Part shown: positions 1 to 48,828 of the stretch, one piece after another
Layout of the letters: every line of letters starts with the position of its first letter
Position numbering within the stretch: position 1 is the first letter of the stretch
From: a virus
Taxonomy: Duplodnaviria; Heunggongvirae; Uroviricota; Caudoviricetes
Reading direction: 5' to 3' (one strand)
DNA length: 48,828 nucleotides
Virus record (IMG/VR): IMGVR_UViG_3300045988_154803
Program-made: the position numbers and the translations under genes
The notes under the pieces: generated by a model
The model's input: only the letters and a program-made list of their open reading frames with translations
Database searches by the model: none
What the model was told of the DNA's origin: nothing

Positions 1-51
1 AGATCTACACCTATTAAGTCGTCGGCAGCGTCAGATGTGTATAAGAGACAG
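1..51. other. Sequencing adapter remnant (Illumina P5 tail AGATCTACAC + 8-nt index-like CTATTAAG + Nextera read-1/Tn5 mosaic end TCGTCGGCAGCGTCAGATGTGTATAAGAGACAG); not biological
   Basis: Exact match to the canonical Nextera read-1 adapter and ME sequence as known; genomic sequence resumes at base 52. Confidence 0.9.
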
Positions 52-109
52 ATATAATTCTATGACACTTGCCAGAGAGCATCATGCAATTGGATACCTC
101 CATTGCACT
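52..109. repeat. Terminal overlap: identical to 48771-48828 (circular contig closure)
   Basis: Direct comparison of the first post-adapter 58 bases with the last 58 bases of the window. Confidence 0.9.
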
Positions 110-647
110 GGTTGCCCCAGCCATGCCAGCCATCAGGTAAATCACCGCGAGCAAACAGCTCAATACGAGGAACATCACCTAACAGCCTTACCAGCTTGTC
201 ACGGACCACATCAGGCTTCCGAGAATGCTCCAGACGAGGCGATGTAAACGACTGAATGATCCCCGCATCAAGACGTGTCGGTAGTTTGCCTTTCACTGCA
301 AACAAGCAATCTTCACTGTTTGCACGAGTCATATGCCCCATCCCCATCACCAGCTTATCTGGTTGTCGGCTACCACATTTGTTCCATGTGAAGCCCTTCA
401 TGGTCATCAGCCTGAATCCCCATGCTTTCACCACCAGCAACGCTTCTTCTGGCTGAGTCGGAACCCACCACATGGCCAACAAACACGATTCAGGATTAGC
501 AAGCTGCCAGACAGGAATACGAGCAATCTCCTCAGCTTTCATCGTTGGATACTTAAAACCAGCGCCACGATTCCCATCCTTACACTTGTCTTTGTATTCC
601 CAGGGGGGATCTGCATAAATCAGATTAAACAATGCAATTGCCTCCAT
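60..647 (-). CDS. MT-A70 family (Dam-like) N6-adenine DNA methyltransferase
   Basis: 195 aa; catalytic DPPW motif in context LIYADPPWEY typical of MT-A70-type adenine methyltransferases. Confidence 0.65.
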   Translation of the reverse strand: MEAIALFNLIYADPPWEYKDKCKDGNRGAGFKYPTMKAEEIARIPVWQLANPESCLLAMWWVPTQPEEALLVVKAWGFRLMTMKGFTWNKCGSRQPDKLVMGMGHMTRANSEDCLFAVKGKLPTRLDAGIIQSFTSPRLEHSRKPDVVRDKLVRLLGDVPRIELFARGDLPDGWHGWGNQCNGGIQLHDALWQVS

Positions 648-955
648 GTTAGTTGTGCCTCCGGCGCTTATCTCCGGCAGTCATAACGCTGGTCAGCCCT
701 ACAGCAAACACAACGAAAAGGGCACTAACCAGACTGATTAATGCCCTTGCCTGTTGTGTGCCGGATATCGCCCGACAACGCTGTTTTGGTAACACGGCTA
801 CAGTTCCGCGCCGCTCCAGCTTTTACCCCTTTGCGGATAACAGGCCCTGCCTGTAACTTAGCCCCACGTTCGCCCGAAATGCGCACCAGGCACGCATAAA
901 GATGAGCACGAAGGAAGTAACTCCACCGCGCTTATCTTTATGTGTGAGAGTGAAT

Positions 956-1031
956 TGGTGGCCCCTACCGGATTTGAACCGATGACCGTGCGATTATGAG
1001 TCGCCTGCTCTAACCACTGAGCTAAGGGGCC
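956..1031 (-). tRNA. tRNA with CAU anticodon, ileX/ileY-like (probable tRNA-Ile2 reading AUA after lysidine modification; tRNA-Met not excluded)
   Basis: 76-nt cloverleaf read by hand: acceptor GGCCCCU/AGGGGCC, D arm GCUC-AGUGGUU-AGAGC, anticodon loop CUCAUAA, T arm AUCGG-UUCAAAU-CCGGU, 3' CCA; 5' half matches E. coli ileX as recalled. Confidence 0.85.
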
Positions 1032-1041
1032 ATATTTGATC

Positions 1042-1124
1042 TGTTTGTCTGGTGTGGCGCCGCGCACGAAAATCCCAGCCAATAAATTCAGGATTTTTGG
1101 GCGCGGCGGCATATCAGACAAACA
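1042..1124. repeat. Large imperfect inverted repeat (two ~34-bp arms, ~15-nt spacer) between lysis cassette and tRNA
   Basis: Arm tgtttgtctggtgtggcgccgcgcacgaaaatcc vs reverse complement of ggatttttgggcgcggcggcatatcagacaaaca; about 29 of 34 positions pair. Confidence 0.6.
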
Positions 1125-1200
1125 TGGTTGATGCGTGCGCTCATGAGAAAAGCGCATAGAATGTTGTAACTATATATTTATATAATTATAGAAATATATA

Positions 1201-1410
1201 TTACTTGGGGCAGTTGATTTCCCATGCCCTGTTATGAGCCAGAATATCTTTCTTTGTCTGGCGGTCCATAACATCGATATCGTGATCAGTCAGGTAGATG
1301 GGCTTTACCCAATCACAGGCGGTATCAACCACCACCGGGACGCTTCCACGACTCCCGCAGCTCGCGATCAACATCGTCATCAGCCATATGGTTAACACTC
1401 TGCTGTACAT
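1201..1410 (-). CDS. o-spanin (Rz1-like outer-membrane lipoprotein); true start probably internal (MTMLIASCG)
   Basis: Lipobox LIASC followed by short Pro-rich periplasmic segment; overlaps 3' end of the i-spanin in another frame. Confidence 0.55.
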   Translation of the reverse strand: MYSRVLTIWLMTMLIASCGSRGSVPVVVDTACDWVKPIYLTDHDIDVMDRQTKKDILAHNRAWEINCPK

Positions 1411-1603
1411 TCCCCACCTCTTTTGTCACTTCTATACGCCGCTCCGCAGTGGCTTTTACGGCGGCTGCATTCTCATTAATGCGCTGCTTTTCAGCTTCAT
1501 CTTCGGCCTTTTCTCGCCCCTTCATACGACCAAAACCAAATGCGCCGAATGCAACCAATATAATGGTGCCGATAAATGACAAAACGGCTTTCAAACCAGT
1601 CAT
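1325..1603 (-). CDS. i-spanin (Rz-like, N-terminal TM helix plus charged coiled-coil segment)
   Basis: 92 aa; hydrophobic N-terminus IGTIILVAFGAFGF then K/E-rich helix; directly downstream of endolysin. Confidence 0.5.
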   Translation of the reverse strand: MTGLKAVLSFIGTIILVAFGAFGFGRMKGREKAEDEAEKQRINENAAAVKATAERRIEVTKEVGNVQQSVNHMADDDVDRELRESWKRPGGG

Positions 1604-2142
1604 ACCACCACTCGCTCTTTCATCCAGCCATAGACAAACGACTCATTTGCTTCGCGTTTCTCCGCCAGGTCCAGATAACGGTCGCCCTGCGTACAGTTAA
1701 GGGCCGTCAGCATTACCCGTTCGCCGTCTTTTCCCCGATTCCCAAGATAAGCACGTAATGCCGCAATGGTGCGCGGGCCGATTCGCCCATCCACATCCAT
1801 ATCTGGATACAACTTCCCGCCACGGTTGAAAACATTCAGCCAACGTTGAAGCATCTTCGTAGCCACAGTCGGCCCCATGTTGACGCCCGTATCGCACATC
1901 TCAGCCGCAATATCAGGGGAAAATTGCGCCACCTGGTCAAAACGAGGCCCATACCAATAATCACCTTCAAGAATCATCAGAGCCTGTTCTCGCGTCAGAT
2001 CTCGCATATCGCCACGGTATCCGTGAGCACGGGCAGTATTCTGAGTGATGCCCCACATTGTTGGGCCTCCCTTGTCGTCAGGGTGATCAACATAACCGCC
2101 CTCTTTTCCAAGAATGCTGTTAAAAATCTCATCTTTGGTCAT
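1600..2142 (-). CDS. Endolysin, GH108-type muramidase with C-terminal peptidoglycan-binding domain
   Basis: N-terminal GGYVDHPDDKGGPTMWGIT signature of GH108; C-terminal region resembles PG_binding_3. Confidence 0.85.
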   Translation of the reverse strand: MTKDEIFNSILGKEGGYVDHPDDKGGPTMWGITQNTARAHGYRGDMRDLTREQALMILEGDYWYGPRFDQVAQFSPDIAAEMCDTGVNMGPTVATKMLQRWLNVFNRGGKLYPDMDVDGRIGPRTIAALRAYLGNRGKDGERVMLTALNCTQGDRYLDLAEKREANESFVYGWMKERVVV

Positions 2143-2461
2143 GATTAAATCCTAATGCGTCAACTATCCGCGCCAGATTGCCCCTGAAATACAGAACAAC
2201 GATGCAGATAATCAGATTTCCAATAACCACCAGCCAGTGGGATTCTTGATAAAGACCGAACACATAACGGAAGGGAACATTGGCGTATACAATGACGTAG
2301 ATATAAGCCAGAAAGGAAACAAATGGACGATGCCTGGAGTCTTTCCGTCGATAAAGCATCAGCGCCATTACTATTACTGTGCAAAGCACCGCATTAATCA
2401 GTGCTGACGGGTCACTGCTTACCATTTGAACCCCCTCCACGTAAGCGGGAAAGCATTCCAA
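2129..2461 (-). CDS. Lysis-associated membrane protein (holin/antiholin candidate)
   Basis: 110 aa, multiple hydrophobic helices; located between holin candidate and endolysin. Confidence 0.4.
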   Translation of the reverse strand: MECFPAYVEGVQMVSSDPSALINAVLCTVIVMALMLYRRKDSRHRPFVSFLAYIYVIVYANVPFRYVFGLYQESHWLVVIGNLIICIVVLYFRGNLARIVDALGFNHDQR

Positions 2462-2807
2462 AGATGCTACCGAGATCCTGGCTGTTTACGAACGTGAGGA
2501 TTTTAATGGTCAATGCAGCCACAATAACCGCACCAAGCGCATCCAGAGGACGATCGTTGTAGCTGGTCCATTTGGCAAGAAATGAGCCAACTAACGGCGC
2601 TCCAATCACTCCAACAATGAACGATGTAAAGAAATAGCCAATCAGCTTGAGACGGCTAATATTCACCGCTGTAGCAACATAGAAAACAGCGCCAGCAAAT
2701 GCCCCGAATACAACGCCGTAATCAATACCAGTTGCAATACCAAAAACGCTGGCACCCATCAGGCCACCAGCAGCAACGGCCGTACCGGAAATTGGTTCTG
2801 CTGACAT
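2412..2807 (-). CDS. Putative holin
   Basis: 131 aa, Gly/Ala-rich predicted TM helices, first gene of lysis cassette. Confidence 0.5.
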   Translation of the reverse strand: MSAEPISGTAVAAGGLMGASVFGIATGIDYGVVFGAFAGAVFYVATAVNISRLKLIGYFFTSFIVGVIGAPLVGSFLAKWTSYNDRPLDALGAVIVAALTIKILTFVNSQDLGSIFGMLSRLRGGGSNGKQ

Positions 2808-2819
2808 TGAAATCCTCGT

Positions 2820-2852
2820 TAAAAAAAAAGCCCCGCCGAAAAAGGCAGGGCT
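2820..2852 (-). terminator. Intrinsic terminator (hairpin plus U9 on minus strand) immediately upstream of holin RBS
   Basis: Minus-strand reading gccctgcc-ttttt-cggcggggc followed by nine T; only ~13 nt before holin start. Confidence 0.65.
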
Positions 2853-3193
2853 TCATAAAGCAACAAATTACGCGGTAATCGCTTAACGCAGTTTTACTAC
2901 GTTAAATGAAACACTACACCCAGTTACCATCTAAAACAAGGTTTTCTCATAAAAAAACCTTCAAATCGTGGTTAATCGATCAATAAAAAAACAATACTCA
3001 ACTTTTTGCCAAACGAACATCCCGGCCAGGACTTCCATAATATTCGCCGATATGCCACTGCTTAAGTTGAGTAATCTTCTCCAACTTAACTCCCATAGAG
3101 TCCAGTTTCTGCCATGTTTTCGGTTGTATGTGCTTCATTATCCGCTCTGAATATCTGAATACTGCTCGTAATCGCATGGCTTCTCACTACAGC

Positions 3194-3637
3194 TTATATA
3201 TGTTCACGACTGGACTTCCAGAATATCCACGCCAGATCAACATTCGGGTCCTGGTAATTCATCCCTTCGTTGGCACGAAGCAATAATGTTTCATGGTCTT
3301 TATCACCCGCATGAAACCTGACAAGTGCTTCGAACTTTTCGCGACCATCATCCGGCACTACCGGCTCTGGTTGGATAGTGACGTTGGCAAAGGCAGCACG
3401 CAAACCGGCCTTAATTTCCTCTACTTCATCAGCGCCTAGCGATGAATCTGACAATGCGTGATGGAATGCGTAAGCCATGTCGTCGTTTACTGCAACCGGC
3501 TCGACTTCCAGCGCTGCCAGAGCAATTCGTGCCAGTTCTTCCGCTTCTTCTGCTGGCAGTACAACGTTGCTACTAGGTCCGTATGTTTCGCGCCACTGCT
3601 TGATTGTCAGTAGTCGCTCTTTGGTAATAGTAATCAT
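3194..3637 (-). CDS. Hypothetical acidic protein
   Basis: 147-aa ORF in early operon; no motif recognised. Confidence 0.45.
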   Translation of the reverse strand: MITITKERLLTIKQWRETYGPSSNVVLPAEEAEELARIALAALEVEPVAVNDDMAYAFHHALSDSSLGADEVEEIKAGLRAAFANVTIQPEPVVPDDGREKFEALVRFHAGDKDHETLLLRANEGMNYQDPNVDLAWIFWKSSREHI

Positions 3638-4227
3638 GCCGCGTTTCCTTCTTTCTTATTAACAATTACACCGTCATATATTTCATTAAGGTGCCCTCTC
3701 AACTCCATGCGCCTTAATGCAGATAACATGTAATCGCATTCAACCTGCTTATTTCCAGTAAATGGCTTATCGTCAGGATTACCCCAACAGCAATTTCCCT
3801 TGGGCCACCCATGTACTTTCCGTACTCTTCCGTTAACAACGTGAAGTAATCCCCAGCCGGGAGGTAAATCCTCAACTGAAATAATTCCCGGCTCACTAAT
3901 AAAGAATCGCCAGTCGCCCATGCCAAGTGAGGGATTTTTACGGAAACGCTTTTTGCTATCTGCCAACAAGTCAGCACGAGAACACTTTGCCTCTATCAGG
4001 CATGATGCTGAATTTCTGAATCCCATAGCATCTGGCTGTTCTCCGGTACTGGTTACAGCTATAAAGCGGTCATGAAAGCAAACCTTGAACCCGTTGCGCT
4101 TAAGGAACTTGTACGCAATCTGACAGAGTTCGCGGTGTGTTAACGCCATCTCACTCTCCTTTAGTGCGCAGATAACAGTGGTTTTTCCAGCGGTTTTGCG
4201 CCGCGCTGGGCTTTTTGCAAAAACCAC
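3634..4227 (-). CDS. Hypothetical protein, possible PD-(D/E)XK nuclease-like
   Basis: 197 aa; PDAMGF ... LIEAK arrangement resembles PD-(D/E)xK core; several Cys near C-terminus. Confidence 0.35.
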   Translation of the reverse strand: MVFAKSPARRKTAGKTTVICALKESEMALTHRELCQIAYKFLKRNGFKVCFHDRFIAVTSTGEQPDAMGFRNSASCLIEAKCSRADLLADSKKRFRKNPSLGMGDWRFFISEPGIISVEDLPPGWGLLHVVNGRVRKVHGWPKGNCCWGNPDDKPFTGNKQVECDYMLSALRRMELRGHLNEIYDGVIVNKKEGNAA

Positions 4228-4331
4228 AATCCATCATCCCGTAATGTTTCATTAACCCCATCCGTCGGTTGCTGAGTCTCACCCACTGCCAGACGCCAGG
4301 AGCGTTTCTACGAACTAACAGAATCTTTGCT

Positions 4332-4619
4332 TTACGGTTTTTCATCGTTTGCCCCCTGCTTTTCTGCCCTTAACACCATGCGAGAACCATCATCCAGCTC
4401 CCAATTGATTTCACCGCCTTCTGCCATGACAAGATGCCAAACGAGTTGTGCGGCCTCGTTGGTTACATCACGACCGCGATCATTGCCTACACGGCGTTTT
4501 GTTCCGTCACCTAAATCGCGCATTTTGGCCAACACGATGGTTTTTGATAGCGGTGAAAAACCAAGCTGTAGCCGTGCGGAATTACTCACTGTTTGCCCCC
4601 TGAATACGTTTAAACTCAA
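4332..4619 (-). CDS. Hypothetical protein
   Basis: 95-aa ORF, codirectional in operon. Confidence 0.3.
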   Translation of the reverse strand: MSLNVFRGQTVSNSARLQLGFSPLSKTIVLAKMRDLGDGTKRRVGNDRGRDVTNEAAQLVWHLVMAEGGEINWELDDGSRMVLRAEKQGANDEKP

Positions 4620-5274
4620 TTACCCATACCCACGGGTTAGATAGCCAGTTCTCTTGCCCGTAAATACCGCGCCAGATATCACCAAAACCAACACGATAAA
4701 CAGCTTCCGGCGGCGTAATCTTGTACGTTGCCGGAGATGCGCCTTCCGCTTTGGCATCTGCCTCGCTCATGTCATGCAGCCGCTCCACACGCACGTCGGT
4801 AATTTCCAGCAAAATTCGCGATGCCCATCTCGGCATGTGAATTGACGGGGTCCAGCCCTCAGATGGCTTGCTACTATCTGAGTAATCAGCCTTGTAATCA
4901 CACAGTTCAGAAGCCAGAGAGACACCATCTTTGATTTCCTGAATAACATCGTCATCCAGCCAAAAAGCGTTGAATGTCTCACGTACCCATATGCGATCAC
5001 CAACGTTACCGAACGGGCATAAGCCATGCTCAGGTGCATCCATAACGTGGGTATAGACACCATTGCGTTTCTTTGTCGGTTTACTGATAACCAGGCAGTT
5101 ATCGGCCCTGACATTTTTTACAGGTCGACGAGTCTGCGTCTTCCTGCCTTCGAGGATGGCTCGGACCATCTCATCATTAAAAATCATGCCGCGCTCTTTC
5201 ACCTTGCTCACTTCAACTCCTCCCGACGACGTTCCTGAAGCTCTAGCATTGCAGCTCGGAAATCCTGCCACCAT
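4582..5274 (-). CDS. Hypothetical phage protein (possible ASCH/PUA-like fold); start probably internal at MIFNDEM
   Basis: Motif MIFNDEMVRAILEGRKTQTRR recalled from ASCH-like phage proteins. Confidence 0.45.
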   Translation of the reverse strand: MVAGFPSCNARASGTSSGGVEVSKVKERGMIFNDEMVRAILEGRKTQTRRPVKNVRADNCLVISKPTKKRNGVYTHVMDAPEHGLCPFGNVGDRIWVRETFNAFWLDDDVIQEIKDGVSLASELCDYKADYSDSSKPSEGWTPSIHMPRWASRILLEITDVRVERLHDMSEADAKAEGASPATYKITPPEAVYRVGFGDIWRGIYGQENWLSNPWVWVIEFKRIQGANSE

Positions 5275-5573
5275 TCCTCATCTGCAACGGGGGTGTTTCG
5301 CTCCAGCACCTTGTCCGCATCAGCGATCAGGTTTGCCAGACTATTGTCTGAAATCTTCGTTACCGGAGTCGTTGGTTGCTCAACCTGCCCGATAGGTTTT
5401 ATCGTGCTCAAAAGGAGGCGACGGCGGGAAAGTGGTGCCCCACAACGACGGCCATCTTCCTTGCGATATGTTTCTTTCGGACCAACACACCAGGTTGTCG
5501 GCGTTTCACGCAACTTCACTCTTTTCTCACCATCATTGGTAATGATTATTCCGGTATGGGTTTTGATGCTCAT
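5208..5573 (-). CDS. Hypothetical protein
   Basis: 121-aa ORF; overlaps neighbour in a different frame. Confidence 0.35.
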   Translation of the reverse strand: MSIKTHTGIIITNDGEKRVKLRETPTTWCVGPKETYRKEDGRRCGAPLSRRRLLLSTIKPIGQVEQPTTPVTKISDNSLANLIADADKVLERNTPVADEEWWQDFRAAMLELQERRREELK

Positions 5574-5872
5574 GCCACAGCCCCTCTCAACGGCTTAACT
5601 TTGGCTAATAAGGTGTTAAACAACATGGAGTTAGGATTCATGCCAAATGGCAATTCCGGTTTAGCGGAGTAGTACAGGCAACCATTTATTTTCCTGGTTG
5701 TTATCTGTCCTTCGGCAACCATGCTTCTCAGTCTGCAACGCATAGAGTTCTGCGACACACCAATGTGCTCCGCGATTACGTCCACTTTTGAACATGGGTG
5801 ATCGGTCAGGAAATTAATCACATCTTGGGGGTTAATAATTTTGCGTTTCATTGTCGAGGCGTCCTTATACAT
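5570..5872 (-). CDS. Small winged-helix-like DNA-binding protein (candidate regulator)
   Basis: 100 aa; helix-turn-helix-like VIAEHIGVSQNSMRCRLRSMVAEG; preceded by AT palindrome promoter. Confidence 0.4.
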   Translation of the reverse strand: MYKDASTMKRKIINPQDVINFLTDHPCSKVDVIAEHIGVSQNSMRCRLRSMVAEGQITTRKINGCLYYSAKPELPFGMNPNSMLFNTLLAKVKPLRGAVA

Positions 5873-5897
5873 TTATATAAATATATAATTCTATATA

Positions 5898-5917
5898 CGG
5901 CGGGAGACGTCCCGCCG
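5898..5917 (-). terminator. Hairpin terminator after DUF3560-like gene
   Basis: cggcggga-gacg-tcccgccg perfect 8-bp stem followed by AT-rich palindromic tract. Confidence 0.45.
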
Positions 5918-5928
5918 TAGGCTTACTG

Positions 5929-6996
5929 TCAGGCTTTCAATAGCGATTCTTTTAGATATCGGGCATCAGCCAGGGCGTTTGGAGTAATCTTGCGAACCCA
6001 TGCATTACGGGTTGGACTCCACTTAAAGGCGCGTGATTTAAGCAGCGAACGAATGTTTGCCTCTGGTTTGCCAGGGAAATAAAACAGGATGCGGTTATCC
6101 TCTGGATCTATCTCCATAGAAAAGCCGTCGTATTCTTCGCGCTGTGCTCCTGTTACAGACTTGACCGATTCAAGCTCCTTAATACGGCTCTGTAGTCGTT
6201 TGATTTCGGCGTTATTGTTGCTCAGTGCGTATGAAGGGAATCCGATGCGCCCACAGAAATCTCCGGCCAGTAACTCTTTGGCTTCGCTTTCTGTAAACCT
6301 GAGATCGATTAATGCAGAAAGCTGCTGTAATTGGTCTTTTTTGTATTTGCGAATGGCCTTATTTGCGGCCTTCATTTTGACGTGTGACTTCATGCAGCCT
6401 TGCAGCTTACGAAGCAACTTAAATAGCGCATCAGGATCATCAGACGAAATTCCATTACGACCAACACCTGCGGCTTTGCTCTCGTAGTGTGATGCTTTAC
6501 TTTCGCATTCAACAAACGCTTTTCTTAATAACGCATCAGCTTTAGACAAACGGCGGCGATGGCCTTTCGCGCTATAATGGTCAACTAAAATCGGCTGGCC
6601 TAACGGGATCACATCCAACAGGTCATGCGCTCGCTTATGCGCTACCGCACCTTCTTTTCTGGCTTTTTCTGCACGAGCAATATATCGGGCAAGACGCGCG
6701 TTCTGGCGTTCCTGATAGGTGTTTACGTAATCATCTCCGCGCTGCTGCTGTTCAAGCCATGCTTTGCGCAGATCTTCTGTTACGTCCACCAGCTCCGCAG
6801 GGATACAACCAGTTTGGGCTTCATAAGAGTAACCATCCTCATAGATGCGCCCATCGTCTTCAACAAAGAAAAAGGTTTCGTGCTCATCGCTTTTGACCAT
6901 ACGACCATTAACATGGCGTAATAGGTAGCCAGTATCAGTGCTTAACAGGCTGTTAGGGTTGTTGATCCAGTCAGAAATAATTTCTTGTTTATTCAT
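5929..6996 (-). CDS. DUF3560-like protein (unknown function; family seen on plasmids)
   Basis: 355 aa; motif GQPILVDHYSAKGHRRR recalled from DUF3560; first gene after leader cassette A. Confidence 0.5.
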   Translation of the reverse strand: MNKQEIISDWINNPNSLLSTDTGYLLRHVNGRMVKSDEHETFFFVEDDGRIYEDGYSYEAQTGCIPAELVDVTEDLRKAWLEQQQRGDDYVNTYQERQNARLARYIARAEKARKEGAVAHKRAHDLLDVIPLGQPILVDHYSAKGHRRRLSKADALLRKAFVECESKASHYESKAAGVGRNGISSDDPDALFKLLRKLQGCMKSHVKMKAANKAIRKYKKDQLQQLSALIDLRFTESEAKELLAGDFCGRIGFPSYALSNNNAEIKRLQSRIKELESVKSVTGAQREEYDGFSMEIDPEDNRILFYFPGKPEANIRSLLKSRAFKWSPTRNAWVRKITPNALADARYLKESLLKA

Positions 6997-7112
6997 CAGA
7001 TTTCTCCGGTTTAACCAGGGCGGGTATCGCTCGGTTTCGGGTATAACCTTAGGAAATTTTTTCCCACCTGTAAAGCGCTTTTTATATAAATCTATAATTA
7101 TATATTTATAGA
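6997..7112 (-). promoter_or_regulatory. Conserved promoter/5' leader cassette, copy A
   Basis: Near-identical to 16461-16580 and 48667-48785; ends at the start codon with GGAG RBS; contains TATAATTATA palindrome. Confidence 0.6.
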
Positions 7113-7165
7113 TTTTCGATGTTACCGATGTCTACACACCATCAAAACAGCTCAAAATGACACTT

Positions 7166-7543
7166 TTACTCTCTTCGCTTTTTCAAATAGTCGACAACAT
7201 ACGCCCTGGCTTTTGCCAGCTTCCGGCGATACTGTCTGAGACTAAGAGAAAGGGCGTGGGCTTTATCAATATGCGGTGCATTTATGTCGAGGCCCCGAAT
7301 CTCCCACGCCCCGTATTCAATTCGGACAACCAGCGCCGCAGTCTCATCAACTACCGTGAGGGCCGTCACCGCTCCCTCGATACTGGTTTCCAGTGAGTCA
7401 TTTGGTGCGCCGCCCCCTCCGGTAAACTGGCAGCGCGTAACCATCATCATTTCTAACATCGACGCGAAACCGCTACGGGCGTTGCAGCCATTGCGCACCC
7501 ACAGCGCCCATAGCTCAAACAAGCTATCCAGATCGCGTCTCAC
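7166..7543 (-). CDS. Possible Q-like antiterminator (Phage_antitermQ-like)
   Basis: 125 aa; N-terminal LFELWALWV resembles LERWGAWA start of small Q-family proteins (recalled); sits immediately upstream of leader cassette A. Confidence 0.4.
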   Translation of the reverse strand: MRRDLDSLFELWALWVRNGCNARSGFASMLEMMMVTRCQFTGGGGAPNDSLETSIEGAVTALTVVDETAALVVRIEYGAWEIRGLDINAPHIDKAHALSLSLRQYRRKLAKARAYVVDYLKKRRE

Positions 7544-7546
7544 TGT

Positions 7547-7879
7547 TCAGATCTCCCGTATCGTGACGGGATAAAGCGCCTCTACCTGCTTTTTCTTCAT
7601 GATGTAGACGTCTGTTCGCACACCTTTAGTGTCGACACAATCAATCGTCCCATCGTCATAAAACACCATGAAATCAAGTTTATAAACGACACCACCTGGC
7701 AGATGAAAAGGCACCTGCATAAGAAACGTCACAACGCGGCCAGCTTTTCTCAGTAGCTTCAGTTCGCAGTAGTAATCAGCCTCTTTTTTGCTATCAAAAG
7801 AGATATCATCGACAACAGTTTTTTTATTGCCGTATTTGCTTTTCCTGGTCGCTGGTTTGCGAAAGCCGGTATATCTCAT
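7547..7879 (-). CDS. DUF1064 family protein (PD-(D/E)XK-like)
   Basis: SKYGNKKTVVDDISFDSKKEADYY signature typical of DUF1064. Confidence 0.6.
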   Translation of the reverse strand: MRYTGFRKPATRKSKYGNKKTVVDDISFDSKKEADYYCELKLLRKAGRVVTFLMQVPFHLPGGVVYKLDFMVFYDDGTIDCVDTKGVRTDVYIMKKKQVEALYPVTIREI

Positions 7880-8280
7880 TTGGTATCCCCTGGTACTTCA
7901 CCAAGACTAAGATCAAACCCAATTTCGTCTTTAACTGACTGCGGCAACAGCTCCCACGTCTGCGCACACAAAAATTCATCGGTGCCATAACGCTCAACAA
8001 AGCGAGCACAATTACTCAGGGGAGGGTGACGAACGGCAATATGCGGAGGCACGCGCCCACCACCAGGCACAACACCGCGATGATGTGGTGCGCACAACCC
8101 AAAGCTATGGAAGTGGCAATTCTCATCAACGCTGCCGTAATCAGGATCGTGATGTAGCTCCGTCCACAGCTCTGGATTATCAATTTCACGGCCATCAATA
8201 ATGCAAGCTATGCAACCCACGTGAGTGAGCACCGCTTGTATATAAAGTTTCTCTTTCTTCGTTGGTGTACGTCCGTTCAT
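7876..8280 (-). CDS. Cys/His-rich protein, possible zinc-binding HNH-like nuclease
   Basis: CIACIIDG ... HH ... DENCHFHSFGLCAPHH. Confidence 0.35.
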   Translation of the reverse strand: MNGRTPTKKEKLYIQAVLTHVGCIACIIDGREIDNPELWTELHHDPDYGSVDENCHFHSFGLCAPHHRGVVPGGGRVPPHIAVRHPPLSNCARFVERYGTDEFLCAQTWELLPQSVKDEIGFDLSLGEVPGDTK

Positions 8281-8513
8281 CAGCGCCCCTTACCATTGAT
8301 AAAGAGGTTGAACTCGTTGATTAACTGGACATACATGCTTCTGGCCGCGTAGTTCTTTGCCAGCTCTTTACGGGATGAGATCCCGCAAAACTCACGCAGA
8401 ATCACAGAGGCCTCAGAACTGTTTGAAACGTTCTTCCCTGTTTTACTGGTCAGAAAGCGCCAGAATTGGGGATTCTGGCAATGCATCGCAGCACCGCGAA
8501 CATAACTACTCAT
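8280..8513 (-). CDS. Hypothetical protein
   Basis: 77-aa ORF with start/stop overlap to neighbours. Confidence 0.35.
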   Translation of the reverse strand: MSSYVRGAAMHCQNPQFWRFLTSKTGKNVSNSSEASVILREFCGISSRKELAKNYAARSMYVQLINEFNLFINGKGR

Positions 8514-9025
8514 TGATGGCCCCCGTCATTTCTGGTGCTTTTCACCGTGCGGCTTCTTAAAAACCTGCCATCACGAACAACAGACACTTCTCGTTTACCC
8601 AACCTCATTTCACGGCGGTAACATTCAGAAAATGCCTCGTCCGGCATCATATAAATGCGACGCTTCGCCTCCGTATCCAGAAGGGAACGGCTTGGGGTTA
8701 CATATAAAAACGACTCATCAATAGGGACAAAACCACGAGCAAGAATTGCTGGCAGAATGCCAGGAAGAACGCAGAAAACAGCTCCACGATGCAGCAACAT
8801 CTGGTACTCCATGACCTCCGTTATCCCCGTGACTACTGTTACGGTGTCACGTCTGTTACGGCTGGCAACCAGTCGCTGCACACGTCCAATTTTCTGATCT
8901 ACAGATAGATGTTTGCTATCGTTATCAATATGATCGATAACAAACCCTTTAATCGTTTGATCAAGGTAGTGCACCACCTTCGATTGAATCTGGTGATTAT
9001 CACCAAAGAAGGCCAGAATCATCAT
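8510..9025 (-). CDS. Hypothetical early protein
   Basis: 171-aa ORF, operon position downstream of cro-like gene. Confidence 0.4.
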   Translation of the reverse strand: MMILAFFGDNHQIQSKVVHYLDQTIKGFVIDHIDNDSKHLSVDQKIGRVQRLVASRNRRDTVTVVTGITEVMEYQMLLHRGAVFCVLPGILPAILARGFVPIDESFLYVTPSRSLLDTEAKRRIYMMPDEAFSECYRREMRLGKREVSVVRDGRFLRSRTVKSTRNDGGHQ

Positions 9026-9516
9026 TCCTCAAGCCTCCCAAGTGCTGAACGCCGGGCGTTGCTAATCTCCTTATGAATCAGCTCGATATCGCTGGAATCT
9101 TTATTCTTAAACTCCAGCATGGCAATCGCATCACGAACCTCTGAAACGGTTACGTGTGAGTGTTTCCAGCGAGCAATGAATCGCGGACCGCGTAGATTGC
9201 AACGCTCCGCAGGCATCCCCAGCTCAGAGAAAACCGCTTTCAGCCTTGATAAGCAGTTAACAGGGAGATTCCCTTTGATCTTGTTCTGCCGAACCGATGT
9301 GCCATCGCTACGCTGGCGCTGACGTTCGGCAAAATCTGCCGCCCATTGCTGGACGTTAATCCGGCCTTCCGAATACGCCACCAGCAGCGTCAGGTTATCC
9401 GCACGAGGGAATCTCTCGAAGCGATACCAGGCACCAATCAGTGATGACGTAAAGCCAAACTTTCTGGCAACACCAATTTGGCCTCCATTCTCGTCAACCC
9501 ACTCCTGAAAGGTCAT
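9022..9516 (-). CDS. Cro/YdaS-like HTH regulator (N-terminal domain) with C-terminal extension
   Basis: GGQIGVARKFGFTSSLIGAWYRFERFP resembles YdaS/Cro-type HTH; divergent from CI across operator cluster. Confidence 0.5.
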   Translation of the reverse strand: MTFQEWVDENGGQIGVARKFGFTSSLIGAWYRFERFPRADNLTLLVAYSEGRINVQQWAADFAERQRQRSDGTSVRQNKIKGNLPVNCLSRLKAVFSELGMPAERCNLRGPRFIARWKHSHVTVSEVRDAIAMLEFKNKDSSDIELIHKEISNARRSALGRLEE

Positions 9517-9534
9517 TTAACGAACTCCAGTTAA

Positions 9535-9652
9535 ACCACGATATGTGGTATTAAAACCACATATTGTGAGTTTTTCAATGGGCGAAACAAAAAATAACCT
9601 TCTATTTGTGGTCCACCTCTCGTCTTACCATGTGAAAACCACTAAATGTGGT
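9535..9652. promoter_or_regulatory. Immunity operator/promoter region: three ACCAC-N5-GTGGT-type palindromes
   Basis: ACCACGATATGTGGT (9535-9549), ACCACATATTGTGAG (9556-9570), ACCACTAAATGTGGT (9638-9652). Confidence 0.6.
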
Positions 9653-9689
9653 AATGTATAAATAACCCACCATTCACGATTGATGAGAC

Positions 9690-10346
9690 ATGAAAAGCAA
9701 CGACGAGAACATCAAGAAAGAAATAGGTCTGCGCATTCAGACTCTACGGAAACAATCCGGCATGACTGCCGGAGATCTCCAGCAAGTCACTGGAATAGGC
9801 TTAAGCACCTTGCAGAACTATGAGGCCGGATTAAGACAACCATCTATACCTGCCATCAAGAAAATCGCGCACGCCCTGAAAGCATCAGCGCCTTATATCG
9901 CGTGCTTAACAGATAACCCGTTCCCACCCCAGAATACTAACGCTCCTGTTATTCCTGGGCTTGTAGCTATAAAAAATGACATAGCATCGCACGCCGGAGA
10001 AAAGCCAGTGCTGGCGATAGAACAGGAGATTCTACGAAGCAAGAACATCAACCCATCGTCTCTGTCAGTTCTCCAGAGCAACGATGAGTTAATGTCACCA
10101 ACAATATCCCCAGGCTCCCAAGTCCTGATTAATACAGACGATACAGAGATTCATGAGGGGATCTATGCCCTTGAAGACAGAAATGGCCCGGTTGTTTTGA
10201 GGCACTGTAGAGTCATACCGGGTGACAATGCTGTTATGCTGTCAACCGAAAGGGATGCTGAAATGAACACTAAGCATCTGAATAACGAGGAATTTAAGCG
10301 TTATAAAGTTCTGGGCCGCGTAGTTAGTGTTGTCAACTGGTTATGA
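9690..10346 (+). CDS. CI-like phage repressor (XRE HTH + S24/LexA-like C-terminal domain)
   Basis: N-terminal IGLRIQTLRKQSGMTAGDLQQVTGIGLSTLQNYEAG; C-terminal domain alignable to S24 fold. Confidence 0.8.
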   Translation: MKSNDENIKKEIGLRIQTLRKQSGMTAGDLQQVTGIGLSTLQNYEAGLRQPSIPAIKKIAHALKASAPYIACLTDNPFPPQNTNAPVIPGLVAIKNDIASHAGEKPVLAIEQEILRSKNINPSSLSVLQSNDELMSPTISPGSQVLINTDDTEIHEGIYALEDRNGPVVLRHCRVIPGDNAVMLSTERDAEMNTKHLNNEEFKRYKVLGRVVSVVNWL

Positions 10347-10438
10347 TACACAGCACGGCGAAAGCCGTGCATTTCTACGCTCAAAAAAACCACGCTTTGT
10401 GGTTTTGACAACATGTGAAAGTATAAAAGAGGCTACGC

Positions 10439-10813
10439 ATGGAATTACATACAGCCAATAAAAACGAAACTCTGATCACTGCTGGAATCGAAATCCAAGC
10501 GTTGAACATAGCGATTGAGTGTATGTTATGCCAAATCATTGATAATGAGAAAGATATCGACTGGATAGAATCTATCCTTCATCTGGCATCAGAACAAAAA
10601 GTCTGCCTCAAAACGGCCTTACAATACGATGTGCCAGCGGTATCGAAGCTGTGCCAGCCATTGATGGCATATAACAGGGCTATTATTTCTGTATGCCTCA
10701 TGATTCTCGATGAAACCCCCCCTCTTAGCGACCGCTCAGAAGCTGCTCTAACCCTCTCACGTAAACAGCGACAGCTAGCAAATCAACTGATATCAACGAT
10801 AGCTGACCTCTGA
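10439..10813 (+). CDS. Hypothetical protein downstream of cI
   Basis: 124-aa ORF; position analogous to exclusion genes in other phages (inference only). Confidence 0.4.
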   Translation: MELHTANKNETLITAGIEIQALNIAIECMLCQIIDNEKDIDWIESILHLASEQKVCLKTALQYDVPAVSKLCQPLMAYNRAIISVCLMILDETPPLSDRSEAALTLSRKQRQLANQLISTIADL

Positions 10814-10830
10814 CTGCAAGCGGGCTAACG
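10809..10830 (+). terminator. Putative terminator hairpin after cI operon
   Basis: aagcgggc-taac-gcccgctt stem-loop followed by AT-rich tract. Confidence 0.4.
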
Positions 10831-10842
10831 CCCGCTTATATG

Positions 10843-10948
10843 ATTATAGATTTATATAATTATATAAAACGCTTTTCATCAGCCAAAAAGTTGGTTATGC
10901 TTACCTCGTTCTATAAATATAGATTTATAGAATTATATAACCAAACAC
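10843..10948. promoter_or_regulatory. parA upstream region with AT palindromes (candidate centromere/operator)
   Basis: Perfect 16-bp palindrome TTATATAATTATATAA at 10843-10858 and a related repeat CTATAAATATAGATTTATAGAATTATATAA. Confidence 0.5.
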
Positions 10949-11617
10949 ATGGAGTCTCGACAAATGACTATCTCTGTAGGTATTTTCAACGGAAAAGGCG
11001 GCGTAACCAAATCAACAATTGCCCGTGCTTTAGCAGTTGCTTATGCAAAGGCTGGCTGGAATGTATGCCTGATCGATATGGATGTGCTTAACGGAACGGT
11101 AACGCGTTGGGTACAACGCAGAATGGCCAACAATATCGAACCAGCAATCGCGGCGCAGCCGTGCGGCACACCATCACAAGTCCAGAAAATCATCGAATCA
11201 GAAGTATACGACCTGGTTATCGTTGATGGCGGTGCCTACGCATCTGAATCAGTACCGAAGCTCTCTGAATTTCTGGATATGGTTATTTTGCCAACCAGAT
11301 TCTCTACCGATGACCTGGAAACCACCGTTAACACAGCTCACGGCATCGTTAAAAAGGGTGTACCAATCAAGAAAATTTGCATGGTGTTTTCCGGCGCGGC
11401 TGAAAACGAAGCTGACTATATTGAAGCCCAAGAGTACCTGGCTAATACGCCATACTTTGTTGTCGATAAGTACATTCCCCACAAGCCAGCTCTGAGCAAA
11501 GCTCAGGATAAGGGCTTAAGCCTCATTGAGTGCTCATACGTTGCGCCACGCAAAAAGGCAGACGACGTTATTCAGGGGATTATCAACCAGCTTGAGGCTC
11601 TGACTACTGCCGCGTAA
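10949..11617 (+). CDS. parA: ParA-family partition ATPase (small, type Ib-like); likely start at 10964
   Basis: Deviant Walker A GKGGVTKST; ~217 aa without N-terminal HTH. Confidence 0.85.
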   Translation: MESRQMTISVGIFNGKGGVTKSTIARALAVAYAKAGWNVCLIDMDVLNGTVTRWVQRRMANNIEPAIAAQPCGTPSQVQKIIESEVYDLVIVDGGAYASESVPKLSEFLDMVILPTRFSTDDLETTVNTAHGIVKKGVPIKKICMVFSGAAENEADYIEAQEYLANTPYFVVDKYIPHKPALSKAQDKGLSLIECSYVAPRKKADDVIQGIINQLEALTTAA

Positions 11618-11629
11618 TATATAATTATA
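11618..11629. repeat. TATATAATTATA palindrome between parA and downstream RHH gene
   Basis: Perfect 12-bp palindrome. Confidence 0.6.
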
Positions 11630-11660
11630 GTTTTATAGATTTATATAAGAGGGGATACAC

Positions 11661-11909
11661 ATGGCCGCACCATCAAAACCACCAAAGAAGAACAGCAAAG
11701 GCGTACCGCCATCGATCGAACAACCGCAGGTTTTCGACCCGACTGAAACGCCAACCAGAACCAAATCAGGTGGGGCACAAATGGCGTTTAACGTCGACCC
11801 TGAATTTAAACGCGAGTACAAAACGTTCGCCAGCTCAATGGATATGTCATTGAAAGAAGTGCTGACAAAATCTTTTGAGTTACTCAAGGCTCAATACAAC
11901 CAGAAGTAA
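11661..11909 (+). CDS. Small ribbon-helix-helix-like protein, ParG-like centromere-binding partner
   Basis: 82 aa; basic disordered N-terminus then AFNVDPEFKREYKTFASSMDMSLKEVL pattern. Confidence 0.55.
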   Translation: MAAPSKPPKKNSKGVPPSIEQPQVFDPTETPTRTKSGGAQMAFNVDPEFKREYKTFASSMDMSLKEVLTKSFELLKAQYNQK

Positions 11910-11938
11910 GAGAAGGTGACGGCCTCCAGCGCCAACTG

Positions 11939-12121
11939 TTGGCCGTCGCGACACAACAAGGGGAATTTGTTATGTCCGAGCAACAATATACACGGTTACT
12001 AAAAACTCGTCTAATAGACCTCAAACGGCTGCAAGCTGGCCGCTTATTTGCCCTGCTATCCACCAGGCCAGAATGGGTACGTGAAGCAGTTCTGAAAGGC
12101 TTAATGCGCTCCAGCGTTTAA
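11939..12121 (+). CDS. Small hypothetical protein
   Basis: 60-aa ORF following partition genes. Confidence 0.3.
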   Translation: MAVATQQGEFVMSEQQYTRLLKTRLIDLKRLQAGRLFALLSTRPEWVREAVLKGLMRSSV

Positions 12122-12129
12122 ATTCAACC

Positions 12130-12153
12130 ATAAAAAAGCCCCCGAAGGGGCCT
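12130..12153. terminator. Hairpin terminator (U-run on minus strand, A-run on plus)
   Basis: gcccccgaaggggc stem-loop flanked by A6 on plus strand. Confidence 0.5.
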
Positions 12154-12725
12154 AATCGCTACTTGCTGCTAATGTTTATCGTCACATTCAGAGCGTTATC
12201 AGTAATCTTCCAACCCTCCCCATGTGGCGTAAACAAAGCTCCAGTAACAACGATAAAAATACACATACAGTATTTTTTCATTGTATGGCCCTTACAGGCC
12301 GTTTCACGGCATCCCCACCGACGAAAACAACGCGAGAGCAAGCACGGCTGCTTGTGCTTGCATGTACGGCAACGGAGAATCCTCCCCTAAAGTCGGTGCC
12401 CGGGTGCGAATCGGCGGGAAGGTCCACAGGTATTTTACGATTATTTTAAGATTAGTAATAGGAAAGAAATTAAACGAAAAAACTCGTTTATTTTCACAAA
12501 ATCAGTAACCTACCCACAATCTGTGAGTTTGCAGGCACAACAAGAACCACAATTTTTTGAAGCATAATAGTGGACTATTATTACCTTTTGGGTAAAATTA
12601 ACTTGCTGCTTGTGCTTGCGTGGTTGTTTATACAACAACGTAATGCTGAAAGGACCGCGAATCCGATCAGCACGAAAGAACCGTCCTCAATAGGGCGGTT
12701 TTTTTGTTTCTGCCTACCAATAAAC

Positions 12726-12738
12726 CCACGCTATGTGG
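12726..12738. promoter_or_regulatory. Fourth CCAC-N5-GTGG operator-like palindrome
   Basis: CCACGCTATGTGG abutting candidate -35 TTGTCT. Confidence 0.5.
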
Positions 12739-12773
12739 TTGTCTCTGTTAAAATCCCGCCGTATTGACATGAA

Positions 12774-12873
12774 TGCGCCATTGGTGGACACTTTCCGAGC
12801 CGTAGCAAAATCTACGGCCGGGATTGGAACCCCGATAATCATCATGGCGCATACCGCGTTAGCGGTTTTTTTA
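12774..12873 (+). ncRNA. Candidate small RNA (~100 nt) ending at intrinsic terminator
   Basis: Candidate promoter TTGTCT-N17-TATTGA; internal hairpin ccgtagcaaaatctacgg; terminator ccgc-gtta-gcgg + T7 at 12854-12872. Confidence 0.3.
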
Positions 12874-13037
12874 TGCGTAAAGCACTGCTACACCCAAATT
12901 ATGGTGGGGCGTGCGGGGGAGTCGTAAGACTCGCCGGATTCCATGGTGACCGGTAGTTCCAACCCTGTACGTCTCACCACCCAATGATTGGAACCAGACG
13001 GTGGTGAGTATCCTTAACCTTTAAGGGAACTATCACC

Positions 13038-13229
13038 ATGACAAACTTACCCCATGACTATTACGTCAACCTCGTAAAGATCCTTCTCAAGAAAGCCTCA
13101 TACGCCGATAAACTCCGCCTGGCTGAAATCATCGAGCGCGAAGCTATGCGCATCGCCAGCAACGATAACGCTGTTTCTGACGCAAAAATCTCCCTCGTAA
13201 CCAAAGTAGTTATGGGAGGTACAAAATGA
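13038..13229 (+). CDS. Small protein upstream of antirepressor
   Basis: 63-aa ORF with stop/start overlap (ATGA) to antirepressor. Confidence 0.4.
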   Translation: MTNLPHDYYVNLVKILLKKASYADKLRLAEIIEREAMRIASNDNAVSDAKISLVTKVVMGGTK

Positions 13230-14368
13230 AAACGCTTCCGACCGTTAACACCCTACAGCCTATCCTGCATAACCAGATCCCCGTTATCACTAGTGAACTT
13301 CTGGCGCAGTTATACGGAACAAAAATCAAAAACATTTCTGATAACTTTCTGAACAACACGACGCGATTCATAGCCGGAAAGCATTACTTTAAAATTGAAA
13401 AAAACGAATTACGCGAGTTCAAGAACAGACCTGAAACAATCGGGTTAGTTGGTAAAAATGCCCGCTCCCTAATTCTCTGGACCGAACACGGAGCAGCCCG
13501 TCACGCCAAAATGCTCGAAACCGATCAGGCTTGGGATGTGTTCGAAAAACTGGAAGACTGCTATTTCAACCAGAACGCACAAACGGCCGCGACCGTAACC
13601 GTCTCACCAAACAATGCTCGTGAGGTTGTCGATACGCTCAACGCCAAACCGATGTTTTACATTAAAGTGTGCAACAACGAGCCACTCACAACCTCAGCCG
13701 ATGTTGCCCAGGCATTCAGCACCACAAACAATTCCATCGTTATGGCCATCGATGCGTTACGCATTCCTCGCACAGCTGCGGCGCGTCATTTCTTTAAAGA
13801 GCAACGACCGTTGGAAGGAAGCGACCGCGAAATAACAATCTATCGCATGACAAAAGACGGATTTACCTTGCTCATGGAAAGTATCGACGGTCCAGGCGTG
13901 AAGGATATCAAGCTGGCCTACATTGAAGCCTTTAACGCTATCAGCAGCGTGTTAAAAACACAGTACGAGCGCGATCTGGCTAAACGACTGTACCAGGAAA
14001 AAACGATTATCCGCGCGGCAACAGAGCATAATCGGCTATTAACGGAACCGAACTACAGGAAGGAACTAATCAAGGAGTTTGACAAGGCAACAGGGAAAAC
14101 CAAAGCGGCGCTAAGTCTGCCAGCAATGACTCAGGAAAATGTGATATCAGCCTTACTTCTTGATCTGCTCAGAAACGCCAGAGCACTTATCAGCTTTGAC
14201 GAAAACCTGAATCCTCAGCTCAAGCTACTACCACCGACAGGCAAAGTAGTCGACCAGGCTGATCACAACAGCATACTCAGCGTACTGGATGCAAACCTGC
14301 CAGCCAGGACACTACAGGATCTGATAAAAACATGTGCTGATAAGCTGGCACAGAAAAGCAGACCATAA
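13226..14368 (+). CDS. ant: Antirepressor-like protein (ORF6N/KilA-N-type N-terminal domain + Rha-like domain)
   Basis: N-terminal IPVITSELLAQLYGTKIKNISDNFLNNTTRFIAGKHYF; central PLTTSADVAQAFSTTNNSIVMAIDAL. Confidence 0.7.
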   Translation: MKTLPTVNTLQPILHNQIPVITSELLAQLYGTKIKNISDNFLNNTTRFIAGKHYFKIEKNELREFKNRPETIGLVGKNARSLILWTEHGAARHAKMLETDQAWDVFEKLEDCYFNQNAQTAATVTVSPNNAREVVDTLNAKPMFYIKVCNNEPLTTSADVAQAFSTTNNSIVMAIDALRIPRTAAARHFFKEQRPLEGSDREITIYRMTKDGFTLLMESIDGPGVKDIKLAYIEAFNAISSVLKTQYERDLAKRLYQEKTIIRAATEHNRLLTEPNYRKELIKEFDKATGKTKAALSLPAMTQENVISALLLDLLRNARALISFDENLNPQLKLLPPTGKVVDQADHNSILSVLDANLPARTLQDLIKTCADKLAQKSRP

Positions 14369-14600
14369 CTACAAGGGGCTACGGCCCCTTACTCTTTTCT
14401 CTCTTATCAACACCAGAGACTTTCTGAAAATCCTTTCGAATAGCGTCAGCGTCACGCGCCAAGCCCATACTCGAACGTGTCGCCATATGACGAAAATGAT
14501 CAACTGCCGGAAACAAAGAAATAATGGACCCAATAGCTTGCAGCAAACTCGCTTTTCTACGCATCATAATTCCACCATAACCGATAACCACCCTTCAGAC

Positions 14601-14627
14601 ACACCCCCCCTCCCCCCATACAGGGTG
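14601..14627. repeat. Homopolymeric tract C7-T-C6 (G7-A-G7 on minus strand)
   Basis: acaccccccctccccccatacag read directly. Confidence 0.9.
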
Positions 14628-15103
14628 CCCTTTACCGGAGTTCCGGCCCCTTCTCAAAAGCATCAAAAAAAGCTCGAGATCGAGTACCGGAACTCATGCC
14701 ACCAGATAGCTCCACATCGTTTCCAATGCTTCGCCGCCGTGTGCGCCCTGTGGCCCACAATCATGCCATTGGTCGTCTGATATACCTTCTTCTGCTCATA
14801 GAGCACAGGCGAGTTGTCGCACTCCTGCCTTTCTCAGACTCGACTTAGTTTAGATCGCTGTTCCTGGCTTGCGTCAGCACACTTTCCCCTTGTACGCATA
14901 CCCGCGCGCAACTTCGCCCAAAAACACCGAACCCAACGAAGTGGCAAAGACAACGACGCGAGCGTGAGTCTGAAATGGGCACCAGTAAAAAAGGGGTTGC
15001 AGGCGCAAAAAGATTTGATTATCTTTAGACGCAAGAAAGCCGCCCCAATCAAGAGGTGTCTTTTTAAATCCAGCCTACCAAGCAAGATTTAAATTTCAGA
15101 CTG

Positions 15104-15130
15104 AAAACCGCCCGGCAAGGCGGTTTTTGT
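15104..15130. terminator. Bidirectional hairpin terminator
   Basis: ccgcc-cggcaa-ggcgg with A-run before and T5 after. Confidence 0.55.
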
Positions 15131-15176
15131 CTTTCTGGCGCTTACATTACACCACCATAAAACGATCCGTAAAGGA

Positions 15177-15449
15177 TCATTTGATCCCTTGTTCCAATTC
15201 TGCCGACACTTTAACCTTTTCCCATACAAGGGTTTGCAGCCTTAACAGAATCGCATCTTTATCAAGGTGTGAAAGATCCTTAACCATATCGTCAAACGAC
15301 AGAACGCGAATGGCCATCTCAATGACCCTCGGCGGCTCCCCCTTCTCATATCGCTTATATGTAGCCAACGATATCCCAAACTCTTCGGCTGCTCGCTCCT
15401 GCGTCCAGTTCATCCCACGACGCCATAATTTCAATTCGTAACCCGTCAT
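15177..15449 (-). CDS. XRE-family HTH transcriptional regulator
   Basis: LKLWRRGMNWTQERAAEEFGISLATYKRYEKG. Confidence 0.6.
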   Translation of the reverse strand: MTGYELKLWRRGMNWTQERAAEEFGISLATYKRYEKGEPPRVIEMAIRVLSFDDMVKDLSHLDKDAILLRLQTLVWEKVKVSAELEQGIK

Positions 15450-15550
15450 TACATCCTCTACCTTTCCCTAGATATTCAATAAATTAGACATAGCCACTCA
15501 CGACAAAATAAGATGTATTAACAATCCAATCTTTAGGCTTTAGGTAAAAA

Positions 15551-15976
15551 ATGAGTTCATCTGCTTTTGTCACCGTGGTCACTGGTGTAAGTGTTTTTGT
15601 TCTAGGCCAACTCATCGTCAAAGGAGCTATTGAGCCTTACATTTCATTCAGGGAACAACTAGGGAAAATATCCAATCTGTTATTATGTAACCAAGCAAAA
15701 ATAGTGAATCCTGGCTCGAACTTAAAGCCAGAAATCATTCATGATCTAAAAGATTCCGCAGCACAGTTAATGGCGAAATATTCCACTTTACCTTTCTATA
15801 TCAAAAAGTTACATATCGGCTTTCGTCTTGTTCCATCAGCCACCGAGATTCTTGGGGCAGCTCAAAATTTGAACTATATAGCGTCAATACATGAAGGTAA
15901 GACTGGGGAGAATCCATCTAAGCATCTCGAAGAGATTGGCCATATGCTCAAAATACCAACTACCTATTCAAGCTAA
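15551..15976 (+). CDS. Membrane-anchored hypothetical protein
   Basis: 141 aa; N-terminal hydrophobic helix AFVTVVTGVSVFVLGQLIV; divergent from HTH regulator. Confidence 0.45.
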   Translation: MSSSAFVTVVTGVSVFVLGQLIVKGAIEPYISFREQLGKISNLLLCNQAKIVNPGSNLKPEIIHDLKDSAAQLMAKYSTLPFYIKKLHIGFRLVPSATEILGAAQNLNYIASIHEGKTGENPSKHLEEIGHMLKIPTTYSS

Positions 15977-16045
15977 CCCAATGTAAGTTATCGGCTTGCC
16001 CCACAATAAGTTATCTATCTTCAAACGCCCCCTATATTAACACTC

Positions 16046-16070
16046 GCAAAGTGTCAAAATGACACTTTGC
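16046..16070. terminator. Perfect 11-bp-arm palindrome between convergent genes
   Basis: gcaaagtgtca-aaa-tgacactttgc. Confidence 0.5.
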
Positions 16071-16079
16071 GCATTGTGT

Positions 16080-16460
16080 TTACTTAACGAGGAATAAAAA
16101 TGGTTTATTGTTCGGCGGTGTAATCGGGGCTGGCTCGCTTTTGCTCATGCGATCAGTGTACCAGGCCAACTCCTTGTCAAAGTAAGCCTGATTAAAATAG
16201 GCCATGAATGTAGTTTCAAATCCATAACGACCGCTAATACGCAGCATCTGATTGCCGTTCTCTGTTTCCAGATATACCTGGGCACGTTCCTGATTCTCCT
16301 TCAGCCAGGTTAAAGCCTCATCGCATGAGGACACACGATACTCATCATCGTAGCAGTCATCGATGCGGCTTGAGGAAGAACGGCAAATCACGCCAACAGA
16401 ACCAGCCAGGATAGTTTGAATTTTAAGGAAAGCGTTTTTGCGGATTTTAATCATGCTCAT
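16080..16460 (-). CDS. Hypothetical protein (first gene after leader cassette B)
   Basis: 126-aa ORF starting exactly at end of conserved leader. Confidence 0.5.
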   Translation of the reverse strand: MSMIKIRKNAFLKIQTILAGSVGVICRSSSSRIDDCYDDEYRVSSCDEALTWLKENQERAQVYLETENGNQMLRISGRYGFETTFMAYFNQAYFDKELAWYTDRMSKSEPAPITPPNNKPFLFLVK

Positions 16461-16580
16461 CGGGTTATCTCCGGTTTAACCAGGGCGGGTATCGCTCGGT
16501 TTCGGGTATAACCTTAGGAATTTTTTTCCCACCTGTAAAGCACTTTTTATATAAATATATAATTATATAATTCTATGAGC
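16461..16580 (-). promoter_or_regulatory. Conserved promoter/5' leader cassette, copy B
   Basis: Near-identical to copies A and C; palindrome TATATAATTATATA at 16556-16569. Confidence 0.6.
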
Positions 16581-16582
16581 AC

Positions 16583-16607
16583 AAAAAAGCCCCTTTGCAA
16601 CAGGGGC
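16583..16607 (-). terminator. Intrinsic terminator after higA-like gene
   Basis: Minus strand gcccc-tgttgcaaa-ggggc followed by T6. Confidence 0.55.
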
Positions 16608-16623
16608 TTATCATTCGTTCTGA

Positions 16624-16923
16624 TCAGATGTTAAACGCTATTCGTTTTCCTGTGGGAAGCTCAACATCCAGGCTTAATTTGCCTCCCATAGCTTCAACGT
16701 AACGCTTTAATGTCGCCAGCTTTAAATCATTTCCGCGCTGCTCCAGCTTTGTTACTGCTGGCTGGCTTATACCCATCGCCTCAGCAACCTGTTTTTGTGA
16801 TAACTGGAGTTCTTCACGCATCATCTGCAAGCCGACCTCAAGAATCATCTCATCTGCCATTTCTTTAATTCGCGCCTGGCTTTCCGGTGAACGGCTGGCA
16901 ATCGCCTCATCTAATGTTCTCAT
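16624..16923 (-). CDS. higA: HigA-like XRE HTH antitoxin
   Basis: QKQVAEAMGISQPAVTKLE HTH; immediately downstream of and overlapping toxin gene. Confidence 0.65.
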   Translation of the reverse strand: MRTLDEAIASRSPESQARIKEMADEMILEVGLQMMREELQLSQKQVAEAMGISQPAVTKLEQRGNDLKLATLKRYVEAMGGKLSLDVELPTGKRIAFNI

Positions 16924-17276
16924 TACTTGCTCTCCAGTGTGTTCAGATGTGCTGCAAACTCATCCTCAGCTATACGCACCAGTTTTTCATAAAACCGCTT
17001 ATCGTTACTTTTGTCTCCTGCACAAAGAACGATGGCCCGGCGAATCGGATCGAACGCATAAAAGGCTCTTATCGGACGGCCAGAAAACTGAACGCGAAGC
17101 TCTTTCATATTTTTGTACCGAGAACCTTTTACGGTATCGGCATATGGCCTGGGTAACTCAGGTCCGTAAACCTGTAGCTTTTTCAAATCAGCCAAAACCT
17201 TTTCCTGAAGAGCGTCTTCTTGCTCATTTAGCCAGTCGTCAAATCGCTGGCTAAAAAGTACCGTCCACATGCTCAA
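16923..17276 (-). CDS. higB: HigB-like RelE/ParE-superfamily toxin (Gp49-like)
   Basis: 117 aa; toxin-first arrangement with HTH antitoxin; sequence pattern recalled from Gp49/HigB family. Confidence 0.65.
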   Translation of the reverse strand: MSMWTVLFSQRFDDWLNEQEDALQEKVLADLKKLQVYGPELPRPYADTVKGSRYKNMKELRVQFSGRPIRAFYAFDPIRRAIVLCAGDKSNDKRFYEKLVRIAEDEFAAHLNTLESK

Positions 17277-17325
17277 TCCTATAACCTGTAGTTTATATCA
17301 CTAACTATATAACCTGTGAGTTATA
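17277..17325. promoter_or_regulatory. Direct repeats TATAACCTGT upstream of higB (candidate autoregulatory operator)
   Basis: cctataacctgtag ... tatataacctgtgag. Confidence 0.45.
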
Positions 17326-17514
17326 ATTTCAAGAAAAACGGGGCTATTTAACATAATGGACGTTATCGGCACCACCGGATCACCGTTCATTGTCGGATCT
17401 AAAAAATCCGCGCAAAAGATCATGTTTTCCTGGGCGTTTTCCACTGTTTTTTATGTTGCTTATTTGTTAATGAAATCTCGTTTTCAGTTTCGCCTCATTT
17501 TCGACACGAAAGCC

Positions 17515-17805
17515 CTATTTTTGTGACTTTACTCCTGGCATATGGACTTCCCAGCGACGAATCCCCATAGCTGCGCAAAAATCAGCCACATAATTCAATC
17601 CCGCCCATTCGCGGATACCACCACGGGCTTTTTCAATGAAAACGGCAATCCCTTTTTTATTGAGAGCAAAAAGCCGCCAGCTTTTTGTCACTTCGTCCTG
17701 GGTAGCCACAACACAAGTGAAAGCTCCCATGCGATACAGGTCCAAGAACTCTTTGCGTGTTTTGCGTACAAGTTCCATAACAAACCTCATATTTGCATGT
17801 TTCAA
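17515..17805 (-). CDS. Hypothetical protein
   Basis: 96-aa ORF adjacent to origin region. Confidence 0.35.
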   Translation of the reverse strand: MKHANMRFVMELVRKTRKEFLDLYRMGAFTCVVATQDEVTKSWRLFALNKKGIAVFIEKARGGIREWAGLNYVADFCAAMGIRRWEVHMPGVKSQK

Positions 17806-18101
17806 ACATCTGTTTTGTTATCAATGAAGATTAACCCTAACCCAGCGAAGTAACACAGCAGCGCCCAGGCTGCATACGGAATGCTGGATCTGGATGTGGA
17901 CTCCTTTAACATCTGCCAGTTGCGAACATTGCGACTATCTTTTAAGCCTAGTTTTTTGGCCAACTGCGAGCCGCTCATTCCGGTCAGGCCAATGACTGCC
18001 CGAACTTCTCCACATGTAGGAGATTCCCATTCATCCGCTTTTTTTAAACAAGCCGGATTCAACATTTTTAAAACAGTATCTTTATCCATAACCATCTCCA
18101 T
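17802..18101 (-). CDS. Hypothetical protein with HTH-like segment and hydrophobic C-terminus
   Basis: VIGLTGMSGSQLAKKLGL; C-terminal AAWALLCYFAGLGLIFI. Confidence 0.35.
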   Translation of the reverse strand: MEMVMDKDTVLKMLNPACLKKADEWESPTCGEVRAVIGLTGMSGSQLAKKLGLKDSRNVRNWQMLKESTSRSSIPYAAWALLCYFAGLGLIFIDNKTDV

Positions 18102-18732
18102 TTATTATATCTACGATGGTAGGAAATCTTTTCCTATGTGGCAATAGAAATTTACTACATTGCGTATAAGACAAGTTTTCTATGTCTAATAGGAAATGAT
18201 GTTTCTTACGTTTTGTCGCGTTCTGATGGCTACTGTGTGCGTATTTATCGACGTTTATTGATAAGGCCCGCCCCTTCCTCCTGCAAAGCTCGGCCGTAGG
18301 CCTTATTTCGGCCTTATATAAATTGATTTTGTATAGTTCGAAACGCGCCGTTTCGAAAAGGATGATCAGGCTGCTCCATGCCTCCGGCAAGTGCCGGAGG
18401 AGGTATATTTGAGCGTAGCGACTCGAACCGGCGCGAGCTTTAGCTCGCTGCAAGGGCGAACATATTCACAGGCAAAGCCTGCGTAAGTTAAATAAAGAAA
18501 GTCTTAATAAAAGAAAGTGATTTTGCATTTATTTGTTTAGTGCATCTATTATAAAAAACCATTTGCATATACATATCAAAACTGTGGATAACTTTATTAG
18601 CCGATGCCTGTAAAGACGATATTTTTGCTGTGTTCAGGTTTAGAGAAAATTAATTTAGACTATTTTTTGAACAGATATTTTATTGCGACGTAGATAATCC
18701 TCCGGTAAAACCGGATTCATCATTCAGGTGGG
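18102..18732. other. Candidate plasmid replication origin (AT-rich, DnaA box, GC hairpins) downstream of repA
   Basis: DnaA box TGTGGATAA at 18583-18591; hairpins cgaaacg-cgc-cgtttcg, ctccggca-agt-gccggag, gcgagc-ttta-gctcgc; no credible ORF. Confidence 0.5.
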
Positions 18733-19713
18733 TTAATGTTGGAGTGATTTCCAGGTCTTTCTTAGCCTGTTATAACGCTGCTCAACGAGGGATCGTAAAT
18801 ATGCAAGGTCAGCACCTGGATACATGCCATCAGCAAATTCCTGGCTAACCTCTCTAGTGATTTGATGACGAAGTTCGGCCTCTCCCTTTTCCTGAACAAG
18901 ACGCGCAGCTCTCTCCGCTGCTTTCTGTTTTGCCTTTATCTCTCTGGCCGTCTTCCTCTGACGCCATACATTCTCCATCTGCTCCTGAATAACAATACGC
19001 TTATAATCAGCCTCCGTTATCGCTTTTTTAAGCCGTTCGCTATTCTTCGCATTGAAGTAATTAAGTTTCTGGCTAACCGCACGTCTCCATGCTTGTTCAG
19101 TAATACCAACGATTTCCAGCAGTTGATCACGAATCTCTATTTTCGCTGGCCAATACTGTTTATTCACCCGATCCCAGCGACGTTCATAATCAATAAAACC
19201 TAACGCTTTCAGTTGCGACAACGCCCTTGTACAGCGCGTTATAGACTTGTTCCCAGCTTCGGATACGGTAGACAGGCCGCAAAAATCAGCCAACGCCTCA
19301 GCACTGGCCAGAACCCGCTTAGAAATGATGTTTACATGGTGCAAAATCGCAGCAATCACAGCATTAATCGCCCGACGACGATGCTCGTTTATCCGGCGTT
19401 TCCGCTCTGACGGTTGATTAACGTAGAACGCAACCTCACACGTAAGATCACGACCATTAATGCGCTGTAAAGCATCAGATAACACCAGCGGCAGCTTGTG
19501 CGTATGGTGCTTTGGAGGCTGGAACTCCGGCGACAAATTACAAACGTAAGCTGAACGTAGAGACGGCATTGGTCTATCCATATGTTCGCTCTTGCGTCCA
19601 CGGAAAACCAACGTATAATGGGAGTTGTCGAGGCGCCCATGGATTGTTTTTGTTGGTTTTCCGTGGATGTCGCAAGAAGCCCGCAGATTTATCTGCGGGC
19701 TTTTTGTTTCCAT
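18733..19713 (-). CDS. repA: IncFII-type RepA replication initiator (RepA1-like); true start possibly internal
   Basis: RRRAINAVI...GLSTVSEAGNKSITRCTRALSQLKALGFIDY aligns by eye to R1/R100 RepA1 block RRRAIDALL...GLATESAAGKLSITRATRALTFLSELGLITY (recalled). Confidence 0.8.
   Translation of the reverse strand: METKSPQINLRASCDIHGKPTKTIHGRLDNSHYTLVFRGRKSEHMDRPMPSLRSAYVCNLSPEFQPPKHHTHKLPLVLSDALQRINGRDLTCEVAFYVNQPSERKRRINEHRRRAINAVIAAILHHVNIISKRVLASAEALADFCGLSTVSEAGNKSITRCTRALSQLKALGFIDYERRWDRVNKQYWPAKIEIRDQLLEIVGITEQAWRRAVSQKLNYFNAKNSERLKKAITEADYKRIVIQEQMENVWRQRKTAREIKAKQKAAERAARLVQEKGEAELRHQITREVSQEFADGMYPGADLAYLRSLVEQRYNRLRKTWKSLQH
19679..19710 (+). terminator. Plus-strand intrinsic terminator antisense to repA 5' region (candidate CopA-like RNA 3' end)
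   Basis: gcccgcag-atttat-ctgcgggc followed by TTTTTGTTT. Confidence 0.4.
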
Positions 19714-19894
19714 ATCTGGTCATTTTCCAACCAGACACCCACAATCATAACCACGTTACGTGGTTTTCAGAGAACTCTACCACAACACTTTCGGTCATGC
19801 ACGAAGTCTCTCACTGATCGAACGATAATCCACCAGTAAAAGGATCTAAATTGGATCTCGTTTTGCGAGCATCATACTACTGGCCTAACTCCAG

Positions 19895-20449
19895 TCAATG
19901 ATTCCCAGCCGGAAACCTGCGGTAAAGCGTGGATAAGGTAACATCGAAGATAATCGCTATCCGCTTACGTGAAACACCATTCGCAATAAGCCTTCCGATC
20001 TGTTCCCATTGCTCTGGTGCCAATTTTGAGCGGCGTCCTCCTATCCTGCCGTTAGCCCTTGCCACCGCCAATCCTGCACGCGTTCTTTCAATCATATTTT
20101 CCCGCTCCATCTCTGCGACTGCACTCAGCATCGTGTAGGCAAAGCGGCCAATTGAAGTGCTAATTTTTATCCCTTCCGTAATCGAAATAAACTCAATGTT
20201 GTTTGATAAAAAATGGTTAAGTAAATCAACAAGATGAATCAGAGAACGCCCCATTCGGTCCAGCTTCCAGACAATAACCGTATCGCCCGGCCGTAACACC
20301 TTAAGTAGCTTATCAAGTCCTGGTCGTTTTGATTTAGCACCGGATATTTTATCTTCAAAAATCTGGTCACATCCTGAACTCCTGAGCGCCTCCAGTTGTA
20401 ATTCCAAATTCTGGTCAAAAGTTGACACCCTCGCATAACCATATTGCAT
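19895..20449 (-). CDS. Gin/Hin/Cin/Pin-family serine DNA invertase
   Basis: 184 aa; YARVSTFDQ catalytic Ser motif, WKLDRMGRS, C-terminal HTH; alignable along full length to Mu Gin as recalled. Confidence 0.95.
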   Translation of the reverse strand: MQYGYARVSTFDQNLELQLEALRSSGCDQIFEDKISGAKSKRPGLDKLLKVLRPGDTVIVWKLDRMGRSLIHLVDLLNHFLSNNIEFISITEGIKISTSIGRFAYTMLSAVAEMERENMIERTRAGLAVARANGRIGGRRSKLAPEQWEQIGRLIANGVSRKRIAIIFDVTLSTLYRRFPAGNH

Positions 20450-20513
20450 ACTTTCTAAACCGCGATTGTTGCTAAAAGCGGAAAAAAATATCGTTCAGAC
20501 GACACAGAGGCAA

Positions 20514-20539
20514 TTCGCAAAAACCTCGGTTTACAGGAA
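20514..20539. repeat. Left inversion crossover site (gix/hix-like, inverted orientation)
   Basis: Reverse complement reads TTCCTGTAAACCGAGGTTTTTGCGAA; inverted repeat of right site. Confidence 0.8.
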
Positions 20540-20563
20540 ACGGTAAACCGAGCCGGGAACGCC

Positions 20564-21400
20564 GTGCAAAAAAATGGCGATACCTTGTCCGGTGGACTTA
20601 CTTTTGAAAACGACTCAATCCTTGCCTGGATTCGAAATACTGACTGGGCAAAGATTGGATTTAAAAATGATGCCGACAGCGATACTGATTCATATATGTG
20701 GTTTGAAACAGGTGACAACGGCAATGAATATTTCAAATGGAGAAGCCGCCAGAGTACCACAACAAAAGACCTGATGACGCTGAAATGGGATGCACTAAAT
20801 ATTCTTGTTAATGCCGTCATTAATGGCTGTCTTGGAGTTGGTACGACGAATGCACTAGGTGGTAGCTCTATTGTCCTTGGTGATAATGATACCGGATTTA
20901 AACAGAATGGAGACGGTATTCTTGATGTTTATGCTAACAGTCAGCGTGTATTCCGTTTTCAGAATGGAGTGGCTATTGCTTTTAAAAATATTCAGGTAGG
21001 GGATAGTAAAAAGTTCTCGCTATCCAGCTCTAACACATCCACGAAGAATATTACCTTTAATTTATGGGGTGCTTCCAACCGTCCAGTGGTTGCAGAGTTA
21101 GGCGATGAGTCCGGATGGCATTTCTATAGCCAGCGAAATACAGATAACTCGGTAATATTTGCTGTTAATGGTCAGATGCAACCCAGCAACTGGGGGAATT
21201 TTGATTCCCGCTATGTGAAAGATGTTCGCCTGGGTACGCGAGTTGTTCAATTGATGGCGCGAGGTGGTCGTTATGAAAAAGCCGGACACACGATTACCGG
21301 ATTAAGAATCATTGGTGAAGTAGATGGCGATGATGAAGCCATCTTCAGGCCGATACAAAAGTACATCAATGGCACATGGTATAACGTTGCGCAGGTGTAA
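20564..21400 (+). CDS. Alternative tail-fibre C-terminal variable domain (promoterless; fused to constant N-terminus after inversion)
   Basis: Frame open from crossover site; C-terminus ...RPIQKYINGTWYNVAQV parallels expressed fibre C-terminus ...RPIQYCINGTWYNAGSI. Confidence 0.75.
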   Translation: MQKNGDTLSGGLTFENDSILAWIRNTDWAKIGFKNDADSDTDSYMWFETGDNGNEYFKWRSRQSTTTKDLMTLKWDALNILVNAVINGCLGVGTTNALGGSSIVLGDNDTGFKQNGDGILDVYANSQRVFRFQNGVAIAFKNIQVGDSKKFSLSSSNTSTKNITFNLWGASNRPVVAELGDESGWHFYSQRNTDNSVIFAVNGQMQPSNWGNFDSRYVKDVRLGTRVVQLMARGGRYEKAGHTITGLRIIGEVDGDDEAIFRPIQKYINGTWYNVAQV

Positions 21401-21403
21401 GTT

Positions 21404-21931
21404 ATGCAGCATTTAAAGAACATTAAGTCAGGTAATCCAAAAACAAAAGAACAATATCAGCTAACAAAGAATTTTGATGTTATCTGGTTATGGTCCGAAG
21501 ACGGTAAAAACTGGTATGAGGAAGTAAATAACTTTCAGGACGACACCATAAAGATTGTATACGACGAAAATAATATTATTGCCGCCATCACCAAAGATGC
21601 CTCCACGCTTAACCCTGAAGGTTTTAGCGTTGTCGAGGTTCCTGATATTACCGCCAACCGACGTGCTGATGACTCAGGTAAATGGATGTTTAAGGATGGT
21701 GCTGTGATTAAGCGGATTTATACGGCTGACGAACAGCAACAACAGGCCGAATCACAAAAGGCCGCGTTGATTTCCGAAGCTGAATCAGTCATCCAGCCGC
21801 TGGAACGCGCTGTCAGGCTGAATATGGCAACAGACGAGGAACGCACACGACTGGAAGCATGGGAACGCTACAGCGTTCTGGTCAGCCGTGTGGATACGGC
21901 AAATCCTGAATGGCCACAAAAGCCTGAATAA
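21404..21931 (+). CDS. Tail fibre assembly chaperone (alternative orientation)
   Basis: Paralog of 21960-22493 product ([22 protein letters not shown] vs [22 protein letters not shown]). Confidence 0.75.
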
Positions 21932-21959
21932 AAATTAAGGCCCGATAGCGGGCCTTGTT

Positions 21960-22493
21960 TCATTCTGGTTGTTCTGGAAACGTTACTGGCAGGCTGGAGG
22001 TGTCTGTGGATTCGACCTTCTGCGCATAGAGCATCCACTCGGTTAATTTTTGTTTATTCTCGTTGGAAATGATACCCAGCCGTAGCTGTGAGTCCCATAG
22101 CTGGGTTTTATCCCTGACGAGCTGTAGCAGGCTTTGCTTTTCATTTTCCGCTTGTTGCCTCTGCTCTTCCTCGGTATAAGTTCGCTTTATCACTACGCCA
22201 TCTTTGAACAACCATTTCCCCGAAATATCAGCCCGGCGATTTGCTGTAATATCAGGTAATTCAACGACGCTTGCGCCTTCCGGATTAATTGCTGAAACAT
22301 CCTTTTCAATACAAATAATAACGCCGTTATGGTCATAGACCATTTTCAAAGTGTCTGGCTGGAAATTCTTTTGTTCCTCATACCAGTTTTTTCCATCATC
22401 TGAATAAAGCCATTTGATGTTAAATTGCTTTGTTAGCTGGTATTGCTCTTTTGTTTTAGGGTTGCCAGCAGTAATGTTTTTTAAGTGCATCAT
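21960..22493 (-). CDS. Tail fibre assembly chaperone (currently expressed orientation)
   Basis: Immediately downstream of tail fibre gene; Tfa-like sequence. Confidence 0.8.
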   Translation of the reverse strand: MMHLKNITAGNPKTKEQYQLTKQFNIKWLYSDDGKNWYEEQKNFQPDTLKMVYDHNGVIICIEKDVSAINPEGASVVELPDITANRRADISGKWLFKDGVVIKRTYTEEEQRQQAENEKQSLLQLVRDKTQLWDSQLRLGIISNENKQKLTEWMLYAQKVESTDTSSLPVTFPEQPE

Positions 22494-22495
22494 CG

Positions 22496-24814
22496 TTAAA
22501 TACTCCCCGCGTTATACCACGTCCCATTAATGCAATACTGAATTGGCCTTGCCTGTGTTGTATCAATTAATTCATCACGGTTTCCGTTAACTGAACCCGT
22601 AACGACATAACCTGACCTGTCAGACCAGCCGGGGCCATTCCATGTCTGAACAGATGACAGACCGCCAAGGCGAATACCTGTAATAAACCTTGAGTTACAT
22701 TCTGCCTGCGTATATGCACCAACATCTCCCGCAGAGGGTTTGCGGGTTGTGGTGTAAAACTCTGACCAGTCAGCTTCAAAGCCATAACCATCACGCGCTG
22801 AACGATAAAAGATTCCGCCATTTCTGTAATTCACGCGGAACTGTGCAGCAGGGCAGCTCCCCGTATTCATATTGAAGTGGAGGATTAATGTCGATGCGCC
22901 ACCAATATTTGCGTTATAGACCCCGCTATTCCAGTTCCAGCCAACAGCTTTATCATTTCCGACAGTGCTTCCTGTTTGCCCTAAAGCAAATGCAGGTTGT
23001 TGATTTTTCGTGTTGTAGTCTCGTCGCCAGCCAGGAGCGTAAGCATCACCATGATTAATATAAGTGAATTGAGCGTTAGTAATTCCTCCACCGCTGGACG
23101 TGCTCGGCGTGGTAACGCGTATGGTCATTGCGCCGCGAGTGCCAATAACTTCCACCACAGCACCTGCAAGACAAATATTTCCGCAACCTGTATCTGTAAT
23201 GACCTTATTATTTGCATAAGCCCATGAGCCTTTGCACATCCAGTAAGGATGGTTAAATGCTCCCTGACTCTCCAGCCACGAAATAAATTGCGCGGTTGTC
23301 CAGACCTGACTATCGCCACCAATATCCAGCCATGCGCTATATGCGCGGCAGGCCCCAATATTTTTGGTGAAGGTATCTTTTCCCGGAATATCTGCGCCGT
23401 TCTGGTTTTTCTGTAATGCGCCAGAAGCCTGATTTACCGTTTCCTGTAAACCGAGGTATTCGATAACGGCAGCAACGGTCGATTTCGCAAGAATATCCCG
23501 CCCGACTTTTGTCAGGGTTGCCAGGCTGGCGACATCATTCCCCGTAAAATACGGAAACTTGTCTGCCGCAGTAGCAAGCCCGGCCAGCGCCGTCAGGGTG
23601 GCATCTTTCGGTTGCTTACCCGCAAGCGCGTTAGTCATGGTGGTCGCAAAATTCGGGTCGTTTCCCAGCGCCGCCGCTAACTCGTTCAGCGTATTCAGTG
23701 CGTCAGGTGACGAGTCCACGAGGGCAGCGATCGCAGCCATAACGAAAGCCGTGCTTGCGATTTGGGTATTATTCGTTCCCTGTCGCGCAGTTGGCGTTGT
23801 TGGCGTTCCGGTCAACGCAGGACTGTTTAAGGGCGCTTTCTTGTTCGTTTCATCCATTACCGCCTTGACCGCTTTCGATGTCGCGGCCAGTGTTTCAGAC
23901 GTGCTGTTGGTGGAACTACTGAGCTGAGTTATTCCCCTTACAGTCAGTGAAGCTACAGGCACATTTGTTATCTGCTCCCACGAATGCGTGTGATTGGACG
24001 GAGCCTTTCCGGCCGCAAGATCATACGCTGCCTTAACAGCCTTTGGTGTTGCTGCTAGCGTTTCAGACGTGCTGTTGGTGGCACTACTGAGCTGAACAAT
24101 CCCTTTTCGCGCTGTGGTAGCGTCCTGTGCGGTGTATTTGCCATTAGCCAGGTCATATGCTGCCTTAACAGCCTTAGGCGTCGCAGCAAGCGTTTCAGAC
24201 GAGCTATTGGTGGCGCTGCTAAGTTGAACAAAGCCTTTTGAGGTTAAAGTTGCATCAGGATGATTACGTGATTGTTCATGTTTCACAATGGCTTGCTTAA
24301 GCCGCTTTGCTGAAACAGCAAGGGAATCATCTGTACCGTCATCAATTTCTTGTTCATTGGCAAATCTTGCAACCCCAACAACAGTTTCGGTTGCGGGAGG
24401 ATTAATAAACTCAATATCACCAAATGTAATATTTTTAGTATCAAGAGTCTTGATTGCTATGTCACTTGATATTAAAGCAATAGTAGATGATGCTTTATTT
24501 ATTATTGCTTGTTCTTGCGAGTATACAGCAAACAACGTTCCCTTATTTGTATACAATCCTATTGTATGGACAACATACTCATCTTTACTATCATCCTTCG
24601 CCGTTACATGAATTGTATCAGGGGAAACAACTTTGCCACCTATTGTGGTAAGTCGTTTTATTTCGTTTGTTATATTTGTTTGTGAAGTTGACGTGACATA
24701 ATATCTACTACCTAAACCAACAGAAACAATCTCAACTTTATTTGTTCCTGTTTTGTTGGCATTAACCAGCTCCTGACGCCCGGCGTCAGTCATCGTAAAT
24801 AATAATTTACTCAC
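22496..24814 (-). CDS. Tail fibre protein (constant N-terminal ~450 aa outside, variable C-terminus inside invertible segment)
   Basis: 772 aa; repeated SSATNS(T/S)SETLAATPKAVKAAYD collar-like motifs; crossover site lies inside the ORF. Confidence 0.85.
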   Translation of the reverse strand: MSKLLFTMTDAGRQELVNANKTGTNKVEIVSVGLGSRYYVTSTSQTNITNEIKRLTTIGGKVVSPDTIHVTAKDDSKDEYVVHTIGLYTNKGTLFAVYSQEQAIINKASSTIALISSDIAIKTLDTKNITFGDIEFINPPATETVVGVARFANEQEIDDGTDDSLAVSAKRLKQAIVKHEQSRNHPDATLTSKGFVQLSSATNSSSETLAATPKAVKAAYDLANGKYTAQDATTARKGIVQLSSATNSTSETLAATPKAVKAAYDLAAGKAPSNHTHSWEQITNVPVASLTVRGITQLSSSTNSTSETLAATSKAVKAVMDETNKKAPLNSPALTGTPTTPTARQGTNNTQIASTAFVMAAIAALVDSSPDALNTLNELAAALGNDPNFATTMTNALAGKQPKDATLTALAGLATAADKFPYFTGNDVASLATLTKVGRDILAKSTVAAVIEYLGLQETVNQASGALQKNQNGADIPGKDTFTKNIGACRAYSAWLDIGGDSQVWTTAQFISWLESQGAFNHPYWMCKGSWAYANNKVITDTGCGNICLAGAVVEVIGTRGAMTIRVTTPSTSSGGGITNAQFTYINHGDAYAPGWRRDYNTKNQQPAFALGQTGSTVGNDKAVGWNWNSGVYNANIGGASTLILHFNMNTGSCPAAQFRVNYRNGGIFYRSARDGYGFEADWSEFYTTTRKPSAGDVGAYTQAECNSRFITGIRLGGLSSVQTWNGPGWSDRSGYVVTGSVNGNRDELIDTTQARPIQYCINGTWYNAGSI
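23441..23466. repeat. Right inversion crossover site (gix/hix-like)
   Basis: TTCCTGTAAACCGAGGTATTCGATAA, close to Mu gixL as recalled. Confidence 0.85.
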
Positions 24815-24844
24815 GCTTAATTCCTTGAATTAACAAATTGCGAA

Positions 24845-25426
24845 TTAGCACTCGCCAATTAATCGTACATAAGACACAGGCTGACAAGCACCAACAATAC
24901 CGACACCACCAGAAACATTGGCTGCTTGCGAAAATGTAAATAATGTTCTTGCCGACTTTGCGCTCTTGATACTTCTTAACGTATCTTCCAACATCTCTTT
25001 CGAAGGAACGGCACCATCAAAAGAGTTAATCGAAGCAACAATTGAGGCTGTATATGGTTCGCCAGGTGGTGATGTTTCAAACCATTCTGTTATGTTTACC
25101 TCTCCACCCAAGCTATTTACTACATCTTCAACCGCTGCCCTTGTACCCTTTATTCGCTTTGTTCGTATTATTGATTTAAAAACAGAACGCTTTAACGATA
25201 CAGGCCAACTATCCCTCCATGTATCAGCATTCCATTGCCAAGCTAAATGATCGAGAACAACTGAGTCCAGGTTATCAACAACGCTATATATTTCTGTCTT
25301 ATATATTAAATTGTTAATTGCTTGTAGTTCATCATCAATAGCTTTCGACATAGCTATCACGTTGGGATCTCTAGCTAAGTTAGGAGGTAAAACATCCAAC
25401 AAGCTAACATTAAAGATATCAGCCAT
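24845..25426 (-). CDS. Baseplate protein, P2 gpI-like
   Basis: Operon position between gpJ-like and tail fibre; 193 aa. Confidence 0.65.
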   Translation of the reverse strand: MADIFNVSLLDVLPPNLARDPNVIAMSKAIDDELQAINNLIYKTEIYSVVDNLDSVVLDHLAWQWNADTWRDSWPVSLKRSVFKSIIRTKRIKGTRAAVEDVVNSLGGEVNITEWFETSPPGEPYTASIVASINSFDGAVPSKEMLEDTLRSIKSAKSARTLFTFSQAANVSGGVGIVGACQPVSYVRLIGEC

Positions 25427-26543
25427 CCTCTAACCCCGCATACTGGCAATTTATATTTCTCTCTCTGGCGACCTGCGTCTCTCCAACTACAGTAAATACA
25501 GGACTTGATATTTCTAATCTTTTAGCCCCGGCATTTTTTAAACGTTGAATAATTTCATCTGGATTTATATATCTTCCCATAACCGAACGTTGCCATTGTT
25601 TATACTCATCAAGAGCTTTCTCAACCTCACTTTGAATTAACGTTGTTCTGTTTTTGTCCGATGAGTTAATCCAGTATTTAATTATTATATCGTATTCAAT
25701 GCTCTCTGGTTTCTTAACAAGAACTTTATCTGTGAATGGTCGAATATTAGTTGCAGAGAGAACGCTATTTATCTGCTCTAATAGTTCATCAGAAGGTATA
25801 TCCCCGTTCTCTAACAAAGAACGGATTTCTACAGTTCCGGGCGATGGTGTATATACATTCACATCTTTTATATTCTGATTGGCTGTTCTTGTCCAATATT
25901 TATAAGAATCCTCCGGCCCTGCTGTAGACAGTTTTTCCGGCGACAGTTTTATTCTTTCAGCATAATTATCATCTGACTCTGTATCAGCACCAGAATTAGA
26001 TGTTGTTAGATTCCTTACGCTGGAAACATACGGCAACGGAGTCACCAACTCGTTTATTTGCCCAGGTAAAAATCCATTCCCCGATAAGCCAGGTATAACA
26101 GCATATCCTGAGACTGTACCAACTGTTTTCCCAGCTGGTATTTCCAACAAAACATCTGTTTGGAAAATAACACTATTTCCAGTTGAAATTTGAGTGCCAG
26201 CAGGTATTGTATATATCCCCGATAATTTTGTTGACAGATTAAACTCAAATGTAGTCAAGGCAGATTGAGCTTCCAGCCTAGGCGTATCCGTCAGATAGCC
26301 TATATGGTCGAGATATTCACCCCCACCATATGTAAGAAGGTTTTGTTTTGCAGAAAAATCGATAGCTTTTCTTTGCTGTATAATAATCTCACACAATGAC
26401 AAGATGAATAATCTACGTGGATCAGCAGGTGCTAATGTTTCACCTGTTATACTCTCAAAAGCCCTGATTGAACGAGTTGTTATATCAGTCGGGTTAGAAT
26501 CTGCGAAAGTAATATCTGGCAAACCACCGCGCGGCAACGTCAT
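25419..26543 (-). CDS. Baseplate protein, P2 gpJ-like
   Basis: 374 aa; position and size. Confidence 0.7.
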   Translation of the reverse strand: MTLPRGGLPDITFADSNPTDITTRSIRAFESITGETLAPADPRRLFILSLCEIIIQQRKAIDFSAKQNLLTYGGGEYLDHIGYLTDTPRLEAQSALTTFEFNLSTKLSGIYTIPAGTQISTGNSVIFQTDVLLEIPAGKTVGTVSGYAVIPGLSGNGFLPGQINELVTPLPYVSSVRNLTTSNSGADTESDDNYAERIKLSPEKLSTAGPEDSYKYWTRTANQNIKDVNVYTPSPGTVEIRSLLENGDIPSDELLEQINSVLSATNIRPFTDKVLVKKPESIEYDIIIKYWINSSDKNRTTLIQSEVEKALDEYKQWQRSVMGRYINPDEIIQRLKNAGAKRLEISSPVFTVVGETQVARERNINCQYAGLEDG

Positions 26544-26860
26544 TCTCTAACTCCTATCACAAGTTTTGGCCTAATAAAACCATCAGAAACGTCCGTTCTT
26601 TCAAAAGTAACAGAATGGATAATCGCTCTAGGCTCAAACTCACTAATTTTTTGAATTATTTCTCGTGTTGCTGTAGCAATAAAAATTGGGCTAGGGCTAT
26701 CAACAAGACTTGAATTAACTCCTAATTTTCTGGCATATGGTACAGTGCCAATCTGAGTATTAATAATAGTAGAGACATTTTGCAAAACTTCTTCTACAAC
26801 TGTTTTGGGCGACCAATCAATCGAGTAAGAAGGTGATGATATGGTAAACGTATTATTCAT
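26540..26860 (-). CDS. Baseplate protein, gpW/gp25-like
   Basis: 106 aa; position upstream of gpJ-like. Confidence 0.6.
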   Translation of the reverse strand: MNNTFTISSPSYSIDWSPKTVVEEVLQNVSTIINTQIGTVPYARKLGVNSSLVDSPSPIFIATATREIIQKISEFEPRAIIHSVTFERTDVSDGFIRPKLVIGVRE

Positions 26861-27324
26861 AATAATTTACCTAACGCACTTCTAGTTTTTGACTCTATAT
26901 TGCCAGCAATATCAACTAATGCTTCTTTCAGAGAGGTCTGTCCGACTTCCTGTAATTTAATGCCGACGATAATCACTCGTGGATTCCCAGTTGGACCGAA
27001 ATAAGTCCATGATTCCTCTATATCTGTAATTATAAAATTACCAAAATACTGAATACCAATTACAACAGGATTTACTTCCTGAATTGATTGCATTGTCCTA
27101 AGTAATGAAAGCGCAGCCAATGGAACAATGCCAAGTGTTGTATCCAACCGCATATTAAAACTAACTTCATCCAGATCTGGACCTATATCCTCCAGAACAG
27201 GTTTAAGCCCAATAACATCATGGCGCGCTACACGACGCTTTGACGTCCTTTTAAAATTGTTGAACGTATTCACCACTATTGATGAGGCAACAAAAGGCAT
27301 TGTACCAAGCATACCCACAATCAT
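26857..27324 (-). CDS. Putative baseplate/tail protein
   Basis: 155-aa ORF with coupled start/stop in baseplate operon. Confidence 0.35.
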   Translation of the reverse strand: MIVGMLGTMPFVASSIVVNTFNNFKRTSKRRVARHDVIGLKPVLEDIGPDLDEVSFNMRLDTTLGIVPLAALSLLRTMQSIQEVNPVVIGIQYFGNFIITDIEESWTYFGPTGNPRVIIVGIKLQEVGQTSLKEALVDIAGNIESKTRSALGKLL

Positions 27325-27941
27325 GCCTGAGCCTCCGTTGTCGGAGCGTATTCCCCCTGAGCCGTGTGATGGTGGCCTTTAGATTTAATCCCATCAACAT
27401 CTATATCACCACCAACAACCTTAACATCCCCAGAAATTGTAGCTGCAACACCTCCAGCAGAAGATCCTTTCATTCCACCTTTGAAGGTTAGTAATCCTTC
27501 AACTGTAGCATTTCCGGTAATGATGGTTTCTGGAGCATCAATAGTTACGGTTCCTGTAGCCTTAACGGTTACATCTCCGACAGCATCAACAAGGAGTAAA
27601 TTAGATTCTCTGTCTACCTCAATACGAGTTCCGTTATTAAATCTAATGACGCGTTTATTAACAGTATTAGATGGCGGCTTCTGTGTTTCATCATAAAAAC
27701 TACCAAGAATAAAACCTTGTTGCGGCCCTGCGGGATGAAAGATACACAAAACTTGCTCACCAATATCTGGCATCCAGTAATCAGCATTCTTATCCGTATT
27801 TTTCACAATAACTGATAACTTTGCCGAAGTGACGTTATCCTGATCATCGAAAGTAACTCTTGCTGTAACATCACCATCATCAATATCAGAAACAACGCCA
27901 ACTCTTATAGTCTGACGTAATAATGTTTCTAAATCATTCAT
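27321..27941 (-). CDS. Baseplate spike/hub protein, gpV-like
   Basis: 206 aa; Gly-rich beta-helix-like C-terminus with HHH. Confidence 0.65.
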   Translation of the reverse strand: MNDLETLLRQTIRVGVVSDIDDGDVTARVTFDDQDNVTSAKLSVIVKNTDKNADYWMPDIGEQVLCIFHPAGPQQGFILGSFYDETQKPPSNTVNKRVIRFNNGTRIEVDRESNLLLVDAVGDVTVKATGTVTIDAPETIITGNATVEGLLTFKGGMKGSSAGGVAATISGDVKVVGGDIDVDGIKSKGHHHTAQGEYAPTTEAQA

Positions 27942-27943
27942 AA

Positions 27944-28945
27944 TTAATACCCATTAATTACTCTTCGGACATCAATCGAGGTGGTATAACCACTAGCCCC
28001 AATTGAATGCACAGCTTTCGATATAAGATATTTTCCAGAAAATGAACCGAATCCGTCCAGATTTATAGTTACACCAGCTACCAATCTGGTGTCTCCAACC
28101 AATACTAAAGATCCTGTATTTTGATATCTATTTTTAAGCCGCAAAGCAGCCTTTGCCTTACGTTTTGCTTCATCTAAATTAGCTACCAGTTTTCTTATCT
28201 TAAGATTCGACCCTTCTTCTACGGATGGATCTACCCAAGTATACGAAAGCGACTTTCTTTTTTTAGGTACGCGATATTTGCACGTGCAACTTTTATACAA
28301 ATCTGTAGATTGTGTGCTAAAGCTATATCTGATTATCTCATCAATACCTAACGTAAGCGTAGCGATAGGATCTTTTTGCTCAAACATCTCTTGAGCAAAT
28401 ATTATTAATTGGCTATCAGTGACCTTTAACGACAACCCTTCATCCTGGCATAGTCGATGGAGAAATTTTAAATCGCTTTCCTCCATTTGATCTTCACGCG
28501 CATAATATGGATTACTATCACCATCAATAAGAAACAACAGTTCAAGGTTAGCTAATTTAGCTATAGAGGTTGCTATATCTTTAAGAGTTGTTTTTTCCCA
28601 TGCATTACTTTTTAAATCACGTCTAATGCCTGATGAAACAGGAACAGAAACAGCAGTCACCTCAACAACAGAAGGTGGTCCAGAGCAAGTTATGCCATCT
28701 ACCTGGAATTTCCCGCACTCAAGGACGATTTGATTTATAGGCTTAAAGCTCAAATCAATAAAATCACCCTTTTTAGGTGTCCAGTCTCCAGACCATTTCC
28801 CATCATCATTTTTTAATATAATAGAAATATCATCGACCTGACCATCTTCATTATCTGTATAAGACATTGACAAAACATCAGGTGACATATGAGCGGTAAT
28901 ATTTACATTCTGATATATAACATCAAAAAGCGTTTTACGTAACAC
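27944..28945 (-). CDS. Tail protein gpD-like (late control D / baseplate hub)
   Basis: 333 aa; position between gpX-like and spike. Confidence 0.7.
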   Translation of the reverse strand: MLRKTLFDVIYQNVNITAHMSPDVLSMSYTDNEDGQVDDISIILKNDDGKWSGDWTPKKGDFIDLSFKPINQIVLECGKFQVDGITCSGPPSVVEVTAVSVPVSSGIRRDLKSNAWEKTTLKDIATSIAKLANLELLFLIDGDSNPYYAREDQMEESDLKFLHRLCQDEGLSLKVTDSQLIIFAQEMFEQKDPIATLTLGIDEIIRYSFSTQSTDLYKSCTCKYRVPKKRKSLSYTWVDPSVEEGSNLKIRKLVANLDEAKRKAKAALRLKNRYQNTGSLVLVGDTRLVAGVTINLDGFGSFSGKYLISKAVHSIGASGYTTSIDVRRVINGY

Positions 28946-29153
28946 TATTGCGTCTCCACGGAGGCAAATTGTTTACTGATATTGGCATAACCGGAGCATC
29001 AGGAACTTTAAGAATAATTCCCGCAGAAAAAAGCACCGTAAAGCGGTGCTCAGTATTAGCATCAATAAGAAGATAAGACAGGTACTCATTACCATACAAC
29101 TTTAACGCGATACTATCCCATGAGTCCCCTTGAACCGTTCTATAATCATCCAA
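28935..29153 (-). CDS. Tail protein X-like (LysM-like)
   Basis: 72 aa; TVQGDSWDSIALKLYG LysM-like motif. Confidence 0.6.
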   Translation of the reverse strand: MDDYRTVQGDSWDSIALKLYGNEYLSYLLIDANTEHRFTVLFSAGIILKVPDAPVMPISVNNLPPWRRNSVT

Positions 29154-31938
29154 AACTTAATCTCCGTTGTTGGAACATATGAGCACTCAATTTCTTCTCA
29201 AAATCAGAATATCCCGCATCTAATGCTCTTTTAGCTGCCGCCTCAGTTTCCTTTGGTGAACCAGCCGGAAGATTGATTACAGGTGAATAGGTTATTCCAC
29301 CAGTCACAGCATTAACGTTCTGGCGAGGTCCAGAAGTCCCGGCGGCAGATATCCCGTGAGGTGATAAATTTGATTGCCCGAACTTGGTTGCTATTGCATT
29401 CTGTAAGCTGTTATTCCTGCTAACGCCTGATGCCAGAGTAGTCATTATTGCACCACCTGACTTTGTTAGCTGTGAGAATGGACCTTTTTTCGCGTCAGAG
29501 AACGGTAAATACTCACGTACAGAAGAAAAAACGCCTTTCACTTCATTAATTAAAGCATTTGCTTTTGATTTTATCCCAGTGATTAACGTCTCAATTATTT
29601 TTGCGCCTGACTCACTCCAGTTTATTCCAGACAAATAAGCCGTTACAGATTGGAATGCTCTTATAAAGAGTCCAACTGGTGAAAAACGCATAAAAACAGA
29701 TACCAGTGTATCTATGATTTTCTTTCCTGTTTCGCTCCAGTTAATACCAGAAAGGTAATTTGTTGTAAGTTTAAATGCTTTAATTAAGAACGGAAGCGGA
29801 GACATCCATTTAAAAGCACTAATTAATGTACTGTAAATTCTTACTCCTGCCGAACTCCAGTTTATGTTGGAAAGATAATCCCATGCTTTACCAAACATAG
29901 ATATAATCCATCCATTGAGATCAAAGTTTAAGATAAAGTTTTTTATAGCTTCAAACGATTTAACTGTATATTCCTTAACAGAAGGCCAAACTCTGACAGC
30001 ATAATCTCTGATCTTATCCCAGTTCTGATAGAGCAATATTCCTGCGGCAACCAGCGCAGATATAGCCATCTGAATCCACCCGAAGGGTGTTAGCTTTGTC
30101 GCTACAGATAAAGCCAGCATAGCTACCCTACACGCTATAACCACACTTTTCATGGTTAGAAACGCACCTGCCGCCATCACAATCTGAGACACAAAATTGG
30201 GGTTGTTAGCTACAAATTCACTAATTTTTGTAATCAGCGGAACCAAAACACTAAGCGCGGCATTCAAAGCAGGTTGCAAGGCCTGACCAAAACTTAATGA
30301 TGCATTGCTAGCCTGAATACGTAATTGTTTCAATCGCTCCGCATTGTCTTTCGTTATGTTGGCAAAATCGCGGTCAATAACAGCACTTCCAGCACCAAGA
30401 GATGTTGCTTTGATTCTCTGGTATTCCTTCCAGTTTTGAATCATCGGACGAACAAAGTTCTGAACCTGCATATCGCCAAATAGCTCACCAAGTAACTTCT
30501 GATCTCCGTTCTTAGTCATTTTCATGACAGAATGCATTGCAGCTTCGAATGGATTCTTCCCTTTTTTCTGCGCTGTTGTGACAATTTTATATAAATCTAC
30601 ACCGAAATTTTTCTTTGCTTTTTTTAGTGTTTCAGGGGAAAGTATTTTCGCCAAAAAGTTGTTCATATTATTAGCAGCCTCATCCGAAGTTGCAGCACCT
30701 TTGCGAGCTATCTGCAAAGCTGCCCCCATCGTCGCGGCGGCTTCTTTACCTCCCATTTTTAATGCCTGGAACTGAGCACCAAGCACAGGAAGATTTTTGG
30801 CCATATCTTTAAATTCAAAGTTTCCCTCTTTCCCTGCCTGAACCAGAATCCCCATTGCAGACTTCATTTGAGATGGATCAATCTTCAATGAGTCACTTAA
30901 TGTAAATGATGCTTTCGAGACATCGAGGATATCAGAGCCAGTAGCTGTAGCTGTTCGCCCAATAGTTAGTAGATTCGCCTGAGCCTCTTTATAATCCTGC
31001 CCAGCAGCGACGAGAAAACCCTGAGCGGCCTGAATATCAGATGCAAACTGGTTGGTGGCCGTTCCGGTAACAAGCATCGCCTGCCCCATCGCCTGAACTT
31101 CTTCCGGCTTCATATCTGCCGTAAGACCAATCATTTTGTTTTCACGATTGAAATTTGCTGCATTGTTAGCAGCAGCAAATGCACCAGCCGCTACAGCACC
31201 AGTTTGTAATCCTGACCTTACAAGTTGACTCTTTGCCTCACCAAGATGCTCTCGCTTCAATTCACGCTGCCTTTCCAACGCGCGGTTTAACTCCTCCTGA
31301 GCACGTTTTACTGCAAGAACATTTTTCCGTGCTTCAGCCAACGCATTTTTATAGCTGTTAATTTTATCAATACGTTGTTTTTCTAATGCCCGGTTAAGTT
31401 CCTCCTGCTGTTTTTTCACTTGCTGAACATTTGCTCTGGCTAAAGCCAAAGCCGTTCTGTAGCGGTTAACCTGCTCAACGCTACGGACCTGAGCCTCACG
31501 ATTACGATCAATGCTGGCTTTAAGCTCTTTCTCTCTTGAGGCCAAAGCTCTGGCAGATGTATCAGCTCCCTGATAGGCAGACTTTAAAGCGGCCAGTTCT
31601 TCACGCTGAGAACGTAGTGATGCTCGTAAATTCGATGAATGTGTTTTTGCCTTCTCAAAGTCACGAAGCATCGCTCTGGTTGGATTGGCCGTGTTTTTTA
31701 TTTGCTTCTGTAACTCTTCAACGCGAGCGGCAGCTTTATGATATTCGAGGGCAGTCTGTCCAACCTTTACTTTTACAGATTGTAGCTTTTGAATTTCCCC
31801 ATGTTCTTTCGTTAATCCAGCAAGCTCGGCATTTAATTTAGCAACAGCCTGATTAGCTGTAGTAAAACTTTTGGGGAGAGAGGCGGCAACTTTGCCGCCA
31901 ATTTCAAAAGCCAGCTTAAAGTTCTTATTGCTGGCCAT
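29146..31938 (-). CDS. Tail tape measure protein
   Basis: 930 aa; N-terminal coiled-coil repeats, central hydrophobic segment, size and position after chaperone. Confidence 0.9.
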   Translation of the reverse strand: MASNKNFKLAFEIGGKVAASLPKSFTTANQAVAKLNAELAGLTKEHGEIQKLQSVKVKVGQTALEYHKAAARVEELQKQIKNTANPTRAMLRDFEKAKTHSSNLRASLRSQREELAALKSAYQGADTSARALASREKELKASIDRNREAQVRSVEQVNRYRTALALARANVQQVKKQQEELNRALEKQRIDKINSYKNALAEARKNVLAVKRAQEELNRALERQRELKREHLGEAKSQLVRSGLQTGAVAAGAFAAANNAANFNRENKMIGLTADMKPEEVQAMGQAMLVTGTATNQFASDIQAAQGFLVAAGQDYKEAQANLLTIGRTATATGSDILDVSKASFTLSDSLKIDPSQMKSAMGILVQAGKEGNFEFKDMAKNLPVLGAQFQALKMGGKEAAATMGAALQIARKGAATSDEAANNMNNFLAKILSPETLKKAKKNFGVDLYKIVTTAQKKGKNPFEAAMHSVMKMTKNGDQKLLGELFGDMQVQNFVRPMIQNWKEYQRIKATSLGAGSAVIDRDFANITKDNAERLKQLRIQASNASLSFGQALQPALNAALSVLVPLITKISEFVANNPNFVSQIVMAAGAFLTMKSVVIACRVAMLALSVATKLTPFGWIQMAISALVAAGILLYQNWDKIRDYAVRVWPSVKEYTVKSFEAIKNFILNFDLNGWIISMFGKAWDYLSNINWSSAGVRIYSTLISAFKWMSPLPFLIKAFKLTTNYLSGINWSETGKKIIDTLVSVFMRFSPVGLFIRAFQSVTAYLSGINWSESGAKIIETLITGIKSKANALINEVKGVFSSVREYLPFSDAKKGPFSQLTKSGGAIMTTLASGVSRNNSLQNAIATKFGQSNLSPHGISAAGTSGPRQNVNAVTGGITYSPVINLPAGSPKETEAAAKRALDAGYSDFEKKLSAHMFQQRRLSFG

Positions 31939-31943
31939 TAGTA

Positions 31944-32374
31944 TTAATCCTCATTAAACACATCAATCCATGCGACGATTCGCCTCAACCGAAGCGAAAG
32001 CCAGTAGGATATAGGTGTTGATTGAGATGATTGAGATAGAGAACTCGCGGCCCTCATTATTTGCTTATCAATAGGTTTTTGCTCATCAAAACCTACGAGA
32101 GCAAAAAATTCTGTACCTTTTGACAAACTTTAACAAAGTCTTTCGCTGGCAATCCATTCAGATACTCTATTGGACGGCCAATACAGCGAGCAGCCAAGGC
32201 TGCATGGACTTTATTATCAAGTGATGTTTGAACTGAAACATGCCCTTGAGATTGCAGTAAGTCCGATACCTCTAAAATATCACTGCCTTTTAGGTTGTCT
32301 AAATCAAGGTTGAGTTCAGTCACCGGCTCAAAGTCTTCAAAACGATATTCTTTACTTAATTTAACGGTTTCCAT
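31944..32374 (-). CDS. Tail assembly chaperone pair with programmed -1 frameshift (G/GT- or E/E'-like)
   Basis: 93-aa ORF (32093-32374) overlaps 60-aa ORF (31944-32126) in -1 frame; slippery T_TTT_TTG at 32102-32108 on minus strand. Confidence 0.7.
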
Positions 32375-32383
32375 TTTGTCACC

Positions 32384-32905
32384 TTATAAACCTAAATCAT
32401 CACGAACGCTTTTTAATATATCTTCACCATCAAAGATACAAATAAAGTTCAACTTATCAATTTCCAAGACTTCTTTTCCATCAATAAATAATTTGATATA
32501 GAGAACTTCAAATTCATTCTCTGAATCAGTAGCCTTTGCCACCTGTAGCGAACCTAAATCCAGTTTTTTAGGGTTTAGCTTCATTGAAGCCCGAATAGGA
32601 ACCGTTTTATATTTTCCTGTTCCTGCATCATAAACCTGCTGGCTACCGCGAAAATCTACCTGATGCGATGAGGATAGAAATAATTTTGTACCAGCAGAGG
32701 TCAGAGTTCGCCATTTAAGAGAGACAGTCATTGGTTTGAAATGCCCCAGCGTTCCGCTCTCAAGCTCTCCAGCGATACCTGCACCACTAACAGTTTCTGT
32801 CATCATCTCAATTGATGGCAGCTTTGCGTCAGCAACACCGATAATACGGTTTCCCTCACCGTATACTGTAAAGTTAATAAGTCTCTCAGGAATTTGATTG
32901 CTCAA
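32384..32905 (-). CDS. Tail tube protein (P2 FII-like)
   Basis: 173 aa; directly downstream of sheath. Confidence 0.75.
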   Translation of the reverse strand: MSNQIPERLINFTVYGEGNRIIGVADAKLPSIEMMTETVSGAGIAGELESGTLGHFKPMTVSLKWRTLTSAGTKLFLSSSHQVDFRGSQQVYDAGTGKYKTVPIRASMKLNPKKLDLGSLQVAKATDSENEFEVLYIKLFIDGKEVLEIDKLNFICIFDGEDILKSVRDDLGL

Positions 32906-32921
32906 AGCAACCTCCTATTAT

Positions 32922-34385
32922 TTATTCAGAAAACAAGTTCAGCAGATAATCAGGATTATATTCCATGACGAACTCTATATCTCTGGCAGGTGAGAATGGT
33001 GTCATTTTTACATGGAATTTAACAATCCCGTCCATCAATGACGTAATCGTGTTTTCAGATTGATCAAAGGTAACAACACCACCTGCAATATCCTGATTAC
33101 CTGTGAGGCCGTTAAGCCAAATATTCGCACTTGTAACAATCGATTCAATTAATCGACGGTTTGCAGGATTGTCTATTTTTGACCAATGCGAAAGAATTAA
33201 CGTATTACCCACCCAGTTAAACATACGTCGGCAAACACGAAATGCGTCTTTGGGGTCTGTAGATGTTGGATAAATAGCATTACGGTTTCCCCATGATTTC
33301 CAACCATCAAAATTAAGGCTTGTTACAATCCCCTGTCCATTTAAGTAGTTTGCCTGGCTAATGTTAAGCCATACTTCACTGCCATCTTTACGTACAGCAC
33401 CGTCCATCTGTAGTTTTATATTTGACGGAGAACGTGATGGAATATCACCATACTGACTATCCAGCAAGCATGTTGCGGCCGCTAAATGGGTTGAGTGATG
33501 GTAAATATTGTCACCAAGTTTCACCATCGGCCAGCACACTGTCTGGTTAGCGGCCATGTGATTATTGTTCTGTTTCCATTCAGGAACAGCCGAGTAATCA
33601 CTGATAGTAGATTTATCGGTCGGTGCATCAGTTATGGCTTCTGCTTTGAACAATTCACTAATCAACGCGGCTTTAGCCGCCATTAGCTGACCAACTTCAC
33701 TATCAGAACTAAATCCAGGCGCAATCACTTGTCCAGGAACCAACTTGAAGCGGGGATACACATCAGACAGTAACTCAAGCCCTGTATTGGCTTTAGTGTT
33801 GGAATCCACACCACCGATAATGTCATTTTTAGTTACGGCACCGGGATCAAGATGCGTATAACTAACCTTAAGAGTAGCGTCTTTTTCGGTAATTTTTCCT
33901 CCGCTAATAGCGGTAATGACCGTATAGCCATTATCATCCAGCGCCAGCACATAATCGGTGTCAACCGTTAATCCTGCCGAATCACCATCTGCTTTTTTCA
34001 CAACAACAGATTTATATAAGACACCATCGTTAGAGAGCGTACCTTTCCCGCCAGAAAGTTTTACTACCTCATCAGTTACGTCTTTCTTATGCTTTGCTGG
34101 ATCAAGCACATTAATAAATACAACTGGCGCAACACCATATATTCCAAATGCGACTTTAATTACTTCGCTTAAAGTATATTTCTCGAAGTTTGTGCTATAT
34201 CCTATTTTAGATACGGCCTCTGCGTATGTATAAGCAATGATAGGTTTATTTACCGCTGAGGCTGGATCTTCTAACTGATTAACAGGAGCTGTACCAAATG
34301 CGACAATCAACCCAGCACTAACTTGTACTGGAGGAGTTATAGATGTAGCCAGCTCAGATATATAAATACCGTGGCGATATCCCAT
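32922..34385 (-). CDS. Contractile tail sheath protein (P2 FI-like)
   Basis: 487 aa; position and size. Confidence 0.85.
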   Translation of the reverse strand: MGYRHGIYISELATSITPPVQVSAGLIVAFGTAPVNQLEDPASAVNKPIIAYTYAEAVSKIGYSTNFEKYTLSEVIKVAFGIYGVAPVVFINVLDPAKHKKDVTDEVVKLSGGKGTLSNDGVLYKSVVVKKADGDSAGLTVDTDYVLALDDNGYTVITAISGGKITEKDATLKVSYTHLDPGAVTKNDIIGGVDSNTKANTGLELLSDVYPRFKLVPGQVIAPGFSSDSEVGQLMAAKAALISELFKAEAITDAPTDKSTISDYSAVPEWKQNNNHMAANQTVCWPMVKLGDNIYHHSTHLAAATCLLDSQYGDIPSRSPSNIKLQMDGAVRKDGSEVWLNISQANYLNGQGIVTSLNFDGWKSWGNRNAIYPTSTDPKDAFRVCRRMFNWVGNTLILSHWSKIDNPANRRLIESIVTSANIWLNGLTGNQDIAGGVVTFDQSENTITSLMDGIVKFHVKMTPFSPARDIEFVMEYNPDYLLNLFSE

Positions 34386-34675
34386 TATTTAATCTCCATG
34401 ATAGAAGAAGAAACTCTAGAGTACATTACATACTCGACACTGGTTTTATCAGAAAGTCTTTTTTCTGCATCTGCAAAATCACTGGTTGCCACAAACAAAC
34501 ACTTTGCACCAGGAATATGTGATATTAATTTTTTACACTCTGGAGATAAACCATTCTTAAATAGTTTATGCTTCAAAATTGAGAGTTGAGGGATTGTTGG
34601 CCCTATATATACAAATGTTTGAGCAACATCTTCCTTCTTTTCTATATCTTCTTTACTACTTTTCTTATTAGCCAT
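34385..34675 (-). CDS. Hypothetical virion-module protein
   Basis: 96-aa ORF between head and tail blocks. Confidence 0.35.
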   Translation of the reverse strand: MANKKSSKEDIEKKEDVAQTFVYIGPTIPQLSILKHKLFKNGLSPECKKLISHIPGAKCLFVATSDFADAEKRLSDKTSVEYVMYSRVSSSIMEIK

Positions 34676-35161
34676 TTAGATAAACTCCTGAGACTGAATA
34701 TTCTGAGGCTTTAATACTAGCCACGTTCCAGTTGCTTCCGTTATCCAATATGGATATGGTTGATCATCAAACATTCGCCATCTGATATCACCCTGAAAGA
34801 GAAATTTCTCTTCAAGTAAAGGCTTCTCCTGAAAATGAAACATCATCCTTTCAAGAAGAGCCATTACCCATTCATATCCAGTATGGTCCTCACAAAAACC
34901 ACCTAGAAGAAACTTAACCTTAACTTCATCCGTTTCAGGCTGCATTCCTCCTTCCGTGGGCCTGATAATCACATGAGGAAATTCTGGCGGTTTATCTGGA
35001 GATGGTTGTGATTTAGGAGGCAAGTACCCTTTAAATATTGTTGGAACAAACAATTTAATATCGCTGTCTGTTTCATCATAAGGAGGCCCCTGCACTAATA
35101 AATCATGGAAAACCTCATGTTCCAACCGATTTTTTATTGCATCTATCAAAAGATTAATCAA
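34676..35161 (-). CDS. Putative tail completion/neck protein
   Basis: 161-aa ORF; position. Confidence 0.35.
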   Translation of the reverse strand: MINLLIDAIKNRLEHEVFHDLLVQGPPYDETDSDIKLFVPTIFKGYLPPKSQPSPDKPPEFPHVIIRPTEGGMQPETDEVKVKFLLGGFCEDHTGYEWVMALLERMMFHFQEKPLLEEKFLFQGDIRWRMFDDQPYPYWITEATGTWLVLKPQNIQSQEFI

Positions 35162-35502
35162 ATCGGCATTCCTCTGTTAGTATTAACAGTGAGAGTTATT
35201 TCCAATACACCAACATTATCTGATACTTCATCAATAATATAATTTTTACCGTTGATTTTCATTGACTGGTCTTTGACAGGGAGAACAGGAAAATCTTTTC
35301 TTGAAACAAATAATATTATTTGCCCCTGATTTATTCCCTCTGCAAACTCAGCATATGAGCGTTTATTCCGCTCATGAATAAGGTCTGTATCAATAACGGC
35401 AAGGATATCCTTGCCGTCTATGTTATATGTATCGGCAAACTCTTTTTCATTGAGGAATATTGCAGAAATATCTTGCGCTATAACCTCTTTGAAGGAGTTC
35501 AT
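35158..35502 (-). CDS. Putative head-tail joining protein
   Basis: 114-aa ORF; position. Confidence 0.35.
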   Translation of the reverse strand: MNSFKEVIAQDISAIFLNEKEFADTYNIDGKDILAVIDTDLIHERNKRSYAEFAEGINQGQIILFVSRKDFPVLPVKDQSMKINGKNYIIDEVSDNVGVLEITLTVNTNRGMPI

Positions 35503-35894
35503 TACTTCTTATTACCTTTTTTTTGCGTTGATTTTTTCGCATTACTGGTATCAGAAGTAGCTACAGATTCAGATGAATCATCAGCAACCGTTTCCTCATT
35601 GCCGCCATCATCCTCAAACTCAACCTCGAATACACAGCTACCCGCCTCCGTTCGCGTAATCAACCCCGCGTCCACAGCATCATTAACAGCAGATGCGTAT
35701 CCATGCTCAAAAGCTAACTTAGCAGCATCATAGCCCCCGGCCGATGCCAAATCACCATCCTCTTCGGTGGCAATAGCATGTCCTGACGCAATCAGTTCGG
35801 CAATTCTGGAGTTATCCATTAGCCCATTAAGCAAACGGCCCGCTTTTAGCGAGCCGTGGCTTATCGTATCAATGTTTTTAATCAGTCTGGCCAT
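35502..35894 (-). CDS. Hypothetical head-associated protein (acidic, K-rich tail)
   Basis: 130-aa ORF immediately after major capsid gene. Confidence 0.35.
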   Translation of the reverse strand: MARLIKNIDTISHGSLKAGRLLNGLMDNSRIAELIASGHAIATEEDGDLASAGGYDAAKLAFEHGYASAVNDAVDAGLITRTEAGSCVFEVEFEDDGGNEETVADDSSESVATSDTSNAKKSTQKKGNKK

Positions 35895-36938
35895 TTAAAC
35901 CACCTTAGCCACCAGATAGGCATCAGCCACACCAGGATTAGGCAGTGGAGATGACTTCATGGCAACATAACGGCCAGCCGGCTTACGAGTTACCCAGGTG
36001 TCTGGAACTCGTGGTGACTCAACAATCGTTAGAGTCTTTTCGGCGTCATCTACAAGCTCTACAGCACCATACAGCATCGTTCCTCGACCAGGAGAGCCAA
36101 AGAGGATCTTATCTTCCGGTACTAATGGTTCTGGTTTTCCTGTTTTATCATTGCGAATAAGTTCGTCGTAACCATAAAAATCGACACCTTCAAGATTGCC
36201 ATAATGAGTTACGCCTTCTTCTAACTCCTTAGGCTCAATATACCCAAGCTCTTTTCGGCGATTATCAAGATATTTAGTTACTGCTTCATTTTTAACGAAA
36301 GCATCAACAACTTTTGCGCCCATTACGGCAACACGAGGTGTAAAACCTGAAGTTAGTGATACCCGACGTTTCCAGTTGCGAACATTGACCAACGGATCTG
36401 ATTTTGCAGCACTCCATAAATCATCACCTGTCAGTTCAAGATATGGTTTATCTCCTTCCTCTTCAGGCCAAAAATAAACTGTGTCATCCACACCTTCACC
36501 AACAATATCAACCTGCCCCGTAAACAAGACTTGTGCACACATCCATTCTTCACGGCGGTTAACCATTTCATCAAGCTCAAGCAAATCTTTACCTAATTGC
36601 TCGGCGGCTCGTTCTGCTGGCGATTTTGCGTTGTAAATATTCTCACCCGGAAGCCTGTTTAAAAGCAGCTCTGCTGTTGTTACCAAATCAGGTGCAACAA
36701 GTGGTGGCTCCAGAGTTCTCGTTACAAAGCCGCGTCGCTCAACGGTTTTTGAGCCAAAACCTTTACCAACAAACGGAGCCATAGTACGGCCACCGCGAAC
36801 AAAATCCAGATCAACTTTCTTTGTATTAAAGGTCTGAACACCAGGAAAAAAGGTACGAAGAAGAAAACGACGAGCCTTGAAATTCTGAATAACAGGCTCA
36901 AGCATTGTACGTCGTTCAAAAATATCAATATTCGGCAT
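35895..36938 (-). CDS. Major capsid protein, lambda gpE-like
   Basis: 347 aa; N-terminal FLLRTFFP resembles lambda E LFLRLFF; position after decoration protein. Confidence 0.75.
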   Translation of the reverse strand: MPNIDIFERRTMLEPVIQNFKARRFLLRTFFPGVQTFNTKKVDLDFVRGGRTMAPFVGKGFGSKTVERRGFVTRTLEPPLVAPDLVTTAELLLNRLPGENIYNAKSPAERAAEQLGKDLLELDEMVNRREEWMCAQVLFTGQVDIVGEGVDDTVYFWPEEEGDKPYLELTGDDLWSAAKSDPLVNVRNWKRRVSLTSGFTPRVAVMGAKVVDAFVKNEAVTKYLDNRRKELGYIEPKELEEGVTHYGNLEGVDFYGYDELIRNDKTGKPEPLVPEDKILFGSPGRGTMLYGAVELVDDAEKTLTIVESPRVPDTWVTRKPAGRYVAMKSSPLPNPGVADAYLVAKVV

Positions 36939-36958
36939 AAAAATACGACCTCTTTATA

Positions 36959-37342
36959 TTATGCAGATGGATTTTGTTGTGCGGTGTTAAGGAATATCCC
37001 AACCTTCCGGCAAGCCAGATATACATCGGCAATCTTTGCTGATTCAGGAAGGATAACCGCATGTGCATTGAACATTCCGGTCAGCCATGCTGTTCCAACT
37101 TGCGCTGAATCAGTCGCATCAATACTGTGTTGAGCGATACAATACGGTTCTTTTGCCACCCCCTCACCAGAGAGATTTATTGGTGCTACAGTGACAACAT
37201 TTGTTGTCTGATCAATACTGACAAAAGCAAGCAACTCACCTCGATTTACTTTACCGCTGGCAAGTTTAATACTTGTTGTAATTGCTGGCATACCACCAGA
37301 AATAATCAGATTATCTGGTTCAAATGAAAAAGACTCTCGCAT
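36959..37342 (-). CDS. Head decoration protein, lambda gpD-like
   Basis: 127 aa; position between protease and capsid. Confidence 0.55.
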   Translation of the reverse strand: MRESFSFEPDNLIISGGMPAITTSIKLASGKVNRGELLAFVSIDQTTNVVTVAPINLSGEGVAKEPYCIAQHSIDATDSAQVGTAWLTGMFNAHAVILPESAKIADVYLACRKVGIFLNTAQQNPSA

Positions 37343-37351
37343 AAACTCACC

Positions 37352-38440
37352 TTAATTTTTATCGCGGTTTTTAAATACTGACCCAATAACATTTTTTACT
37401 ACTTCAGCTTGTTTATCTCCGTTGTTTTCTGGTTGATTAACATCAACTGAATCATTCACCTCATTTGCGTCTTCTTGCCGTTGATTAAGAAAGTTTTTGT
37501 TACGCGCTCGCTCTGCATTCATAATTTCCAAAGCAAGTTCAGCCGCAGAAACTCCCGTTTTGAATTTTGCATTCTTAACCAGGTCGTCATGACCTGGAAT
37601 CACGCTATTCTCGATTGTTTCAATGCGCTCGCGTTCTGATTTAACGCCCTCGTCTTTACCAGCATTAAAAACCTGATTGTATAATTCTGGATGTTTATTT
37701 TTTAATTCATCAAGAGTCACAACATCGTCCTCATTTTGTTCATTTAATTCAGTAGATAATTCATTTTTATTTTGTGGCAACTTTGCGAGCGAATCAGGTA
37801 ATTTTGAAAACCTTGATGCTTCAAAAGTTATTCCATTGAGCGAAAGCATCCCTTCCTTTATAGAAGCGGATAAGCGCATTGGTTTTTCAACTTCGTCAGC
37901 AAATCCAAGCTCTACAGCCTCTTCTGCATTTAGCCATGTTTCCTGATCCATTAGTTCAATTAATTTATCCTCAGAAAGCCCTGTTTTCTCCTTATATGCA
38001 GATAAAATACTATCTCGTATCTTATCCATCATCTCAGCAATATCACGTAGTTCATCCGCATCACCAGCAGCAAATGTCCACGGATTATGGATCATCATCA
38101 TAGCATTAGATGGGATAACAACTTTATCACCTGCCATTGCAATAATGGTTGCAGCCGATGCAGCAATACCATCAATATAAACAGTAATATTAGCCTTATG
38201 ACGTTTTAATGAAGAAAGAATAGCTTGAGCAGTAAAAACAGAACCACCATAACTATTAATTTTTACGTTGATAGCATTTGATGATATATCCTTTAATTTA
38301 TTAACTATGTCAGAAGAAGAAACCTCATCAAATTCGCCAATATATCCGTAGATTAAAAGTTCAGCCGGAGAGTCATCTTCACCCGTGCTATTTTTTATTT
38401 CCCACCAATTAGGCATCATCTGTCTCCATATTTTGTTCAT
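37352..38440 (-). CDS. Head maturation protease/scaffold (S49/ClpP-like, lambda gpC-like)
   Basis: INSYGGSVFTAQAILSSLKRHKANITVYIDGIAASAATIIAMAGDKVV protease core; acidic C-terminal half. Confidence 0.85.
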   Translation of the reverse strand: MNKIWRQMMPNWWEIKNSTGEDDSPAELLIYGYIGEFDEVSSSDIVNKLKDISSNAINVKINSYGGSVFTAQAILSSLKRHKANITVYIDGIAASAATIIAMAGDKVVIPSNAMMMIHNPWTFAAGDADELRDIAEMMDKIRDSILSAYKEKTGLSEDKLIELMDQETWLNAEEAVELGFADEVEKPMRLSASIKEGMLSLNGITFEASRFSKLPDSLAKLPQNKNELSTELNEQNEDDVVTLDELKNKHPELYNQVFNAGKDEGVKSERERIETIENSVIPGHDDLVKNAKFKTGVSAAELALEIMNAERARNKNFLNQRQEDANEVNDSVDVNQPENNGDKQAEVVKNVIGSVFKNRDKN

Positions 38441-39983
38441 TTACCTCAGAAACAGGAGGCGTAATCAGCCCCAACTCACGGCGAGCATTCTCTTCTCTGC
38501 CACAAATTTGTGCGGTTTCTTCCCAGTTAAGACCTGACATTTCAGCCGCTTCCTTTTCACGGGTAGAGAATGTTTCCTCAACACGCAGTTTTGCAGCTTT
38601 GACTTCTTTAAGGGGATCTAATTGGCCTTGTGATGGGCCATACCATTGAGCGCCACTCCATGCAGCGCGATATTCAGGCCCATAAAAAAAACCAGGGGCA
38701 ATAACACGACCTTTAGCAACGGCTTCGGCCAACCATTCCTCATAGATCGGTTGGCAAAATGACTGAACCATCCAGTCACGTCGCATACGGAACATTTTCC
38801 AGGCTTCAAGTAATGCGACCCTGCTTGCGCTATAACTTGCTGTAAAATGCTTTACCAAGAGTTCGTAAGGGAGTTCTAAAGCAGCCCCAATTTGACGGCA
38901 TATGGCGACAACAAAACCATCAAATGCCGTATTTGGTCGCCCGGGATTTGCTGTATCTATCGACTCACCTTCACCCAAACTTACTATGGAGCCATTCCCC
39001 ATTTCTTGGGTGTTATCATCATGGTTATCGATCTGCTCGTACTGAGGGATACCCGATTCACCGACTGGTCCATCAGGAGCGTCTGTTTTAATAAAGACAG
39101 TAAACATCCCTGACACAACCGCAGCAACCAATTCAGCATCGGTGTATCGTCCTAACTGCTTCAATGCTTCAATAACAGGAGCAAGGACAGGAACGCCACG
39201 ACGTTGCCCAGGCCTTTCAAAATCCTGCATGACATGCAGAATATTTCTTCTTCCTGTTTTACTCCCATATGCGGGAATACGTTCCCACTTGCGGGTTACA
39301 AAACCAGAAGTCCCGGCTGGGTGATGTTTTGCAACCCAGTACGCCACAGGCTCGCTAAATTCACCAACCTCTACGCCACCGTAAAGATTTGGTATAAAAC
39401 GATCCTCTGGATTGCAAACACGATCACCTTCAATTAAATAGACGCACAAATCATATATAACACCCTTACGCTTAATAACTGGTAGCGCAGCAAATATATC
39501 GCCAGATGTTAACGCAGATATTTGGACCAATGATTGCAATTGTCCAAAAGTACACATTCTTGATGCATCACAATTTGGAGAATCAGCCCATAATCTAAAC
39601 TCACGCTCAACATGCTTTTCCCATGCTCGCGCTTCTTCCTGCGTCATCCCCAAGAAATCGGCATCAATGTTCGCATTTAGTTTTAAACCGGAACCAACAA
39701 CGTTTGTCCTGATAGTTTTTATTGCGCCAACCGATAGCGGGTTTCCCATGAAGAGATCACGAGAACGCTCACGCAATTTATCTATATTTTTAACAATATC
39801 ATCATCAGGAGAACCAGCTTTACTAAACCAACCCCTTAATGATTTTTTATGAGTGCTTGCACCATGACGTGAATATCCAAGGTTATTAATACCTTCAAGT
39901 GCTTCTAACCGTTTTCTTGCCAAAGCTCGATTTAATGCCCTCTGAGGTGAAAACGGCGCAATAACTCGATCAAGAATATTCAT
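38409..39983 (-). CDS. Portal protein (lambda gpB-like)
   Basis: 524 aa; between gpW-like and protease. Confidence 0.8.
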   Translation of the reverse strand: MNILDRVIAPFSPQRALNRALARKRLEALEGINNLGYSRHGASTHKKSLRGWFSKAGSPDDDIVKNIDKLRERSRDLFMGNPLSVGAIKTIRTNVVGSGLKLNANIDADFLGMTQEEARAWEKHVEREFRLWADSPNCDASRMCTFGQLQSLVQISALTSGDIFAALPVIKRKGVIYDLCVYLIEGDRVCNPEDRFIPNLYGGVEVGEFSEPVAYWVAKHHPAGTSGFVTRKWERIPAYGSKTGRRNILHVMQDFERPGQRRGVPVLAPVIEALKQLGRYTDAELVAAVVSGMFTVFIKTDAPDGPVGESGIPQYEQIDNHDDNTQEMGNGSIVSLGEGESIDTANPGRPNTAFDGFVVAICRQIGAALELPYELLVKHFTASYSASRVALLEAWKMFRMRRDWMVQSFCQPIYEEWLAEAVAKGRVIAPGFFYGPEYRAAWSGAQWYGPSQGQLDPLKEVKAAKLRVEETFSTREKEAAEMSGLNWEETAQICGREENARRELGLITPPVSEVNEQNMETDDA

Positions 39984-40219
39984 AAATCTCTTATCACCAC
40001 TCGTTTAATTCGTGGGCCTCGGCGTATACCTGCTGATAATCTTTCTACTTCATTACGCCAGTAATCCATCTCTTTTCTGACTTCTGATAAATCCGCACGA
40101 GTTAACTGCCGCGTACCAAATTTATATGACTGACCGCCAATAGCAATAGCGCGATATGCTTCCCGCCAGACAGATAACATCTCTCTGGCTTCAGTCAGAG
40201 AAAATGCTTCATTGTTCAT
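39980..40219 (-). CDS. Head-tail joining protein, gpW-like
   Basis: 79 aa; immediately after terminase large subunit. Confidence 0.5.
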   Translation of the reverse strand: MNNEAFSLTEAREMLSVWREAYRAIAIGGQSYKFGTRQLTRADLSEVRKEMDYWRNEVERLSAGIRRGPRIKRVVIRDL

Positions 40220-40230
40220 TTATATTTCCT

Positions 40231-42087
40231 CTATATGGTTACGCCTTTACTTATAACTCTACGGCGTCTTCTACGTATACCTGACGAGTTCTGCACATAC
40301 ACATTACCTCGCATTTCCTGTTCGGCAAGCCAGTTAAAATTAGGGTTCAGAATTTCCATCGCGGCAGTTGCATAGTTACGGCAATCAAGAGGCTCGTTAC
40401 GCTCGTAGACTTTCACCCACTTTTCTTTTGTCTGCCCATTTTTATATTCAAATATTTTCTTCTCTGATAATAATCCTTTAAAGTATTCGGTATCATATCC
40501 TCTGTCAGAATCTAATGGGAAATGCATATAACCAGGACCAGGATCATGTAGTTTAATTCTTGCCATGATGGTCCCTTTACCATCATCAACCCCCAAATTA
40601 AACAACATAGCACCCACACGGTTATTATTACTTGGCTTTCCTATAAATGGTAAACCTACCCCACCACGCCCCCTGATAGAGTATATTCGCCTTGATTCTC
40701 TCGGCTTAGTAAAGCGATATACCTCTGTCGTAAAATGCCCACCAGAGTCAATACAAACGGAAGAAATCTGTAATTTTCGACCGTCACGGAATGACCAGCT
40801 ACGGAGTAAGTATTCATCAAGTTGTTTCCAGACAACATCTTGTGCGGGATCACCTGGGAATATTTTATATTCTATCCCCCATGACTCCTTACCTTTTCCC
40901 CAACCGACCAATTCACAAACTAAATACGTGTCCTGTACGTCAACACCAGCACTTAACAATAAAACATCATCTGGTAAAAACTCTTCAAACCTTATTCTGC
41001 GTTGCAACAAGTATTCAGGATCGATATCGTCTTTAGCATCCTCTTTCCATGGCTCACCCAGCTTAAGGTTAATAAACTCCATTAATCCATTTTTATCGCG
41101 GTTTCTGGTTGCTTCCGTAAATTCTTCAACCAGCTCTGACAATGCAACCCACGGGGAGTAAAGACTGTTAATATGAAAACCAACAATACCTTTAACTCCA
41201 GTATGTTCAGCTATCCATACCCCCTTCGCCAACCAATCAACGTCTGGTTTACCAGATCCGCGCATAATCCCGCCGCACTCACAGCACTCATATCTGGCCG
41301 TTTCCGGTAACGCCTCACCTGAATCGCTCTTATCCCATCTGACTTGCGACCATTTCATCACCTGCATGGTGCCACAACATGGGCAAGGAACATGGTAGTA
41401 ACGCTGATCGGAGAGCTTAAACCACTTGTGGATTTTGCTCGTTTCCTCCAAAACAGGAGTAGAAACAAAAACTTTCTTACGATTATGAAAGTTGGTAGTA
41501 CGCTGAATACCTAGTTTTAGTGGGTCGCCCTCCTGCGTCACACCGTAACGATCAATCTCATCAGCTAACAGTATTCGAATTGGCCTGGATGCAAGACCTG
41601 CTGGGGAATTAGCACCAACAAGTGCTATATATCCACCAGCGTAATGCTTCATACGTATAGTCGTGCTGGACTTTTTGGCTGCACCGCGCCCCTCTTTCCC
41701 TTCATGCAGCTTGTGTTTCAAACCAGGGGAATATTTGAACGTCGGATCAATACGCTCTTTTGAAAAAGCCTCAGCCGCCTCTACCGTTGGATAAATCATC
41801 AACTGAGGAGATGGCTCCTGATCTGCAAAGTAACCCATAACATTTAGCTGTAATTCGGATTTACCAATTTGCGAGCTACATTGCATCACTACTGTTTCTG
41901 TATCAGCGTCACCAATAACATCCATTGGTTCACGCAAATATGGCACTCGGCTTGTACGCCACGGCCCTGGCTCTGGAGACGTTCCCGGCGCTACATGACG
42001 ATACTTATCAGCCCATTCGGAAACAGTTAGCCGTGATTTAGGGCGAAGCGCACGGAAAAAAGCGGTGCTCCATACTGTTTCGCCCAT
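40231..42087 (-). CDS. Terminase large subunit (lambda gpA-like)
   Basis: 618 aa; N-terminal ...TVSEWADKYRHV resembles gpA ...TAVEWADANYYL; ATPase/nuclease size class. Confidence 0.9.
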   Translation of the reverse strand: MGETVWSTAFFRALRPKSRLTVSEWADKYRHVAPGTSPEPGPWRTSRVPYLREPMDVIGDADTETVVMQCSSQIGKSELQLNVMGYFADQEPSPQLMIYPTVEAAEAFSKERIDPTFKYSPGLKHKLHEGKEGRGAAKKSSTTIRMKHYAGGYIALVGANSPAGLASRPIRILLADEIDRYGVTQEGDPLKLGIQRTTNFHNRKKVFVSTPVLEETSKIHKWFKLSDQRYYHVPCPCCGTMQVMKWSQVRWDKSDSGEALPETARYECCECGGIMRGSGKPDVDWLAKGVWIAEHTGVKGIVGFHINSLYSPWVALSELVEEFTEATRNRDKNGLMEFINLKLGEPWKEDAKDDIDPEYLLQRRIRFEEFLPDDVLLLSAGVDVQDTYLVCELVGWGKGKESWGIEYKIFPGDPAQDVVWKQLDEYLLRSWSFRDGRKLQISSVCIDSGGHFTTEVYRFTKPRESRRIYSIRGRGGVGLPFIGKPSNNNRVGAMLFNLGVDDGKGTIMARIKLHDPGPGYMHFPLDSDRGYDTEYFKGLLSEKKIFEYKNGQTKEKWVKVYERNEPLDCRNYATAAMEILNPNFNWLAEQEMRGNVYVQNSSGIRRRRRRVISKGVTI

Positions 42088-42092
42088 GAGGT

Positions 42093-42653
42093 TTATTCTT
42101 CCTGCTTAATAAATCGGGATTCCTGGAGCGCCTGAAGCGCAAAATTAATCTCGTCTTCAATAATGCGTTCGATCTCCCTGGCTGTTTTGCCTTCACAACG
42201 GGGAGCTGCTCTTGGAGCAATACTAAATAAGCGGCTACGCAATTCATTAGCTGCCAGAAATGCATCATCCCTGACCGCATCTTTAGCGATGAGAGAGCCT
42301 TCCTTTTCTTCAAATTCAAGGCGTTTCAGCTTTGCCTGATAAATTTTTTCTGCGGTCTTAGCCTTGTTGAATTGCACCGCAACACCGGAAGTACCACCAG
42401 CTAATCCGGCATCATCAGCGGGTAACTCTGGTTGTTCCGAAGATATCCCATGCCCTCTTTTTCCATTTTCAGCAGATACCTCACGACCAACCTGTCGGCT
42501 CGCTTCATAAGCCGCACTGGCTTTATCAAAATCCAGCTTGCCGCTTTTCAGCACTGGAATGCGACCGGAACGACAGAGCTTCGTAACCATTGCCGGAGAA
42601 ATACCTTTCCGGCGAGCAAACTCTGACTTACTGACGATGGCCATTACTTGCAA
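42093..42653 (-). CDS. Terminase small subunit (N-terminal HTH)
   Basis: 186 aa; MAIVSKSEFARRKGISPAMVTKLCRSGRI HTH; upstream of large subunit. Confidence 0.6.
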   Translation of the reverse strand: MQVMAIVSKSEFARRKGISPAMVTKLCRSGRIPVLKSGKLDFDKASAAYEASRQVGREVSAENGKRGHGISSEQPELPADDAGLAGGTSGVAVQFNKAKTAEKIYQAKLKRLEFEEKEGSLIAKDAVRDDAFLAANELRSRLFSIAPRAAPRCEGKTAREIERIIEDEINFALQALQESRFIKQEE

Positions 42654-43234
42654 CCATTAGCAAGATACTGAACAAATCCCTCATGCGTTTCATGCGCGTC
42701 GTGGTACTGACGATAAACATCCAGCAACAATGCAATTTCCATATCCGTCGCGGGAATACGTTCTTTATCAATAGCCAGGTACTTAATTTGAACAACAGGG
42801 GAAGAATTATCGTCTTCTTCCTGCGGCTGTTCATCGCTTAACATTTCGTCAAGCTCTGCATCATTAAACCCAAGCAGATCAATATCAAAATCATCATCCA
42901 TTAACTCTTTGACTTCTTCGGCCAGAAGCTGCATATCCCAGCCAGCATTTAAGGCCAGCTTGTTATCTGCAATCCTGTAAGCCTTCTTCTGTTTTTCAGA
43001 AAGGTTACTCAACCGAATCGCCGGAACTTTATCCATTTCCAGAATTTCGGCTGCTGCAAGCCGACCATGCCCCGCAATCAGTTCATTCTTTTCATCGATC
43101 AGCACAGGATTAGTGAAACCGAACTCACGGATACTGTTCACCAACTGTTCAACCTGCTCATCTGAATGAGTCCGTGAATTTTTGGCGTATCTGAGCAGCT
43201 TACCGACTGGTAAATATTCGATTTTTAGAGCCAT
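42644..43234 (-). CDS. ParB-like nuclease domain protein (paralog 1)
   Basis: ParB/Srx N-domain: ...TNPVLIDEKNELIAGHGRLAAA...; paralogous to 45901-46524. Confidence 0.8.
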   Translation of the reverse strand: MALKIEYLPVGKLLRYAKNSRTHSDEQVEQLVNSIREFGFTNPVLIDEKNELIAGHGRLAAAEILEMDKVPAIRLSNLSEKQKKAYRIADNKLALNAGWDMQLLAEEVKELMDDDFDIDLLGFNDAELDEMLSDEQPQEEDDNSSPVVQIKYLAIDKERIPATDMEIALLLDVYRQYHDAHETHEGFVQYLANGCK

Positions 43235-43791
43235 TTTTTAACCGCCATAACACAACAGGTTAAAGAAAACTGTTTAACTTATTGATACTAAAAGAGAAAA
43301 ATGACGATCTTTTTACTCATAAAAAATCACACAAACCAGCATAATCATCTGATTTTATTAAGTTTTTATAAGTAAAAAGGATCTTGAGATGGTGTTTTGG
43401 TTAAAATATTGGATGTATTTGCATGATTTATAACGATTTTTATCAGAACAACATCACATTGGTTAAAGATCTGCGCGTATCTTGATGATCTAAAAGAAAA
43501 TTTTCTACTTTCTTTTTACCAGCACAAATACAGCAAAAAATCACGTTTTCCCGATATTTTTCAATGAGATGAGTAAATTTCTTTTACCGCAACTTTTAAC
43601 CTAACTTTTTTCACGTTTAGCTAGCCGAACATCGGGGTTCGAATGACCCGCATCCAACGCTTTTGGCCAGAAGGACCCAATTCTGCCGGACGATGAAACG
43701 ATGCTCGTGCTCCCCCACAGACAGCCAGCGAGCGACGCTACAGAACACAGTGAATACACTCTGCATAACAACACCATCAACCACACGATGA
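43235..43791. promoter_or_regulatory. AT-rich 557-bp non-coding region upstream of packaging operon (candidate late promoter and/or cos site)
   Basis: No credible ORF; AT-rich with homopolymer runs; lambda-type terminase implies a cos site nearby. Confidence 0.3.
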
Positions 43792-44511
43792 TTAACGAGA
43801 GAAGGTCTTAGAAAGAATGTCATCAATAGCCTTTGTGACTTCATCAGCAAACGCATCCTCACCAGCACGCAGCGCCACGCCATGCCAATCAAGACGCTGC
43901 GAATAGTTAGGTTGCTGGATAAACGTAAGGATCAACGTAGGACGCCGCCCAACGCGCTGCCAGACGCCTGGTTGAAGCGGGTTACTTGTACCAGGTCGAA
44001 CAACAAAAAACTCCGTAGGCTTGCCCTGACGGCGATTTTGATGCGCATCTCGCTGAACTCTTAGGCCAGATAAGACCTGCTGTAATTGCCCCCGCGAAAT
44101 ATTCCCGTATTTGTCCAGCTTTGCGCCGGGACCAGGAGCAAGCTGCCAGCCGTTAGGCAAATATCCACCAGCCCTTAGCGCCCCTTCTGAGCGTTTGTAC
44201 TGTCGTTGGCCACCTTCGATTTGCGGAGTCAACGTTACAGGGGCTGGCGTTCCTCCCCATTCACGAGCATACACAATGGCTGTAGGATCACTCTTCTTTG
44301 CGGCCAAAACGTAAGTAGAGTTCTGAATCCACGGCGTGGGCCTGTCAAATACCCGATTAATTTCATTCTTAATCGCAGCCTGAGAAGCCTTTGCCGTTCT
44401 GGTTGCCGCAAGCGCCATTGCGAACGGCAATTCGCGTTCTTCAAGGCGCTGGAGTTGTCGTTGAATATCCTGAGAAGAAAAATCCATCTTTATCTCAATT
44501 CTGTCAGCCAC
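43792..44511 (-). CDS. Hypothetical protein
   Basis: 239-aa ORF between methyltransferase fusion and non-coding region. Confidence 0.45.
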   Translation of the reverse strand: MADRIEIKMDFSSQDIQRQLQRLEERELPFAMALAATRTAKASQAAIKNEINRVFDRPTPWIQNSTYVLAAKKSDPTAIVYAREWGGTPAPVTLTPQIEGGQRQYKRSEGALRAGGYLPNGWQLAPGPGAKLDKYGNISRGQLQQVLSGLRVQRDAHQNRRQGKPTEFFVVRPGTSNPLQPGVWQRVGRRPTLILTFIQQPNYSQRLDWHGVALRAGEDAFADEVTKAIDDILSKTFSR

Positions 44512-44527
44512 CAGCGCCTCCTACACA

Positions 44528-45907
44528 CTACTTAATCAACGGCCGGAAAGCCGCCAGCACATCATCAGATCGTCCGATTGTTGAACCACCAGGCAACGGC
44601 AACTCAAACTCAAAACGAACAGCTTTCTCCAGACTCGCCCAACTAAGGGAATCATCGTTAATGACGTGCAAATACCAGCTCTTACAGTTGAATATTGACC
44701 GCTTAATCCTGAAACCATGTACACGACACAACTGCTTCACTTCATCATCAGAGTGAAACTTCTGGTAAAACCAGTGCCCCTTCCGGTACAACGCGGTAAA
44801 ACCGTTATGATCAATAAAATAAAGCCGGCTTTTGGAACTCGCCGCTTGTGTTTGCTTCAGGACTGTTTCCAGCTCTCCACGGCTACGACCAGAAAAGAAT
44901 ATTGACCCACCAGCTTTACACAGGCCTTTTAGAACCGTCAGAACGGACCATTCAGCCTCGACACTATCGACCGAGTTCAAAACGCTATCGCAAATCACGT
45001 AGTCGTAACGCCCTCGCGTTTTTAAGTCGTCCACCAGCGTATCAATCATCCGGTTTGTTGCGGCCCTATCCAGAGTGTTTCCAGCGCCCTTACGGCGGAA
45101 AAGCTCGAGATCATGCAGGTTATATCCCTTTGCCCTGAGCATTCGCGCGTAGTCTCCCTGCCCCGAACCAAAATCAATTCCTCTTGGCGTCTTGGCAATG
45201 ATCGGGAGGATCAACGACTCATACAGATTTGATTTCAGGCTGCCACCATTACGCAACCGCATAAGCTGCGCATACGTCTGGATGTATGTTGTTTTCTCCA
45301 GATGAGAATACTCAAATACACCATAAGTTTTATTCAGATAACTTTGGTATTTTTCCTTCTCAACATCAGGGATCACAAACACCGTTAGCGGTGTGCGCGT
45401 CATTTTCGCTGCTAATGCATACTGAGCACAGTGAATAACCTCACCAGACTGAGTAGCAACACAACCACCCCACGGACCATACTTGATAACCAGTTCCGCT
45501 ATGTTCTTTCGAACATATGCCATTTTCGCGCGCATATTGCCTGAGATCTGGCTTGCCGATACCTGAACAAAACCATGCTTATCTTCCAGACCGGACACCC
45601 TGCAACGCTCATCTCCGCTATCAAAATCCGTTCCGTTATGCAGTTGGTTAAACCGTACTTCGTCGTATACCGTCGTTTCACAGGGCAACACATACACCGC
45701 AGCACGCGTTATTCCCAACTTACGTAGCGCCTTCGTCCTTTGGTGTCCCGCCACCAGCAAATCGCCGCGCACTATCAATGGCTTCACAAGCCCCAGCTCC
45801 CTGACGCTTTCCGCCAGCCTCGCAAGATCATCCTCACCGATAAAACGCGGGTTATATTCCGCGCCGCGTAGGTGCGTTATGTCGTAATTGAGGTGAAGCA
45901 TCAGCAC
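44528..45907 (-). CDS. ParB N-domain fused to class I SAM-dependent methyltransferase
   Basis: N-terminal ...LVKPLIVRGDLLVAGHQRTKA (ParB-like); C-terminal GIDFGSGQGDYARML ... DYVICDSVL (Rossmann motif I/post-I); no DPPY/W motif. Confidence 0.65.
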   Translation of the reverse strand: MLMLHLNYDITHLRGAEYNPRFIGEDDLARLAESVRELGLVKPLIVRGDLLVAGHQRTKALRKLGITRAAVYVLPCETTVYDEVRFNQLHNGTDFDSGDERCRVSGLEDKHGFVQVSASQISGNMRAKMAYVRKNIAELVIKYGPWGGCVATQSGEVIHCAQYALAAKMTRTPLTVFVIPDVEKEKYQSYLNKTYGVFEYSHLEKTTYIQTYAQLMRLRNGGSLKSNLYESLILPIIAKTPRGIDFGSGQGDYARMLRAKGYNLHDLELFRRKGAGNTLDRAATNRMIDTLVDDLKTRGRYDYVICDSVLNSVDSVEAEWSVLTVLKGLCKAGGSIFFSGRSRGELETVLKQTQAASSKSRLYFIDHNGFTALYRKGHWFYQKFHSDDEVKQLCRVHGFRIKRSIFNCKSWYLHVINDDSLSWASLEKAVRFEFELPLPGGSTIGRSDDVLAAFRPLIK

Positions 45908-46524
45908 ACCTCCCCAGCCAGCAATGCGGATACAAATCCGATATAGCTGCCATTATCATCAACATAACGAGACACCGCGCAGTCAAAACGATCCGCTTCC
46001 TCATCCGTTGCCGGGATTTTATGACCTCCAAATGACAGGTACTGAACTTTTACGCCTGATTTGGCCTCATCCTTCTCAAATGGGATATCCATACCCTCTG
46101 TGTCATCGTAGACCGCCGCACTCAATAAGTTATCCAGTTCGCGCTGAGTAAAACCAATTGAGTCCAGAGCAAAATCATCGGCCGCAAGATCTGCAAGCTC
46201 CGCGCTTAACAGCTCTTCATCCCAACCAGCATTCAGCGGAATACGGTTGTCGGCCAGACGATATGCCTTCTTCTGATTCTCCGTTAGCCCTTCCAGAACA
46301 ATGCAGGGAACATCATCCATCCCCAACTGAGTGGCCGCAGCAATTCGACCATGACCAGCAATTACAACGTTGTTCTCGTCTATCAGGATCGGATTAGTCC
46401 ATCCGTACTCCTGTATGCTGGCAACAATCTGATCTACCTGCTCCACGGAGTGTGTGCGAGCGTTCTTTTCATAACCAATCAACACAGAAAGTGGTAAAGA
46501 AACCACATTAAGATGTTTTGTCAT
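45901..46524 (-). CDS. ParB-like nuclease domain protein (paralog 2)
   Basis: ...TNPILIDENNVVIAGHGRIAAA...; overlaps start of fusion gene (coupled). Confidence 0.8.
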   Translation of the reverse strand: MTKHLNVVSLPLSVLIGYEKNARTHSVEQVDQIVASIQEYGWTNPILIDENNVVIAGHGRIAAATQLGMDDVPCIVLEGLTENQKKAYRLADNRIPLNAGWDEELLSAELADLAADDFALDSIGFTQRELDNLLSAAVYDDTEGMDIPFEKDEAKSGVKVQYLSFGGHKIPATDEEADRFDCAVSRYVDDNGSYIGFVSALLAGEVC

Positions 46525-46669
46525 GCCGTTTATCCGCTAAAATCCCCTCGCTTGTGCAAGCAAGTGGGCCTCGGTTTGTATCCACGGCACCCTGTGGGTA
46601 TGAATGACTGTCGTCAGGTCGCAACTGACGGCGGTCGCCCACCTTCCAGTAATAAAAAAGCCACCAGCA

Positions 46670-46695
46670 TTAACTCCACAGCGAGCTGGAGTTAA
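46670..46695. repeat. Perfect 9-bp-stem hairpin in intergenic region
   Basis: ttaactcca-cagcgagc-tggagttaa. Confidence 0.6.
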
Positions 46696-46766
46696 TGAGG
46701 CAGCTTTGGTTTGCGCATTATCGCAGCCCCTGGTAAGCACAAGAGCTGCTGTAATGCTAAAAAAAC

Positions 46767-46788
46767 AAAACCACCCGCAGGTGGTTTT
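46767..46788. terminator. Bidirectional intrinsic terminator
   Basis: aaaccacc-cgca-ggtggttt with T-runs on both strands. Confidence 0.6.
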
Positions 46789-46816
46789 ATAAATAAATAG
46801 CAAACAGGTATCTGCA

Positions 46817-47260
46817 CTAATCAGATAAACCAAACTTCTTCTTTGCCAATGACTTGAGAAGTTCTACACCAACATCCTTCATAACAGCCAATGGCTCATT
46901 GCTAATTTCTTTTAGTCTAGCGAAAACATCTTTGCTCTCTAGTGCACAGGCAAAATCCTGTCCCTCTGTAGTCAATCTAATATCTACATCAACAGTCCTC
47001 ATTCCTGCCAAAAAATTAACATAGCCAAGACGCAGAGGATCACGCGTTTCCATCTTCATATTGCTGATAAAACCTTGCTCAATCAATTGCATATAATGAA
47101 ACATGCCCTTTTCTGAGGCTATATCAAACCCCGCGTCTCTTAGTTGATTTACTGTTATGAACGTGCTTTCTGAATCCAAAAACACAGTCAGCATCTTTTT
47201 TAGATAATCTAGATCGGTGCGCATTTTACCCTCCTTAAATGGAACGCAAATGTTACACAA
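46817..47260 (-). CDS. Hypothetical protein
   Basis: 147-aa ORF; probable start at internal MRTDLDYL. Confidence 0.4.
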   Translation of the reverse strand: MCNICVPFKEGKMRTDLDYLKKMLTVFLDSESTFITVNQLRDAGFDIASEKGMFHYMQLIEQGFISNMKMETRDPLRLGYVNFLAGMRTVDVDIRLTTEGQDFACALESKDVFARLKEISNEPLAVMKDVGVELLKSLAKKKFGLSD

Positions 47261-47311
47261 CCTTTAAAAAAAGACACATTGTTTTATTTATGCCTCATTT
47301 TAATCGACCAA

Positions 47312-47464
47312 TTACTGCCTAAATTTATCAATAAATAATTGCTCCCGCTTACGCCGAAAAGCTCTCTGCGCCACTAAGATGCGCCACAGGACACCAGCGA
47401 TAACCACCAGCGAGATACAAAAACACACGGCCACAACCATCAGAAAAATGCCAACACCATTCAT
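47312..47464 (-). CDS. Small hydrophobic peptide (50 aa; TM helix plus basic tail)
   Basis: Hand-translated MNGVGIFLMVVAVCFCISLVVIAGVLWRILVAQRAFRRKREQLFIDKFRQ; ATGA overlap with upstream ORF; below ORF-track cutoff. Confidence 0.3.
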   Translation of the reverse strand: MNGVGIFLMVVAVCFCISLVVIAGVLWRILVAQRAFRRKREQLFIDKFRQ

Positions 47465-47667
47465 GAAACTATCCATTCTTCAATGAATATCTCCAGTAAT
47501 GTCAAGAGATACGCCGTCCCCAGCGCGGTTCCTACCGATATAGCTAAGACAAACCTCAAAGATAACGAGGTGTCTTTCGCTTTTCTCCAGACGTAAGCGC
47601 CAGCCAGAAATACCAACAAATCTCTTATTGGAAGCGGAAACCAGAACAAATCACTCGGCAAGTCCAC
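47461..47667 (-). CDS. Small membrane protein
   Basis: 68 aa, two hydrophobic segments. Confidence 0.35.
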   Translation of the reverse strand: MDLPSDLFWFPLPIRDLLVFLAGAYVWRKAKDTSLSLRFVLAISVGTALGTAYLLTLLEIFIEEWIVS

Positions 47668-47669
47668 GG

Positions 47670-48125
47670 TTATATCCTTCCATTCATTTTTATCGGATGA
47701 CCAGATAGCCTTACGCAGTTGAGCTGTAAAGCTCCGGTATCAACTAAATAATCAACTAACATGATTAGAGATTCATATTCAGCCAGACAGCTAACCTGAC
47801 GCATTCGACCGCCGTTGTTCTCCAGAATGTCGGCCACCTTTGCAGCCAACTCGCTTAGACAGGAGAACTTATTCCCATATATCGTTTTATACTCGCGCTT
47901 CTGGCATTCTTCGGCTTGCGGCTGGTTATCGAGAGCTATCATCGACCGATAACTATCAAGGAAGTCCACAATCTCATTCAGGCACTCTTTGGCTGCCTCA
48001 TCGTGACTTTTTCCGTATGCTTCATGGAGGACTTTCATCCTCATCATTGCTCCGTCACACATAATCGAAAGCGCGTAAAGCACATCACTAATCGCCATTT
48101 CTTTTTTGGTGCTTGTCGAAGGCAT
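47670..48125 (-). CDS. Hypothetical protein
   Basis: 151-aa ORF with AGGAG RBS. Confidence 0.45.
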   Translation of the reverse strand: MPSTSTKKEMAISDVLYALSIMCDGAMMRMKVLHEAYGKSHDEAAKECLNEIVDFLDSYRSMIALDNQPQAEECQKREYKTIYGNKFSCLSELAAKVADILENNGGRMRQVSCLAEYESLIMLVDYLVDTGALQLNCVRLSGHPIKMNGRI

Positions 48126-48150
48126 CCCATGTTCTCCTTTGTCTGGATGT

Positions 48151-48178
48151 AAAAAAGCCCCGGCAATTGCCGAGGCTC
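48151..48178 (-). terminator. Intrinsic terminator ~25 nt upstream of next gene start
   Basis: Minus strand gcctcggcaattgccggggc followed by T6. Confidence 0.55.
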
Positions 48179-48199
48179 GTTGTTCGTTATCGTTACGGT

Positions 48200-48400
48200 T
48201 TAATGCTCGCGTCGTCCGGCGACAACTTCGGATTTGTATTTCAGATCGCCCAGCAAGAATTGCAGTTTAAGCATCTTTGCCGCCGTGTAGTTCCCTGATT
48301 CCACAACCTCTTTCATGAGGTCATAAACGGCCGCAACATCATCAGCCAGGAACTCTTTACGTTGCTGCTCAGTCGCACGTTTGAAGGAAATACGCATCAC
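48200..48400 (-). CDS. Small hypothetical protein
   Basis: 66-aa ORF coupled to upstream gene. Confidence 0.35.
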   Translation of the reverse strand: MMRISFKRATEQQRKEFLADDVAAVYDLMKEVVESGNYTAAKMLKLQFLLGDLKYKSEVVAGRREH

Positions 48401-48666
48401 TCATCATCTCCTGCCGCACATACAACCTCACAAAAAACATCAGCGGAATGTTTCTTTTTGAATGAATGGCGCTCAAAACCGCACTCAATATCAGGCGCAA
48501 AAACATCCACCACATACGGTCTTTCAGAATGTTTGTTTTCCCAACGATAAACCGTAGTGACGTTGAAATGTTTTAACGCTTCACGGAACTCAACGCTGCC
48601 AGTCAGGTTTTTTGAGGTCAGGTATTGCAGGAGGTTTTTTACTACTTCACGGTCTTGTACTTTCAT
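48397..48666 (-). CDS. Hypothetical protein (first gene after leader cassette C)
   Basis: 89-aa ORF starting exactly at end of conserved leader. Confidence 0.45.
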   Translation of the reverse strand: MKVQDREVVKNLLQYLTSKNLTGSVEFREALKHFNVTTVYRWENKHSERPYVVDVFAPDIECGFERHSFKKKHSADVFCEVVCAAGDDE

Positions 48667-48785
48667 CGGGTTATCTCCGGTTTAACCAGGGCGGGTATCG
48701 CTCGGTTCCGGGTATAACCTTAGGAAATTTTTTCCCACCTGTAAAGTACTTTTTATATAAATATATAATTATATAATTCTATGAC
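48667..48785 (-). promoter_or_regulatory. Conserved promoter/5' leader cassette, copy C
   Basis: Near-identical to copies A and B; palindrome TATATAATTATATA at 48762-48775. Confidence 0.6.
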
Positions 48786-48828
48786 ACTTGCCAGAGAGCA
48801 TCATGCAATTGGATACCTCCATTGCACT
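48771..48828. repeat. Terminal overlap identical to 52-109
   Basis: Direct comparison. Confidence 0.9.

Follow-up and report, generated by a model that had tools for sequence, protein, structure and literature searches.

The mosaic end was engineered by combining the outside and inside ends of IS50, and adapter contamination at contig ends belongs to a class of artefact that is screened with UniVec/VecScreen and FCS-adaptor. PMC13182109 describes an analogous survey, of Oxford Nanopore adapters in GenBank; a literature search for surveys of Nextera contamination returned incidental mentions only. Literature matches to the peptide strings DVYKRQ and LSLIHI were Tn5 insertion-mutagenesis and transposon-fusion papers. 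The oligonucleotides that concern us here are given in the oligo table of PMC12630345, in which primer S518 is AATGATACGGCGACCACCGAGATCTACACCTATTAAGTCGTCGGCAGCGTC, ME_S5 is TCGTCGGCAGCGTCAGATGTGTATAAGAGACAG, and ME_bottom is CTGTCTCTTATACACATCT. The S518 index is likewise given as CTATTAAG in PMC7589761.

We analyzed a stretch of 48,828 nucleotides from an IMG/VR virus record (IMGVR_UViG_3300045988_154803), which is referred to as the window at its full length. Its closest deposited relative was Yersinia phage vB_YpM_39 (OR545053.1, circular, 49,027 bp), with 99.9% identity over window 52–6000. Window 52–48770 is a circular RepA/ParA phage-plasmid of ~48.7 kb, of a type that is common in E. 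coli and is already known biology. Judged from its sequence, window 1–51 is a synthetic Nextera adapter, that is, a technical artefact without biological function and of an ordinary, well-known class.

Make-up of the terminal block and its effect on annotation

In a script check, window 1–32 agreed at every base with the 3′-most 32 nt of primer S518 (AATGATACGGCGACCACCGAGATCTACAC-CTATTAAG-TCGTCGGCAGCGTC), and window 19–51 agreed at every base with the oligonucleotide ME_S5. The earlier note had divided the block into a P5 tail, an index, a read-1 stub, and a mosaic end. Our division was identical and was matched by the published oligonucleotides, and what the note had called an index-like block of 8 nt proved to be the catalogued index S518 (PMC12630345 and PMC7589761). 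The arrangement was that of a Nextera i5-side adapter: the 3′ part of P5 (…GATCTACAC) abutted the index, which is a catalogued i5 8-mer; the stub TCGTCGGCAGCGTC was followed by the exact mosaic end AGATGTGTATAAGAGACAG; the block was terminal and pointed inward, with the 3′ end of the mosaic end on the insert; and independent sequences of the same locus, 13 in number, were without it. At the tagmentation joint, the 3′ G of the mosaic end (base 51) was fused to genome base 52, and the genome sequence after the joint begins ATATAATTC…. No P7, read-2, TruSeq, or further mosaic-end fragments were found elsewhere in the window on either strand (script check), and the exact adapter–genome junction gave 0 matches in IMG/VR, JGI metagenome contigs, and GTDB genome contigs. 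The coordinates of the features are summarized in Table 1.

Table 1 Positions of the adapter parts, the open reading frames at the joint, and the circle-closing overlap in the window.
Feature	Position	Strand	Basis or remark
3′ end of the Illumina P5 flow-cell sequence (…GAGATCTACAC), 10 nt, AGATCTACAC	1–10	+	Exact against the P5 portion of S518 (PMC12630345)
i5 index CTATTAAG of Nextera XT Index Kit v2 primer S518	11–18	+	PMC12630345 and PMC7589761
Nextera adapter-A/read-1 primer stub, 14 nt, TCGTCGGCAGCGTC	19–32	+	Exact against ME_S5 and the 3′ end of S518
Synthetic hyperactive Tn5 mosaic end, transferred strand, 19 nt, AGATGTGTATAAGAGACAG	33–51	+	0 mismatches to ME
Spurious ORF, 54 aa; C-terminus …VSYTHLTLPTT is translated adapter	14–178	−	
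Spurious ORF, 70 aa; the mosaic end supplies its ATG and initial residues MCIRDR (6 codons)	35–247	+	Antisense to the MT-A70 gene
Start of the genuine genome sequence, with copy 1 of the 58-nt overlap	52–109	+	Equal to 48771–48828; continuous with 48770 in independent assemblies
MT-A70 family methyltransferase gene, 195 aa, real and intact	60–647	−	ORF; PF05063 on identical products
True 51 nt preceding base 52 in the circle	48720–48770	+	Equal to vB_YpM_39 upstream of record position 44081 and to the ENA scaffold
Second copy of the 58-nt overlap, assembly redundancy	48771–48828	+	Exact repeat of 52–109

Two open reading frames arose from the adapter. The one on the plus strand at 35 had been called artefactual in the earlier note, and this was borne out, as the frame exists with its ATG within the mosaic end. 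In the true sequence, the same frame has a stop just upstream and its start would be the ATG at base 62. Going beyond the note, we found that this ORF is antisense to the real MT-A70 gene and hence spurious regardless, and that no real gene is damaged. Neither of the two adapter-derived proteins had an exact copy in a collection of 15 billion proteins. The MT-A70 protein had an exact copy on 727 contigs; the distance between the stop codon of its gene and the adapter joint is 8 nt, and the final 50 nt of the gene are duplicated at 48779–48828. The untrimmed adapter is thus the source of artificial ORFs (MCIRDR… and …VSYTHLTLPTT), of a contig end that is not real, and of a duplicated gene fragment, as well as of spurious similarity to all other adapter-contaminated records.

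The same block was found in other records. A scan of IMG/VR with the pattern GATCTACAC-N8-read1-ME detected at least 120 contigs carrying the same P5-tail/i5/read-1/ME block at their ends. Among the matches listed, all 125 of 125 occurrences were located 70 nt or less from a contig end and pointed inward, and the 8-mers were those of the standard i5 set with one exception, which was 1 mismatch away from S515. Certain metagenome project ids, for example 3300045988, 3300009124, and 3300040985, recurred often among the matches listed.

The circular genome and its true join

The last 58 nt of the window are an exact repeat of the 58 nt that follow the adapter, and the contig therefore represents a circle of 48,719 bp. 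This is the structure of a circular replicon with terminal redundancy: the repeat is direct and exact, and the relatives are continuous across the join and have been deposited as circular records. The start of the overlap coincided with the end of the adapter (base 52), a coincidence with a probability of ~2e-5 were the two boundaries unrelated. Two points were added to the earlier note in this way, namely that the 58-nt terminal copy closes the circle and that the real upstream bases are found at the other end of the window. To obtain the complete 48,719-bp circle, window 1–51 and one copy of the 58-nt overlap need to be removed from the record.

Thirteen independent sequences crossed the true join (48770|52) without adapter: vB_YpM_39, ten contigs retrieved through the neighboring MT-A70 gene, one ENA scaffold, and one NCBI contig. 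When the window was read as …48770 + 52…, 1397 of 1400 positions were identical to vB_YpM_39 in an ungapped comparison, and vB_YpM_39 carries the sequence of window 48720–48770 at the place of the adapter. Nine of the ten contigs found through the MT-A70 gene showed 0–7 mismatches per 200 nt across the join. The tenth (L005) showed 51 mismatches in an ungapped comparison; this excess is probably due to a 1-base indel, because its downstream genes were shifted by one base. Both the mosaic end and the read-1 stub were absent from all ten of these contigs.

The ENA scaffold was reached by a different route. In an exact-protein look-up, two proteins of the window were rare, each being present on only 4 contigs, and they led to assembly ERZ28649631 (VATT16-1_SAMN05826927_METAG-scaffold_100, 48,804 bp). 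The contigs with these proteins come from JGI/IMG, Logan, and ENA, and one of the two proteins is present in Logan SRR4305415, a candidate run for sample SAMN05826927. This scaffold was 100.000% identical to the circularized window over 20,657 nt and crossed the join without adapter; it is broken elsewhere than the window, at the invertible tail-fibre segment. The NCBI contig ACBPOD010000041.1 crossed the join as well. The claims that window 1–51 is not genome and that the record is an untrimmed assembly contig were upheld by these data: the adapter stands at base 1 and is absent from the 13 independent sequences of the locus, which carry the bases of window 48720–48770 there instead. The check for independent support across the adapter site, which had been proposed in the same note, also favored its reading, as the independent sequences gave different bases at that place.

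The tagmentation joint was located at the edge of one copy of a ~120-nt block. Three copies of this block, at 95–97% identity, were present at 48663–48770 + 52–64 (across the join), 16457–16582, and 6993–7104. Every copy ends at a minus-strand ATG, these being the starts of an 89-aa ORF, a 126-aa ORF, and a DUF3560 gene. The upstream part of the block is AT-rich, and the leader that follows is GC-rich and contains GGAG as a ribosome-binding site; the RNA fold of the block was only mildly stable (z = −2.5). In a promoter/terminator scan over the true join, 1 promoter-like site was found where 1.6 were expected, and there were 0 terminators. Among deposited phages, the block occurred in three Yersinia vB_YpM records only, with 3 copies in each. 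We tentatively consider that the block might be an undescribed shared promoter/leader cassette co-regulating three leftward operons, though this is rather doubtful. Window 1–51 holds nothing novel, and the ~120-nt block is the only unexplained biology at this spot. The three-copy repeat was also considered as the cause of the contig break and was rejected, since the longest exact run between copies (~45 nt) is shorter than the 58-nt overlap.

Origin of the adapter and alternative explanations

Overall, the best explanation of the record is almost certainly that untrimmed Nextera library-preparation DNA was joined to the circular phage-plasmid by assembly. A Nextera (Tn5 tagmentation) library would have been prepared from DNA containing a circular 48,719-bp phage-plasmid of the E. 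coli type, and Tn5 would have put the adapter-A mosaic end onto the genome at the present base 52 in at least one fragment. As the sequence identity indicates, the index and P5 would have been attached by PCR with the index primer S518. Since priming of read 1 takes place at the mosaic end, read 1 itself never includes that end; the present orientation would therefore come only from the reverse complement of a read-through read 2. The chemistry suggests a short insert, in which read 2 ran through to the i5-side adapter so that the block entered as its reverse complement, and it also suggests that the read-2 reads were left without adapter trimming. Read-through would predict read-2 reads in which CTGTCTCTTATACACATCTGACGCTGCCGACGACTTAATAGGTGTAGATCT is soft-clipped at base 52.

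With regard to assembly, the geometry is consistent with the adapter k-mers having formed a dead-end tip of the graph that met the circular path at the 58-mer from base 52. The assembler would then have put out the tip, one full turn of the circle, and the closing 58-mer in this order. A tip, a circle, and a closing 58-mer so arranged would account for a terminal duplication that starts precisely at the end of the adapter. SPAdes uses odd k values, with which the even overlap length of 58 does not agree; this length would fit k−1 for k = 59. The adapter points to a Nextera-type library with the i5 index S518, which could help to trace the run.

Several other explanations were weighed against this one. 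The adapter may have been introduced by another technical route, either in a chimeric adapter-bearing read or by being appended in scaffolding or post-processing. That the overlap has an even length (58) leaves room for such a route, but it is the correct 3′ end of the adapter (…AGACAG) that meets the genome, and the adapter points inward, as in a true tagmentation joint; the same geometry was seen in 125 of 125 IMG/VR occurrences among the matches listed; and the circle-closing overlap starts exactly at the joint, as a graph tip predicts. This route fits the geometry less well than read-through and a graph tip, and we regard it as unlikely. A chance resemblance within genuine genome sequence was given no probability at all. 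The 33-mer at 19–51 had a single occurrence in the window, also at a tolerance of 3 mismatches, none of 100 dinucleotide shuffles had any match at the same tolerance, the exact expectation under a uniform model was 1.3e-15, and the homologues differ from the window at this place.

Two further explanations would give the joint a biological meaning. One is that a natural Tn5/IS50 transposon has inserted into the phage genome and that window 33–51 is one of its termini, which is conceivable in that the mosaic end is derived from IS50 ends and differs from the natural outside end by 3 mismatches. However, window 33–51 had 0 mismatches to the synthetic mosaic end, compared with 3 to the outside and 4 to the inside end, and this 19-mer is fused to the Illumina-only read-1 stub, the index S518, and the P5 tail. 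A transposase gene, a second end, and a 9-bp target duplication were all absent, no second mosaic end or outside-end-like or inside-end-like copy was found on either strand of the window, and the site was uninterrupted in 13 independent copies of the element. A natural transposon end is thus vanishingly improbable. The other is that base 52 marks a DNA end with a biological role, for example a replication or nick site or the cos/pac terminus of a packaged linear phage genome; the contig does begin there, and the intergenic block around the site is AT-rich and has three copies per genome. Against this, the adapters are inserted within duplex DNA in Tn5 tagmentation, and ends that already exist are not tagged by ligation. 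Synteny with the ATCC 25922 plasmid and with vB_EcoM-613R2 places the terminase genes at approximately window 40231–42653, roughly 6 kb from the join, and the independent identical assembly continues across this site, its own break being at the invertible tail-fibre segment. We consider a meaningful end at base 52 to be very improbable.

The phage-plasmid and comparison with known systems

The phage-plasmid encodes an IncFII-type RepA, ParA, ParB-like proteins, and a RelE/HigB-type toxin–antitoxin pair, and its virion genes comprise lambda-like head and terminase genes and a P2-like contractile tail. Tail-fibre genes were located at 20564–24814 and a Hin/Gin-type resolvase (invertase) gene at 19895–20449 (−). 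Inverted repeats at 20520–20574 and 23406–23460, with perfect cores of ~25 nt, flank an invertible tail-fibre segment beside the invertase gene. In scaffold_100 of ERZ28649631, the ~2.9-kb tail-fibre segment was opposite in orientation to that of the window. Because this independent ENA assembly of an identical element has the segment reversed, our results suggest that both orientations exist in the population.

Some other features of the genome were also observed. Matches at the Rfam gathering level lay side by side at 12132–12427 (−), 12799–12872 (+), and 12897–12984 (+), corresponding to ryfA, isrK, and C4 antisense RNA, and this cluster sits between the ParA gene and an ORF6N/Rha regulator gene. 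C4 is the antisense RNA of the immI immunity region of P1/P7. A tRNA-Met (CAT) gene was found at 956–1031 (−), with the lysis cassette on one side and the MT-A70 gene on the other. The exact product of the ParA ORF at 10949–11617 (+) is recorded as 'MAG: ParA family protein [Bacteroides heparinolyticus]' (MCF0257749.1), a name which suggests that the present E. coli phage-plasmid ended up in a Bacteroides MAG through mis-binning. A 147-aa hypothetical protein encoded at 3194–3637 (−) is named 'Valyl-tRNA synthetase' in some records. In many draft genomes, the element assembles as a separate contig of 42–50 kb.

When the first half of the window (52–24000) was used as the query, no plasmid records with a coverage of 80% or more were found. 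The free plasmid of ATCC 25922 (NZ_CP009073.1, 48,488 bp) has the same gene order as the window, and in comparison with the 48-kb RepA/ParA phage-plasmids of E. coli the accessory regions are mosaic. As for the terminal block, window 33–51 resembles the terminal repeats of IS50/Tn5 in its length of 19 nt and at most positions but, unlike them, is accompanied by no transposon body. Compared with primer S518, the initial 19 nt of P5 (AATGATACGGCGACCACCG) are absent from the window, so that the contig begins within P5. Finally, the window shares its adapter block with the adapter-contaminated IMG/VR contigs, whereas, at the locus level, the combination of a tip, a full circle, and a closing overlap was seen in 0 of the matches listed and in the window only.

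Follow-up and report, generated by a model that had tools for sequence, protein, structure and literature searches.

The gene studied here lies near one end of a 48,828-nucleotide stretch of viral DNA (the window) and is predicted to encode an orphan SAM-dependent N6-adenine methyltransferase of the MT-A70/beta class, with little beyond the catalytic core. The gene is real, intact and selectively maintained, with dN/dS values of 0.04–0.13 that indicate purifying selection. To judge from its relatives, the product is most likely a stand-alone, Dam-like DNA methylase that would methylate GATC within the element itself. Some members of the family have been characterised, and the gene is an ordinary one: in dozens of phage-plasmids of E. 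coli, that of ATCC 25922 among them, RefSeq already annotates it as 'MT-A70 family methyltransferase'.

Family, catalytic motif and fold of the protein

The 195-aa open reading frame with a DPPW motif that had been described in the original prediction was confirmed on the minus strand, with DPPW at residues 13–16 (Table 1). An alternative start codon, TTG at 632, gives a product of 190 aa, and the equivalent position is the start in the Salmonella relatives. Profile, motif, fold and homologues together gave full support to the assignment to the MT-A70-type adenine methyltransferases. The Pfam search that had been proposed as a check matched MT-A70 (PF05063) with 83.4 bits against a cut-off of 23.9 (E 2.4e-23), spanning profile positions 1–172 of 172 and residues 7–180 of the 195 in the protein. 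Additionally, the protein matched PHROG 359 'DNA methyltransferase' (E 2.7e-102) and the PADLOC Type II MTase model MTase_II (1.7e-68), and the NCBIfam search of the same 195 residues returned no match. The profile support for the family far exceeds chance.

The catalytic motif IV could be read directly from the nucleotides, and its location near the N-terminus is that expected for the circularly permuted beta order. D13, P14 and W16 were invariant in an alignment of seven proteins, with P15 present in six of them; when 46 proteins were aligned, P14 and W16 remained invariant, and D13 and P15 were at least 90% conserved. Sequence matches in the PDB were MTA1 and METTL3, with the DPPW, SxKP and ELFAR motifs aligned and DPPW falling on the DPPW of ciliate MTA1. 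The AlphaFold2 model of the protein (pLDDT 80, pTM 0.82), in which the likely substrate loop at residues 101–107 is disordered, was compared with the PDB by Foldseek. The solved structures with the lowest E-value were those of the mRNA methylase METTL3 (E 9e-15, TM 0.69–0.72), and the Tetrahymena DNA-6mA enzyme MTA1 was matched with a TM of 0.72–0.73. The METTL3–METTL14 and ciliate MTA1 complexes thus share the fold and the catalytic motif (TM about 0.7, identity 22–25%), but they are obligate eukaryotic heteromers with extra domains and partners, unlike the protein in the window. The homologue search retrieved 6409 proteins, mostly of 187–200 aa and with a single domain.

The dN/dS ratio was 0.044 against the copy in ATCC 25922 and 0.125 against the Salmonella copy. 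A restriction enzyme partner was sought in the neighbourhood and with PADLOC, PHROGs and the PGAP annotation of the whole element, and none was found; the PGAP annotation of the whole 48.5-kb E. coli copy contained no endonuclease. The gene is flanked by a tRNA, lysis genes and small uncharacterised ORFs. The gene is therefore an orphan, with no cognate restriction endonuclease alongside.

Setting of the gene in the phage-plasmid

The element, a 48.7-kb enterobacterial phage-plasmid, has an IncFII-type RepA and ParA, together with a lambda-like head and a P2-like tail. Its sequence shares 99% identity with that of Yersinia phage vB_YpM_39, and it was found in 68 complete E. coli genomes, across which the methyltransferase gene is intact, with no pseudogene flags among the entries listed. 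A copy with 99% identity is present in E. coli ATCC 25922, and 'MT-A70 family methyltransferase' is the RefSeq name of the 99% identical protein. In the GenBank records of Yersinia phages vB_YpM_39, 41 and 44 the gene is labelled 'hypothetical protein'. The literature search retrieved no paper on vB_YpM_39, nor on phage-plasmids together with MT-A70.

The gene had been placed at the contig junction, with its end inside the terminal overlap. The overlap was confirmed, as the last 16 codons and the stop fall within those 58 bp. The junction is an assembly artefact, since bases 1–51 are an Illumina sequencing adapter and bases 52–109 repeat the other end of the window (Table 1). The alignment of OR545053 to the window begins at base 52, and the same 195-aa ORF and the 112-bp spacer to the next gene are contiguous in OR545053 and in the E. 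coli plasmids.

Table 1. Positions in the window of the methyltransferase gene and of the features discussed in the text.
Feature	Position	Strand	Remarks
Illumina Nextera i5 adapter	1–51		AGATCTACAC-CTATTAAG-TCGTCGGCAGCGTCAGATGTGTATAAGAGACAG; contamination, not phage sequence
Terminal overlap, 58 bp	52–109		Exact repeat of 48771–48828; marks a circular assembly
Methyltransferase CDS	60–647	minus	195 aa; ATG start (647), TAG stop at 60–62
Catalytic motif IV, D13-P-P-W16	600–611	minus	Nucleotides 611 to 600, GAT CCC CCC TGG; read directly
Conserved non-coding leader	648–854	minus	Directly 5' of the methyltransferase gene; from sequence conservation
Terminator-like hairpin, then UUUUCGUUGUGU	718–748	minus (748 to 718)	Consensus scan; 70 nt upstream of the ATG
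tRNA gene, anticodon CAT	956–1031	minus	ARAGORN, Met; PGAP, tRNA-Ile; Rfam tRNA, 67 bits
AT-rich array, TATATAATTATA-like, 8-bp periodicity	1162–1209		Upstream of the tRNA and methyltransferase; candidate promoter/operator
Cassette C, second copy	6992–7113		87% identical
Cassette C, third copy	16457–16578		98% identical
TerL	40231–42087		Downstream of the ParB_N genes
TerS	42093–42653		Downstream of the ParB_N genes
Three ParB_N genes and a 239-aa ORF	42644–46524	minus	Context only; Pfam, PHROGs
ParB_N gene 3	42644–43234	minus	Pfam
ParB_N gene 2, 459 aa	44528–45907	minus	Also a Methyltransf_23 domain; Pfam
ParB_N gene 1	45901–46524	minus	Pfam
Cassette C, 122-nt repeat	48663–48784	minus	AT-rich array, leader, then ATG of the next ORF (48666)

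Downstream of the gene, the leader cassette C that had been noted beside it proved to be a real repeat, whose AT-rich end overlaps the methyltransferase stop codon. Three copies were found in all, each ending at the start of a minus-strand ORF. On the circular map, the first ParB_N gene is reached 2.3 kb from the methyltransferase stop (at 46524) and the third at 5.5 kb (43234), so the predicted distance of about 4.6 kb to a ParB/methyltransferase cluster was roughly right. The gene coding for both a ParB and a SAM-methyltransferase domain spans 2.9–4.3 kb past the stop. Its 459-aa product has the class-I SAM motif, and no (D/N/S)PP(Y/F/W) amino-methyltransferase motif was found when this protein was checked for one. 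Five small ORFs and the promoter-like cassette separate the methyltransferase from the ParB genes, and the start of TerS is 6.1 kb away.

A diverged Salmonella phage-plasmid keeps the same succession, from lysis genes through MT-A70 and small ORFs to the three ParB_N genes and TerS/TerL; its lysozyme gene belongs to another Pfam family (Phage_lysozyme) than the one here (Glyco_hydro_108). In other phages the gene is found elsewhere: it adjoins int in phiV10, 66FD and the Stx phages, and it is part of the nin region of Erwinia phage 59, the record of which cites the epsilon15 adenine methylase as a homologue. A close homologue in a lambdoid prophage is also far from any ParB-terminase locus.

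Upstream, the gene had been described as immediately downstream of the tRNA. It is indeed downstream of it, but not immediately: the gap measures 308 bp and contains the terminator-like hairpin and the strongly conserved leader. The tRNA was absent when sought in the Salmonella relatives and is therefore not a conserved partner of the methyltransferase; a coupling between the two was rejected on this basis.

The leader is 93–95% identical to that of the Salmonella relatives, while the synonymous sites of the CDS differ at a pS of 0.67, and it is 98% identical to that of the ATCC 25922 plasmid, compared with a dS of 0.10 in the CDS. The leader may function as a promoter/operator, as an attenuator or as a small RNA. 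The Rfam scan yielded no family for it, but only the tRNA, an antisense match to the tRNA and sub-threshold chance matches (rydB, 24.7 of 50 bits; miRNA models on the long hairpin), and the z-score of its fold was only −1.95. The leader was present in 0 of 54 other MT-A70 loci searched in GTDB, and it was consequently rejected as a general companion of MT-A70 genes. Between the methyltransferase gene and the closest promoter-like array on its upstream side stands the terminator-like hairpin. Compensatory changes preserve the stem of this hairpin (AAGGGCA../..UGCCCUU versus AAGAGCAC../..GUGCUCUU), and its loop has a 36-nt insert in Salmonella; covariation can be assessed only for this stem, because there are just two diverged lineages. 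The motif of the array further upstream has 27 matches in the window, versus 0.23 expected; the array belongs to repeat family D1/D2 and is also kept in the Salmonella relative.

Studied relatives and the probable target

The closest studied homologue is the Stx-phage enzyme M.EcoGV / M.EcoPA8orf6770P (gp5 of the Stx2a phages PA8 and P13374), with 72.6% identity over 175 aa; the PA8 protein is 99% identical to that of the O104:H4 phage P13374. Like the protein studied here, it is a phage orphan of the MT-A70 family with the DPPW, SxKP and ELFAR motifs, and the two fall in one clade. By contrast, it has 208 aa with a distinct C-terminal tail that the 195-aa protein lacks, and its gene adjoins int/xis, whereas the gene in the window lies between lysis and packaging genes. 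M.EcoPA8orf6770P binds PNB-2, a winged-helix protein that is co-transcribed with it and targets the enzyme to 16S rRNA (PMC10810198). In that study, the enzyme alone was all but inactive on DNA in vitro, even when unmethylated GATC DNA was offered, and together with PNB-2 it preferred 16S rRNA; a C-terminal tail of ~27 aa was proposed as necessary for PNB-2 binding, and a tail-less isoform lacking PNB-2 was also described (PMC10810198). M.EcoGV is quoted in two later papers as a GATC methylase in vivo, by overexpression (PMC10810198 and PMC6602927, both citing Fang 2012), and REBASE predicts GATC for many relatives (PMC10810198).

When PNB-2 was compared with the window by tblastn, the best match covered 14 aa (E 0.8), and no homologue was found; nor was any found within 2.5 kb of the gene at 54 other genomic loci. 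Among the 69 loci searched, PNB-2 was present only in PA8 itself and in the Klebsiella phage ST15-VIM1phi2.1. After WGNQC, the protein in the window continues for 14 residues that are unrelated to the PA8 tail. With this short C-terminus and no PNB-2, it matches the tail-less, PNB-2-less isoform (PMC10810198). A homologue of the N-terminal ORF6N domain of PNB-1 (13226–13573) was also considered as a partner and rejected, being a common phage antirepressor module located 12.6 kb away. PNB-1 was excluded as a partner by the authors of the PA8 study themselves.

Outside the phage-plasmid lineage, the closest homologue in a named phage is phiV10 p33 (77% identity). Both phiV10 and 66FD are Uetakevirus phages with an 'adenine methylase'. 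The p33 protein is a single-domain MT-A70 protein as here, but it has 216 aa with a longer C-terminus, and its gene lies in the early-left operon beside the integrase gene.

Two other MT-A70 orphans, encoded on a phage or a transposon, have been connected with GATC. PhiBZS1_p32 of Serratia phage BZS1 made dam- plasmid DNA resistant to MboI and sensitive to DpnI (PMC7556043), and M.EfaBMDam of Tn1549 is presented in the same paper as the Dam-like representative of the prokaryotic MT-A70 group (PMC7556043, citing Radlinska 2005). PhiBZS1_p32 is 42% identical to the protein in the window. An insertion of 23 residues that follows the TWxK strand in enzymes of the BZS1 type is missing from the clade studied here, so the GATC specificity may not transfer. 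The alpha-class Dam of E. coli and the Dam enzymes of the T1/HP1 type possibly share the GATC target but are unrelated in sequence; phage T1 Dam has the same phage-orphan lifestyle. Membership in the T1/HP1 group was rejected: T1 Dam matched PF05869 (1.7e-70), the protein in the window matched MT-A70 only, and BLASTP between them gave an E of 0.18.

Homology to M.EcoGV and PhiBZS1_p32 points to GATC in DNA as the target, and the lack of both a PNB-2 homologue and a PA8-type tail suggests an enzyme that works alone. Beta-class enzymes are generally homodimers. From these comparisons we infer a DNA substrate, GATC specificity, dimerisation, a time of action and a biological role as follows. The enzyme would act alone, probably as a homodimer, with the target adenine flipped into the DPPW pocket, and would methylate GATC sites in the element's own DNA with the same specificity as host Dam. 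This would probably take place as the element replicates lytically, ahead of packaging by the adjacent ParB/terminase module. The progeny genomes would be fully methylated whatever the Dam capacity of the host, and would resist methylation-sensitive restriction enzymes that cleave GATC.

Several observations count against this reading. The hosts E. coli and Y. pestis already have Dam, so that a second GATC methylase would be of doubtful benefit; a terminator-like hairpin lies upstream of the gene; and M.EcoPA8orf6770P was nearly inactive on DNA in vitro. GATC is also under-represented in the window (134 sites, O/E 0.62), although these counts do not discriminate between the hypotheses. On the supporting side, the m6A motifs reported for ATCC 25922, which carries the gene, are only GATC, RTAC(N4)GTG and GAGACC/GGTCTC (PMC12679398). 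Four of the five motifs reported for this strain match its REBASE records; GAGAYC, the remaining one, was put down to an overlap of GAGACC with GATC (PMC12679398). No unexplained motif is left for this enzyme. However, this methylome would be explained equally well if the gene were silent in the plasmid state or if its product did not act on DNA.

Alternative readings and significance

An enzyme that methylates 16S rRNA or another stable RNA instead of DNA, modulating host translation or phage-plasmid induction, is quite unlikely in our estimate, although its nearest studied relative, the PA8 catalytic subunit, is negligible on DNA when alone and prefers 16S rRNA with PNB-2 (PMC10810198), the best structural match by E-value acts on mRNA, and a methylome with no unexplained DNA motif is compatible with a target other than DNA (PMC12679398). 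The RNA preference of the PA8 enzyme is conferred by PNB-2, which is absent from the window and from the 54 other loci, as is the tail proposed to bind it from the present protein. Moreover, the modified rRNA base was not named even in the PA8 study, other tested prokaryotic MT-A70 enzymes act on GATC in DNA (PMC7556043), and the neighbouring tRNA, missing in the Salmonella relatives, lends no help. A DNA adenine methyltransferase of non-GATC or relaxed specificity, active in the lytic cycle only and giving the progeny broad protection from restriction, is unlikely. The protein is a catalytic core with no separate target-recognition domain, the disordered substrate loop fits such a reading, and phage beta-class enzymes of relaxed specificity are known, such as M.EcoGII (PMC7544214) and the Serratia prophage OS31 enzyme (PMC7556043); with lytic-only expression, a new motif would be missing from the methylomes of lysogens. 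However, the closest enzymes with a reported DNA specificity are all linked to GATC (PhiBZS1_p32, and M.EcoGV and M.EfaBMDam as quoted in later papers), as are the REBASE predictions for many relatives (PMC10810198). An inactive remnant or a non-catalytic subunit, as in the paralogues METTL14 and MTA9 with their eroded motif IV (PMC7544214), is extremely improbable given an intact and conserved DPPW, the low dN/dS and an intact gene across the E. coli genomes.

The protein might also be the catalytic half of a split ParB-methyltransferase, in which a ParB_N protein would bind DNA and recruit the MT-A70 protein, coupling methylation to packaging. We regard this as very unlikely, and as an add-on to the Dam-like explanation rather than an alternative to it. 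The two domains are not fused here, as the protein has a single domain and its gene does not adjoin the terminase. ParB_N proteins match PHROG 21315 (415 aa) at 24–94 and the MT-A70 protein matches it at 238–407, which indicates that some other phages have the two domains fused. Partners that bind nucleic acids are often required by MT-A70 enzymes (PMC10810198, PMC7544214), DNA modification in the course of packaging has been predicted for the methyltransferases encoded at ParB-terminase loci (PMC4738411), and the synteny with ParB_N and TerS/TerL genes is kept in the Salmonella relative. On the other hand, the homologues in phiV10, 66FD, the Stx phages, Erwinia phage 59 and the lambdoid prophage are far from ParB-terminase genes, a separate promoter-like cassette and five small ORFs intervene here, and no sign of co-variation or interaction was found. 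It is likewise quite doubtful that this tail-less enzyme works with a partner other than PNB-2 (e.g., ParB_N) or on an RNA target and, separately, that its expression is gated by the conserved 207-nt leader and terminator hairpin, as a lineage-specific cis-regulatory RNA or a small RNA without an Rfam match.

The original prediction went further than the family assignment, which stands, and suggested an anti-restriction programme shared with the ParB cluster; this part is plausible only. The conserved gene order in the Salmonella phage-plasmid and the PHROG 21315 fusions favour the ParB link, whereas the unrelated locations of the gene in other phages, the repeat cassette in between and the 459-aa protein without an amino-methyltransferase motif speak against it. 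As for anti-restriction, the closest biochemically studied homologue reportedly favours 16S rRNA over DNA once its partner is bound (PMC10810198), and it is not obvious how a GATC methylase would serve this purpose in hosts that are Dam+.

The GenBank annotation of the gene in Yersinia phages vB_YpM_39, 41 and 44 could be updated. The Stx-phage enzyme is a GATC DNA methylase in one study and a PNB-2-dependent 16S rRNA methylase in another, and an enzyme without the tail and without PNB-2, in a tractable phage-plasmid, provides a natural control for this dispute.

The MT-A70 gene and its setting

The minus-strand ORF at window 60-647 had been predicted to encode a 195-aa MT-A70-type protein with a DPPW motif, and the Pfam search confirmed this: the match to MT-A70 (PF05063) covered the whole 172-position model and scored 83.4 bits (curated cut-off 23.9), and DPPW occupies residues 13-16 (nt 611->600). 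The protein also matched PHROG 359 "DNA methyltransferase" (2.7e-102) and the PADLOC Type II methyltransferase model (1.7e-68); no model was matched in the NCBIfam search. The top PDB sequence matches were ciliate MTA1 (2.7e-13) and METTL3 (about 7.5e-7), with DPPW, SxKP and ELFAR aligned. The AlphaFold2 model (pLDDT 80, pTM 0.82, disordered only at residues 101-107) was closest, among PDB structures, to METTL3 (E 9e-15) and to MTA1 (TM 0.72-0.73), the DNA-6mA enzyme of Tetrahymena. Therefore, given the profile, motif, sequence and predicted-fold matches, the family assignment is secure and membership of MT-A70 is a near certainty.

The family is well known and the gene is ordinary, with an annotation already in place. 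Homologues at E<=1e-10 numbered 6409, mostly Enterobacterales single-domain proteins of 187-200 aa; RefSeq names the gene "MT-A70 family methyltransferase" in the E. coli copies, and the Yersinia phage records list it as a "hypothetical protein". Two start candidates were found, ATG 647 and TTG 632; GGAGG lies 8 nt before the TTG, and the Salmonella genes begin at the equivalent of 632. No restriction endonuclease was found in the element among the annotation, PADLOC and PHROG matches, and the methyltransferase is therefore an orphan.

The gene is not truncated at the contig junction, since the same ORF and the same 112-bp spacer are contiguous in the Yersinia phage vB_YpM_39 (OR545053; 99.7% identical to window 52-1200) and in E. 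coli plasmids. Window bases 1-51 are untrimmed adapter (Illumina Nextera i5, index CTATTAAG), which should be masked before the "ends" are analyzed, and bases 52-109 are identical to 48771-48828; the assembly is therefore circularised, with 48,719 unique bases.

The element is a phage-plasmid; comparison with annotated relatives indicates a lambda-like head and a P2-like tail. Of 5426 complete E. coli genomes, 68 contain a near-identical copy as a separate replicon of 46-52 kb, and such copies also occur in 61 PLSDB plasmids; one of the copies is the 48.5-kb plasmid in E. coli ATCC 25922. All of the genes around the methyltransferase lie on the minus strand. Upstream, the fourth ORF of the 2807->1325 group and an embedded lipobox-like ORF (1410->1201) are interpreted as a spanin.

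Features of the element and of the methyltransferase region
Feature	Position	Strand	Remarks
Two holins, GH108 endolysin, fourth ORF (PGAP "hypothetical protein")	2807->1325	minus	first in transcription order
AT-rich array, 8-bp periodicity	1209->1162		after lysis genes
Long imperfect hairpin	1125->1043		arms ~35 bp; between lysis genes and tRNA
tRNA, anticodon CAT	1031->956	minus
Conserved 207-nt leader	648-854	minus	terminator-like hairpin 748->718
Methyltransferase gene	647->60	minus
122-nt cassette	48784->48663	minus	after methyltransferase; five small unassigned ORFs follow, the first encoding an 89-aa protein
Three ParB_N-domain genes, one 239-aa ORF			downstream of the five small ORFs; then TerS, TerL
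ParB_N + Methyltransf_23-type SAM domain protein, 459 aa	44528-45907	minus	PHROG 5475 (functionally unassigned)
122-nt cassette	6992-7113		next ORF: DUF3560 protein
122-nt cassette	16457-16578		next ORF: 126 aa
Other AT-rich arrays, 8-bp periodicity	5857-5896, 7075-7119, 10836-10948, 11617-11656, 16539-16586, 48745-48790
IncFII-type RepA	18733-19713
ParA	10949-11617
ORF6N plus Rha-domain protein, 380 aa	13226-14368	plus
XRE repressor
Gp49/HigB-HTH toxin-antitoxin pair
Hin invertase
gpA-type terminase

The tRNA was called "Met" by ARAGORN and tRNA-Ile (lysidine type, reading AUA) by PGAP; in a sample of seven ORFs, 19% of Ile codons are ATA. The Salmonella relatives lack the tRNA, which is a later insertion. 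The long hairpin is retained in the Salmonella relative, where one or more of its changes are compensatory, and its sub-threshold miRNA matches in Rfam are spurious.

Conserved leader and repeated sequences

The leader directly upstream of the start codon begins sharply at ACAGGCAGGGCCTGT and was found only in the phage-plasmid lineage of the window. Its identity to the Salmonella relatives is 93-95%, although 67% of the synonymous sites in the coding sequence differ (pS 0.67); with the ATCC 25922 copy the identity is 98%, at a dS of 0.10. Compensatory changes preserve the terminator-like stem, and there is a 36-nt insert in the loop. No Rfam family matched this block, which probably acts as a small RNA or as a regulatory leader.

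Additionally, TATATAATTATA-like AT-rich arrays (27 matches vs 0.23 expected) precede several transcription units and flank parA on both sides; they may serve as centromere-like sites or, as in P1, as the operators of a dispersed regulon. The three 122-nt cassettes are 87-98% identical, and each contains an AT-rich array and a leader, then the ribosome-binding site and start ATG of the following minus-strand ORF.

Possible relation to the ParB cluster

The original prediction was that the methyltransferase may belong to the same anti-restriction programme as the ParB/methyltransferase cluster, an interpretation that was only partly supported. In its favour, the synteny of MT-A70 and ParB_N genes is conserved in the 47.5-kb contig of a Salmonella phage-plasmid relative, which keeps the order of the window: lysis genes (here with a lysozyme of another family), MT-A70, small ORFs, ParB_N, ParB_N plus SAM-methyltransferase domain, a 238-aa ORF, ParB_N, TerS and TerL. 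Moreover, the N-terminal part of PHROG 21315 matches the ParB_N proteins and its C-terminal part the methyltransferase, so fusions of the two exist in other phages. Methyltransferases of ParB-terminase loci were predicted by Iyer et al. to modify DNA as part of packaging (PMC4738411). However, five small ORFs lie between the methyltransferase and the ParB genes, as does a repeat cassette resembling an independent transcription start, and close homologues are located far from any ParB locus. In the 459-aa protein, which is encoded between two stand-alone ParB_N proteins, a class-I SAM motif (DFGSGQG) is present but amino-methyltransferase motif IV, (D/N/S)PP(Y/F/W), is not; given also its PHROG 5475 membership, the protein is no canonical DNA amino-methyltransferase. 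Phage orphan methylases are usually explained by anti-restriction, but in Dam+ hosts the methylation of GATC offers no obvious protection.

Maintenance and substrate of the methyltransferase

The dN/dS of the gene was 0.044 against the ATCC 25922 copy and 0.125 against the Salmonella phage-plasmid relative, where synonymous sites are close to saturation. The gene is kept in place in this diverged relative and is therefore a stable component of the lineage. Across unrelated phages it behaves as a mobile accessory gene: homologues adjoin int in phiV10, 66FD and the Stx phages; Erwinia phage 59 and a lambdoid prophage have theirs in the nin region.

GATC is rarer than expected in the window (O/E 0.62, 134 sites). 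Three sites lie within 38 bp just upstream of repA (19816-19854) and three within 20 bp at 15164-15183; these clusters are possible Dam-sensitive control sites.

For the window protein, GATC DNA is the predicted substrate; the substrate of the closest studied relative, M.EcoPA8orf6770P of a Stx2a phage (72.6% identity), is disputed. M.EcoPA8orf6770P is highly similar to M.EcoGV (PMC10810198), in agreement with its 99% identity to the protein of O104:H4 phage P13374, and overexpressed M.EcoGV methylated GATC in vivo according to Fang 2012 (cited by PMC10810198 and PMC6602927). In vitro, M.EcoPA8orf6770P alone had negligible DNA activity, and its 1:1 complex with PNB-2, a winged-helix protein encoded upstream, preferred 16S rRNA (PMC10810198). 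A shorter isoform without the last 27 residues is found in non-STEC bacteria, in strains without PNB-2 (PMC10810198). The window protein is of this short-isoform kind: no PNB-2 homologue was found in the window, and its C-terminus is short and unrelated to the M.EcoPA8orf6770P tail. Nor did any of 54 further genomic loci carry PNB-2 within 2.5 kb of MT-A70. In contrast, a homologue of PNB-2 (54% identity) was detected in Klebsiella phage ST15-VIM1phi2.1 (2067-2495 of locus L009) directly upstream of a BZS1-type MT-A70 gene, so the partnership is not confined to the Stx clade. The N-terminus of the ORF6N/Rha protein is 59% identical to PNB-1 of phage PA8; this is a common antirepressor-type module located away from the methyltransferase gene.

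GATC activity was also described for PhiBZS1_p32, since DNA from a dam- host was MboI-resistant and DpnI-sensitive (PMC7556043), and, as cited there, for M.EfaBMDam of Tn1549. However, PhiBZS1_p32 is only 42% identical to the window protein and carries a 23-residue insertion that the latter lacks. A copy 99% identical to the window's methyltransferase is present in E. coli ATCC 25922, whose nanopore methylome contains GATC, CCWGG, RTAC(N4)GTG and GAGACC/GGTCTC; four of its five reported motifs are in REBASE for the strain, and the fifth, GAGAYC, was explained as GAGACC overlapping GATC (PMC12679398). All of the motifs are thus accounted for, with none to spare for the methyltransferase. An enzyme constitutively active on a new or non-specific DNA motif is thereby excluded; the result fits GATC methylation masked by host Dam, a gene that stays silent while the element is a plasmid, or a target other than DNA. 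Dimerisation has been argued to be required by beta-class enzymes (PMC7544214). On balance, we moderately favor a stand-alone, probably dimeric, Dam-like DNA methyltransferase that would act on the element's own DNA.

Follow-up and report, generated by a model that had tools for sequence, protein, structure and literature searches.

The locus at 956-1031 raises the question of whether the tRNA with a CAU anticodon encoded there reads AUA, as a tRNA-Ile2, or AUG, as a tRNA-Met, and of what it contributes to the phage genome that carries it. The comparisons set out below lead us to regard it, with a probability of roughly 0.85, as a tRNA-Ile2 gene of the ileX/ileY type that looks functional and supplies an AUA decoder to its carrier, a temperate myovirus kept as a 48-kb plasmid.

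A single tRNA gene in the window

In the window, by which we mean the whole stretch of 48,828 bases analysed, ARAGORN predicted one tRNA only, with the anticodon CAT, on the minus strand, and the Rfam model RF00005 matched at the same place (959-1031, minus strand; score, 67 bits; gathering score, 29; E = 1.6e-12). The preliminary description of this DNA, made from the letters alone, had put a tRNA with a CAU anticodon at 956-1031 and had proposed running tRNA predictors as a check; its coordinates proved exact, ARAGORN and Rfam agreed on the tRNA, so that predictors do fold it, and only the strand had to be added. The RNA, GGCCCCUUAGCUCAGUGGUUAGAGCAGGCGACUCAUAAUCGCACGGUCAUCGGUUCAAAUCCGGUAGGGGCCACCA, is 76 nt long, and its 3' CCA is encoded.

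956..1031, minus strand: tRNA-Ile2 gene, anticodon CAU, 76 nt (ARAGORN, Rfam, alignments with ileX and P1 trnI)

Folded thermodynamically on its own, the tRNA formed the acceptor and T arms and not the full cloverleaf. Because such an incomplete fold is usual for unmodified tRNA sequences, we relied on the covariance model and on counts of base pairs. Across 15 distinct Ile2 variants, drawn from the host, P1, a Stx phage, other plasmids and IMG/VR, 95.9% of the cells of the cloverleaf were standard pairs and six pairs changed on both sides, while unpaired cells occurred at 27:43 only.

The carrier of the gene

Positions 52-3000 of the window matched circular E. coli plasmids of 47-52 kb at 96-99% identity (67 records at a coverage of at least 80%) and Yersinia phage vB_YpM_39 at 99.8% identity. 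Almost all proteins of plasmid pP136-7 (65/66) could be mapped onto the window, most of them at 96-100% identity; the mapped set comprised RepA, ParA, a RelE/ParE toxin-antitoxin pair, a serine-recombinase-type invertase, and a complete myovirus head, tail, and baseplate module. From the RepA, ParA, and virion gene content, the plasmid matches, and a P1-type immunity RNA, we take the window to be a complete circular phage-plasmid genome. Bases 52-110 recurred at 48770-48828, where the circular assembly overlaps itself, and the first 51 bases are foreign to it; open reading frames running into them are artefacts.

1-51: Illumina Nextera read-1 / mosaic end adapter, AGATCTACAC + index CTATTAAG + TCGTCGGCAGCGTCAGATGTGTATAAGAGACAG, an artefact and not biology
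12132-12427, minus strand: ryfA (Rfam, 138 bits, above the gathering score)
12799-12872, plus strand: isrK (Rfam, 72 bits, above the gathering score)
12897-12984, plus strand: C4 antisense RNA (Rfam, 84 bits, above the gathering score)

The region with C4, isrK, and ryfA is an immI module of the P1/P7 type on a non-P1 backbone. The three RNAs occupy a gap free of coding sequences just upstream of a small open reading frame and an ORF6N/Ant-like gene (13038-14368), which form an icd/ant-like pair.

Elsewhere in the window, an invertible tail-fibre segment (19895-24814) adjoins the gene for a 184-aa serine recombinase (19895-20449) and is oriented opposite to its counterpart in pP136-7. Alternative tail-fibre C-termini are present there, and two tail-fibre assembly genes face each other at 21404-21931 (plus strand) and 21960-22493 (minus strand). 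Two open reading frames, at 3634-4227 (minus strand, 197 aa) and 15551-15976 (plus strand, 141 aa), are missing from pP136-7, which is collinear in other respects; these are small accessory-gene differences between members of the family.

We also considered the tRNA gene as an attP site or a remnant of integration and rejected this: the gene is full length, its relatives lie on free circular plasmids of 47-49 kb, and pP136-7 has no annotated integrase, its sole annotated recombinase being the 184-aa "recombinase family protein" by the invertible tail-fibre segment.

Isoleucine or methionine identity

Judged by its anticodon, CAT, the gene could instead be an extra elongator (or initiator) tRNA-Met reading AUG. 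ARAGORN labelled it tRNA-Met, and so do the GenBank records of the Yersinia phages vB_YpM_39, 41, and 44 (OR545053.1, OR545054.1, OR545055.1); moreover, unmodified tRNA-Ile2 accepts methionine (PMC9976931). We therefore compared the body of the molecule with that of known CAU tRNAs by aligning it with the annotated records of ileX (E. coli strain AML001_ev02), ileY, metT, metU, and metZ (K-12 MG1655). It was 89.5% identical to ileX (68/76), compared with 74% to metT (57/77) and 61% to metZ (47/77).

The dominant determinants of E. coli TilS are C4-G69 and C5-G68, while U4-A69 and A5-U68 of tRNA-Met act as negative determinants for this enzyme (PMC2500205, PMC12514573, PMC11947777). The window tRNA has C4-G69 and C5-G68, whereas the elongator metT has U4-A69 and A5-U68 in the alignment, and both 4:69 and 5:68 were C-G in 15/15 Ile2 variants. 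TmcA, the enzyme that acetylates tRNA-Met, requires C27-G43 plus either C30-G40 or G44 (PMC2500205). None of these elongator features is present in the window tRNA, which has G27/A43, G30-C40, and C44 and is devoid of U4-A69 and A5-U68. In the 15 Ile2 variants the pair 27:43 was never of the Watson-Crick type (it was G.U, G/A, A/C, or A/G), in contrast to the C27-G43 of tRNA-Met, a critical TmcA determinant.

The bacterial IleRS set consists of A73, C4-G69, U12-A23, C29-G41, A35, U36, A37, A38, and bases of the D loop (PMC9976931, Table 1). The window tRNA carries this set in full, together with a D loop of the ileX type, and the region concerned is identical to that of ileX. An initiator tRNA-fMet is recognized by a C1xA72 mismatch, three consecutive G-C pairs at 29-31:39-41, and A11-U24; the window tRNA has G1-C72, the anticodon stem GGCGA/UCGCA, and C11-G24 instead.

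In RefSeq the 100%-identical gene is labelled tRNA-Ile, both in E. coli plasmid records such as NZ_CP080230.1 and, among the matches listed, in 15/15 near-identical plasmids. The RefSeq annotation pipeline uses tRNAscan-SE. Where the anticodon is CAT, an Ile2-specific model is the most plausible origin of a tRNA-Ile label (PMC8450103), while the tRNA-Met label given by ARAGORN and the GenBank phage records is an anticodon-only reading. With the identity pairs, the alignments, and the RefSeq label all pointing away from tRNA-Met, we find the latter assignment scarcely credible. The tRNA-Ile2 reading put forward in the preliminary description thus holds on the strength of the TilS pairs, the IleRS set, the identity to ileX, and the RefSeq label; the finding that its author had named as fatal, a confident classification as tRNA-Met, was not obtained, since the ARAGORN label reads the anticodon alone.

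Differences from ileX

Positions 1-42 of the window tRNA (the 5' strand of the acceptor, the D arm, and the anticodon stem-loop up to 42) and positions 66-76 are exactly those of ileX, and the eight differences, given here from ileX to the window tRNA, all fall within 43-65: U43A, U44C, G49A, C50U, U51C, G59A, A63G, and C65U. The affected pairs of the T stem stay paired, G49-C65 becoming A-U, U51-A63 becoming C-G, and C50-G64 becoming U.G. The single structural change is at the last base of the anticodon stem, where G27.U43 of ileX is replaced by a G27/A43 mismatch. It had been stated earlier that the acceptor, D, and anticodon arms match ileX while the T arm and the variable loop differ; the alignment bears this out everywhere except at position 43, which belongs to the anticodon stem and differs as well. 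Set against the reported TilS and IleRS determinants, the differences avoid all of them and leave the cloverleaf intact, and their position fits long-term purifying selection on a phage tRNA lineage common to P1 trnI.

The departure of the T arm and the variable loop from the host copy could also be taken as favoring a different main role, namely, the replacement of host tRNA-Ile2 depleted or cleaved in infection (by host shut-off or an anticodon nuclease) rather than codon matching. That phage tRNAs replace cleaved or depleted host tRNAs is an established idea. However, the anticodon stem-loop (28-42) is identical to that of ileX and so bears no mark of having evaded a nuclease that cuts the anticodon loop, and we know of no nuclease that targets tRNA-Ile2, which makes such a role highly improbable here. 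The more specific proposal that the gene is an escape variant against an anticodon nuclease found no support, the anticodon stem-loop being the host's.

Surroundings of the tRNA gene

On the minus strand the tRNA gene stands between a lysis cassette and a methyltransferase gene, in the following order.

2854-2827, minus strand: strong terminator-like hairpin with a T9 tail, 11 pairs, 7 of them G-C (terminator scan, sequence)
2807-2412, minus strand: holin (open reading frames, pP136-7 RefSeq annotation)
2425-2129, minus strand: holin (open reading frames, pP136-7 RefSeq annotation)
2145-1600, minus strand: GH108 endolysin (open reading frames, pP136-7 RefSeq annotation)
1603-1325, minus strand: Rz (open reading frames; Rz-like spanin label from phage mEp390)
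1410-1201, minus strand: embedded Rz1 (open reading frames, pP136-7 annotation)
1171..1200: cluster of an AT-rich palindromic motif, including TATAAT, between the Rz1 stop and the next hairpin
1036..1125, minus strand: long imperfect hairpin with a stem of ~35 bp, preceded by a small hairpin (fold)
748-718, minus strand: intrinsic-terminator-like hairpin with a 14-pair stem and a T-rich tail (terminator scan)
647-60, minus strand: MT-A70 methyltransferase

Over the lysis cassette (1201..2807) pP136-7 is 99% identical to the window, and its proteins map there at 100% identity. The remark in the preliminary description that the tRNA lies just downstream of the lysis genes was correct: two holin genes, the endolysin gene, and Rz/Rz1 are followed by the tRNA on the same strand. 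The hairpin at 2827-2854 precedes the start codon of the first holin by 20 nt, a position like that of lambdoid tR', and by this analogy it may be an antitermination-controlled entry to a unit made up of the lysis genes and the tRNA.

The long hairpin at 1036-1125 ends 9 nt before the 5' end of the tRNA and has no U-tract. Folding of the minus strand over 940-1215 gave a minimum free energy of -86.6 kcal/mol (z = -5.6). No Rfam family was found above threshold for the hairpin, and the E-value mode returned sub-threshold generic long hairpins (miRNA precursor families). In 10 relatives it was unchanged save for one substitution in one partial contig, and it yielded no covariation information. 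We suggest that it could be a leader or processing element or could stabilise the lysis mRNA at its 3' end.

A promoter scan of the minus strand over 600-3200 found no consensus sigma-70 promoter, and a terminator scan found no convincing intrinsic terminator between the lysis genes and the tRNA. By eye, two weak promoter candidates could be discerned: TTGTCT-17-AAAAAT, which falls within the long hairpin, and the TATAAT of the AT-rich motif, which is paired with a -35 hexamer of 3/6. The terminator-like hairpin at 718-748 lies ~210 nt downstream of the tRNA, before the methyltransferase gene. Since the lysis unit is upstream on the same strand, with no intrinsic terminator found in between and a terminator-like hairpin after the tRNA, the latter is probably made in lytic growth. 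Read-through would place it at the end of the lysis transcription unit, with release by RNase P/E; another route would be a weak promoter within the AT-rich motif, which lies 140-170 nt upstream of the tRNA.

The AT-rich motif is not confined to this locus. With up to 2 mismatches, TTATATAAATATATA had 27 matches in the window against 0.16 expected, all but one of them intergenic and grouped in 8-9 intergenic sites.

1171-1200, 5866-5888, 7082-7113, 10845-10867, 10909-10940, 11634-11648, 16547-16570, 48753-48776: sites of the TTATATAAATATATA-type motif, with a weak one at 46785-46799

The sites at 7082, 16547, and 48753 continue into a common block of ~50 nt containing TTTACA-17 nt-TAAGGT, which looks like a promoter. 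Two of the clusters precede parA, and the tRNA has a single copy ahead of it. Taken together, the dispersed sites resemble a set of operators for a regulator that acts across the element.

Such surroundings admit a further view, that the tRNA serves also as RNA punctuation of the lysis operon: the 5' cut by RNase P would set the 3' end of the holin-endolysin-spanin mRNA, the long hairpin would protect that end from exonucleases, and the AT-rich motif would tie the unit to the element-wide regulator. We think this unlikely.

AUA codon usage of the element

Codons were counted in 68 mapped coding sequences, with the embedded Rz1 left out, and 48 core coding sequences of E. coli K-12, counted in the same way, served as a control.

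Whole window: 211 AUA in 13,799 codons (15.3/1000); share of Ile codons, 0.24; A-ending four-fold share, 0.33; GC3, 0.41
Virion genes: AUA, 18.9/1000; share of Ile codons, 0.29; A-ending four-fold share, 0.34; GC3, 0.34
Early-like operon (3194-9516): AUA, 7.9/1000; share of Ile codons, 0.15; A-ending four-fold share, 0.30; GC3, 0.49
Lysis genes: AUA, 8.0/1000; share of Ile codons, 0.13; A-ending four-fold share, 0.27; GC3, 0.48
E. coli K-12, 48 core coding sequences: AUA, 2.7/1000; share of Ile codons, 0.046; A-ending four-fold share, 0.185

The E. coli genome-wide frequency of AUA is 4.9 per 1000 codons (PMC12514573), and that in the window was about 3-fold higher. The count of AUA in late versus early genes, proposed together with the tRNA-Ile2 reading, gave the difference between virion genes and early-like operon listed above, and the virion genes differed from the rest of the element with a Fisher p of 4e-4. 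Relative to the A-ending share, AUA was avoided ~4-fold in E. coli and ~2-fold in the early-like operon, and hardly at all in the virion genes. The latter also contained all the tandem AUA-AUA pairs (5/5), with sites in the genes for baseplate J, the gpD-like protein, tail protein I, and the tail fibre. The baseplate J gene alone had 18 AUA in 374 codons, and those for the gpD-like protein and the tape measure are AUA-rich as well. AUA was the most numerous rare codon in the element, and therefore the tRNA matches a real demand.

The demand was unevenly placed. The major capsid gene had no AUA in its 347 codons, and the tail tube protein gene had one. No virion protein is more abundant than the major capsid, so that the most heavily translated genes do not depend on the tRNA. 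Neither is the enrichment specific to AUA: AGA (9.5/1000 vs. 1.2), AGG (6.2 vs. 0.8), CGA, and CUA were enriched 3- to 8-fold, and the element carries no tRNA for them. Most of the AUA excess in the virion genes follows the low GC3 of their module. This module (20564-43234) had a GC3 of 0.34, compared with about 0.48 in the early, maintenance, and lysis genes, a contrast that suggests a mosaic origin.

These counts speak for a reading of the tRNA as a neutral passenger, an intact gene picked up from a host or another phage and without a measurable benefit. The AUA enrichment largely tracks the low GC3 of the virion module, other rare codons are at least as enriched with no tRNA carried for them, the major capsid gene does without AUA, and the relatives, at 95-99%, are too alike for selection to be seen inside the family. 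The distribution and variation of the gene, described in the next section, argue against such a passenger.

Spread of the variant tRNA

The closest relative of the window tRNA is trnI of phage P1, and the homology between the window and P1 is exactly 1031-956, with nothing beyond it and with unrelated flanks. An exact-pattern scan found the variant arm in at least 120 IMG/VR viral contigs, most of them of the P1 type, 9 window-like, and several intermediate; of 121 viral or genomic loci with this arm, 112 share the tRNA alone with the window. The intermediate variants differ at 6:67 (C-G or U.G), 50:64 (C-G or U.G), 26, and 59, all of which are structure-neutral positions. To look for a donor, we scanned 185,579 species-representative genomes with an exact pattern of the variant arm, from the variable loop through the T arm to the 3' strand of the acceptor; no chromosomal source was found, the one exact match being a P1-like contig. 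Window-type copies, at an identity of 99% or higher, occurred in 52 records, which amounts to about 1% of complete E. coli genomes, and P1-type copies were present in several hundred records (489 in the 90-95% identity band).

This distribution shows that the lineage of P1 trnI moves between unrelated backbones as a bare 76-nt cassette. The gene had earlier been judged a distinct phage-carried variant and not a host fragment, and its full length, its compensated stems, and the occurrence of its arm in P1 trnI and the IMG/VR contigs support this. The same data weigh against a neutral passenger: one variant lineage is intact in unrelated backbones (P1-like and the window family) with homology stopping at the gene borders, variation within it is nearly all structure-preserving (6:67 as C-G, U.G, or U-A; 50:64 as C-G or U.G; and the unpaired 26 and 59), and its differences from ileX all avoid known identity elements. 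We consequently rate a passenger without benefit as distinctly unlikely. Less probably, in our view, the A43/C44/T-arm variant could be a phage-specific adaptation (for example, through altered handling by host modification or decay enzymes) and not the product of neutral drift.

Proposed function

The most likely function of the gene is the supply of an AUA decoder during lytic growth. The primary transcript would carry the anticodon CAU, and host TilS would recognize C4-G69, C5-G68, and the anticodon loop and convert C34 to lysidine. The lysidinylated tRNA would then be a substrate of IleRS rather than MetRS and would read AUA rather than AUG, so adding to the scarce host pool of tRNA-Ile2, for which the host has two genes, during translation of the AT-rich, AUA-rich virion genes. 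Lysidine formation, charging, the timing and route of expression, and a fitness benefit are what we infer here from sequence. The G27/A43 mismatch, in place of G27.U43 in ileX, could weigh against the proposed function; P1 trnI carries the same mismatch.

Beyond annotation, where the GenBank records of the three Yersinia phages mislabel the gene as tRNA-Met, the importance of the finding is small. With it, the temperate phage-plasmid families known to carry an AUA decoder gain a member, one that uses AUA at ~3 times the genome-wide rate of its host, and a confirmed benefit would make it a further example of rare-codon supply by temperate phages and not a new principle. Two points retain a mild interest, namely, the hairpin and the operator-like motif ahead of the tRNA gene, and the spread of the variant as a cassette.

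Comparison with known tRNA-Ile2 genes

Phage-borne tRNA-Ile2 genes have long been annotated, in the P1 record, VT2-Sakai, and other Stx phages, and the exact sequence found here is already a tRNA-Ile in RefSeq; in this respect the gene is already known. Its host counterparts, ileX and ileY of E. coli, have the same length and D loop, and ileX is identical to it over 1-42 and 66-76, including all the reported TilS and IleRS determinants. The host genes are chromosomal, whereas the window tRNA is on a mobile element and differs by the 8 substitutions, with three T-stem pairs exchanged and G59 replaced by A.

The likeness to P1 trnI (NC_005856.1, 70933-71008) is closer, at 72/76 identical positions (94.7%), and the P1 reference record itself describes trnI as "tRNA-ile2 (CAT) gene; 89 pct identical to ileX." Both tRNAs have the derived A43 and C44, the T stem A49-U65 / Y50-G64 / C51-G63, the G27/A43 mismatch, C4-G69, C5-G68, and an encoded CCA. 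They differ at four positions, 6, 26, 50, and 59, the third of these giving C50-G64 in P1 and U50.G64 in the window. P1 is likewise a phage kept as a plasmid, and the window shares with it the C4 antisense immunity RNA. The settings are different: trnI belongs to the C1-controlled ban operon together with trnA (Asn) and trnT (Thr), whereas the window tRNA stands alone, after the lysis cassette.

The third known case is ileZ of the Stx phages (933W; the ileZ-argN-argO cluster of VT2-Sakai), also a phage-borne tRNA-Ile2 with a CAU anticodon in a late region, thought to supply decoders of rare codons, and likewise with a 27:43 pair that is not Watson-Crick (A/C). It is 84% identical to the window tRNA, and its T stem, GCUGG/CCAGC, is of the host ileX/ileY type and not the variant stem. 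Whereas ileZ is followed by two tRNA-Arg genes, has its own annotated promoter, and comes after the late promoter and ahead of both stx and the lysis genes, the tRNA described here has no other tRNA beside it in the window and is positioned downstream of lysis.

Follow-up and report, generated by a model that had tools for sequence, protein, structure and literature searches.

A family of myovirus-type phage-plasmids carries, at the boundary between the lysis cassette and variable cargo, a conserved and unannotated hairpin of a general kind that is already known, namely, a structured intergenic stem-loop of a phage operon. The hairpin is part of a 160-bp junction module in which an AT-rich block, a short linker, and an 83-nt stem-loop follow the last lysis gene. 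Comparison of diverged variants indicates that the stem is conserved with compensatory changes. The stretch of DNA analyzed here (hereafter, the window; 48,828 nucleotides, IMG/VR record IMGVR_UViG_3300045988_154803) contains the hairpin at positions 1042-1124.

A highly stable stem-loop next to the lysis genes

An inverted-repeat search places the left arm at 1042-1075 and the right arm at 1091-1124, each of 34 nt and complementary to the other at 29 of the 34 positions (85%), with a non-palindromic 15-nt spacer that forms the loop (1076-1090); none of these features is assigned to a strand. When folded as RNA, the + strand forms a single unbroken stem-loop (-56.0 kcal/mol, z = -10.0, with 0 of 200 shuffles reaching this stability), and the minus strand forms the same helix with internal loops (-40.3 kcal/mol, z = -5.9). 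In a scan of both strands with 100-nt sliding windows (mean -20.7, sd 6.5), the hairpin is the most stable fold of the 48.8-kb genome. The palindrome is real and forms an unusually stable stem-loop, so that the extended hairpin of the original prediction, with its arms and 15-nt spacer, is borne out exactly, and secondary-structure prediction yields a strong fold on both strands. The predicted stems on both strands would be of sufficient length for an RNase III site (at least ~20 bp), provided that they form within a transcript.

A scan of positions 600-1700 for a stem followed by a T-run detected no intrinsic terminator at 1042-1124 on either strand, in agreement with the initial remark that the hairpin lacks a U-run. 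No T/U run lies within ~2 nt of the stem, whose flanking sequence is GATCAAATAT on the minus strand and TGGTTGATGC when read on the + strand. The assignment as an intrinsic terminator was therefore rejected, given also that such terminators have a compact stem with a loop of 3-8 nt, as opposed to the 34-bp stem and 15-nt loop found here. Neither is the hairpin part of a protein-coding ORF: the overlapping + strand ORFs differ in both start and stop between the Escherichia coli and Salmonella types of the element, and the identity of the overlapping peptides (~61%) is lower than that of the nucleotide sequences (~78%), which argues that the hairpin is not coding. In a search of Rfam at permissive thresholds with the window and two Salmonella loci, no family reached its gathering threshold. 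The only matches in the window were generic long-hairpin miRNA models at 34.2 and 30.7 bits (thresholds 86 and 70), and the Salmonella locus gave a miRNA-type match at 29.3 bits (threshold 102). No second copy of the hairpin was found in the window.

The lysis cassette on one side of the hairpin and the tRNA on the other are as originally described. The cassette is encoded on the minus strand and consists of holins, a GH108 endolysin, and two overlapping spanin-like ORFs, the last of which ends at 1201. A strong intrinsic terminator on the same strand (2854-2827, an 11-bp stem followed by T9) is located ~20 nt before the holin start codon, and the ORFs upstream of the holins (3194-3637 and 3634-4227) contain no Pfam domains. 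This organization suggests, by analogy, a lambda tR'-like layout in which an antiterminated late transcript would traverse the lysis genes and the hairpin and continue past the tRNA. Because the tRNA is encoded on the minus strand, the region must be transcribed, either through or from within.

Distribution of the module in the phage-plasmid family

Judging from its ends and gene content, the window is a circular phage-plasmid of a ~48-kb family. Positions 1-51 are an untrimmed Illumina Nextera i5 adapter, and positions 52-112 repeat positions 48768-48828, which indicates a circular assembly; the circle was broken at a repeated AT-rich promoter-like block. The gene content includes RepA, ParA, a RelE/ParE toxin-antitoxin pair, P2-like tail genes, and a lambda gpA-type terminase. 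We also noticed a perfect inverted repeat with 16-nt arms 39 nt apart (19597-19612 and 19652-19667) at the 5' end of the repA ORF, in a region that is likewise among the strongest-folding segments of the genome. The hairpin is unlikely to be a cos site, given that the terminase genes lie ~6-8 kb away and the Yersinia phage record begins just upstream of them.

The hairpin was detected at 71 places in 70 of the 5,426 complete E. coli genomes, and 70 of these places are on this plasmid type; the strain ATCC 25922 is among the carriers of the phage-plasmid, and its plasmid NZ_CP009073.1 has the hairpin at 31,458-31,561. PLSDB contains ~58 near-identical plasmids from E. coli, E. albertii, E. fergusonii, and Klebsiella aerogenes, and the Yersinia phages vB_YpM_39, 41, and 44 are near-identical replicons that also carry the hairpin. 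A blastn search against 72,556 plasmids identified the module in 61 PLSDB plasmids and returned only the phage-plasmid family; for comparison, a terminase with at least 80% identity is present in 62 PLSDB plasmids. Each replicon has one copy, always in the same context, and no similar sequence was found outside the family among these plasmids or among 50,697 phage records. Among the matches listed, pattern scans of IMG/VR and metagenomes yielded only further E. coli-type copies and one new Salmonella-type variant. At 33 loci of other Enterobacterales that encode homologs (63-83% identical) of the MT-A70 methyltransferase located beyond the tRNA, blastn and a de novo fold scan revealed neither the hairpin nor the AT motif; thus, the module is specific to the phage-plasmid family. 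A Klebsiella plasmid with a similar spanin gene lacks the hairpin, and the phages 4HA13 and AAM22, which were retrieved by tblastn with the spanin, are unrelated and contain no comparable element. Our search of the literature found nothing on the hairpin element or on the Yersinia phages.

Compensatory changes in the stem

The 15 aligned copies of the hairpin from the E. coli clade vary at two sites, both in the right arm: 1093 A>G, which produces a G.U pair on the + strand, and 1102 C>G, which breaks a pair. Such near-invariance says little about selection. The informative relatives are three Salmonella plasmids, from serovars Weltevreden and Concord and from subsp. salamae (L030, L065, and L066, respectively), and one metagenome contig. 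The Weltevreden plasmid encodes a terminase 88% identical to that of the window, and its homologous DNA is ~75% identical. In the Salmonella types, a hairpin of 83 nt with arms of 33-34 nt and a 15-nt loop occupies the same position as in the window, directly after a different lysis cassette (lysozyme and another spanin-like ORF) and a near-identical AT block.

Across the eight distinct variants, pairing extends to 90.4% of the alignment cells on the + strand, as against 84.9% on the minus strand; the loop has 15 nt in all eight. Four pairs have changed on both sides with the pairing preserved, a covariation that comes from two lineages only, the E. coli type and the Salmonella type, and hence from few independent events. 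In a control in which the 3' partners were slid by 1-3 columns, pairing fell to 27-49%. RNAalifold recovers the helix, with a consensus energy of -44.9 kcal/mol on the + strand and -30.4 kcal/mol on the minus strand. The hairpin that was first noticed in a single sequence is, in this comparison, conserved in the diverged Salmonella relatives, with compensatory changes.

Between the E. coli and Salmonella types, identity is 93-96% in the AT block, 44-50% in the linker, 76-85% (about 80%) in the hairpin arms, and 60% in the loop (9 of 15 bases), compared to 74-77% in the flanking homologous DNA. Thus, the arms evolve near the background rate and yet stay complementary. The homology block that includes the hairpin (1039-1200, 77% identical) lies between a non-homologous lysis cassette and non-homologous cargo. 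Within the arms, the outer positions 1-10 and the inner positions 28-34 are conserved in sequence, and in the middle of the stem, the structure is better conserved than the sequence. The copies from Weltevreden and Concord have asymmetric arms. In S. salamae (CP053324.1), the left arm carries three substitutions in four adjacent bases (GCCGCC to GGTGAC) that make it perfectly complementary to its partner; this triple change would fit a single template-switch correction of a quasi-palindrome, for which selection need not be invoked.

Polarity of the pairing

Purine-pyrimidine mismatches occur at six positions among the eight variants, and all six read as G.U on the + strand, which makes them C.A on the minus strand. 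One of these wobble pairs is the intermediate of a C-G to U-A replacement, again with the wobble only on the + strand; the other mismatches are purine-purine on the + strand. For the six pair positions, which represent at least 5 independent events, the bias has a two-sided binomial p of ~0.03. At 4-fold degenerate sites, the mutational skew favors G and T on the minus strand, so that mutation bias predicts the opposite of the observed wobble pattern. As a control, the minus-strand terminator at 748-718 carries its wobble pairs on the minus strand. The pattern argues for intrastrand pairing rather than recognition of a duplex, with the + strand favored.

All neighboring genes, the tRNA included, are on the minus strand. 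Together, the wobble bias and the consensus energies imply that the better-preserved strand of the hairpin is antisense to every known gene in the region. No conserved promoter or 3' signal was found on the + strand, and scans of both strands for the sigma-70 consensus revealed no conserved match. The Salmonella hairpin contains a promoter-like site, which was dismissed because it is missing from the E. coli type.

Variable cargo at the base of the stem

The tRNA(CAT) gene (956-1031, minus strand), which PGAP annotates as tRNA-Ile (Ile2 type) in related plasmids, has its 5' end 10 nt from the base of the hairpin and is lineage-specific cargo outside the conserved module. The Weltevreden, Concord, and salamae loci, one of which is a complete 47-kb plasmid, contain no tRNA. 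Conversely, the tRNA segment (956-1036) is 94-97% identical to segments of 90-100-kb E. coli plasmids that lack the hairpin, and the tRNA gene is also found without the hairpin in phages. These E. coli plasmids are P1-like in size, which suggests recent horizontal exchange of the tRNA gene alone. Because the hairpin is retained in Salmonella relatives that have no tRNA, the tRNA appears to be swappable cargo, and processing of the tRNA precursor, one of the roles initially proposed for the hairpin, does not hold up as its conserved role. A long-range leader-trailer helix around the tRNA was also discarded as it is predicted in the E. coli type and in no Salmonella type.

The homology between the E. 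coli and Salmonella types ends ~5 nt past the base of the stem and resumes at 883; the segment 883-1039 is not homologous to the Salmonella plasmids. The cargo also includes, directly beyond the 3' end of the tRNA, a second imperfect inverted repeat (891-946, no strand assigned; 25-nt arms, 80% complementary, 6-nt loop), so that the tRNA is bracketed by hairpins. In the Weltevreden plasmid (44055-44245), a 190-bp segment with its own 17-nt inverted repeat, missing in Concord and salamae, begins ~9 nt from the hairpin base. Further on, a second indel, of ~105 bp, distinguishes Weltevreden from Concord and salamae. As judged from the compared loci, the base of the stem coincides with repeated cargo turnover. 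The recombination hotspot that had been offered as another candidate role gains circumstantial support from the three cargo junctions or indels that lie within about 5-10 nt of the stem base.

Past 883, the homology runs on through a conserved non-coding region (648-883, minus strand) and the MT-A70 methyltransferase gene downstream of it. The non-coding region contains the intrinsic terminator at 748-718, and positions 44852-44932 of the Weltevreden plasmid are its structural counterpart; upstream of MT-A70, it is the structure of the terminator, not the sequence, that is conserved in the Salmonella plasmids. Just downstream of this terminator, both lineages show a weak rydB-like Rfam match of 24.7-25.7 bits (gathering threshold 50), at 650-705 in the window (minus strand) and at 3244-3307 in the Concord and salamae loci. 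At 856-882, the ATCC 25922-type copies, which are otherwise ~99% identical, differ by ~15 substitutions and an indel, and such dense changes point to a short tract acquired by recombination within the non-coding DNA that separates the cargo from MT-A70.

The AT-rich block and the linker

The other components of the junction module, also without an assigned strand, are the linker (1125-1158) and the AT-rich block (1159-1203). The linker includes a small GC hairpin at ~1137-1155, in place of which the Salmonella copies have a palindrome with 14-nt arms. The AT-rich block is quasi-palindromic and promoter- or operator-like, and overlaps the stop codon of the last lysis ORF. It reads TAGAAT-N18-TATAAT rightward on the + strand and shows a parA-like register leftward, that is, towards the hairpin, from which it is always ~35-45 bp away.

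A 21-mer from this block, TATAATTATATAAATATATAG, occurs with up to 3 mismatches at six loci in the window (1170-1201, 5865-5888, 10844-10864, 10917-10937, 16547-16575, and 48753-48781), where 0 are expected by chance, and at seven equivalent loci in the Weltevreden plasmid (30365, 33283, 33979-34010, 38169-38200, 39397-39420, 43888-43919, and 45574-45597). The majority of the copies lie just upstream of gene starts, two of them upstream of parA, and several copies of the block precede a duplicated leader of ~95 nt. The 21-mer probably represents a shared promoter or operator, or else a dispersed centromere-like site for a global regulator. Dispersed operators of partition-linked global regulators are known from the RK2 KorB, pSM19035 omega, and N15 SopB sites, which the AT block recalls. 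Different genes are preceded by duplicates of a ~130-bp promoter-plus-leader segment, in which the AT block is followed by AAGTGCTTTACAGG... and then by the start codon (~16440-16580 and 48660-48790 in the window; near 30340-30480, 38150-38290, and 45555-45690 in the Weltevreden plasmid). At other copies of the block, GC-rich hairpins precede it in the sense of the downstream gene, and the hairpin described here shows the same layout when read on the + strand. None of the other AT-block copies is accompanied by a comparable long palindrome.

Possible functions of the stem-loop

We tentatively favor, short of confidence, an RNA stem-loop that serves as an RNase III-type processing site or a barrier for 3' stability where the lysis message gives way to the downstream cargo, and we leave the strand open. 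RNA processing or stability is ranked first because the hairpin appears to be selected for structure, shows no terminator features, and lies where transcription is required for expression of the tRNA and the late genes. The stem-loop would act as a folded single strand, most probably, RNA, with a long, mismatch-interrupted double-stranded stem that lacks a U-tract, of the kind that RNase III can cut and at which 3' exonucleases can stall. Such a stem would demarcate the lysis message from the cargo, that is, the tRNA-Ile2 gene in the window and other non-coding DNA in the Salmonella relatives, and could define or protect the RNA ends at this boundary. Cleavage by RNase P at the tRNA 5' end, 10 nt past the stem, would leave an upstream RNA that ends in the hairpin. 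Transcription of the hairpin and the strand concerned, as well as the action of RNase III or exonucleases on it, are what we infer here.

Long imperfect intercistronic stems in T7 and lambda are established RNase III or 3'-stabilizer sites, although susceptibility to RNase III is not reliably predictable from sequence. The T7 R1.1-type sites and lambda sib resemble the hairpin in that each is a long imperfect stem between phage cistrons, without a U-tract and conserved in structure. The hairpin, for which transcription and cleavage are predicted, differs from them in pairing better on the strand antisense to the operon and in being a single element tied to an AT-rich operator-like block.

In an alternative that is possible but distinctly less probable than processing of the lysis message, the functional molecule is a + strand antisense RNA, whose transcription would start either on the cargo side or at the inverted AT-rich block that lies downstream of MT-A70. 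The hairpin would form the stable structure at the 3' or 5' end of this RNA, or would regulate the late or tRNA transcript as a cis-antisense element. All six wobble-type mismatches pair on the + strand, in opposition to the skew at 4-fold sites; the consensus energy is lower on this strand; the control terminator keeps its G.U pairs on its own strand; and the placement of GC hairpins before AT blocks fits a hairpin read in this direction. However, the wobble statistic comes from six events (two-sided p of ~0.03), no + strand gene is found nearby, the upstream + strand flank is variable cargo without a conserved promoter, and no U-tract follows the + strand stem. The same strand-specific G.U pattern is not predicted if the palindrome is bound as duplex DNA by a dimeric or multimeric protein, such as a regulator of the AT promoter/operator or, at an accessory site, a partition or ParB-like protein, with the mirrored arm changes reflecting co-evolving half-sites. 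The sequence conservation of the outer and inner parts of the arms, the constant spacer, and the proximity (~35-45 bp) of a near-invariant AT block whose other copies mark operon starts, among them that of parA, would all be compatible with such a site, but the 34-bp arms are much longer than usual half-sites, the other AT-block copies lack a palindrome of this kind, and the Weltevreden and Concord copies tolerate asymmetric arms, so that we consider it unlikely. Also improbable, in our assessment, is a functionless quasi-palindrome at a module boundary, kept by intrastrand template switching and carried along with an essential AT block. The arm identity little above that of the flanks, the clustered salamae change that perfects the palindrome, and the persistence of the pair-breaking 1102 C>G in two E. 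coli plasmids would agree with this reading. Long palindromes are, however, normally prone to deletion, and this one has been kept in nearly all members of the family despite ~20% divergence, with a loop of constant length and a wobble bias that is one-directional and opposite to the mutational skew.

A folded single-stranded DNA site, whether it serves as a priming signal, as an oriT-like hairpin, or in the structure-specific recombination by which cargo is exchanged, would likewise be expected to show several features observed here: strand-specific pairing, a mid-stem that preserves structure over sequence, and cargo junctions or indels (three different ones) next to the stem base. This seems quite unlikely, given that no relaxase was detected and MOB-suite classifies all 61 module-bearing plasmids as non-mobilizable, that the PGAP annotation of the E. 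coli-type phage-plasmid shows neither an integrase nor an HUH protein, that nothing elsewhere in the plasmid and phage records searched resembles the element, that the stem base (GTTTG...CAAAC) does not match the attC pattern RYYYAAC...GTTRRRY, and that no GC-skew switch, the sign of an origin or terminus, is present at the site. A related proposal, in which a strand-specific folded-DNA (or antisense-RNA) site together with the AT block forms a portable slot for the capture and swapping of payload, attC-like but with no recombinase known, is a long shot. The least probable of these readings is a dedicated processing signal in the 5' leader of the tRNA precursor or an unusual intrinsic terminator: on the strand of the tRNA, the hairpin does precede the tRNA 5' end by 10 nt, but it is kept where the tRNA is absent, the same tRNA occurs elsewhere without it, and the missing T-runs and large loop speak against termination. 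Maturation of the tRNA in the E. coli lineage could nevertheless use the hairpin incidentally.

Comparison with known palindromic elements

Several known types of elements share individual features with the hairpin. Intrinsic terminators are likewise GC-rich intergenic stems at operon ends but differ in stem, loop, and T-run, and proper terminators are present nearby at 748-718 and 2854-2827. The attC sites of integrons are imperfect palindromes of similar size, with strand-specific pairing, structure conserved above sequence, and variable cargo at the base; the hairpin, however, has no R''/R' core consensus (its stem base reads TGTTTG...CAAACA), is present in one copy without a cassette array, and the annotation of the complete E. 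coli plasmid lists no integrase, so that this identity was rejected. REP/BIME, ERIC, and MITEs are imperfect palindromes in non-coding DNA as well, and were excluded because the hairpin is single-copy per replicon and confined to one phage-plasmid family. The telRL site of N15-type phage-plasmids is a large palindrome in a phage-plasmid of similar size; here, the dyad is split by an asymmetric spacer of 15 nt, and the relatives are circular replicons in which no protelomerase has been annotated, which rules out this assignment. Known plasmid oriT and ssi sites were dismissed on the strength of the blastn search, which returned only the phage-plasmid family, and of the non-mobilizable classification. 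Resemblances to dif/cer-like, parS-like, and nic-site-like sequences, noticed by eye, are not conserved between the lineages.

Implications for the biology of the phage-plasmids

The phage-plasmid is common: ~1.3% of the complete E. coli genomes carry it, among them that of the reference strain ATCC 25922, and it is also found as free Yersinia phages. As ATCC 25922 is widely used, the question of the strand is testable with existing strains and, probably, with existing RNA-seq data. Given the polarity of the pairing, an antisense transcript that has escaped annotation, or a function of single-stranded DNA, is possible. Should the module prove to be a cargo-capture site, it would represent a new route of gene acquisition in phage-plasmids. 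A selected structure at the boundary between lysis genes and cargo would help explain how a very long late transcript is processed and how accessory cargo, such as a rare-codon tRNA, is expressed.

Follow-up and report, generated by a model that had tools for sequence, protein, structure and literature searches.

The phage-plasmid examined here carries three near-identical promoter and leader cassettes, each fused to the start codon of an unrelated gene, and comparison with plasmid sequences indicates that they are a phage-plasmid version of the kil-kor promoters of IncP plasmids. The repeats are real and non-random, and we infer that they are repressed by a KorC-family protein encoded by the same element. 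What appears to be new is the host element itself, together with the replacement of the KorA operator of IncP-1 plasmids by arrays of short AT-rich units that are held in common with a ParG-like partition system. In the library of papers searched, we found none that describes these cassettes or that substantively links KorC to phage-plasmids. Phage-plasmids are common in Enterobacteriaceae and, to our knowledge, the regulation of their plasmid-state versus phage-state genes has barely been studied. Throughout, the window refers to the whole stretch of viral DNA analysed, 48,828 nucleotides in length.

Three cassettes in a phage-plasmid

A repeat finder placed three modules of ~120 bp on the minus strand, at 6992-7113 (A), 16457-16578 (B) and 48663-48784 (C). 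All three are direct repeats of one another and they form the sole long non-coding repeat family in the window besides its terminal overlap. Their pairwise identities are 93-98%; in ungapped comparisons B is 98% identical to C and 87% identical to A, the latter value rising to 93-94% once a single 1-nt gap is allowed. The likeness ends at the ATG and ~120 nt upstream of it, and the flanks beyond these points cannot be aligned. An earlier reading made from the sequence alone (the sequence-only reading) had reported near-identical copies at these places, each ending at the ATG of a different gene, and this is borne out for genes of 355, 126 and 89 aa, with every copy on the minus strand. The similarity is not confined to an AT-rich palindrome that this reading had picked out, and runs for the full ~120 nt to the ATG. 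The GGAG ribosome-binding site it described is likewise present, at a distance of 7 nt in A and 8 nt in B and C rather than about 9 nt.

The open reading frames behind the cassettes are unrelated and fall in three distinct PHROG families. The 355-aa product after A matches Pfam DUF3560 (E 8e-31) and belongs to phrog_6744, while the 126-aa product after B and the 89-aa product after C belong to phrog_8090 and phrog_6143, respectively. Cassette B stands directly after the higBA terminator (16609-16587), within the plasmid-maintenance region, and the operon behind cassette C, which comprises the 89-aa gene and a 66-aa gene, is closed by a strong terminator (48178-48155), so the cassettes would appear to drive short operons.

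Read 5' to 3' on the minus strand, the order of elements in a cassette is four 8-bp units, 7 nt, a -35 element (TTTACA), GG, a 17-bp palindrome (TGGGAAA-N3-TTTCCTA), a -10 element (TAAGGT) whose first two bases are the last two of the palindrome, a ~47-nt leader with ACCGAGC and AAACCGGAGA, and finally 7-8 nt before the ATG (Table 1). The array in a cassette reads, for example, TCATAGAA TTATATAA TTATATAT TTATATAA, with the unit consensus TTATAKAW. A simple sigma-70 promoter scan did not call the cassette promoter, which is explained by its weak -10, TAAGGT being matched at 3/6 positions. Across copies and relatives the -10 takes the forms TAAGGT, TATGGT, TACTAT and TAGTGT, so that TAnnnT is kept, and it is on this conservation and on homology with IncP promoters, not on the scan, that we base the promoter assignment. 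The conserved cassette positions are exactly the -35, the arms of the palindrome, the TAnnnT of the -10 and the Shine-Dalgarno sequence. We consider it likely that the cassettes are sigma-70 promoter and leader modules of the IncP-1 kil-kor type.

Table 1. Positions in the window of the cassettes, of the putative regulator genes and of other sites that carry the same repeated elements.
Feature	Position	Strand	Sub-elements	Remarks
AT array without KorC-type palindrome	1162..1209	.		between lysis cluster and tRNA-Met (959-1031)
AT array without KorC-type palindrome	5857..5902	-		directly upstream of MarR-like 100-aa gene (5570-5872)
Cassette A	6997..7113	-	array 7082-7113; -35 TTTACA 7069-7074; KorC-type palindrome 7050-7066; -10 TAAGGT 7046-7051; ACCGAGC 7029-7035; Shine-Dalgarno CCGGAGA 7003-7009	ends at ATG (6996-6994) of 355-aa DUF3560 gene (5929-6996)
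parA promoter region	10836..10940	+	arrays 10836-10867 and 10909-10940; -35 TTTTCA 10873-10878; -10 TATGCT 10896-10901	
ParA-type partition ATPase gene	10949..11617	+		likely start at ATG 10964
Third par-locus array	11617..11648	+		between parA and 82-aa gene
82-aa ParG-like, putative ribbon-helix-helix protein gene	11661..11909	+		putative binder of the 8-bp-unit arrays
Cassette B	16461..16578	-	array 16547-16578; -35 16534-16539; palindrome 16515-16531; -10 16511-16516; ACCGAGC 16494-16500; Shine-Dalgarno 16468-16474	ends at ATG of 126-aa gene (16080-16460)
95-aa KorC-family repressor gene (MDKDTVLK...)	17802..18089	-		putative binder of the 17-bp palindromes
KorC-like gene promoter	18116..18144	-	TTGCCA 18139-18144; CA; palindrome 18120-18136; TACCAT 18116-18121	
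Cassette C	48667..48784	-	array 48753-48784; -35 48740-48745; palindrome 48721-48737; -10 48717-48722; Shine-Dalgarno 48674-48680	ends at ATG of 89-aa gene (48397-48666)

Bases 1-51 of the window are Illumina Nextera sequencing adapter and bases 52-109 repeat 48771-48828; by this terminal repeat the window is a circular assembly of ~48.7 kb, with cassette C spanning the join. Judged by its genes the element is a phage-plasmid, its plasmid content including an IncFII-type RepA, ParA and HigBA, and its phage content a CI-like repressor, a C4/isrK and Ant immunity module, lysis genes, a lambda-like head and a contractile (myovirus) tail. It is ~99% identical to the Yersinia phages vB_YpM_39, vB_YpM_41 and vB_YpM_44; the pSLy3/SSU5 group of phage-plasmids was also considered and turned out to be a different group of elements. 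A search for the cassette in related genomes, as proposed by the sequence-only reading, found it at the same three loci. There were matches in 67 PLSDB plasmids, nearly all of ~48 kb and from E. coli (the plasmid of ATCC 25922 among them), and almost every one holds three copies. Among complete E. coli genomes it occurs in 74 of 5426, with a median of three copies and with 210 of the 213 places on plasmids. Relatives in Salmonella and in Serratia-like elements also keep the cassettes.

The copies evolve in concert. Between the -35 and the ATG, the copies of any one genome share 95-99% identity, whereas orthologous copies in E. coli and Salmonella elements share 84-90%, and lineage-specific changes are common to all of the cassette copies of a genome. 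The segment beside the Shine-Dalgarno sequence exists in two variants, GAGAAATCTG and GAGATAACCCG, and which of the two a locus carries differs from genome to genome; copy C, for instance, is of one type in the window and of the other type in ATCC 25922. Such swapping of variants is a signature of gene conversion between copies, in agreement with the recombination that the sequence-only reading had entertained.

Kinship with IncP-1 promoters and a KorC-like repressor

The klcA and kleA promoters of IncP-1 plasmids have the layout -35, 2 nt, TAGGGCA-N3-TGCCCTA, -10. In an IncP-1-like contig the klcA promoter consists of the KorA operator GTTTAGCTAAAC, then TAGGGCATTATGCCCTA, then TAAT ... GACCGAGC ... 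CCAAACCGGAGAAAGACCGATG, and the kleA promoter of plasmid pMLUA1 reads GTTTAGCTAAAA-CGC-TTGACA-GC-TAGGGCAAATTGCCCTA-ATAT ... AAGGTCAATACCGGAGAATTTCCGATG. The klcA promoter of pMLUA1 has nearly the same sequence as its kleA promoter, the genes behind the two being unrelated, which means that IncP-1 plasmids already show repeated promoter and leader units before unrelated genes. A joint alignment of the cassettes with klcAp and kleAp, from the -35 to the ATG, reveals common TAGG/CCTA arms and a common -10 position, as well as the leader parts ACCGAGC ... AAACCGGAGA-N4-CCGATG, and by this comparison of sequences the cassettes are homologous to klcAp and kleAp.

The likeness extends to the organisation of the whole system. 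As with klcAp, kleAp and kleCp of IncP-1 (RK2/RP4), the element encodes a KorC-family repressor, a 17-bp TAGG-N9-CCTA palindrome sits between the -35 and the -10, several near-identical promoter and leader copies are fused to unrelated short operons, and a second operator-like element overlaps the -35 or immediately precedes it. The differences are equally clear. Instead of a conjugative plasmid, the host is a phage-plasmid that has a tail and an IncFII-type RepA, the inner bases of the palindrome are AAA/TTT in the window versus GCA/TGC in IncP-1, and the cargo (DUF3560, 126 aa and 89 aa) is not made up of klc or kle genes. The window also lacks the KorA operator, GTTTAGCTAAAC having no better-than-chance match anywhere in it; the TTATAKAW array occupies that position, so that four 8-bp units in common with the par locus are found there instead. 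KorC is known to regulate the klcA, kleA and kleC promoters, and in pOXA-48 korC's own promoter has the KorC site in its -35/-10 spacer (PMC12365149). KorA and KorC act jointly in the strong repression of klcA, whose expression climbs ~120-220-fold when the plasmid enters a cell (PMC7314908), and in the IncU plasmid RA3 KorC is the main global regulator (PMC7414963).

With at most one mismatch, the 17-bp palindrome has four sites in the window versus 0.06 strand matches expected, and this count, taken together with that of the AT arrays (eight versus 0.02), excludes chance. The sequence-only reading had pointed to an AT-rich palindrome, TATAATTATA, in each copy. That palindrome is indeed found in every copy, where it belongs to a longer array built of four 8-bp units. 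The operator goes beyond it, the most informative element being the palindrome in the -35/-10 spacer, which was missed. The broader proposal of a shared regulatory cassette, made up of operator, promoter and leader, is strengthened by the finding of two common operator-like elements. The fourth spacer-type site is a perfect TAGGAAAAGATTTCCTA and has the same spacer position as in the cassettes, in the promoter of a gene for a 95-aa protein; the layout of this promoter is that of the cassettes, except that it has no AT array and a different leader.

The 95-aa gene adjoins repA and the replication origin. Close relatives of its product form a narrow set only. The protein is 52% identical to P0128, which is encoded between klcB and kleE/korA/incC/korB of an IncP-1-like plasmid, that is, at the position of korC, and which is itself 60-62% identical to annotated KorC proteins and has relatives in 1711 PLSDB plasmids. 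It is also 48% identical to the annotated KorC of the IncP-1 plasmid pMLUA1, and by these alignments it belongs to the KorC family. In the E. coli lineage the operator reads TRGGAAA-N3-TTTCCTA. The Salmonella lineage, with a 72% identical protein, has TAGGAAA(A/T)ATTTTCCTA at each of its four sites, and in the more distant lineage L030, whose protein is 33% identical, the two cassettes as well as the promoter of the homologue itself carry TAGG(T/A)C-N5-G(A/T)CCTA. Palindrome and protein thus co-vary across the three lineages compared, and it is on this co-variation that the proposed KorC-like repression of the cassettes rests. Control by the CI-like repressor was considered and rejected, the CI operators (ACCAC-N5-GTGGT) lying at 9536, 9557 and 9639, with others at 10390 and 12726, and being absent from the cassettes.

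AT-rich arrays held in common with the partition locus

There are eight arrays in the window of at least three 8-bp units with a TATA core, and all eight keep a strict 8-bp register and a length of four units, at 90-100% A+T. Three belong to the cassettes, two flank the parA promoter (TTTTCA-N17-TATGCT), one lies between parA and the 82-aa gene that follows it, and the remaining two stand before a MarR-like gene and before tRNA-Met. The 222-aa ParA open reading frame encodes a small Walker-type ATPase that matches Pfam CbiA, ParA and MipZ and belongs to phrog_164 (ParA-like). The 82-aa protein has a basic, proline-rich and disordered N-terminal tail followed by a predicted strand-helix-helix segment, and its structural model, of moderate confidence (pLDDT 65), consists of a disordered tail and two helices. 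On its own it has no Pfam or PDB match, and a search of species-representative genomes returned no relatives. A sensitive search recovered 102 representatives of similar size; in the 57 aligned members of this family, Pfam RHH_10 is matched by 29 and Pfam ParG by 4, and among solved structures the family profile comes closest to ParG (1P94, E = 0.099), along the ribbon-helix-helix segment. The assignment of the 82-aa protein as ribbon-helix-helix is accordingly one made from the family profile and the moderate-confidence model.

Dispersed arrays with an 8-bp period persist, also at the parA promoters, in relatives with 40-46% identity in the 82-aa protein, and the array unit changes together with the putative DNA-reading residues of the strand. 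The unit is TTATAKAW with the residues AQMAF in the window, TCTTTAAW with KLMNF in L030 and AATGTWTA with KPMHF in L031, and TTAAATAW is accompanied by KAMNF in L032 and by RPLNF in L033. The co-variation evidence spans only three or four lineages. From these comparisons, the arrays probably bind the 82-aa ParG-like partition protein, while another co-varying protein, such as the 124-aa product encoded upstream of parA, could be the binder.

Known type Ib partition systems offer a precedent for such an arrangement, in that their partition proteins (ParG, omega) bind arrays of short repeats that overlap promoters and double as repressors (PMC5016525). In pSM19035 (inc18), which encodes omega, and in TP228, which encodes ParG/parH, the gene for a small ParA precedes one for a small ribbon-helix-helix protein, an order that the window appears to repeat; omega and ParG have a flexible basic tail, as does the 82-aa protein, and arrays of short direct and inverted repeats overlap promoters in both settings. 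The arrays of pSM19035 lie over several promoters and serve as centromeres, and AT-rich spacers separate the repeats of TP228 (PMC5016525). Unlike these systems, the window has a unit of 8 bp that is almost pure A+T and spreads eight arrays of four units across a phage genome, pairing three of them with a second, putative operator of KorC type. Scattered partition-protein sites near promoters are also a feature of KorB (ParB) of RK2 and of the Sop system of N15. Such sites, which in the phage-plasmid N15 are the dispersed Sop centromere sites, link partition to gene expression in a plasmid or a phage-plasmid (Ravin, Rech & Lane 2008, as cited in PMC11652158; PMC7314908). KorB and Sop are helix-turn-helix proteins of the ParB family that recognise single inverted repeats, whereas the window would employ a ribbon-helix-helix protein on tandem 8-bp units.

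A proposed circuit and its alternatives

The sequence anatomy, homology, co-variation and concerted evolution described above suggest a model for binding, repression, the start of transcription and the timing of expression. A dimer of the 95-aa KorC-family protein that the element encodes would bind the 17-bp spacer palindrome and block RNA polymerase at the three cassettes and at its own promoter, while the four TTATAKAW units just upstream of the -35 would bind the 82-aa ParG-like partition protein. The three short operons would then be held off in the established plasmid-prophage, with a brief spell of expression whenever repressor is lacking or too scarce for its sites. The moments after DNA entry would be such an occasion, in the manner of the zygotic induction of klcA of RP4. 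Gene conversion between the copies would maintain their near-identity. Under this model the three cargo operons (DUF3560; 126 aa; 89 and 66 aa) are candidates for entry or establishment genes, comparable with klcA. More tentatively, and as a reading that we consider less likely than not, the ParG-like protein, through its eight dispersed four-unit arrays, may act with KorC as co-repressor in an IncP-like kil-kor circuit, and the ACCGAGC...AAACCGGAGA leader segment in common with IncP-1 plasmids may be a conserved post-transcriptional element and not simply a ribosome-binding site.

The part of this model that concerns the arrays has a rival in which the KorC part is right and the AT-rich units serve as UP elements, as curved DNA, as binding sites for a host nucleoid protein (H-NS, IHF or Fis) or as operators of some other protein of the phage-plasmid. 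The arrays do occupy the stretch from about -38 to -70, in which UP elements work, and their high A+T content, the want of a direct family match for the 82-aa protein and the placing of some arrays directly before genes that have no recognisable -35/-10 would all suit this explanation. We nevertheless think it unlikely, given that none of the eight arrays departs from the strict 8-bp register and four-unit length, that three arrays bracket parA and the 82-aa gene in the manner of type Ib centromere/operator repeats (PMC5016525), and that the unit changes in step with the putative ribbon-helix-helix protein while A+T richness is kept, which generic AT-binding proteins would not require. It is very unlikely, in our estimation, that the leader is a riboregulator, either as a structured cis element or as a target of the C4, isrK or ryfA RNAs. 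Leader parts are conserved between the phage-plasmid and IncP-1 plasmids, which could stem from shared descent together with selection on the region bound by ribosomes. Folding predicts a small hairpin (AACCG..GCG...CGC..CUGGUU), with a weaker one overlapping the Shine-Dalgarno sequence, and AACC...GGUU becomes GACC...GGUC in L030. That single event is the basis of the sole covarying pair, however, folding z-scores reach just -1.4 to -2.5, and an Rfam search of the leader gave no match at the gathering score or at E <= 1, so that the structured 5' UTR envisaged by the sequence-only reading finds weak support. Antisense control was rejected on the finding that duplex energies of the leader with C4, isrK and ryfA RNAs are no better than those of shuffled leaders. 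A scan of viral contigs with the leader pattern yielded, beyond the cassette family and L030, chance coding matches only.

Two further explanations deny the cassettes a common KorC-type control. The copies may be recent duplications or recombination scars without common regulation, akin to mobile promoters, of which the PeSL cassettes of T4-type phages are an example. The greater likeness of copies within a genome than of orthologues, the exchange of sub-segments between loci and the direct-repeat orientation of all three copies are in keeping with this, and gene conversion accounts for the identity of the copies. It does not account for their persistence: three copies are kept at the same three loci across the 67 plasmids, the 74 E. 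coli genomes and the Salmonella and Serratia-like relatives, with conservation falling exactly on the functional positions (-35, palindrome arms, TAnnnT and Shine-Dalgarno), and we regard the scar explanation as extremely improbable.

We give as little credence to late control of the lambda type, in which cassette A would be a pR'/qut-like site of the 125-aa protein encoded next to it and B and C further Q-dependent late promoters. The analogy was drawn in the sequence-only reading and has some appeal, with the 125-aa gene ending ~50 nt upstream of cassette A; as in lambdoid Q/pR'/qut, a promoter directly follows a small regulator gene and has an element in its -35/-10 spacer, which is where the Q-binding element of lambda is found. 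By sequence the 125-aa protein has no match to a Q family, Pfam or PDB. The best PDB fold match of its model (pLDDT 77) is to phage 21 Q, with a probability of 0.87-0.96, but with E 0.2-0.5, TM ~0.5 and rmsd 9-10 A this match is weak and falls short of significance; sigma region 4 follows with a similar score. The analogy with qut fails on other grounds as well. There is no terminator between the cassette promoter and the ATG, the ~47-nt leader running straight into the start codon; there are three copies, of which B lies in the maintenance region behind higBA; the spacer palindrome belongs to a KorC-type system, recurring at the korC-like promoter and co-varying with the KorC-like protein; and the homologous cassettes of IncP-1 plasmids occur without Q. 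The cassette is therefore not a qut site, and whether the 125-aa protein is Q-like is irrelevant to it.

For the KorC-type model, candidates can now be named for each component: two repressors, four and eight sites for them, and three target operons. If the partition protein does act as co-repressor with KorC, the surge in entry-gene expression after infection would be coupled to segrosome assembly and to plasmid copy number. KorC and the repeated kil promoters have been seen as hardware of conjugative, broad-host-range plasmids, and here they appear to have been adopted by a phage and, provided that the arrays are bound as we suppose, rewired to a ribbon-helix-helix partition protein, in a family of elements that includes the plasmid of the reference strain ATCC 25922 and is represented in 74 of 5426 complete E. 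coli genomes.

Record ends and AT arrays outside the cassettes

The first 51 bases of the window are adapter sequence, Illumina Nextera i5 (AGATCTACAC-CTATTAAG-TCGTCGGCAGCGTCAGATGTGTATAAGAGACAG). Since bases 52-109 duplicate 48771-48828, the record is a circular assembly that carries contaminating adapter. The circular join falls within the AT array of cassette C, one of the three promoter and leader copies.

The KorC-type palindrome that the cassettes carry between -35 and -10 is missing from two further AT arrays of four units. One (1162-1209) precedes a tRNA-Met gene (959-1031), and the other (5857-5902) lies directly before a MarR-like gene of 100 aa, following the DUF3560 gene and its closing G+C-rich hairpin. 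The distant relative L030 (IMGVR_UViG_640753048_000002, 46804 bp) has two copies of the cassette, and both its KorC operator and its array unit differ from those of the window.

Replication and immunity regions

After the gene for RepA comes an AT-rich region that contains a DnaA box (TTATCCACA) near 18590. This region is presumably the plasmid origin, and the korC-like promoter lies directly downstream of it. Just ahead of the terminase genes, N-terminal ParB/Srx domains are found in three ORFs, which bear no relation to the partition pair, ParA and its ribbon-helix-helix partner.

Features of the window outside the cassettes, with their positions
Feature	Position	Strand	Remark
125-aa protein gene	7166-7543	-	
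ACCAC-N5-GTGGT palindromes, three	9536-9651		cI-early divergent region
ACCAC-N5-GTGGT palindrome, single extra copy	10390		after cI
ACCAC-N5-GTGGT palindrome, single extra copy	12726		before immI module
ryfA RNA family	12132-12427	-	full-length match, 138 bits
P1-like immI module	12726-14368	+	
isrK	12799-12872	+	part of immI module
C4 antisense RNA	12897-12984	+	part of immI module
IncFII-family RepA (326 aa), then AT-rich region	18130-19713	-	
ORFs with N-terminal ParB/Srx domains, three (207, 459, 196 aa)	42644-46524	-	RefSeq annotation of near-identical plasmid

The ACCAC-N5-GTGGT palindromes are likely to be CI/Cro operators, and the CI-operator-like site ahead of the immI module reads CCACGCTATGTGG. 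Besides its RNAs, this module has an ORF of 63 aa and encodes an anti-repressor of 380 aa with ORF6N and Rha domains; the ryfA match is placed between it and the par locus.

Tail genes and the 125-aa protein

In-frame direct repeats occur in both the tail-fibre gene (93-nt units, 23847-24239) and the tape-measure gene (29597-29881, units of 45 nt with a spacing of 120 nt), and a Hin-type invertase (19895-20449) adjoins opposed tail-fibre assembly genes.

The 125-aa protein encoded beside cassette A, which the sequence-only reading had called Q-like, found no match in a sequence-family search. The best PDB fold match of its AlphaFold model is the phage 21 Q antiterminator, with a match probability of 0.87-0.96 but an E-value of 0.2-0.5, and sigma region 4 comes next. 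The protein may be a late-gene regulator.

Follow-up and report, generated by a model that had tools for sequence, protein, structure and literature searches.

The stretch of DNA analysed here (48,828 nucleotides, hereafter the window) contains six members of a palindrome family built on ACCAC-N5-GTGGT. From their sequence and placement, it is rather probable that all six serve as operators of a CI-type repressor: three at the immunity switch, one behind cI, one at the plasmid replication gene repA and one at the module of an antirepressor-like gene (ant). One repressor could in this way couple lysogeny, plasmid copy number and antirepressor-based induction, a coupling relevant to the stability and mobilisation of the plasmids concerned, and the six sites form a map of it that is cheaply testable.

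A common family of phage-plasmids

The window is a ~48.8-kb Escherichia coli phage-plasmid that belongs to the myoviruses and encodes an IncFII-type RepA together with a ParA. Its immunity region is 99% identical to ~48-kb E. coli plasmids, e.g., p48 of strain 1428, and shows 97% identity to the Yersinia phages vB_YpM_39, 41, and 44. An annotated plasmid of 99% identity encodes RepA, ParA, toxin-antitoxin genes, and a complete set of myovirus morphogenesis and lysis genes. It is the presence of RepA and ParA next to the full myovirus gene set in this annotated twin that identifies the window as a phage-plasmid.

Of 5,426 complete E. coli genomes, 135 contain related sequence, and 70 of these have at least 80% of the 4.1-kb immunity region. 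Members are also known from Salmonella, Klebsiella, Citrobacter, and Yokenella, and some are Yersinia phages that form plaques. Homologues of the CI-like repressor with 60-66% identity are encoded on syntenic ~46-49-kb contigs from Citrobacter, Klebsiella, Yokenella, and Salmonella. The family is common and its genes are annotated almost all as hypothetical; literature searches by phage name and accession returned no description of the family or of its regulation.

Six palindromes in the unannotated DNA of the replicon

The window contains four exact matches to ACCAC-N5-GTGGT, where dinucleotide-preserving shuffles predict 0.02, and six matches to the core CCAC-N5-GTGG, where 0.41 are expected. 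To score candidate sites, a 21-bp weight matrix was trained only on the sites of relatives whose CI is 60-66% identical, and the window was then scanned with it. Six sites scored between 21.3 and 31.0 bits and the next best match reached 11.7 bits. The score of the site at the ant module, 21.9 bits, was reached by none of 200 shuffled windows. The six sites, by start of the core, are:

19751, O-rep, at repA: 31.0 bits, the best score
10390, O-distal, behind cI: 29.4 bits
9536, O1, at the switch: 27.3 bits
9639, O3, at the switch: 25.4 bits
12726, O-ant, at the ant module: 21.9 bits, above O2
9557, O2, at the switch: 21.3 bits

All six lie within the unannotated 14.5% of the replicon (P about 1e-5). 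As seen from the flanks, the full consensus extends beyond the 15-mer and reads AAAACCAC-N5-GTGGTTTT. O1 to O3 and the post-cI and repA sites are kept in six lineages with a 60-66% identical CI, with the arms fixed and the N5 free, and wherever the sequence of a relative extends far enough, the two distal sites (10389-10403 and 19750-19764) are conserved in it. Observed directly are the sites with their statistics, the degree to which they are conserved, and where they lie with respect to conserved promoter-like elements.

A preliminary description of this DNA had listed three palindromes between cI and the cro-like gene (9535-9549, 9556-9570, and 9638-9652) and a fourth at 12726-12738, and all are present in the sequence at these places. 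The pattern ascribed to them, ACCAC-N5-GTGGT, is perfect at 9535-9549 and 9638-9652, whereas 9556-9570 deviates from it by two mismatches and 12725-12739 by one. The supposed fourth copy at 12.7 kb does belong to the family, albeit as one of six: the set of four had missed two perfect palindromes, 10389-10403 and 19750-19764, which are the strongest distal sites. The weight-matrix scan of the whole contig that had been proposed as a check recovered the 12.7-kb site and the switch sites, all among the six.

Several lesser matches were rejected. A weak pair at 46481 and 46502 (46481-46516), with the 21-bp spacing seen between O1 and O2, is located inside a ParB-like coding sequence and reaches only 6-11 bits. 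The start codon of that coding sequence is ATG 46525; PGAP has a later start in the twin plasmid. Two further matches were treated as chance: one at 24635 (core 24636), inside the tail-fibre gene and scoring 5.6 bits, and one at 28665, inside the late-control-D gene and absent from the 25 best weight-matrix hits.

A terminator scan flags 9537-9568 and 12726-12738 as a hairpin followed by a T-run, which would fit palindromes that act in RNA, as hairpins or terminators, instead of binding a protein as DNA. We consider this extremely improbable: the stems are just 5-8 bp long and A/T-flanked, the flanks are symmetric as in a site for a dimer, the sites occupy the spacers of predicted promoters and flank divergent ones, and real GC-rich terminators adjoin two of them.

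The divergent switch between cI and the cro-position gene

Three of the six sites are found in the 173-bp gap between cI and a divergent gene of 164 codons. The features of this region are:

9022..9516, minus strand: cro-position gene, 164 aa, first gene of the leftward early operon, cro-like by position only
9535..9549: O1, ACCACGATATGTGGT, perfect, at about -6 to +9 of the predicted leftward promoter PR, its position kept in all relatives
9550..9578, minus strand: predicted PR of the cro-like early operon, TTGAAA 9578-9573, 17-bp spacer, TTTAAT 9555-9550, read from sequence
9556..9570: O2, ACCACATATTGTGAG, right arm degenerate (GTGAG), filling the 17-bp spacer of PR
9638..9652: O3, ACCACTAAATGTGGT, perfect, in the spacer of a weak promoter towards cI
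9657-9662, rightward: TATAAA, the -10 of the predicted weak cI promoter, which is without a -35
9690..10346, plus strand: cI, CI-like repressor, 218 aa, with an XRE helix-turn-helix (HTH) and a weak S24-like C-terminal domain

With cI on the plus strand and the 164-aa gene on the minus strand, the three intergenic palindromes read as a classic divergent cI/cro switch arrangement. O1 begins at the base next to the PR -10, and O1 and O2 are spaced 21 bp from centre to centre. In the relatives, the three intergenic sites keep the same distance from the cI ATG (-51 to -53 for O3), with unchanged CCAC/GTGG arms and diverged spacers and surrounding DNA; the counterpart of O2 is ACCAC-N5-GTGGG at the same place. 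The relatives also retain the TTG of the PR -35, the 17-bp spacing, and T(T/A)AAT. The promoters PR, PRM, and PrepA are readings of sequence that mostly fail a consensus filter, and a consensus promoter scan lists neither PR (its -10 has no A at position 2) nor the cI promoter (it has no -35).

We infer from these patterns which protein binds the sites, where the promoters lie, and in which direction and how strongly each regulatory effect described in the following would act. CI dimers bound cooperatively to O1 and O2, two helical turns apart, would silence the leftward early (lytic) genes, and the position of O3 in the spacer of the cI promoter would allow autoregulation of cI.

CI as the probable reader of the sites

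The cI product belongs to PHROG 4 (transcriptional, CI-like repressor) and matches the Pfam family HTH_3 (4.5e-11); its match to Peptidase_S24 stays below the cut-off (18.5 bits compared to 23.3). Its first ~75 residues, which include the HTH, are nearly invariant among relatives, and the C-terminal domain drifts. The near-invariance of the HTH fits an unchanged DNA specificity, as the half-sites are invariant too. For the cro-position protein we found no match in Pfam or the PDB; it falls into PHROG 7452 (unknown function), is 74-76% conserved among relatives, and may bind the same palindromes as well. Because CI and the cro-position protein are both conserved, covariation cannot tell which of them reads the sites. 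A heteroimmune relative was sought by a CI search, by ParA-anchored scans of viral and metagenome contigs, and by two scans of genome contigs, and none was found: the searches returned the same specificity or nothing.

Could the palindromes be read mainly by a protein other than CI, i.e., the 164-aa cro-position protein or a host factor? The former is conserved as much as the HTH domain of CI, the hybrid elements ACCAC-N5-GAAGG described below hint at a second specificity, and in phiKO2 and PY54 the site preferences of CB and Cro differ (PMC4997575). Nevertheless, we judge such a reading quite improbable, since three sites over divergent cI/cro promoters are a hallmark of CI operators and since an invariant CI HTH next to a drifting C-terminal domain is what matches the invariant half-sites. 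Counting further against a host factor, we know of none with an ACCAC-N5-GTGGT motif.

A conserved single site behind cI

The first of the two perfect distal palindromes follows cI:

10389..10403: O-distal, aaaaACCACGCTTTGTGGTttt, perfect, 43 bp after the cI stop codon

It is located past the GC-rich terminator hairpin of cI and 35 bp ahead of the next open reading frame. Every relative has it, at +703 to +706 from the cI ATG and with a variable N5. A promoter beneath the site was considered and rejected, as the candidate elements TTGACA (10405-10410) and TATAAA (10422-10427) are only 11 bp apart. The site may be an auxiliary operator, most likely a partner for looping or cooperativity like lambda OL.

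A candidate operator at the repA promoter

The best-scoring palindrome of the window is found upstream of repA:

18733..19713, minus strand: repA, IncFII_repA family, annotated as RepA by PGAP in the 99% identical plasmid and matching PF02387 in relatives
19592-19705, plus strand: antisense RNA opposite the repA leader (RNA ~19627-19705), with TTGCGT, a 16-bp spacer and TATAAT, two hairpins and a terminator at 19680-19705
19750..19764: O-rep, ataACCACGTTACGTGGTttt, perfect, at about +4 to +18 (centre about +11) of the predicted repA promoter
19774..19782, minus strand: predicted repA promoter, extended -10 TGgTAGAGT (19782-19774), read from sequence

O-rep is located upstream of repA in all five lineages reaching that position, and the extended -10, as TGnTAGAGT, is kept in the window and in L002, L005, L009, and L010. 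The consensus promoter scan does not list this promoter. PHROG 7060 matches RepA residues 54-326, and the true start of repA is probably near 19583. The antisense RNA matched no Rfam family; by analogy with IncFII replicons, it would exert a CopA-like control. CI bound at about +11 of the repA promoter would hold down plasmid replication in the prophage and release it on induction.

The ant-module site

The remaining site lies 3 kb from the switch, ahead of an operon of small RNAs and an antirepressor-like gene:

12725..12739: O-ant, aaaCCCACGCTATGTGGTtgt, centre 12732, i.e., -67 from the 5' end of isrK, 21.9 bits
12764..12792, plus strand: predicted promoter PisrK of the isrK-C4-orf63-ant operon, TTGACA 12764-12769, 17-bp spacer, GACACT 12787-12792
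12799..12872, plus strand: IsrK-like sRNA, Rfam RF01394, 72.5 bits, with its own terminator at 12853-12872
12897..12984, plus strand: C4-type antisense RNA, Rfam RF01695, 84.3 bits
13038-13229, plus strand: 63-aa open reading frame between the C4 RNA and the antirepressor-like gene
13226-14368, plus strand: antirepressor-like gene with ORF6N and Rha domains (Pfam ORF6N 1.1e-20, Phage_pRha 2.7e-12) and matches to many anti-repressor PHROGs

O-ant reads CCACGCTATGTGG at 12726-12738 and, as a 15-mer, CCCACGCTATGTGGT at 12725-12739, i.e., CCCAC-N5-GTGGT with a mismatch in the outermost base. The same deviation, C for A at the outermost base of the arm, is also seen in O1 and O2 of relatives, and judged by its letters O-ant is a bona fide member of the family. 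The Rfam isrK match begins at 12799, which is also the start predicted for PisrK, and the promoter is kept in all relatives with isrK. The site had been described as abutting a candidate promoter; in fact, 24 bases separate its right end from the -35 of the conserved TTGACA/17/GACACT, and it does not overlap the promoter at all. A search of the promoter region for a second full or half CI site over PisrK found none.

The arms of O-ant are conserved well beyond their surroundings. In a diverged lineage (L005, L008, and L010), a counterpart of 17-21 bits, AAAACCAC-AATG(C/T)-GTGAT, is likewise centred at -67. Between the two lineages, 8 of 10 arm bases are identical, compared to one of the five spacer bases and 7 of the 24 bases down to the -35. 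A comparison of ~20 close relatives, taken from collections of phages, viral contigs, and metagenomes, shows arms without a single change, whereas variation affects the first base of the spacer, the flank on the right, the bases just ahead of the -35, and the entire upstream context. Three unrelated upstream sequences are joined to the module, and the mosaic breakpoints fall immediately left of O-ant. The site is absent from L002, L003, L012, and L031, which have other ant-locus architectures: L002 combines the same isrK promoter with other upstream DNA, and the other three have another promoter. This absence indicates that the family does not require O-ant.

These data bear on whether the 12.7-kb palindrome is a functionless chance match or relic, with only the switch, post-cI, and repA sites being real operators. 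The palindrome exists in one copy that departs from the pattern at one base, it is missing from several relatives, its position is atypical for a repressor, and the two lineages may have inherited it together with the promoter module. On the other hand, its 21.9 bits were not matched in shuffled genomes and stand far from the next real match at 11.7 bits; its arms are conserved where spacer and flanks have fallen to random-level identity between lineages; and it is kept exactly at the edge of three different upstream replacements. We therefore regard a chance or relic origin as rather improbable.

Control of the ant operon by CI is plausible from the sequence. The proposal that one repressor governs both immunity regions is borne out as far as family membership of the site, its linkage to the promoter module, and the counterpart at -67 are concerned; simple occlusion of the promoter is not indicated. 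Indeed, a site centred at -67 and located upstream of the -35 makes direct occlusion unlikely, and a single site without a promoter-proximal partner is an unusual position for a repressor. CI may bind O-ant without repressing ant, with the site acting as a looping anchor, as an affinity sink, or by stimulation of PisrK that promotes synthesis of the IsrK and C4 RNAs. This reading draws on the location of the site, which lies wholly upstream of the -35 and has no companion over the promoter, on the post-cI site, which likewise has no convincing promoter beneath it, and on the C4-type RNAs, which share a transcript with their target and are required in the lysogen (PMC8198154, PMC4825925). We still think it unlikely: -67 is half a helical turn off the class I activator positions (-61.5 and -71.5), oligomerisation of this CI is hypothetical, and an operon of this type is under repression by the primary repressor in P1 (PMC8198154).

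In the scheme that we favour, a CI dimer at -67 would most likely damp or tune transcription of the antirepressor operon, either through cooperative or looped contacts with other operators or by interference upstream of the -35; even stimulation would be possible. The C4 and IsrK RNAs would additionally hold off translation of ant. The outcome would be a feedback loop in which CI lowers or tunes transcription of the ant operon, Ant inactivates CI, and the C4 and IsrK RNAs gate translation.

Upstream of the module, the window contains a ryfA/TimP-type small-toxin RNA (12132-12427, minus strand; Rfam, 138.5 bits) with a 38-aa hydrophobic open reading frame (MKKYCMCIFIVV...). A divergent, terminated sRNA at ~12605-12711 on the plus strand has a 5' end, GCTGCTTGTGCTTGC, that is perfectly complementary to the ryfA RNA at 12346-12360. 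Together, the two RNAs are probably a type I toxin-antitoxin pair for plasmid maintenance. A sub-threshold match to the operator matrix at 12513-12527 (CCCACAATCTGTGAG, 10.3 bits) is kept in close relatives only and was rejected; it overlaps a predicted plus-strand promoter, TTCACA/16/CACAAT at 12493-12520, between the ryfA locus and its sRNA.

Probable induction through the antirepressor

The S24-like domain of CI appears to be without the Ser/Lys dyad of its family: in DELMSPTISPGSQVLI (DELM) a Leu stands at the Ser position, and in LRHC an Arg stands at the Lys position, with the dyad residues placed by motif alignment. Aligning the C-terminal domain to LexA and lambda CI, with MAFFT and hhalign in the case of LexA, was unreliable or uninformative. 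Both the Leu and the Arg are invariant in the relatives. A search for a LexA box (CTGT-N8-ACAG, at most one mismatch) near ant found none in the window or in the relatives, and control of ant by LexA was rejected for this reason. The only perfect LexA-box core in the window, CTGTTAGTATTAACAG at 35174-35189, is inside a coding sequence of the head/tail region and is probably due to chance. The lack of a LexA box near ant, together with Leu and Arg at the dyad positions, fits an antirepressor-dependent induction. By analogy with N15 and P1, induction probably runs via the antirepressor.

Among the relatives L002-L012, the C-terminal domain of CI is strongly diverged and the ant loci are mosaic, with ORF6N plus Rha, Rha only, or neither. 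This suggests that the C-terminal domain of the repressor co-varies with the type of antirepressor.

Hybrid elements sharing one half-site

Besides the six palindromes, a hybrid element, ACCAC-N5-GAAGG(TT), occurs on the minus strand at 9598-9612 and at 2958-2972 and is kept in all relatives. The first copy is located between O2 and O3, ~62 bp upstream of the predicted PR start, and the second ~61 bp upstream of the start of a candidate late promoter (TTGTTT 2939-2934, 17-bp spacer, TAGTGT 2916-2911). Downstream of this promoter come a short leader, then a strong terminator (2854-2827), and finally the holin gene. The equal orientation and distance of the two copies suggest either that a second regulator has one half-site in common with CI or that the region exerts late control of the Q type.

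A bolder reading combines a positive or architectural role of CI at -67 of PisrK with a second regulator acting at the hybrid elements, which would amount to a combinatorial code based on one half-site. We regard this reading as highly speculative and very doubtful. If true, it would tie early, late, replication, and antirepressor control to one half-site, and CI itself would drive the IsrK and C4 RNAs.

Comparison with known systems

The switch resembles lambda OR in its divergent cI and cro-position genes, in three similar palindromes placed over the predicted divergent promoters, in two adjacent sites on one helical face, and in a further distant site that could pair with them. It differs from lambda in the operator, here a 15-bp core, ACCAC-N5-GTGGT, with A/T tails; in the S24-like domain, here below the Pfam cut-off and apparently without the catalytic Ser and Lys; in the cro-position protein, here 164 aa long and of no recognisable family; and in the distant site, here a single one 0.75 kb away with no evident promoter.

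In N15 and phiKO2, copy number is lowered by the CB repressor, which binds OL operators located at the promoter of repA (PMC4997575). Common to these phages and the window are a plasmid prophage, a repressor without self-cleavage residues (apparently so in the window), a separate antirepressor locus, and an operator at the repA promoter, for which the candidate here is the best-scoring site (31.0 bits) and is found in the window and four other lineages. In contrast to N15, the replicon here is circular and, in place of the multidomain RepA, has a RepA of the IncFII type plus an antisense RNA; there is one repA operator and not two, the consensus is unrelated, and the phage is a myovirus.

The operator of P1 at its immunity operon overlaps a promoter. 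The arrangement here shares with P1/P7 immI a C4-family RNA upstream of a small open reading frame and an antirepressor gene on the same strand, and a candidate operator for the primary repressor at the promoter module of the operon, which would link both immunity regions. The c4-icd-ant operon of P1 is a target of repression by C1 (PMC8198154). Differences from P1 are the centre of the site at -67, the IsrK-type sRNA ahead of the C4 RNA, and a repressor of the XRE/CI type instead of C1.

The isrK-orf45-anrP locus of Gifsy-1 consists of a promoter, the IsrK sRNA with a leaky terminator, a stable RNA, a small open reading frame, and the antirepressor gene (PMC4825925). The same gene order, including an IsrK with its own terminator, can be read from the window. 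For the Gifsy-1 promoter, that paper describes no operator of the prophage repressor; the module of the window resides on a plasmid-prophage and adjoins a ryfA-type toxin locus.

Judged by analogy, every element of the proposed circuit has a precedent: the tripartite operator in lambda, repA control in N15, the coupling of immunity regions in P1, and the IsrK module in Gifsy-1. Specific here are the sequence of the operator, the single operator at an IncFII-type repA that is also under antisense-RNA control, the universally conserved single site past cI, and the placement of the ant-module site at -67.
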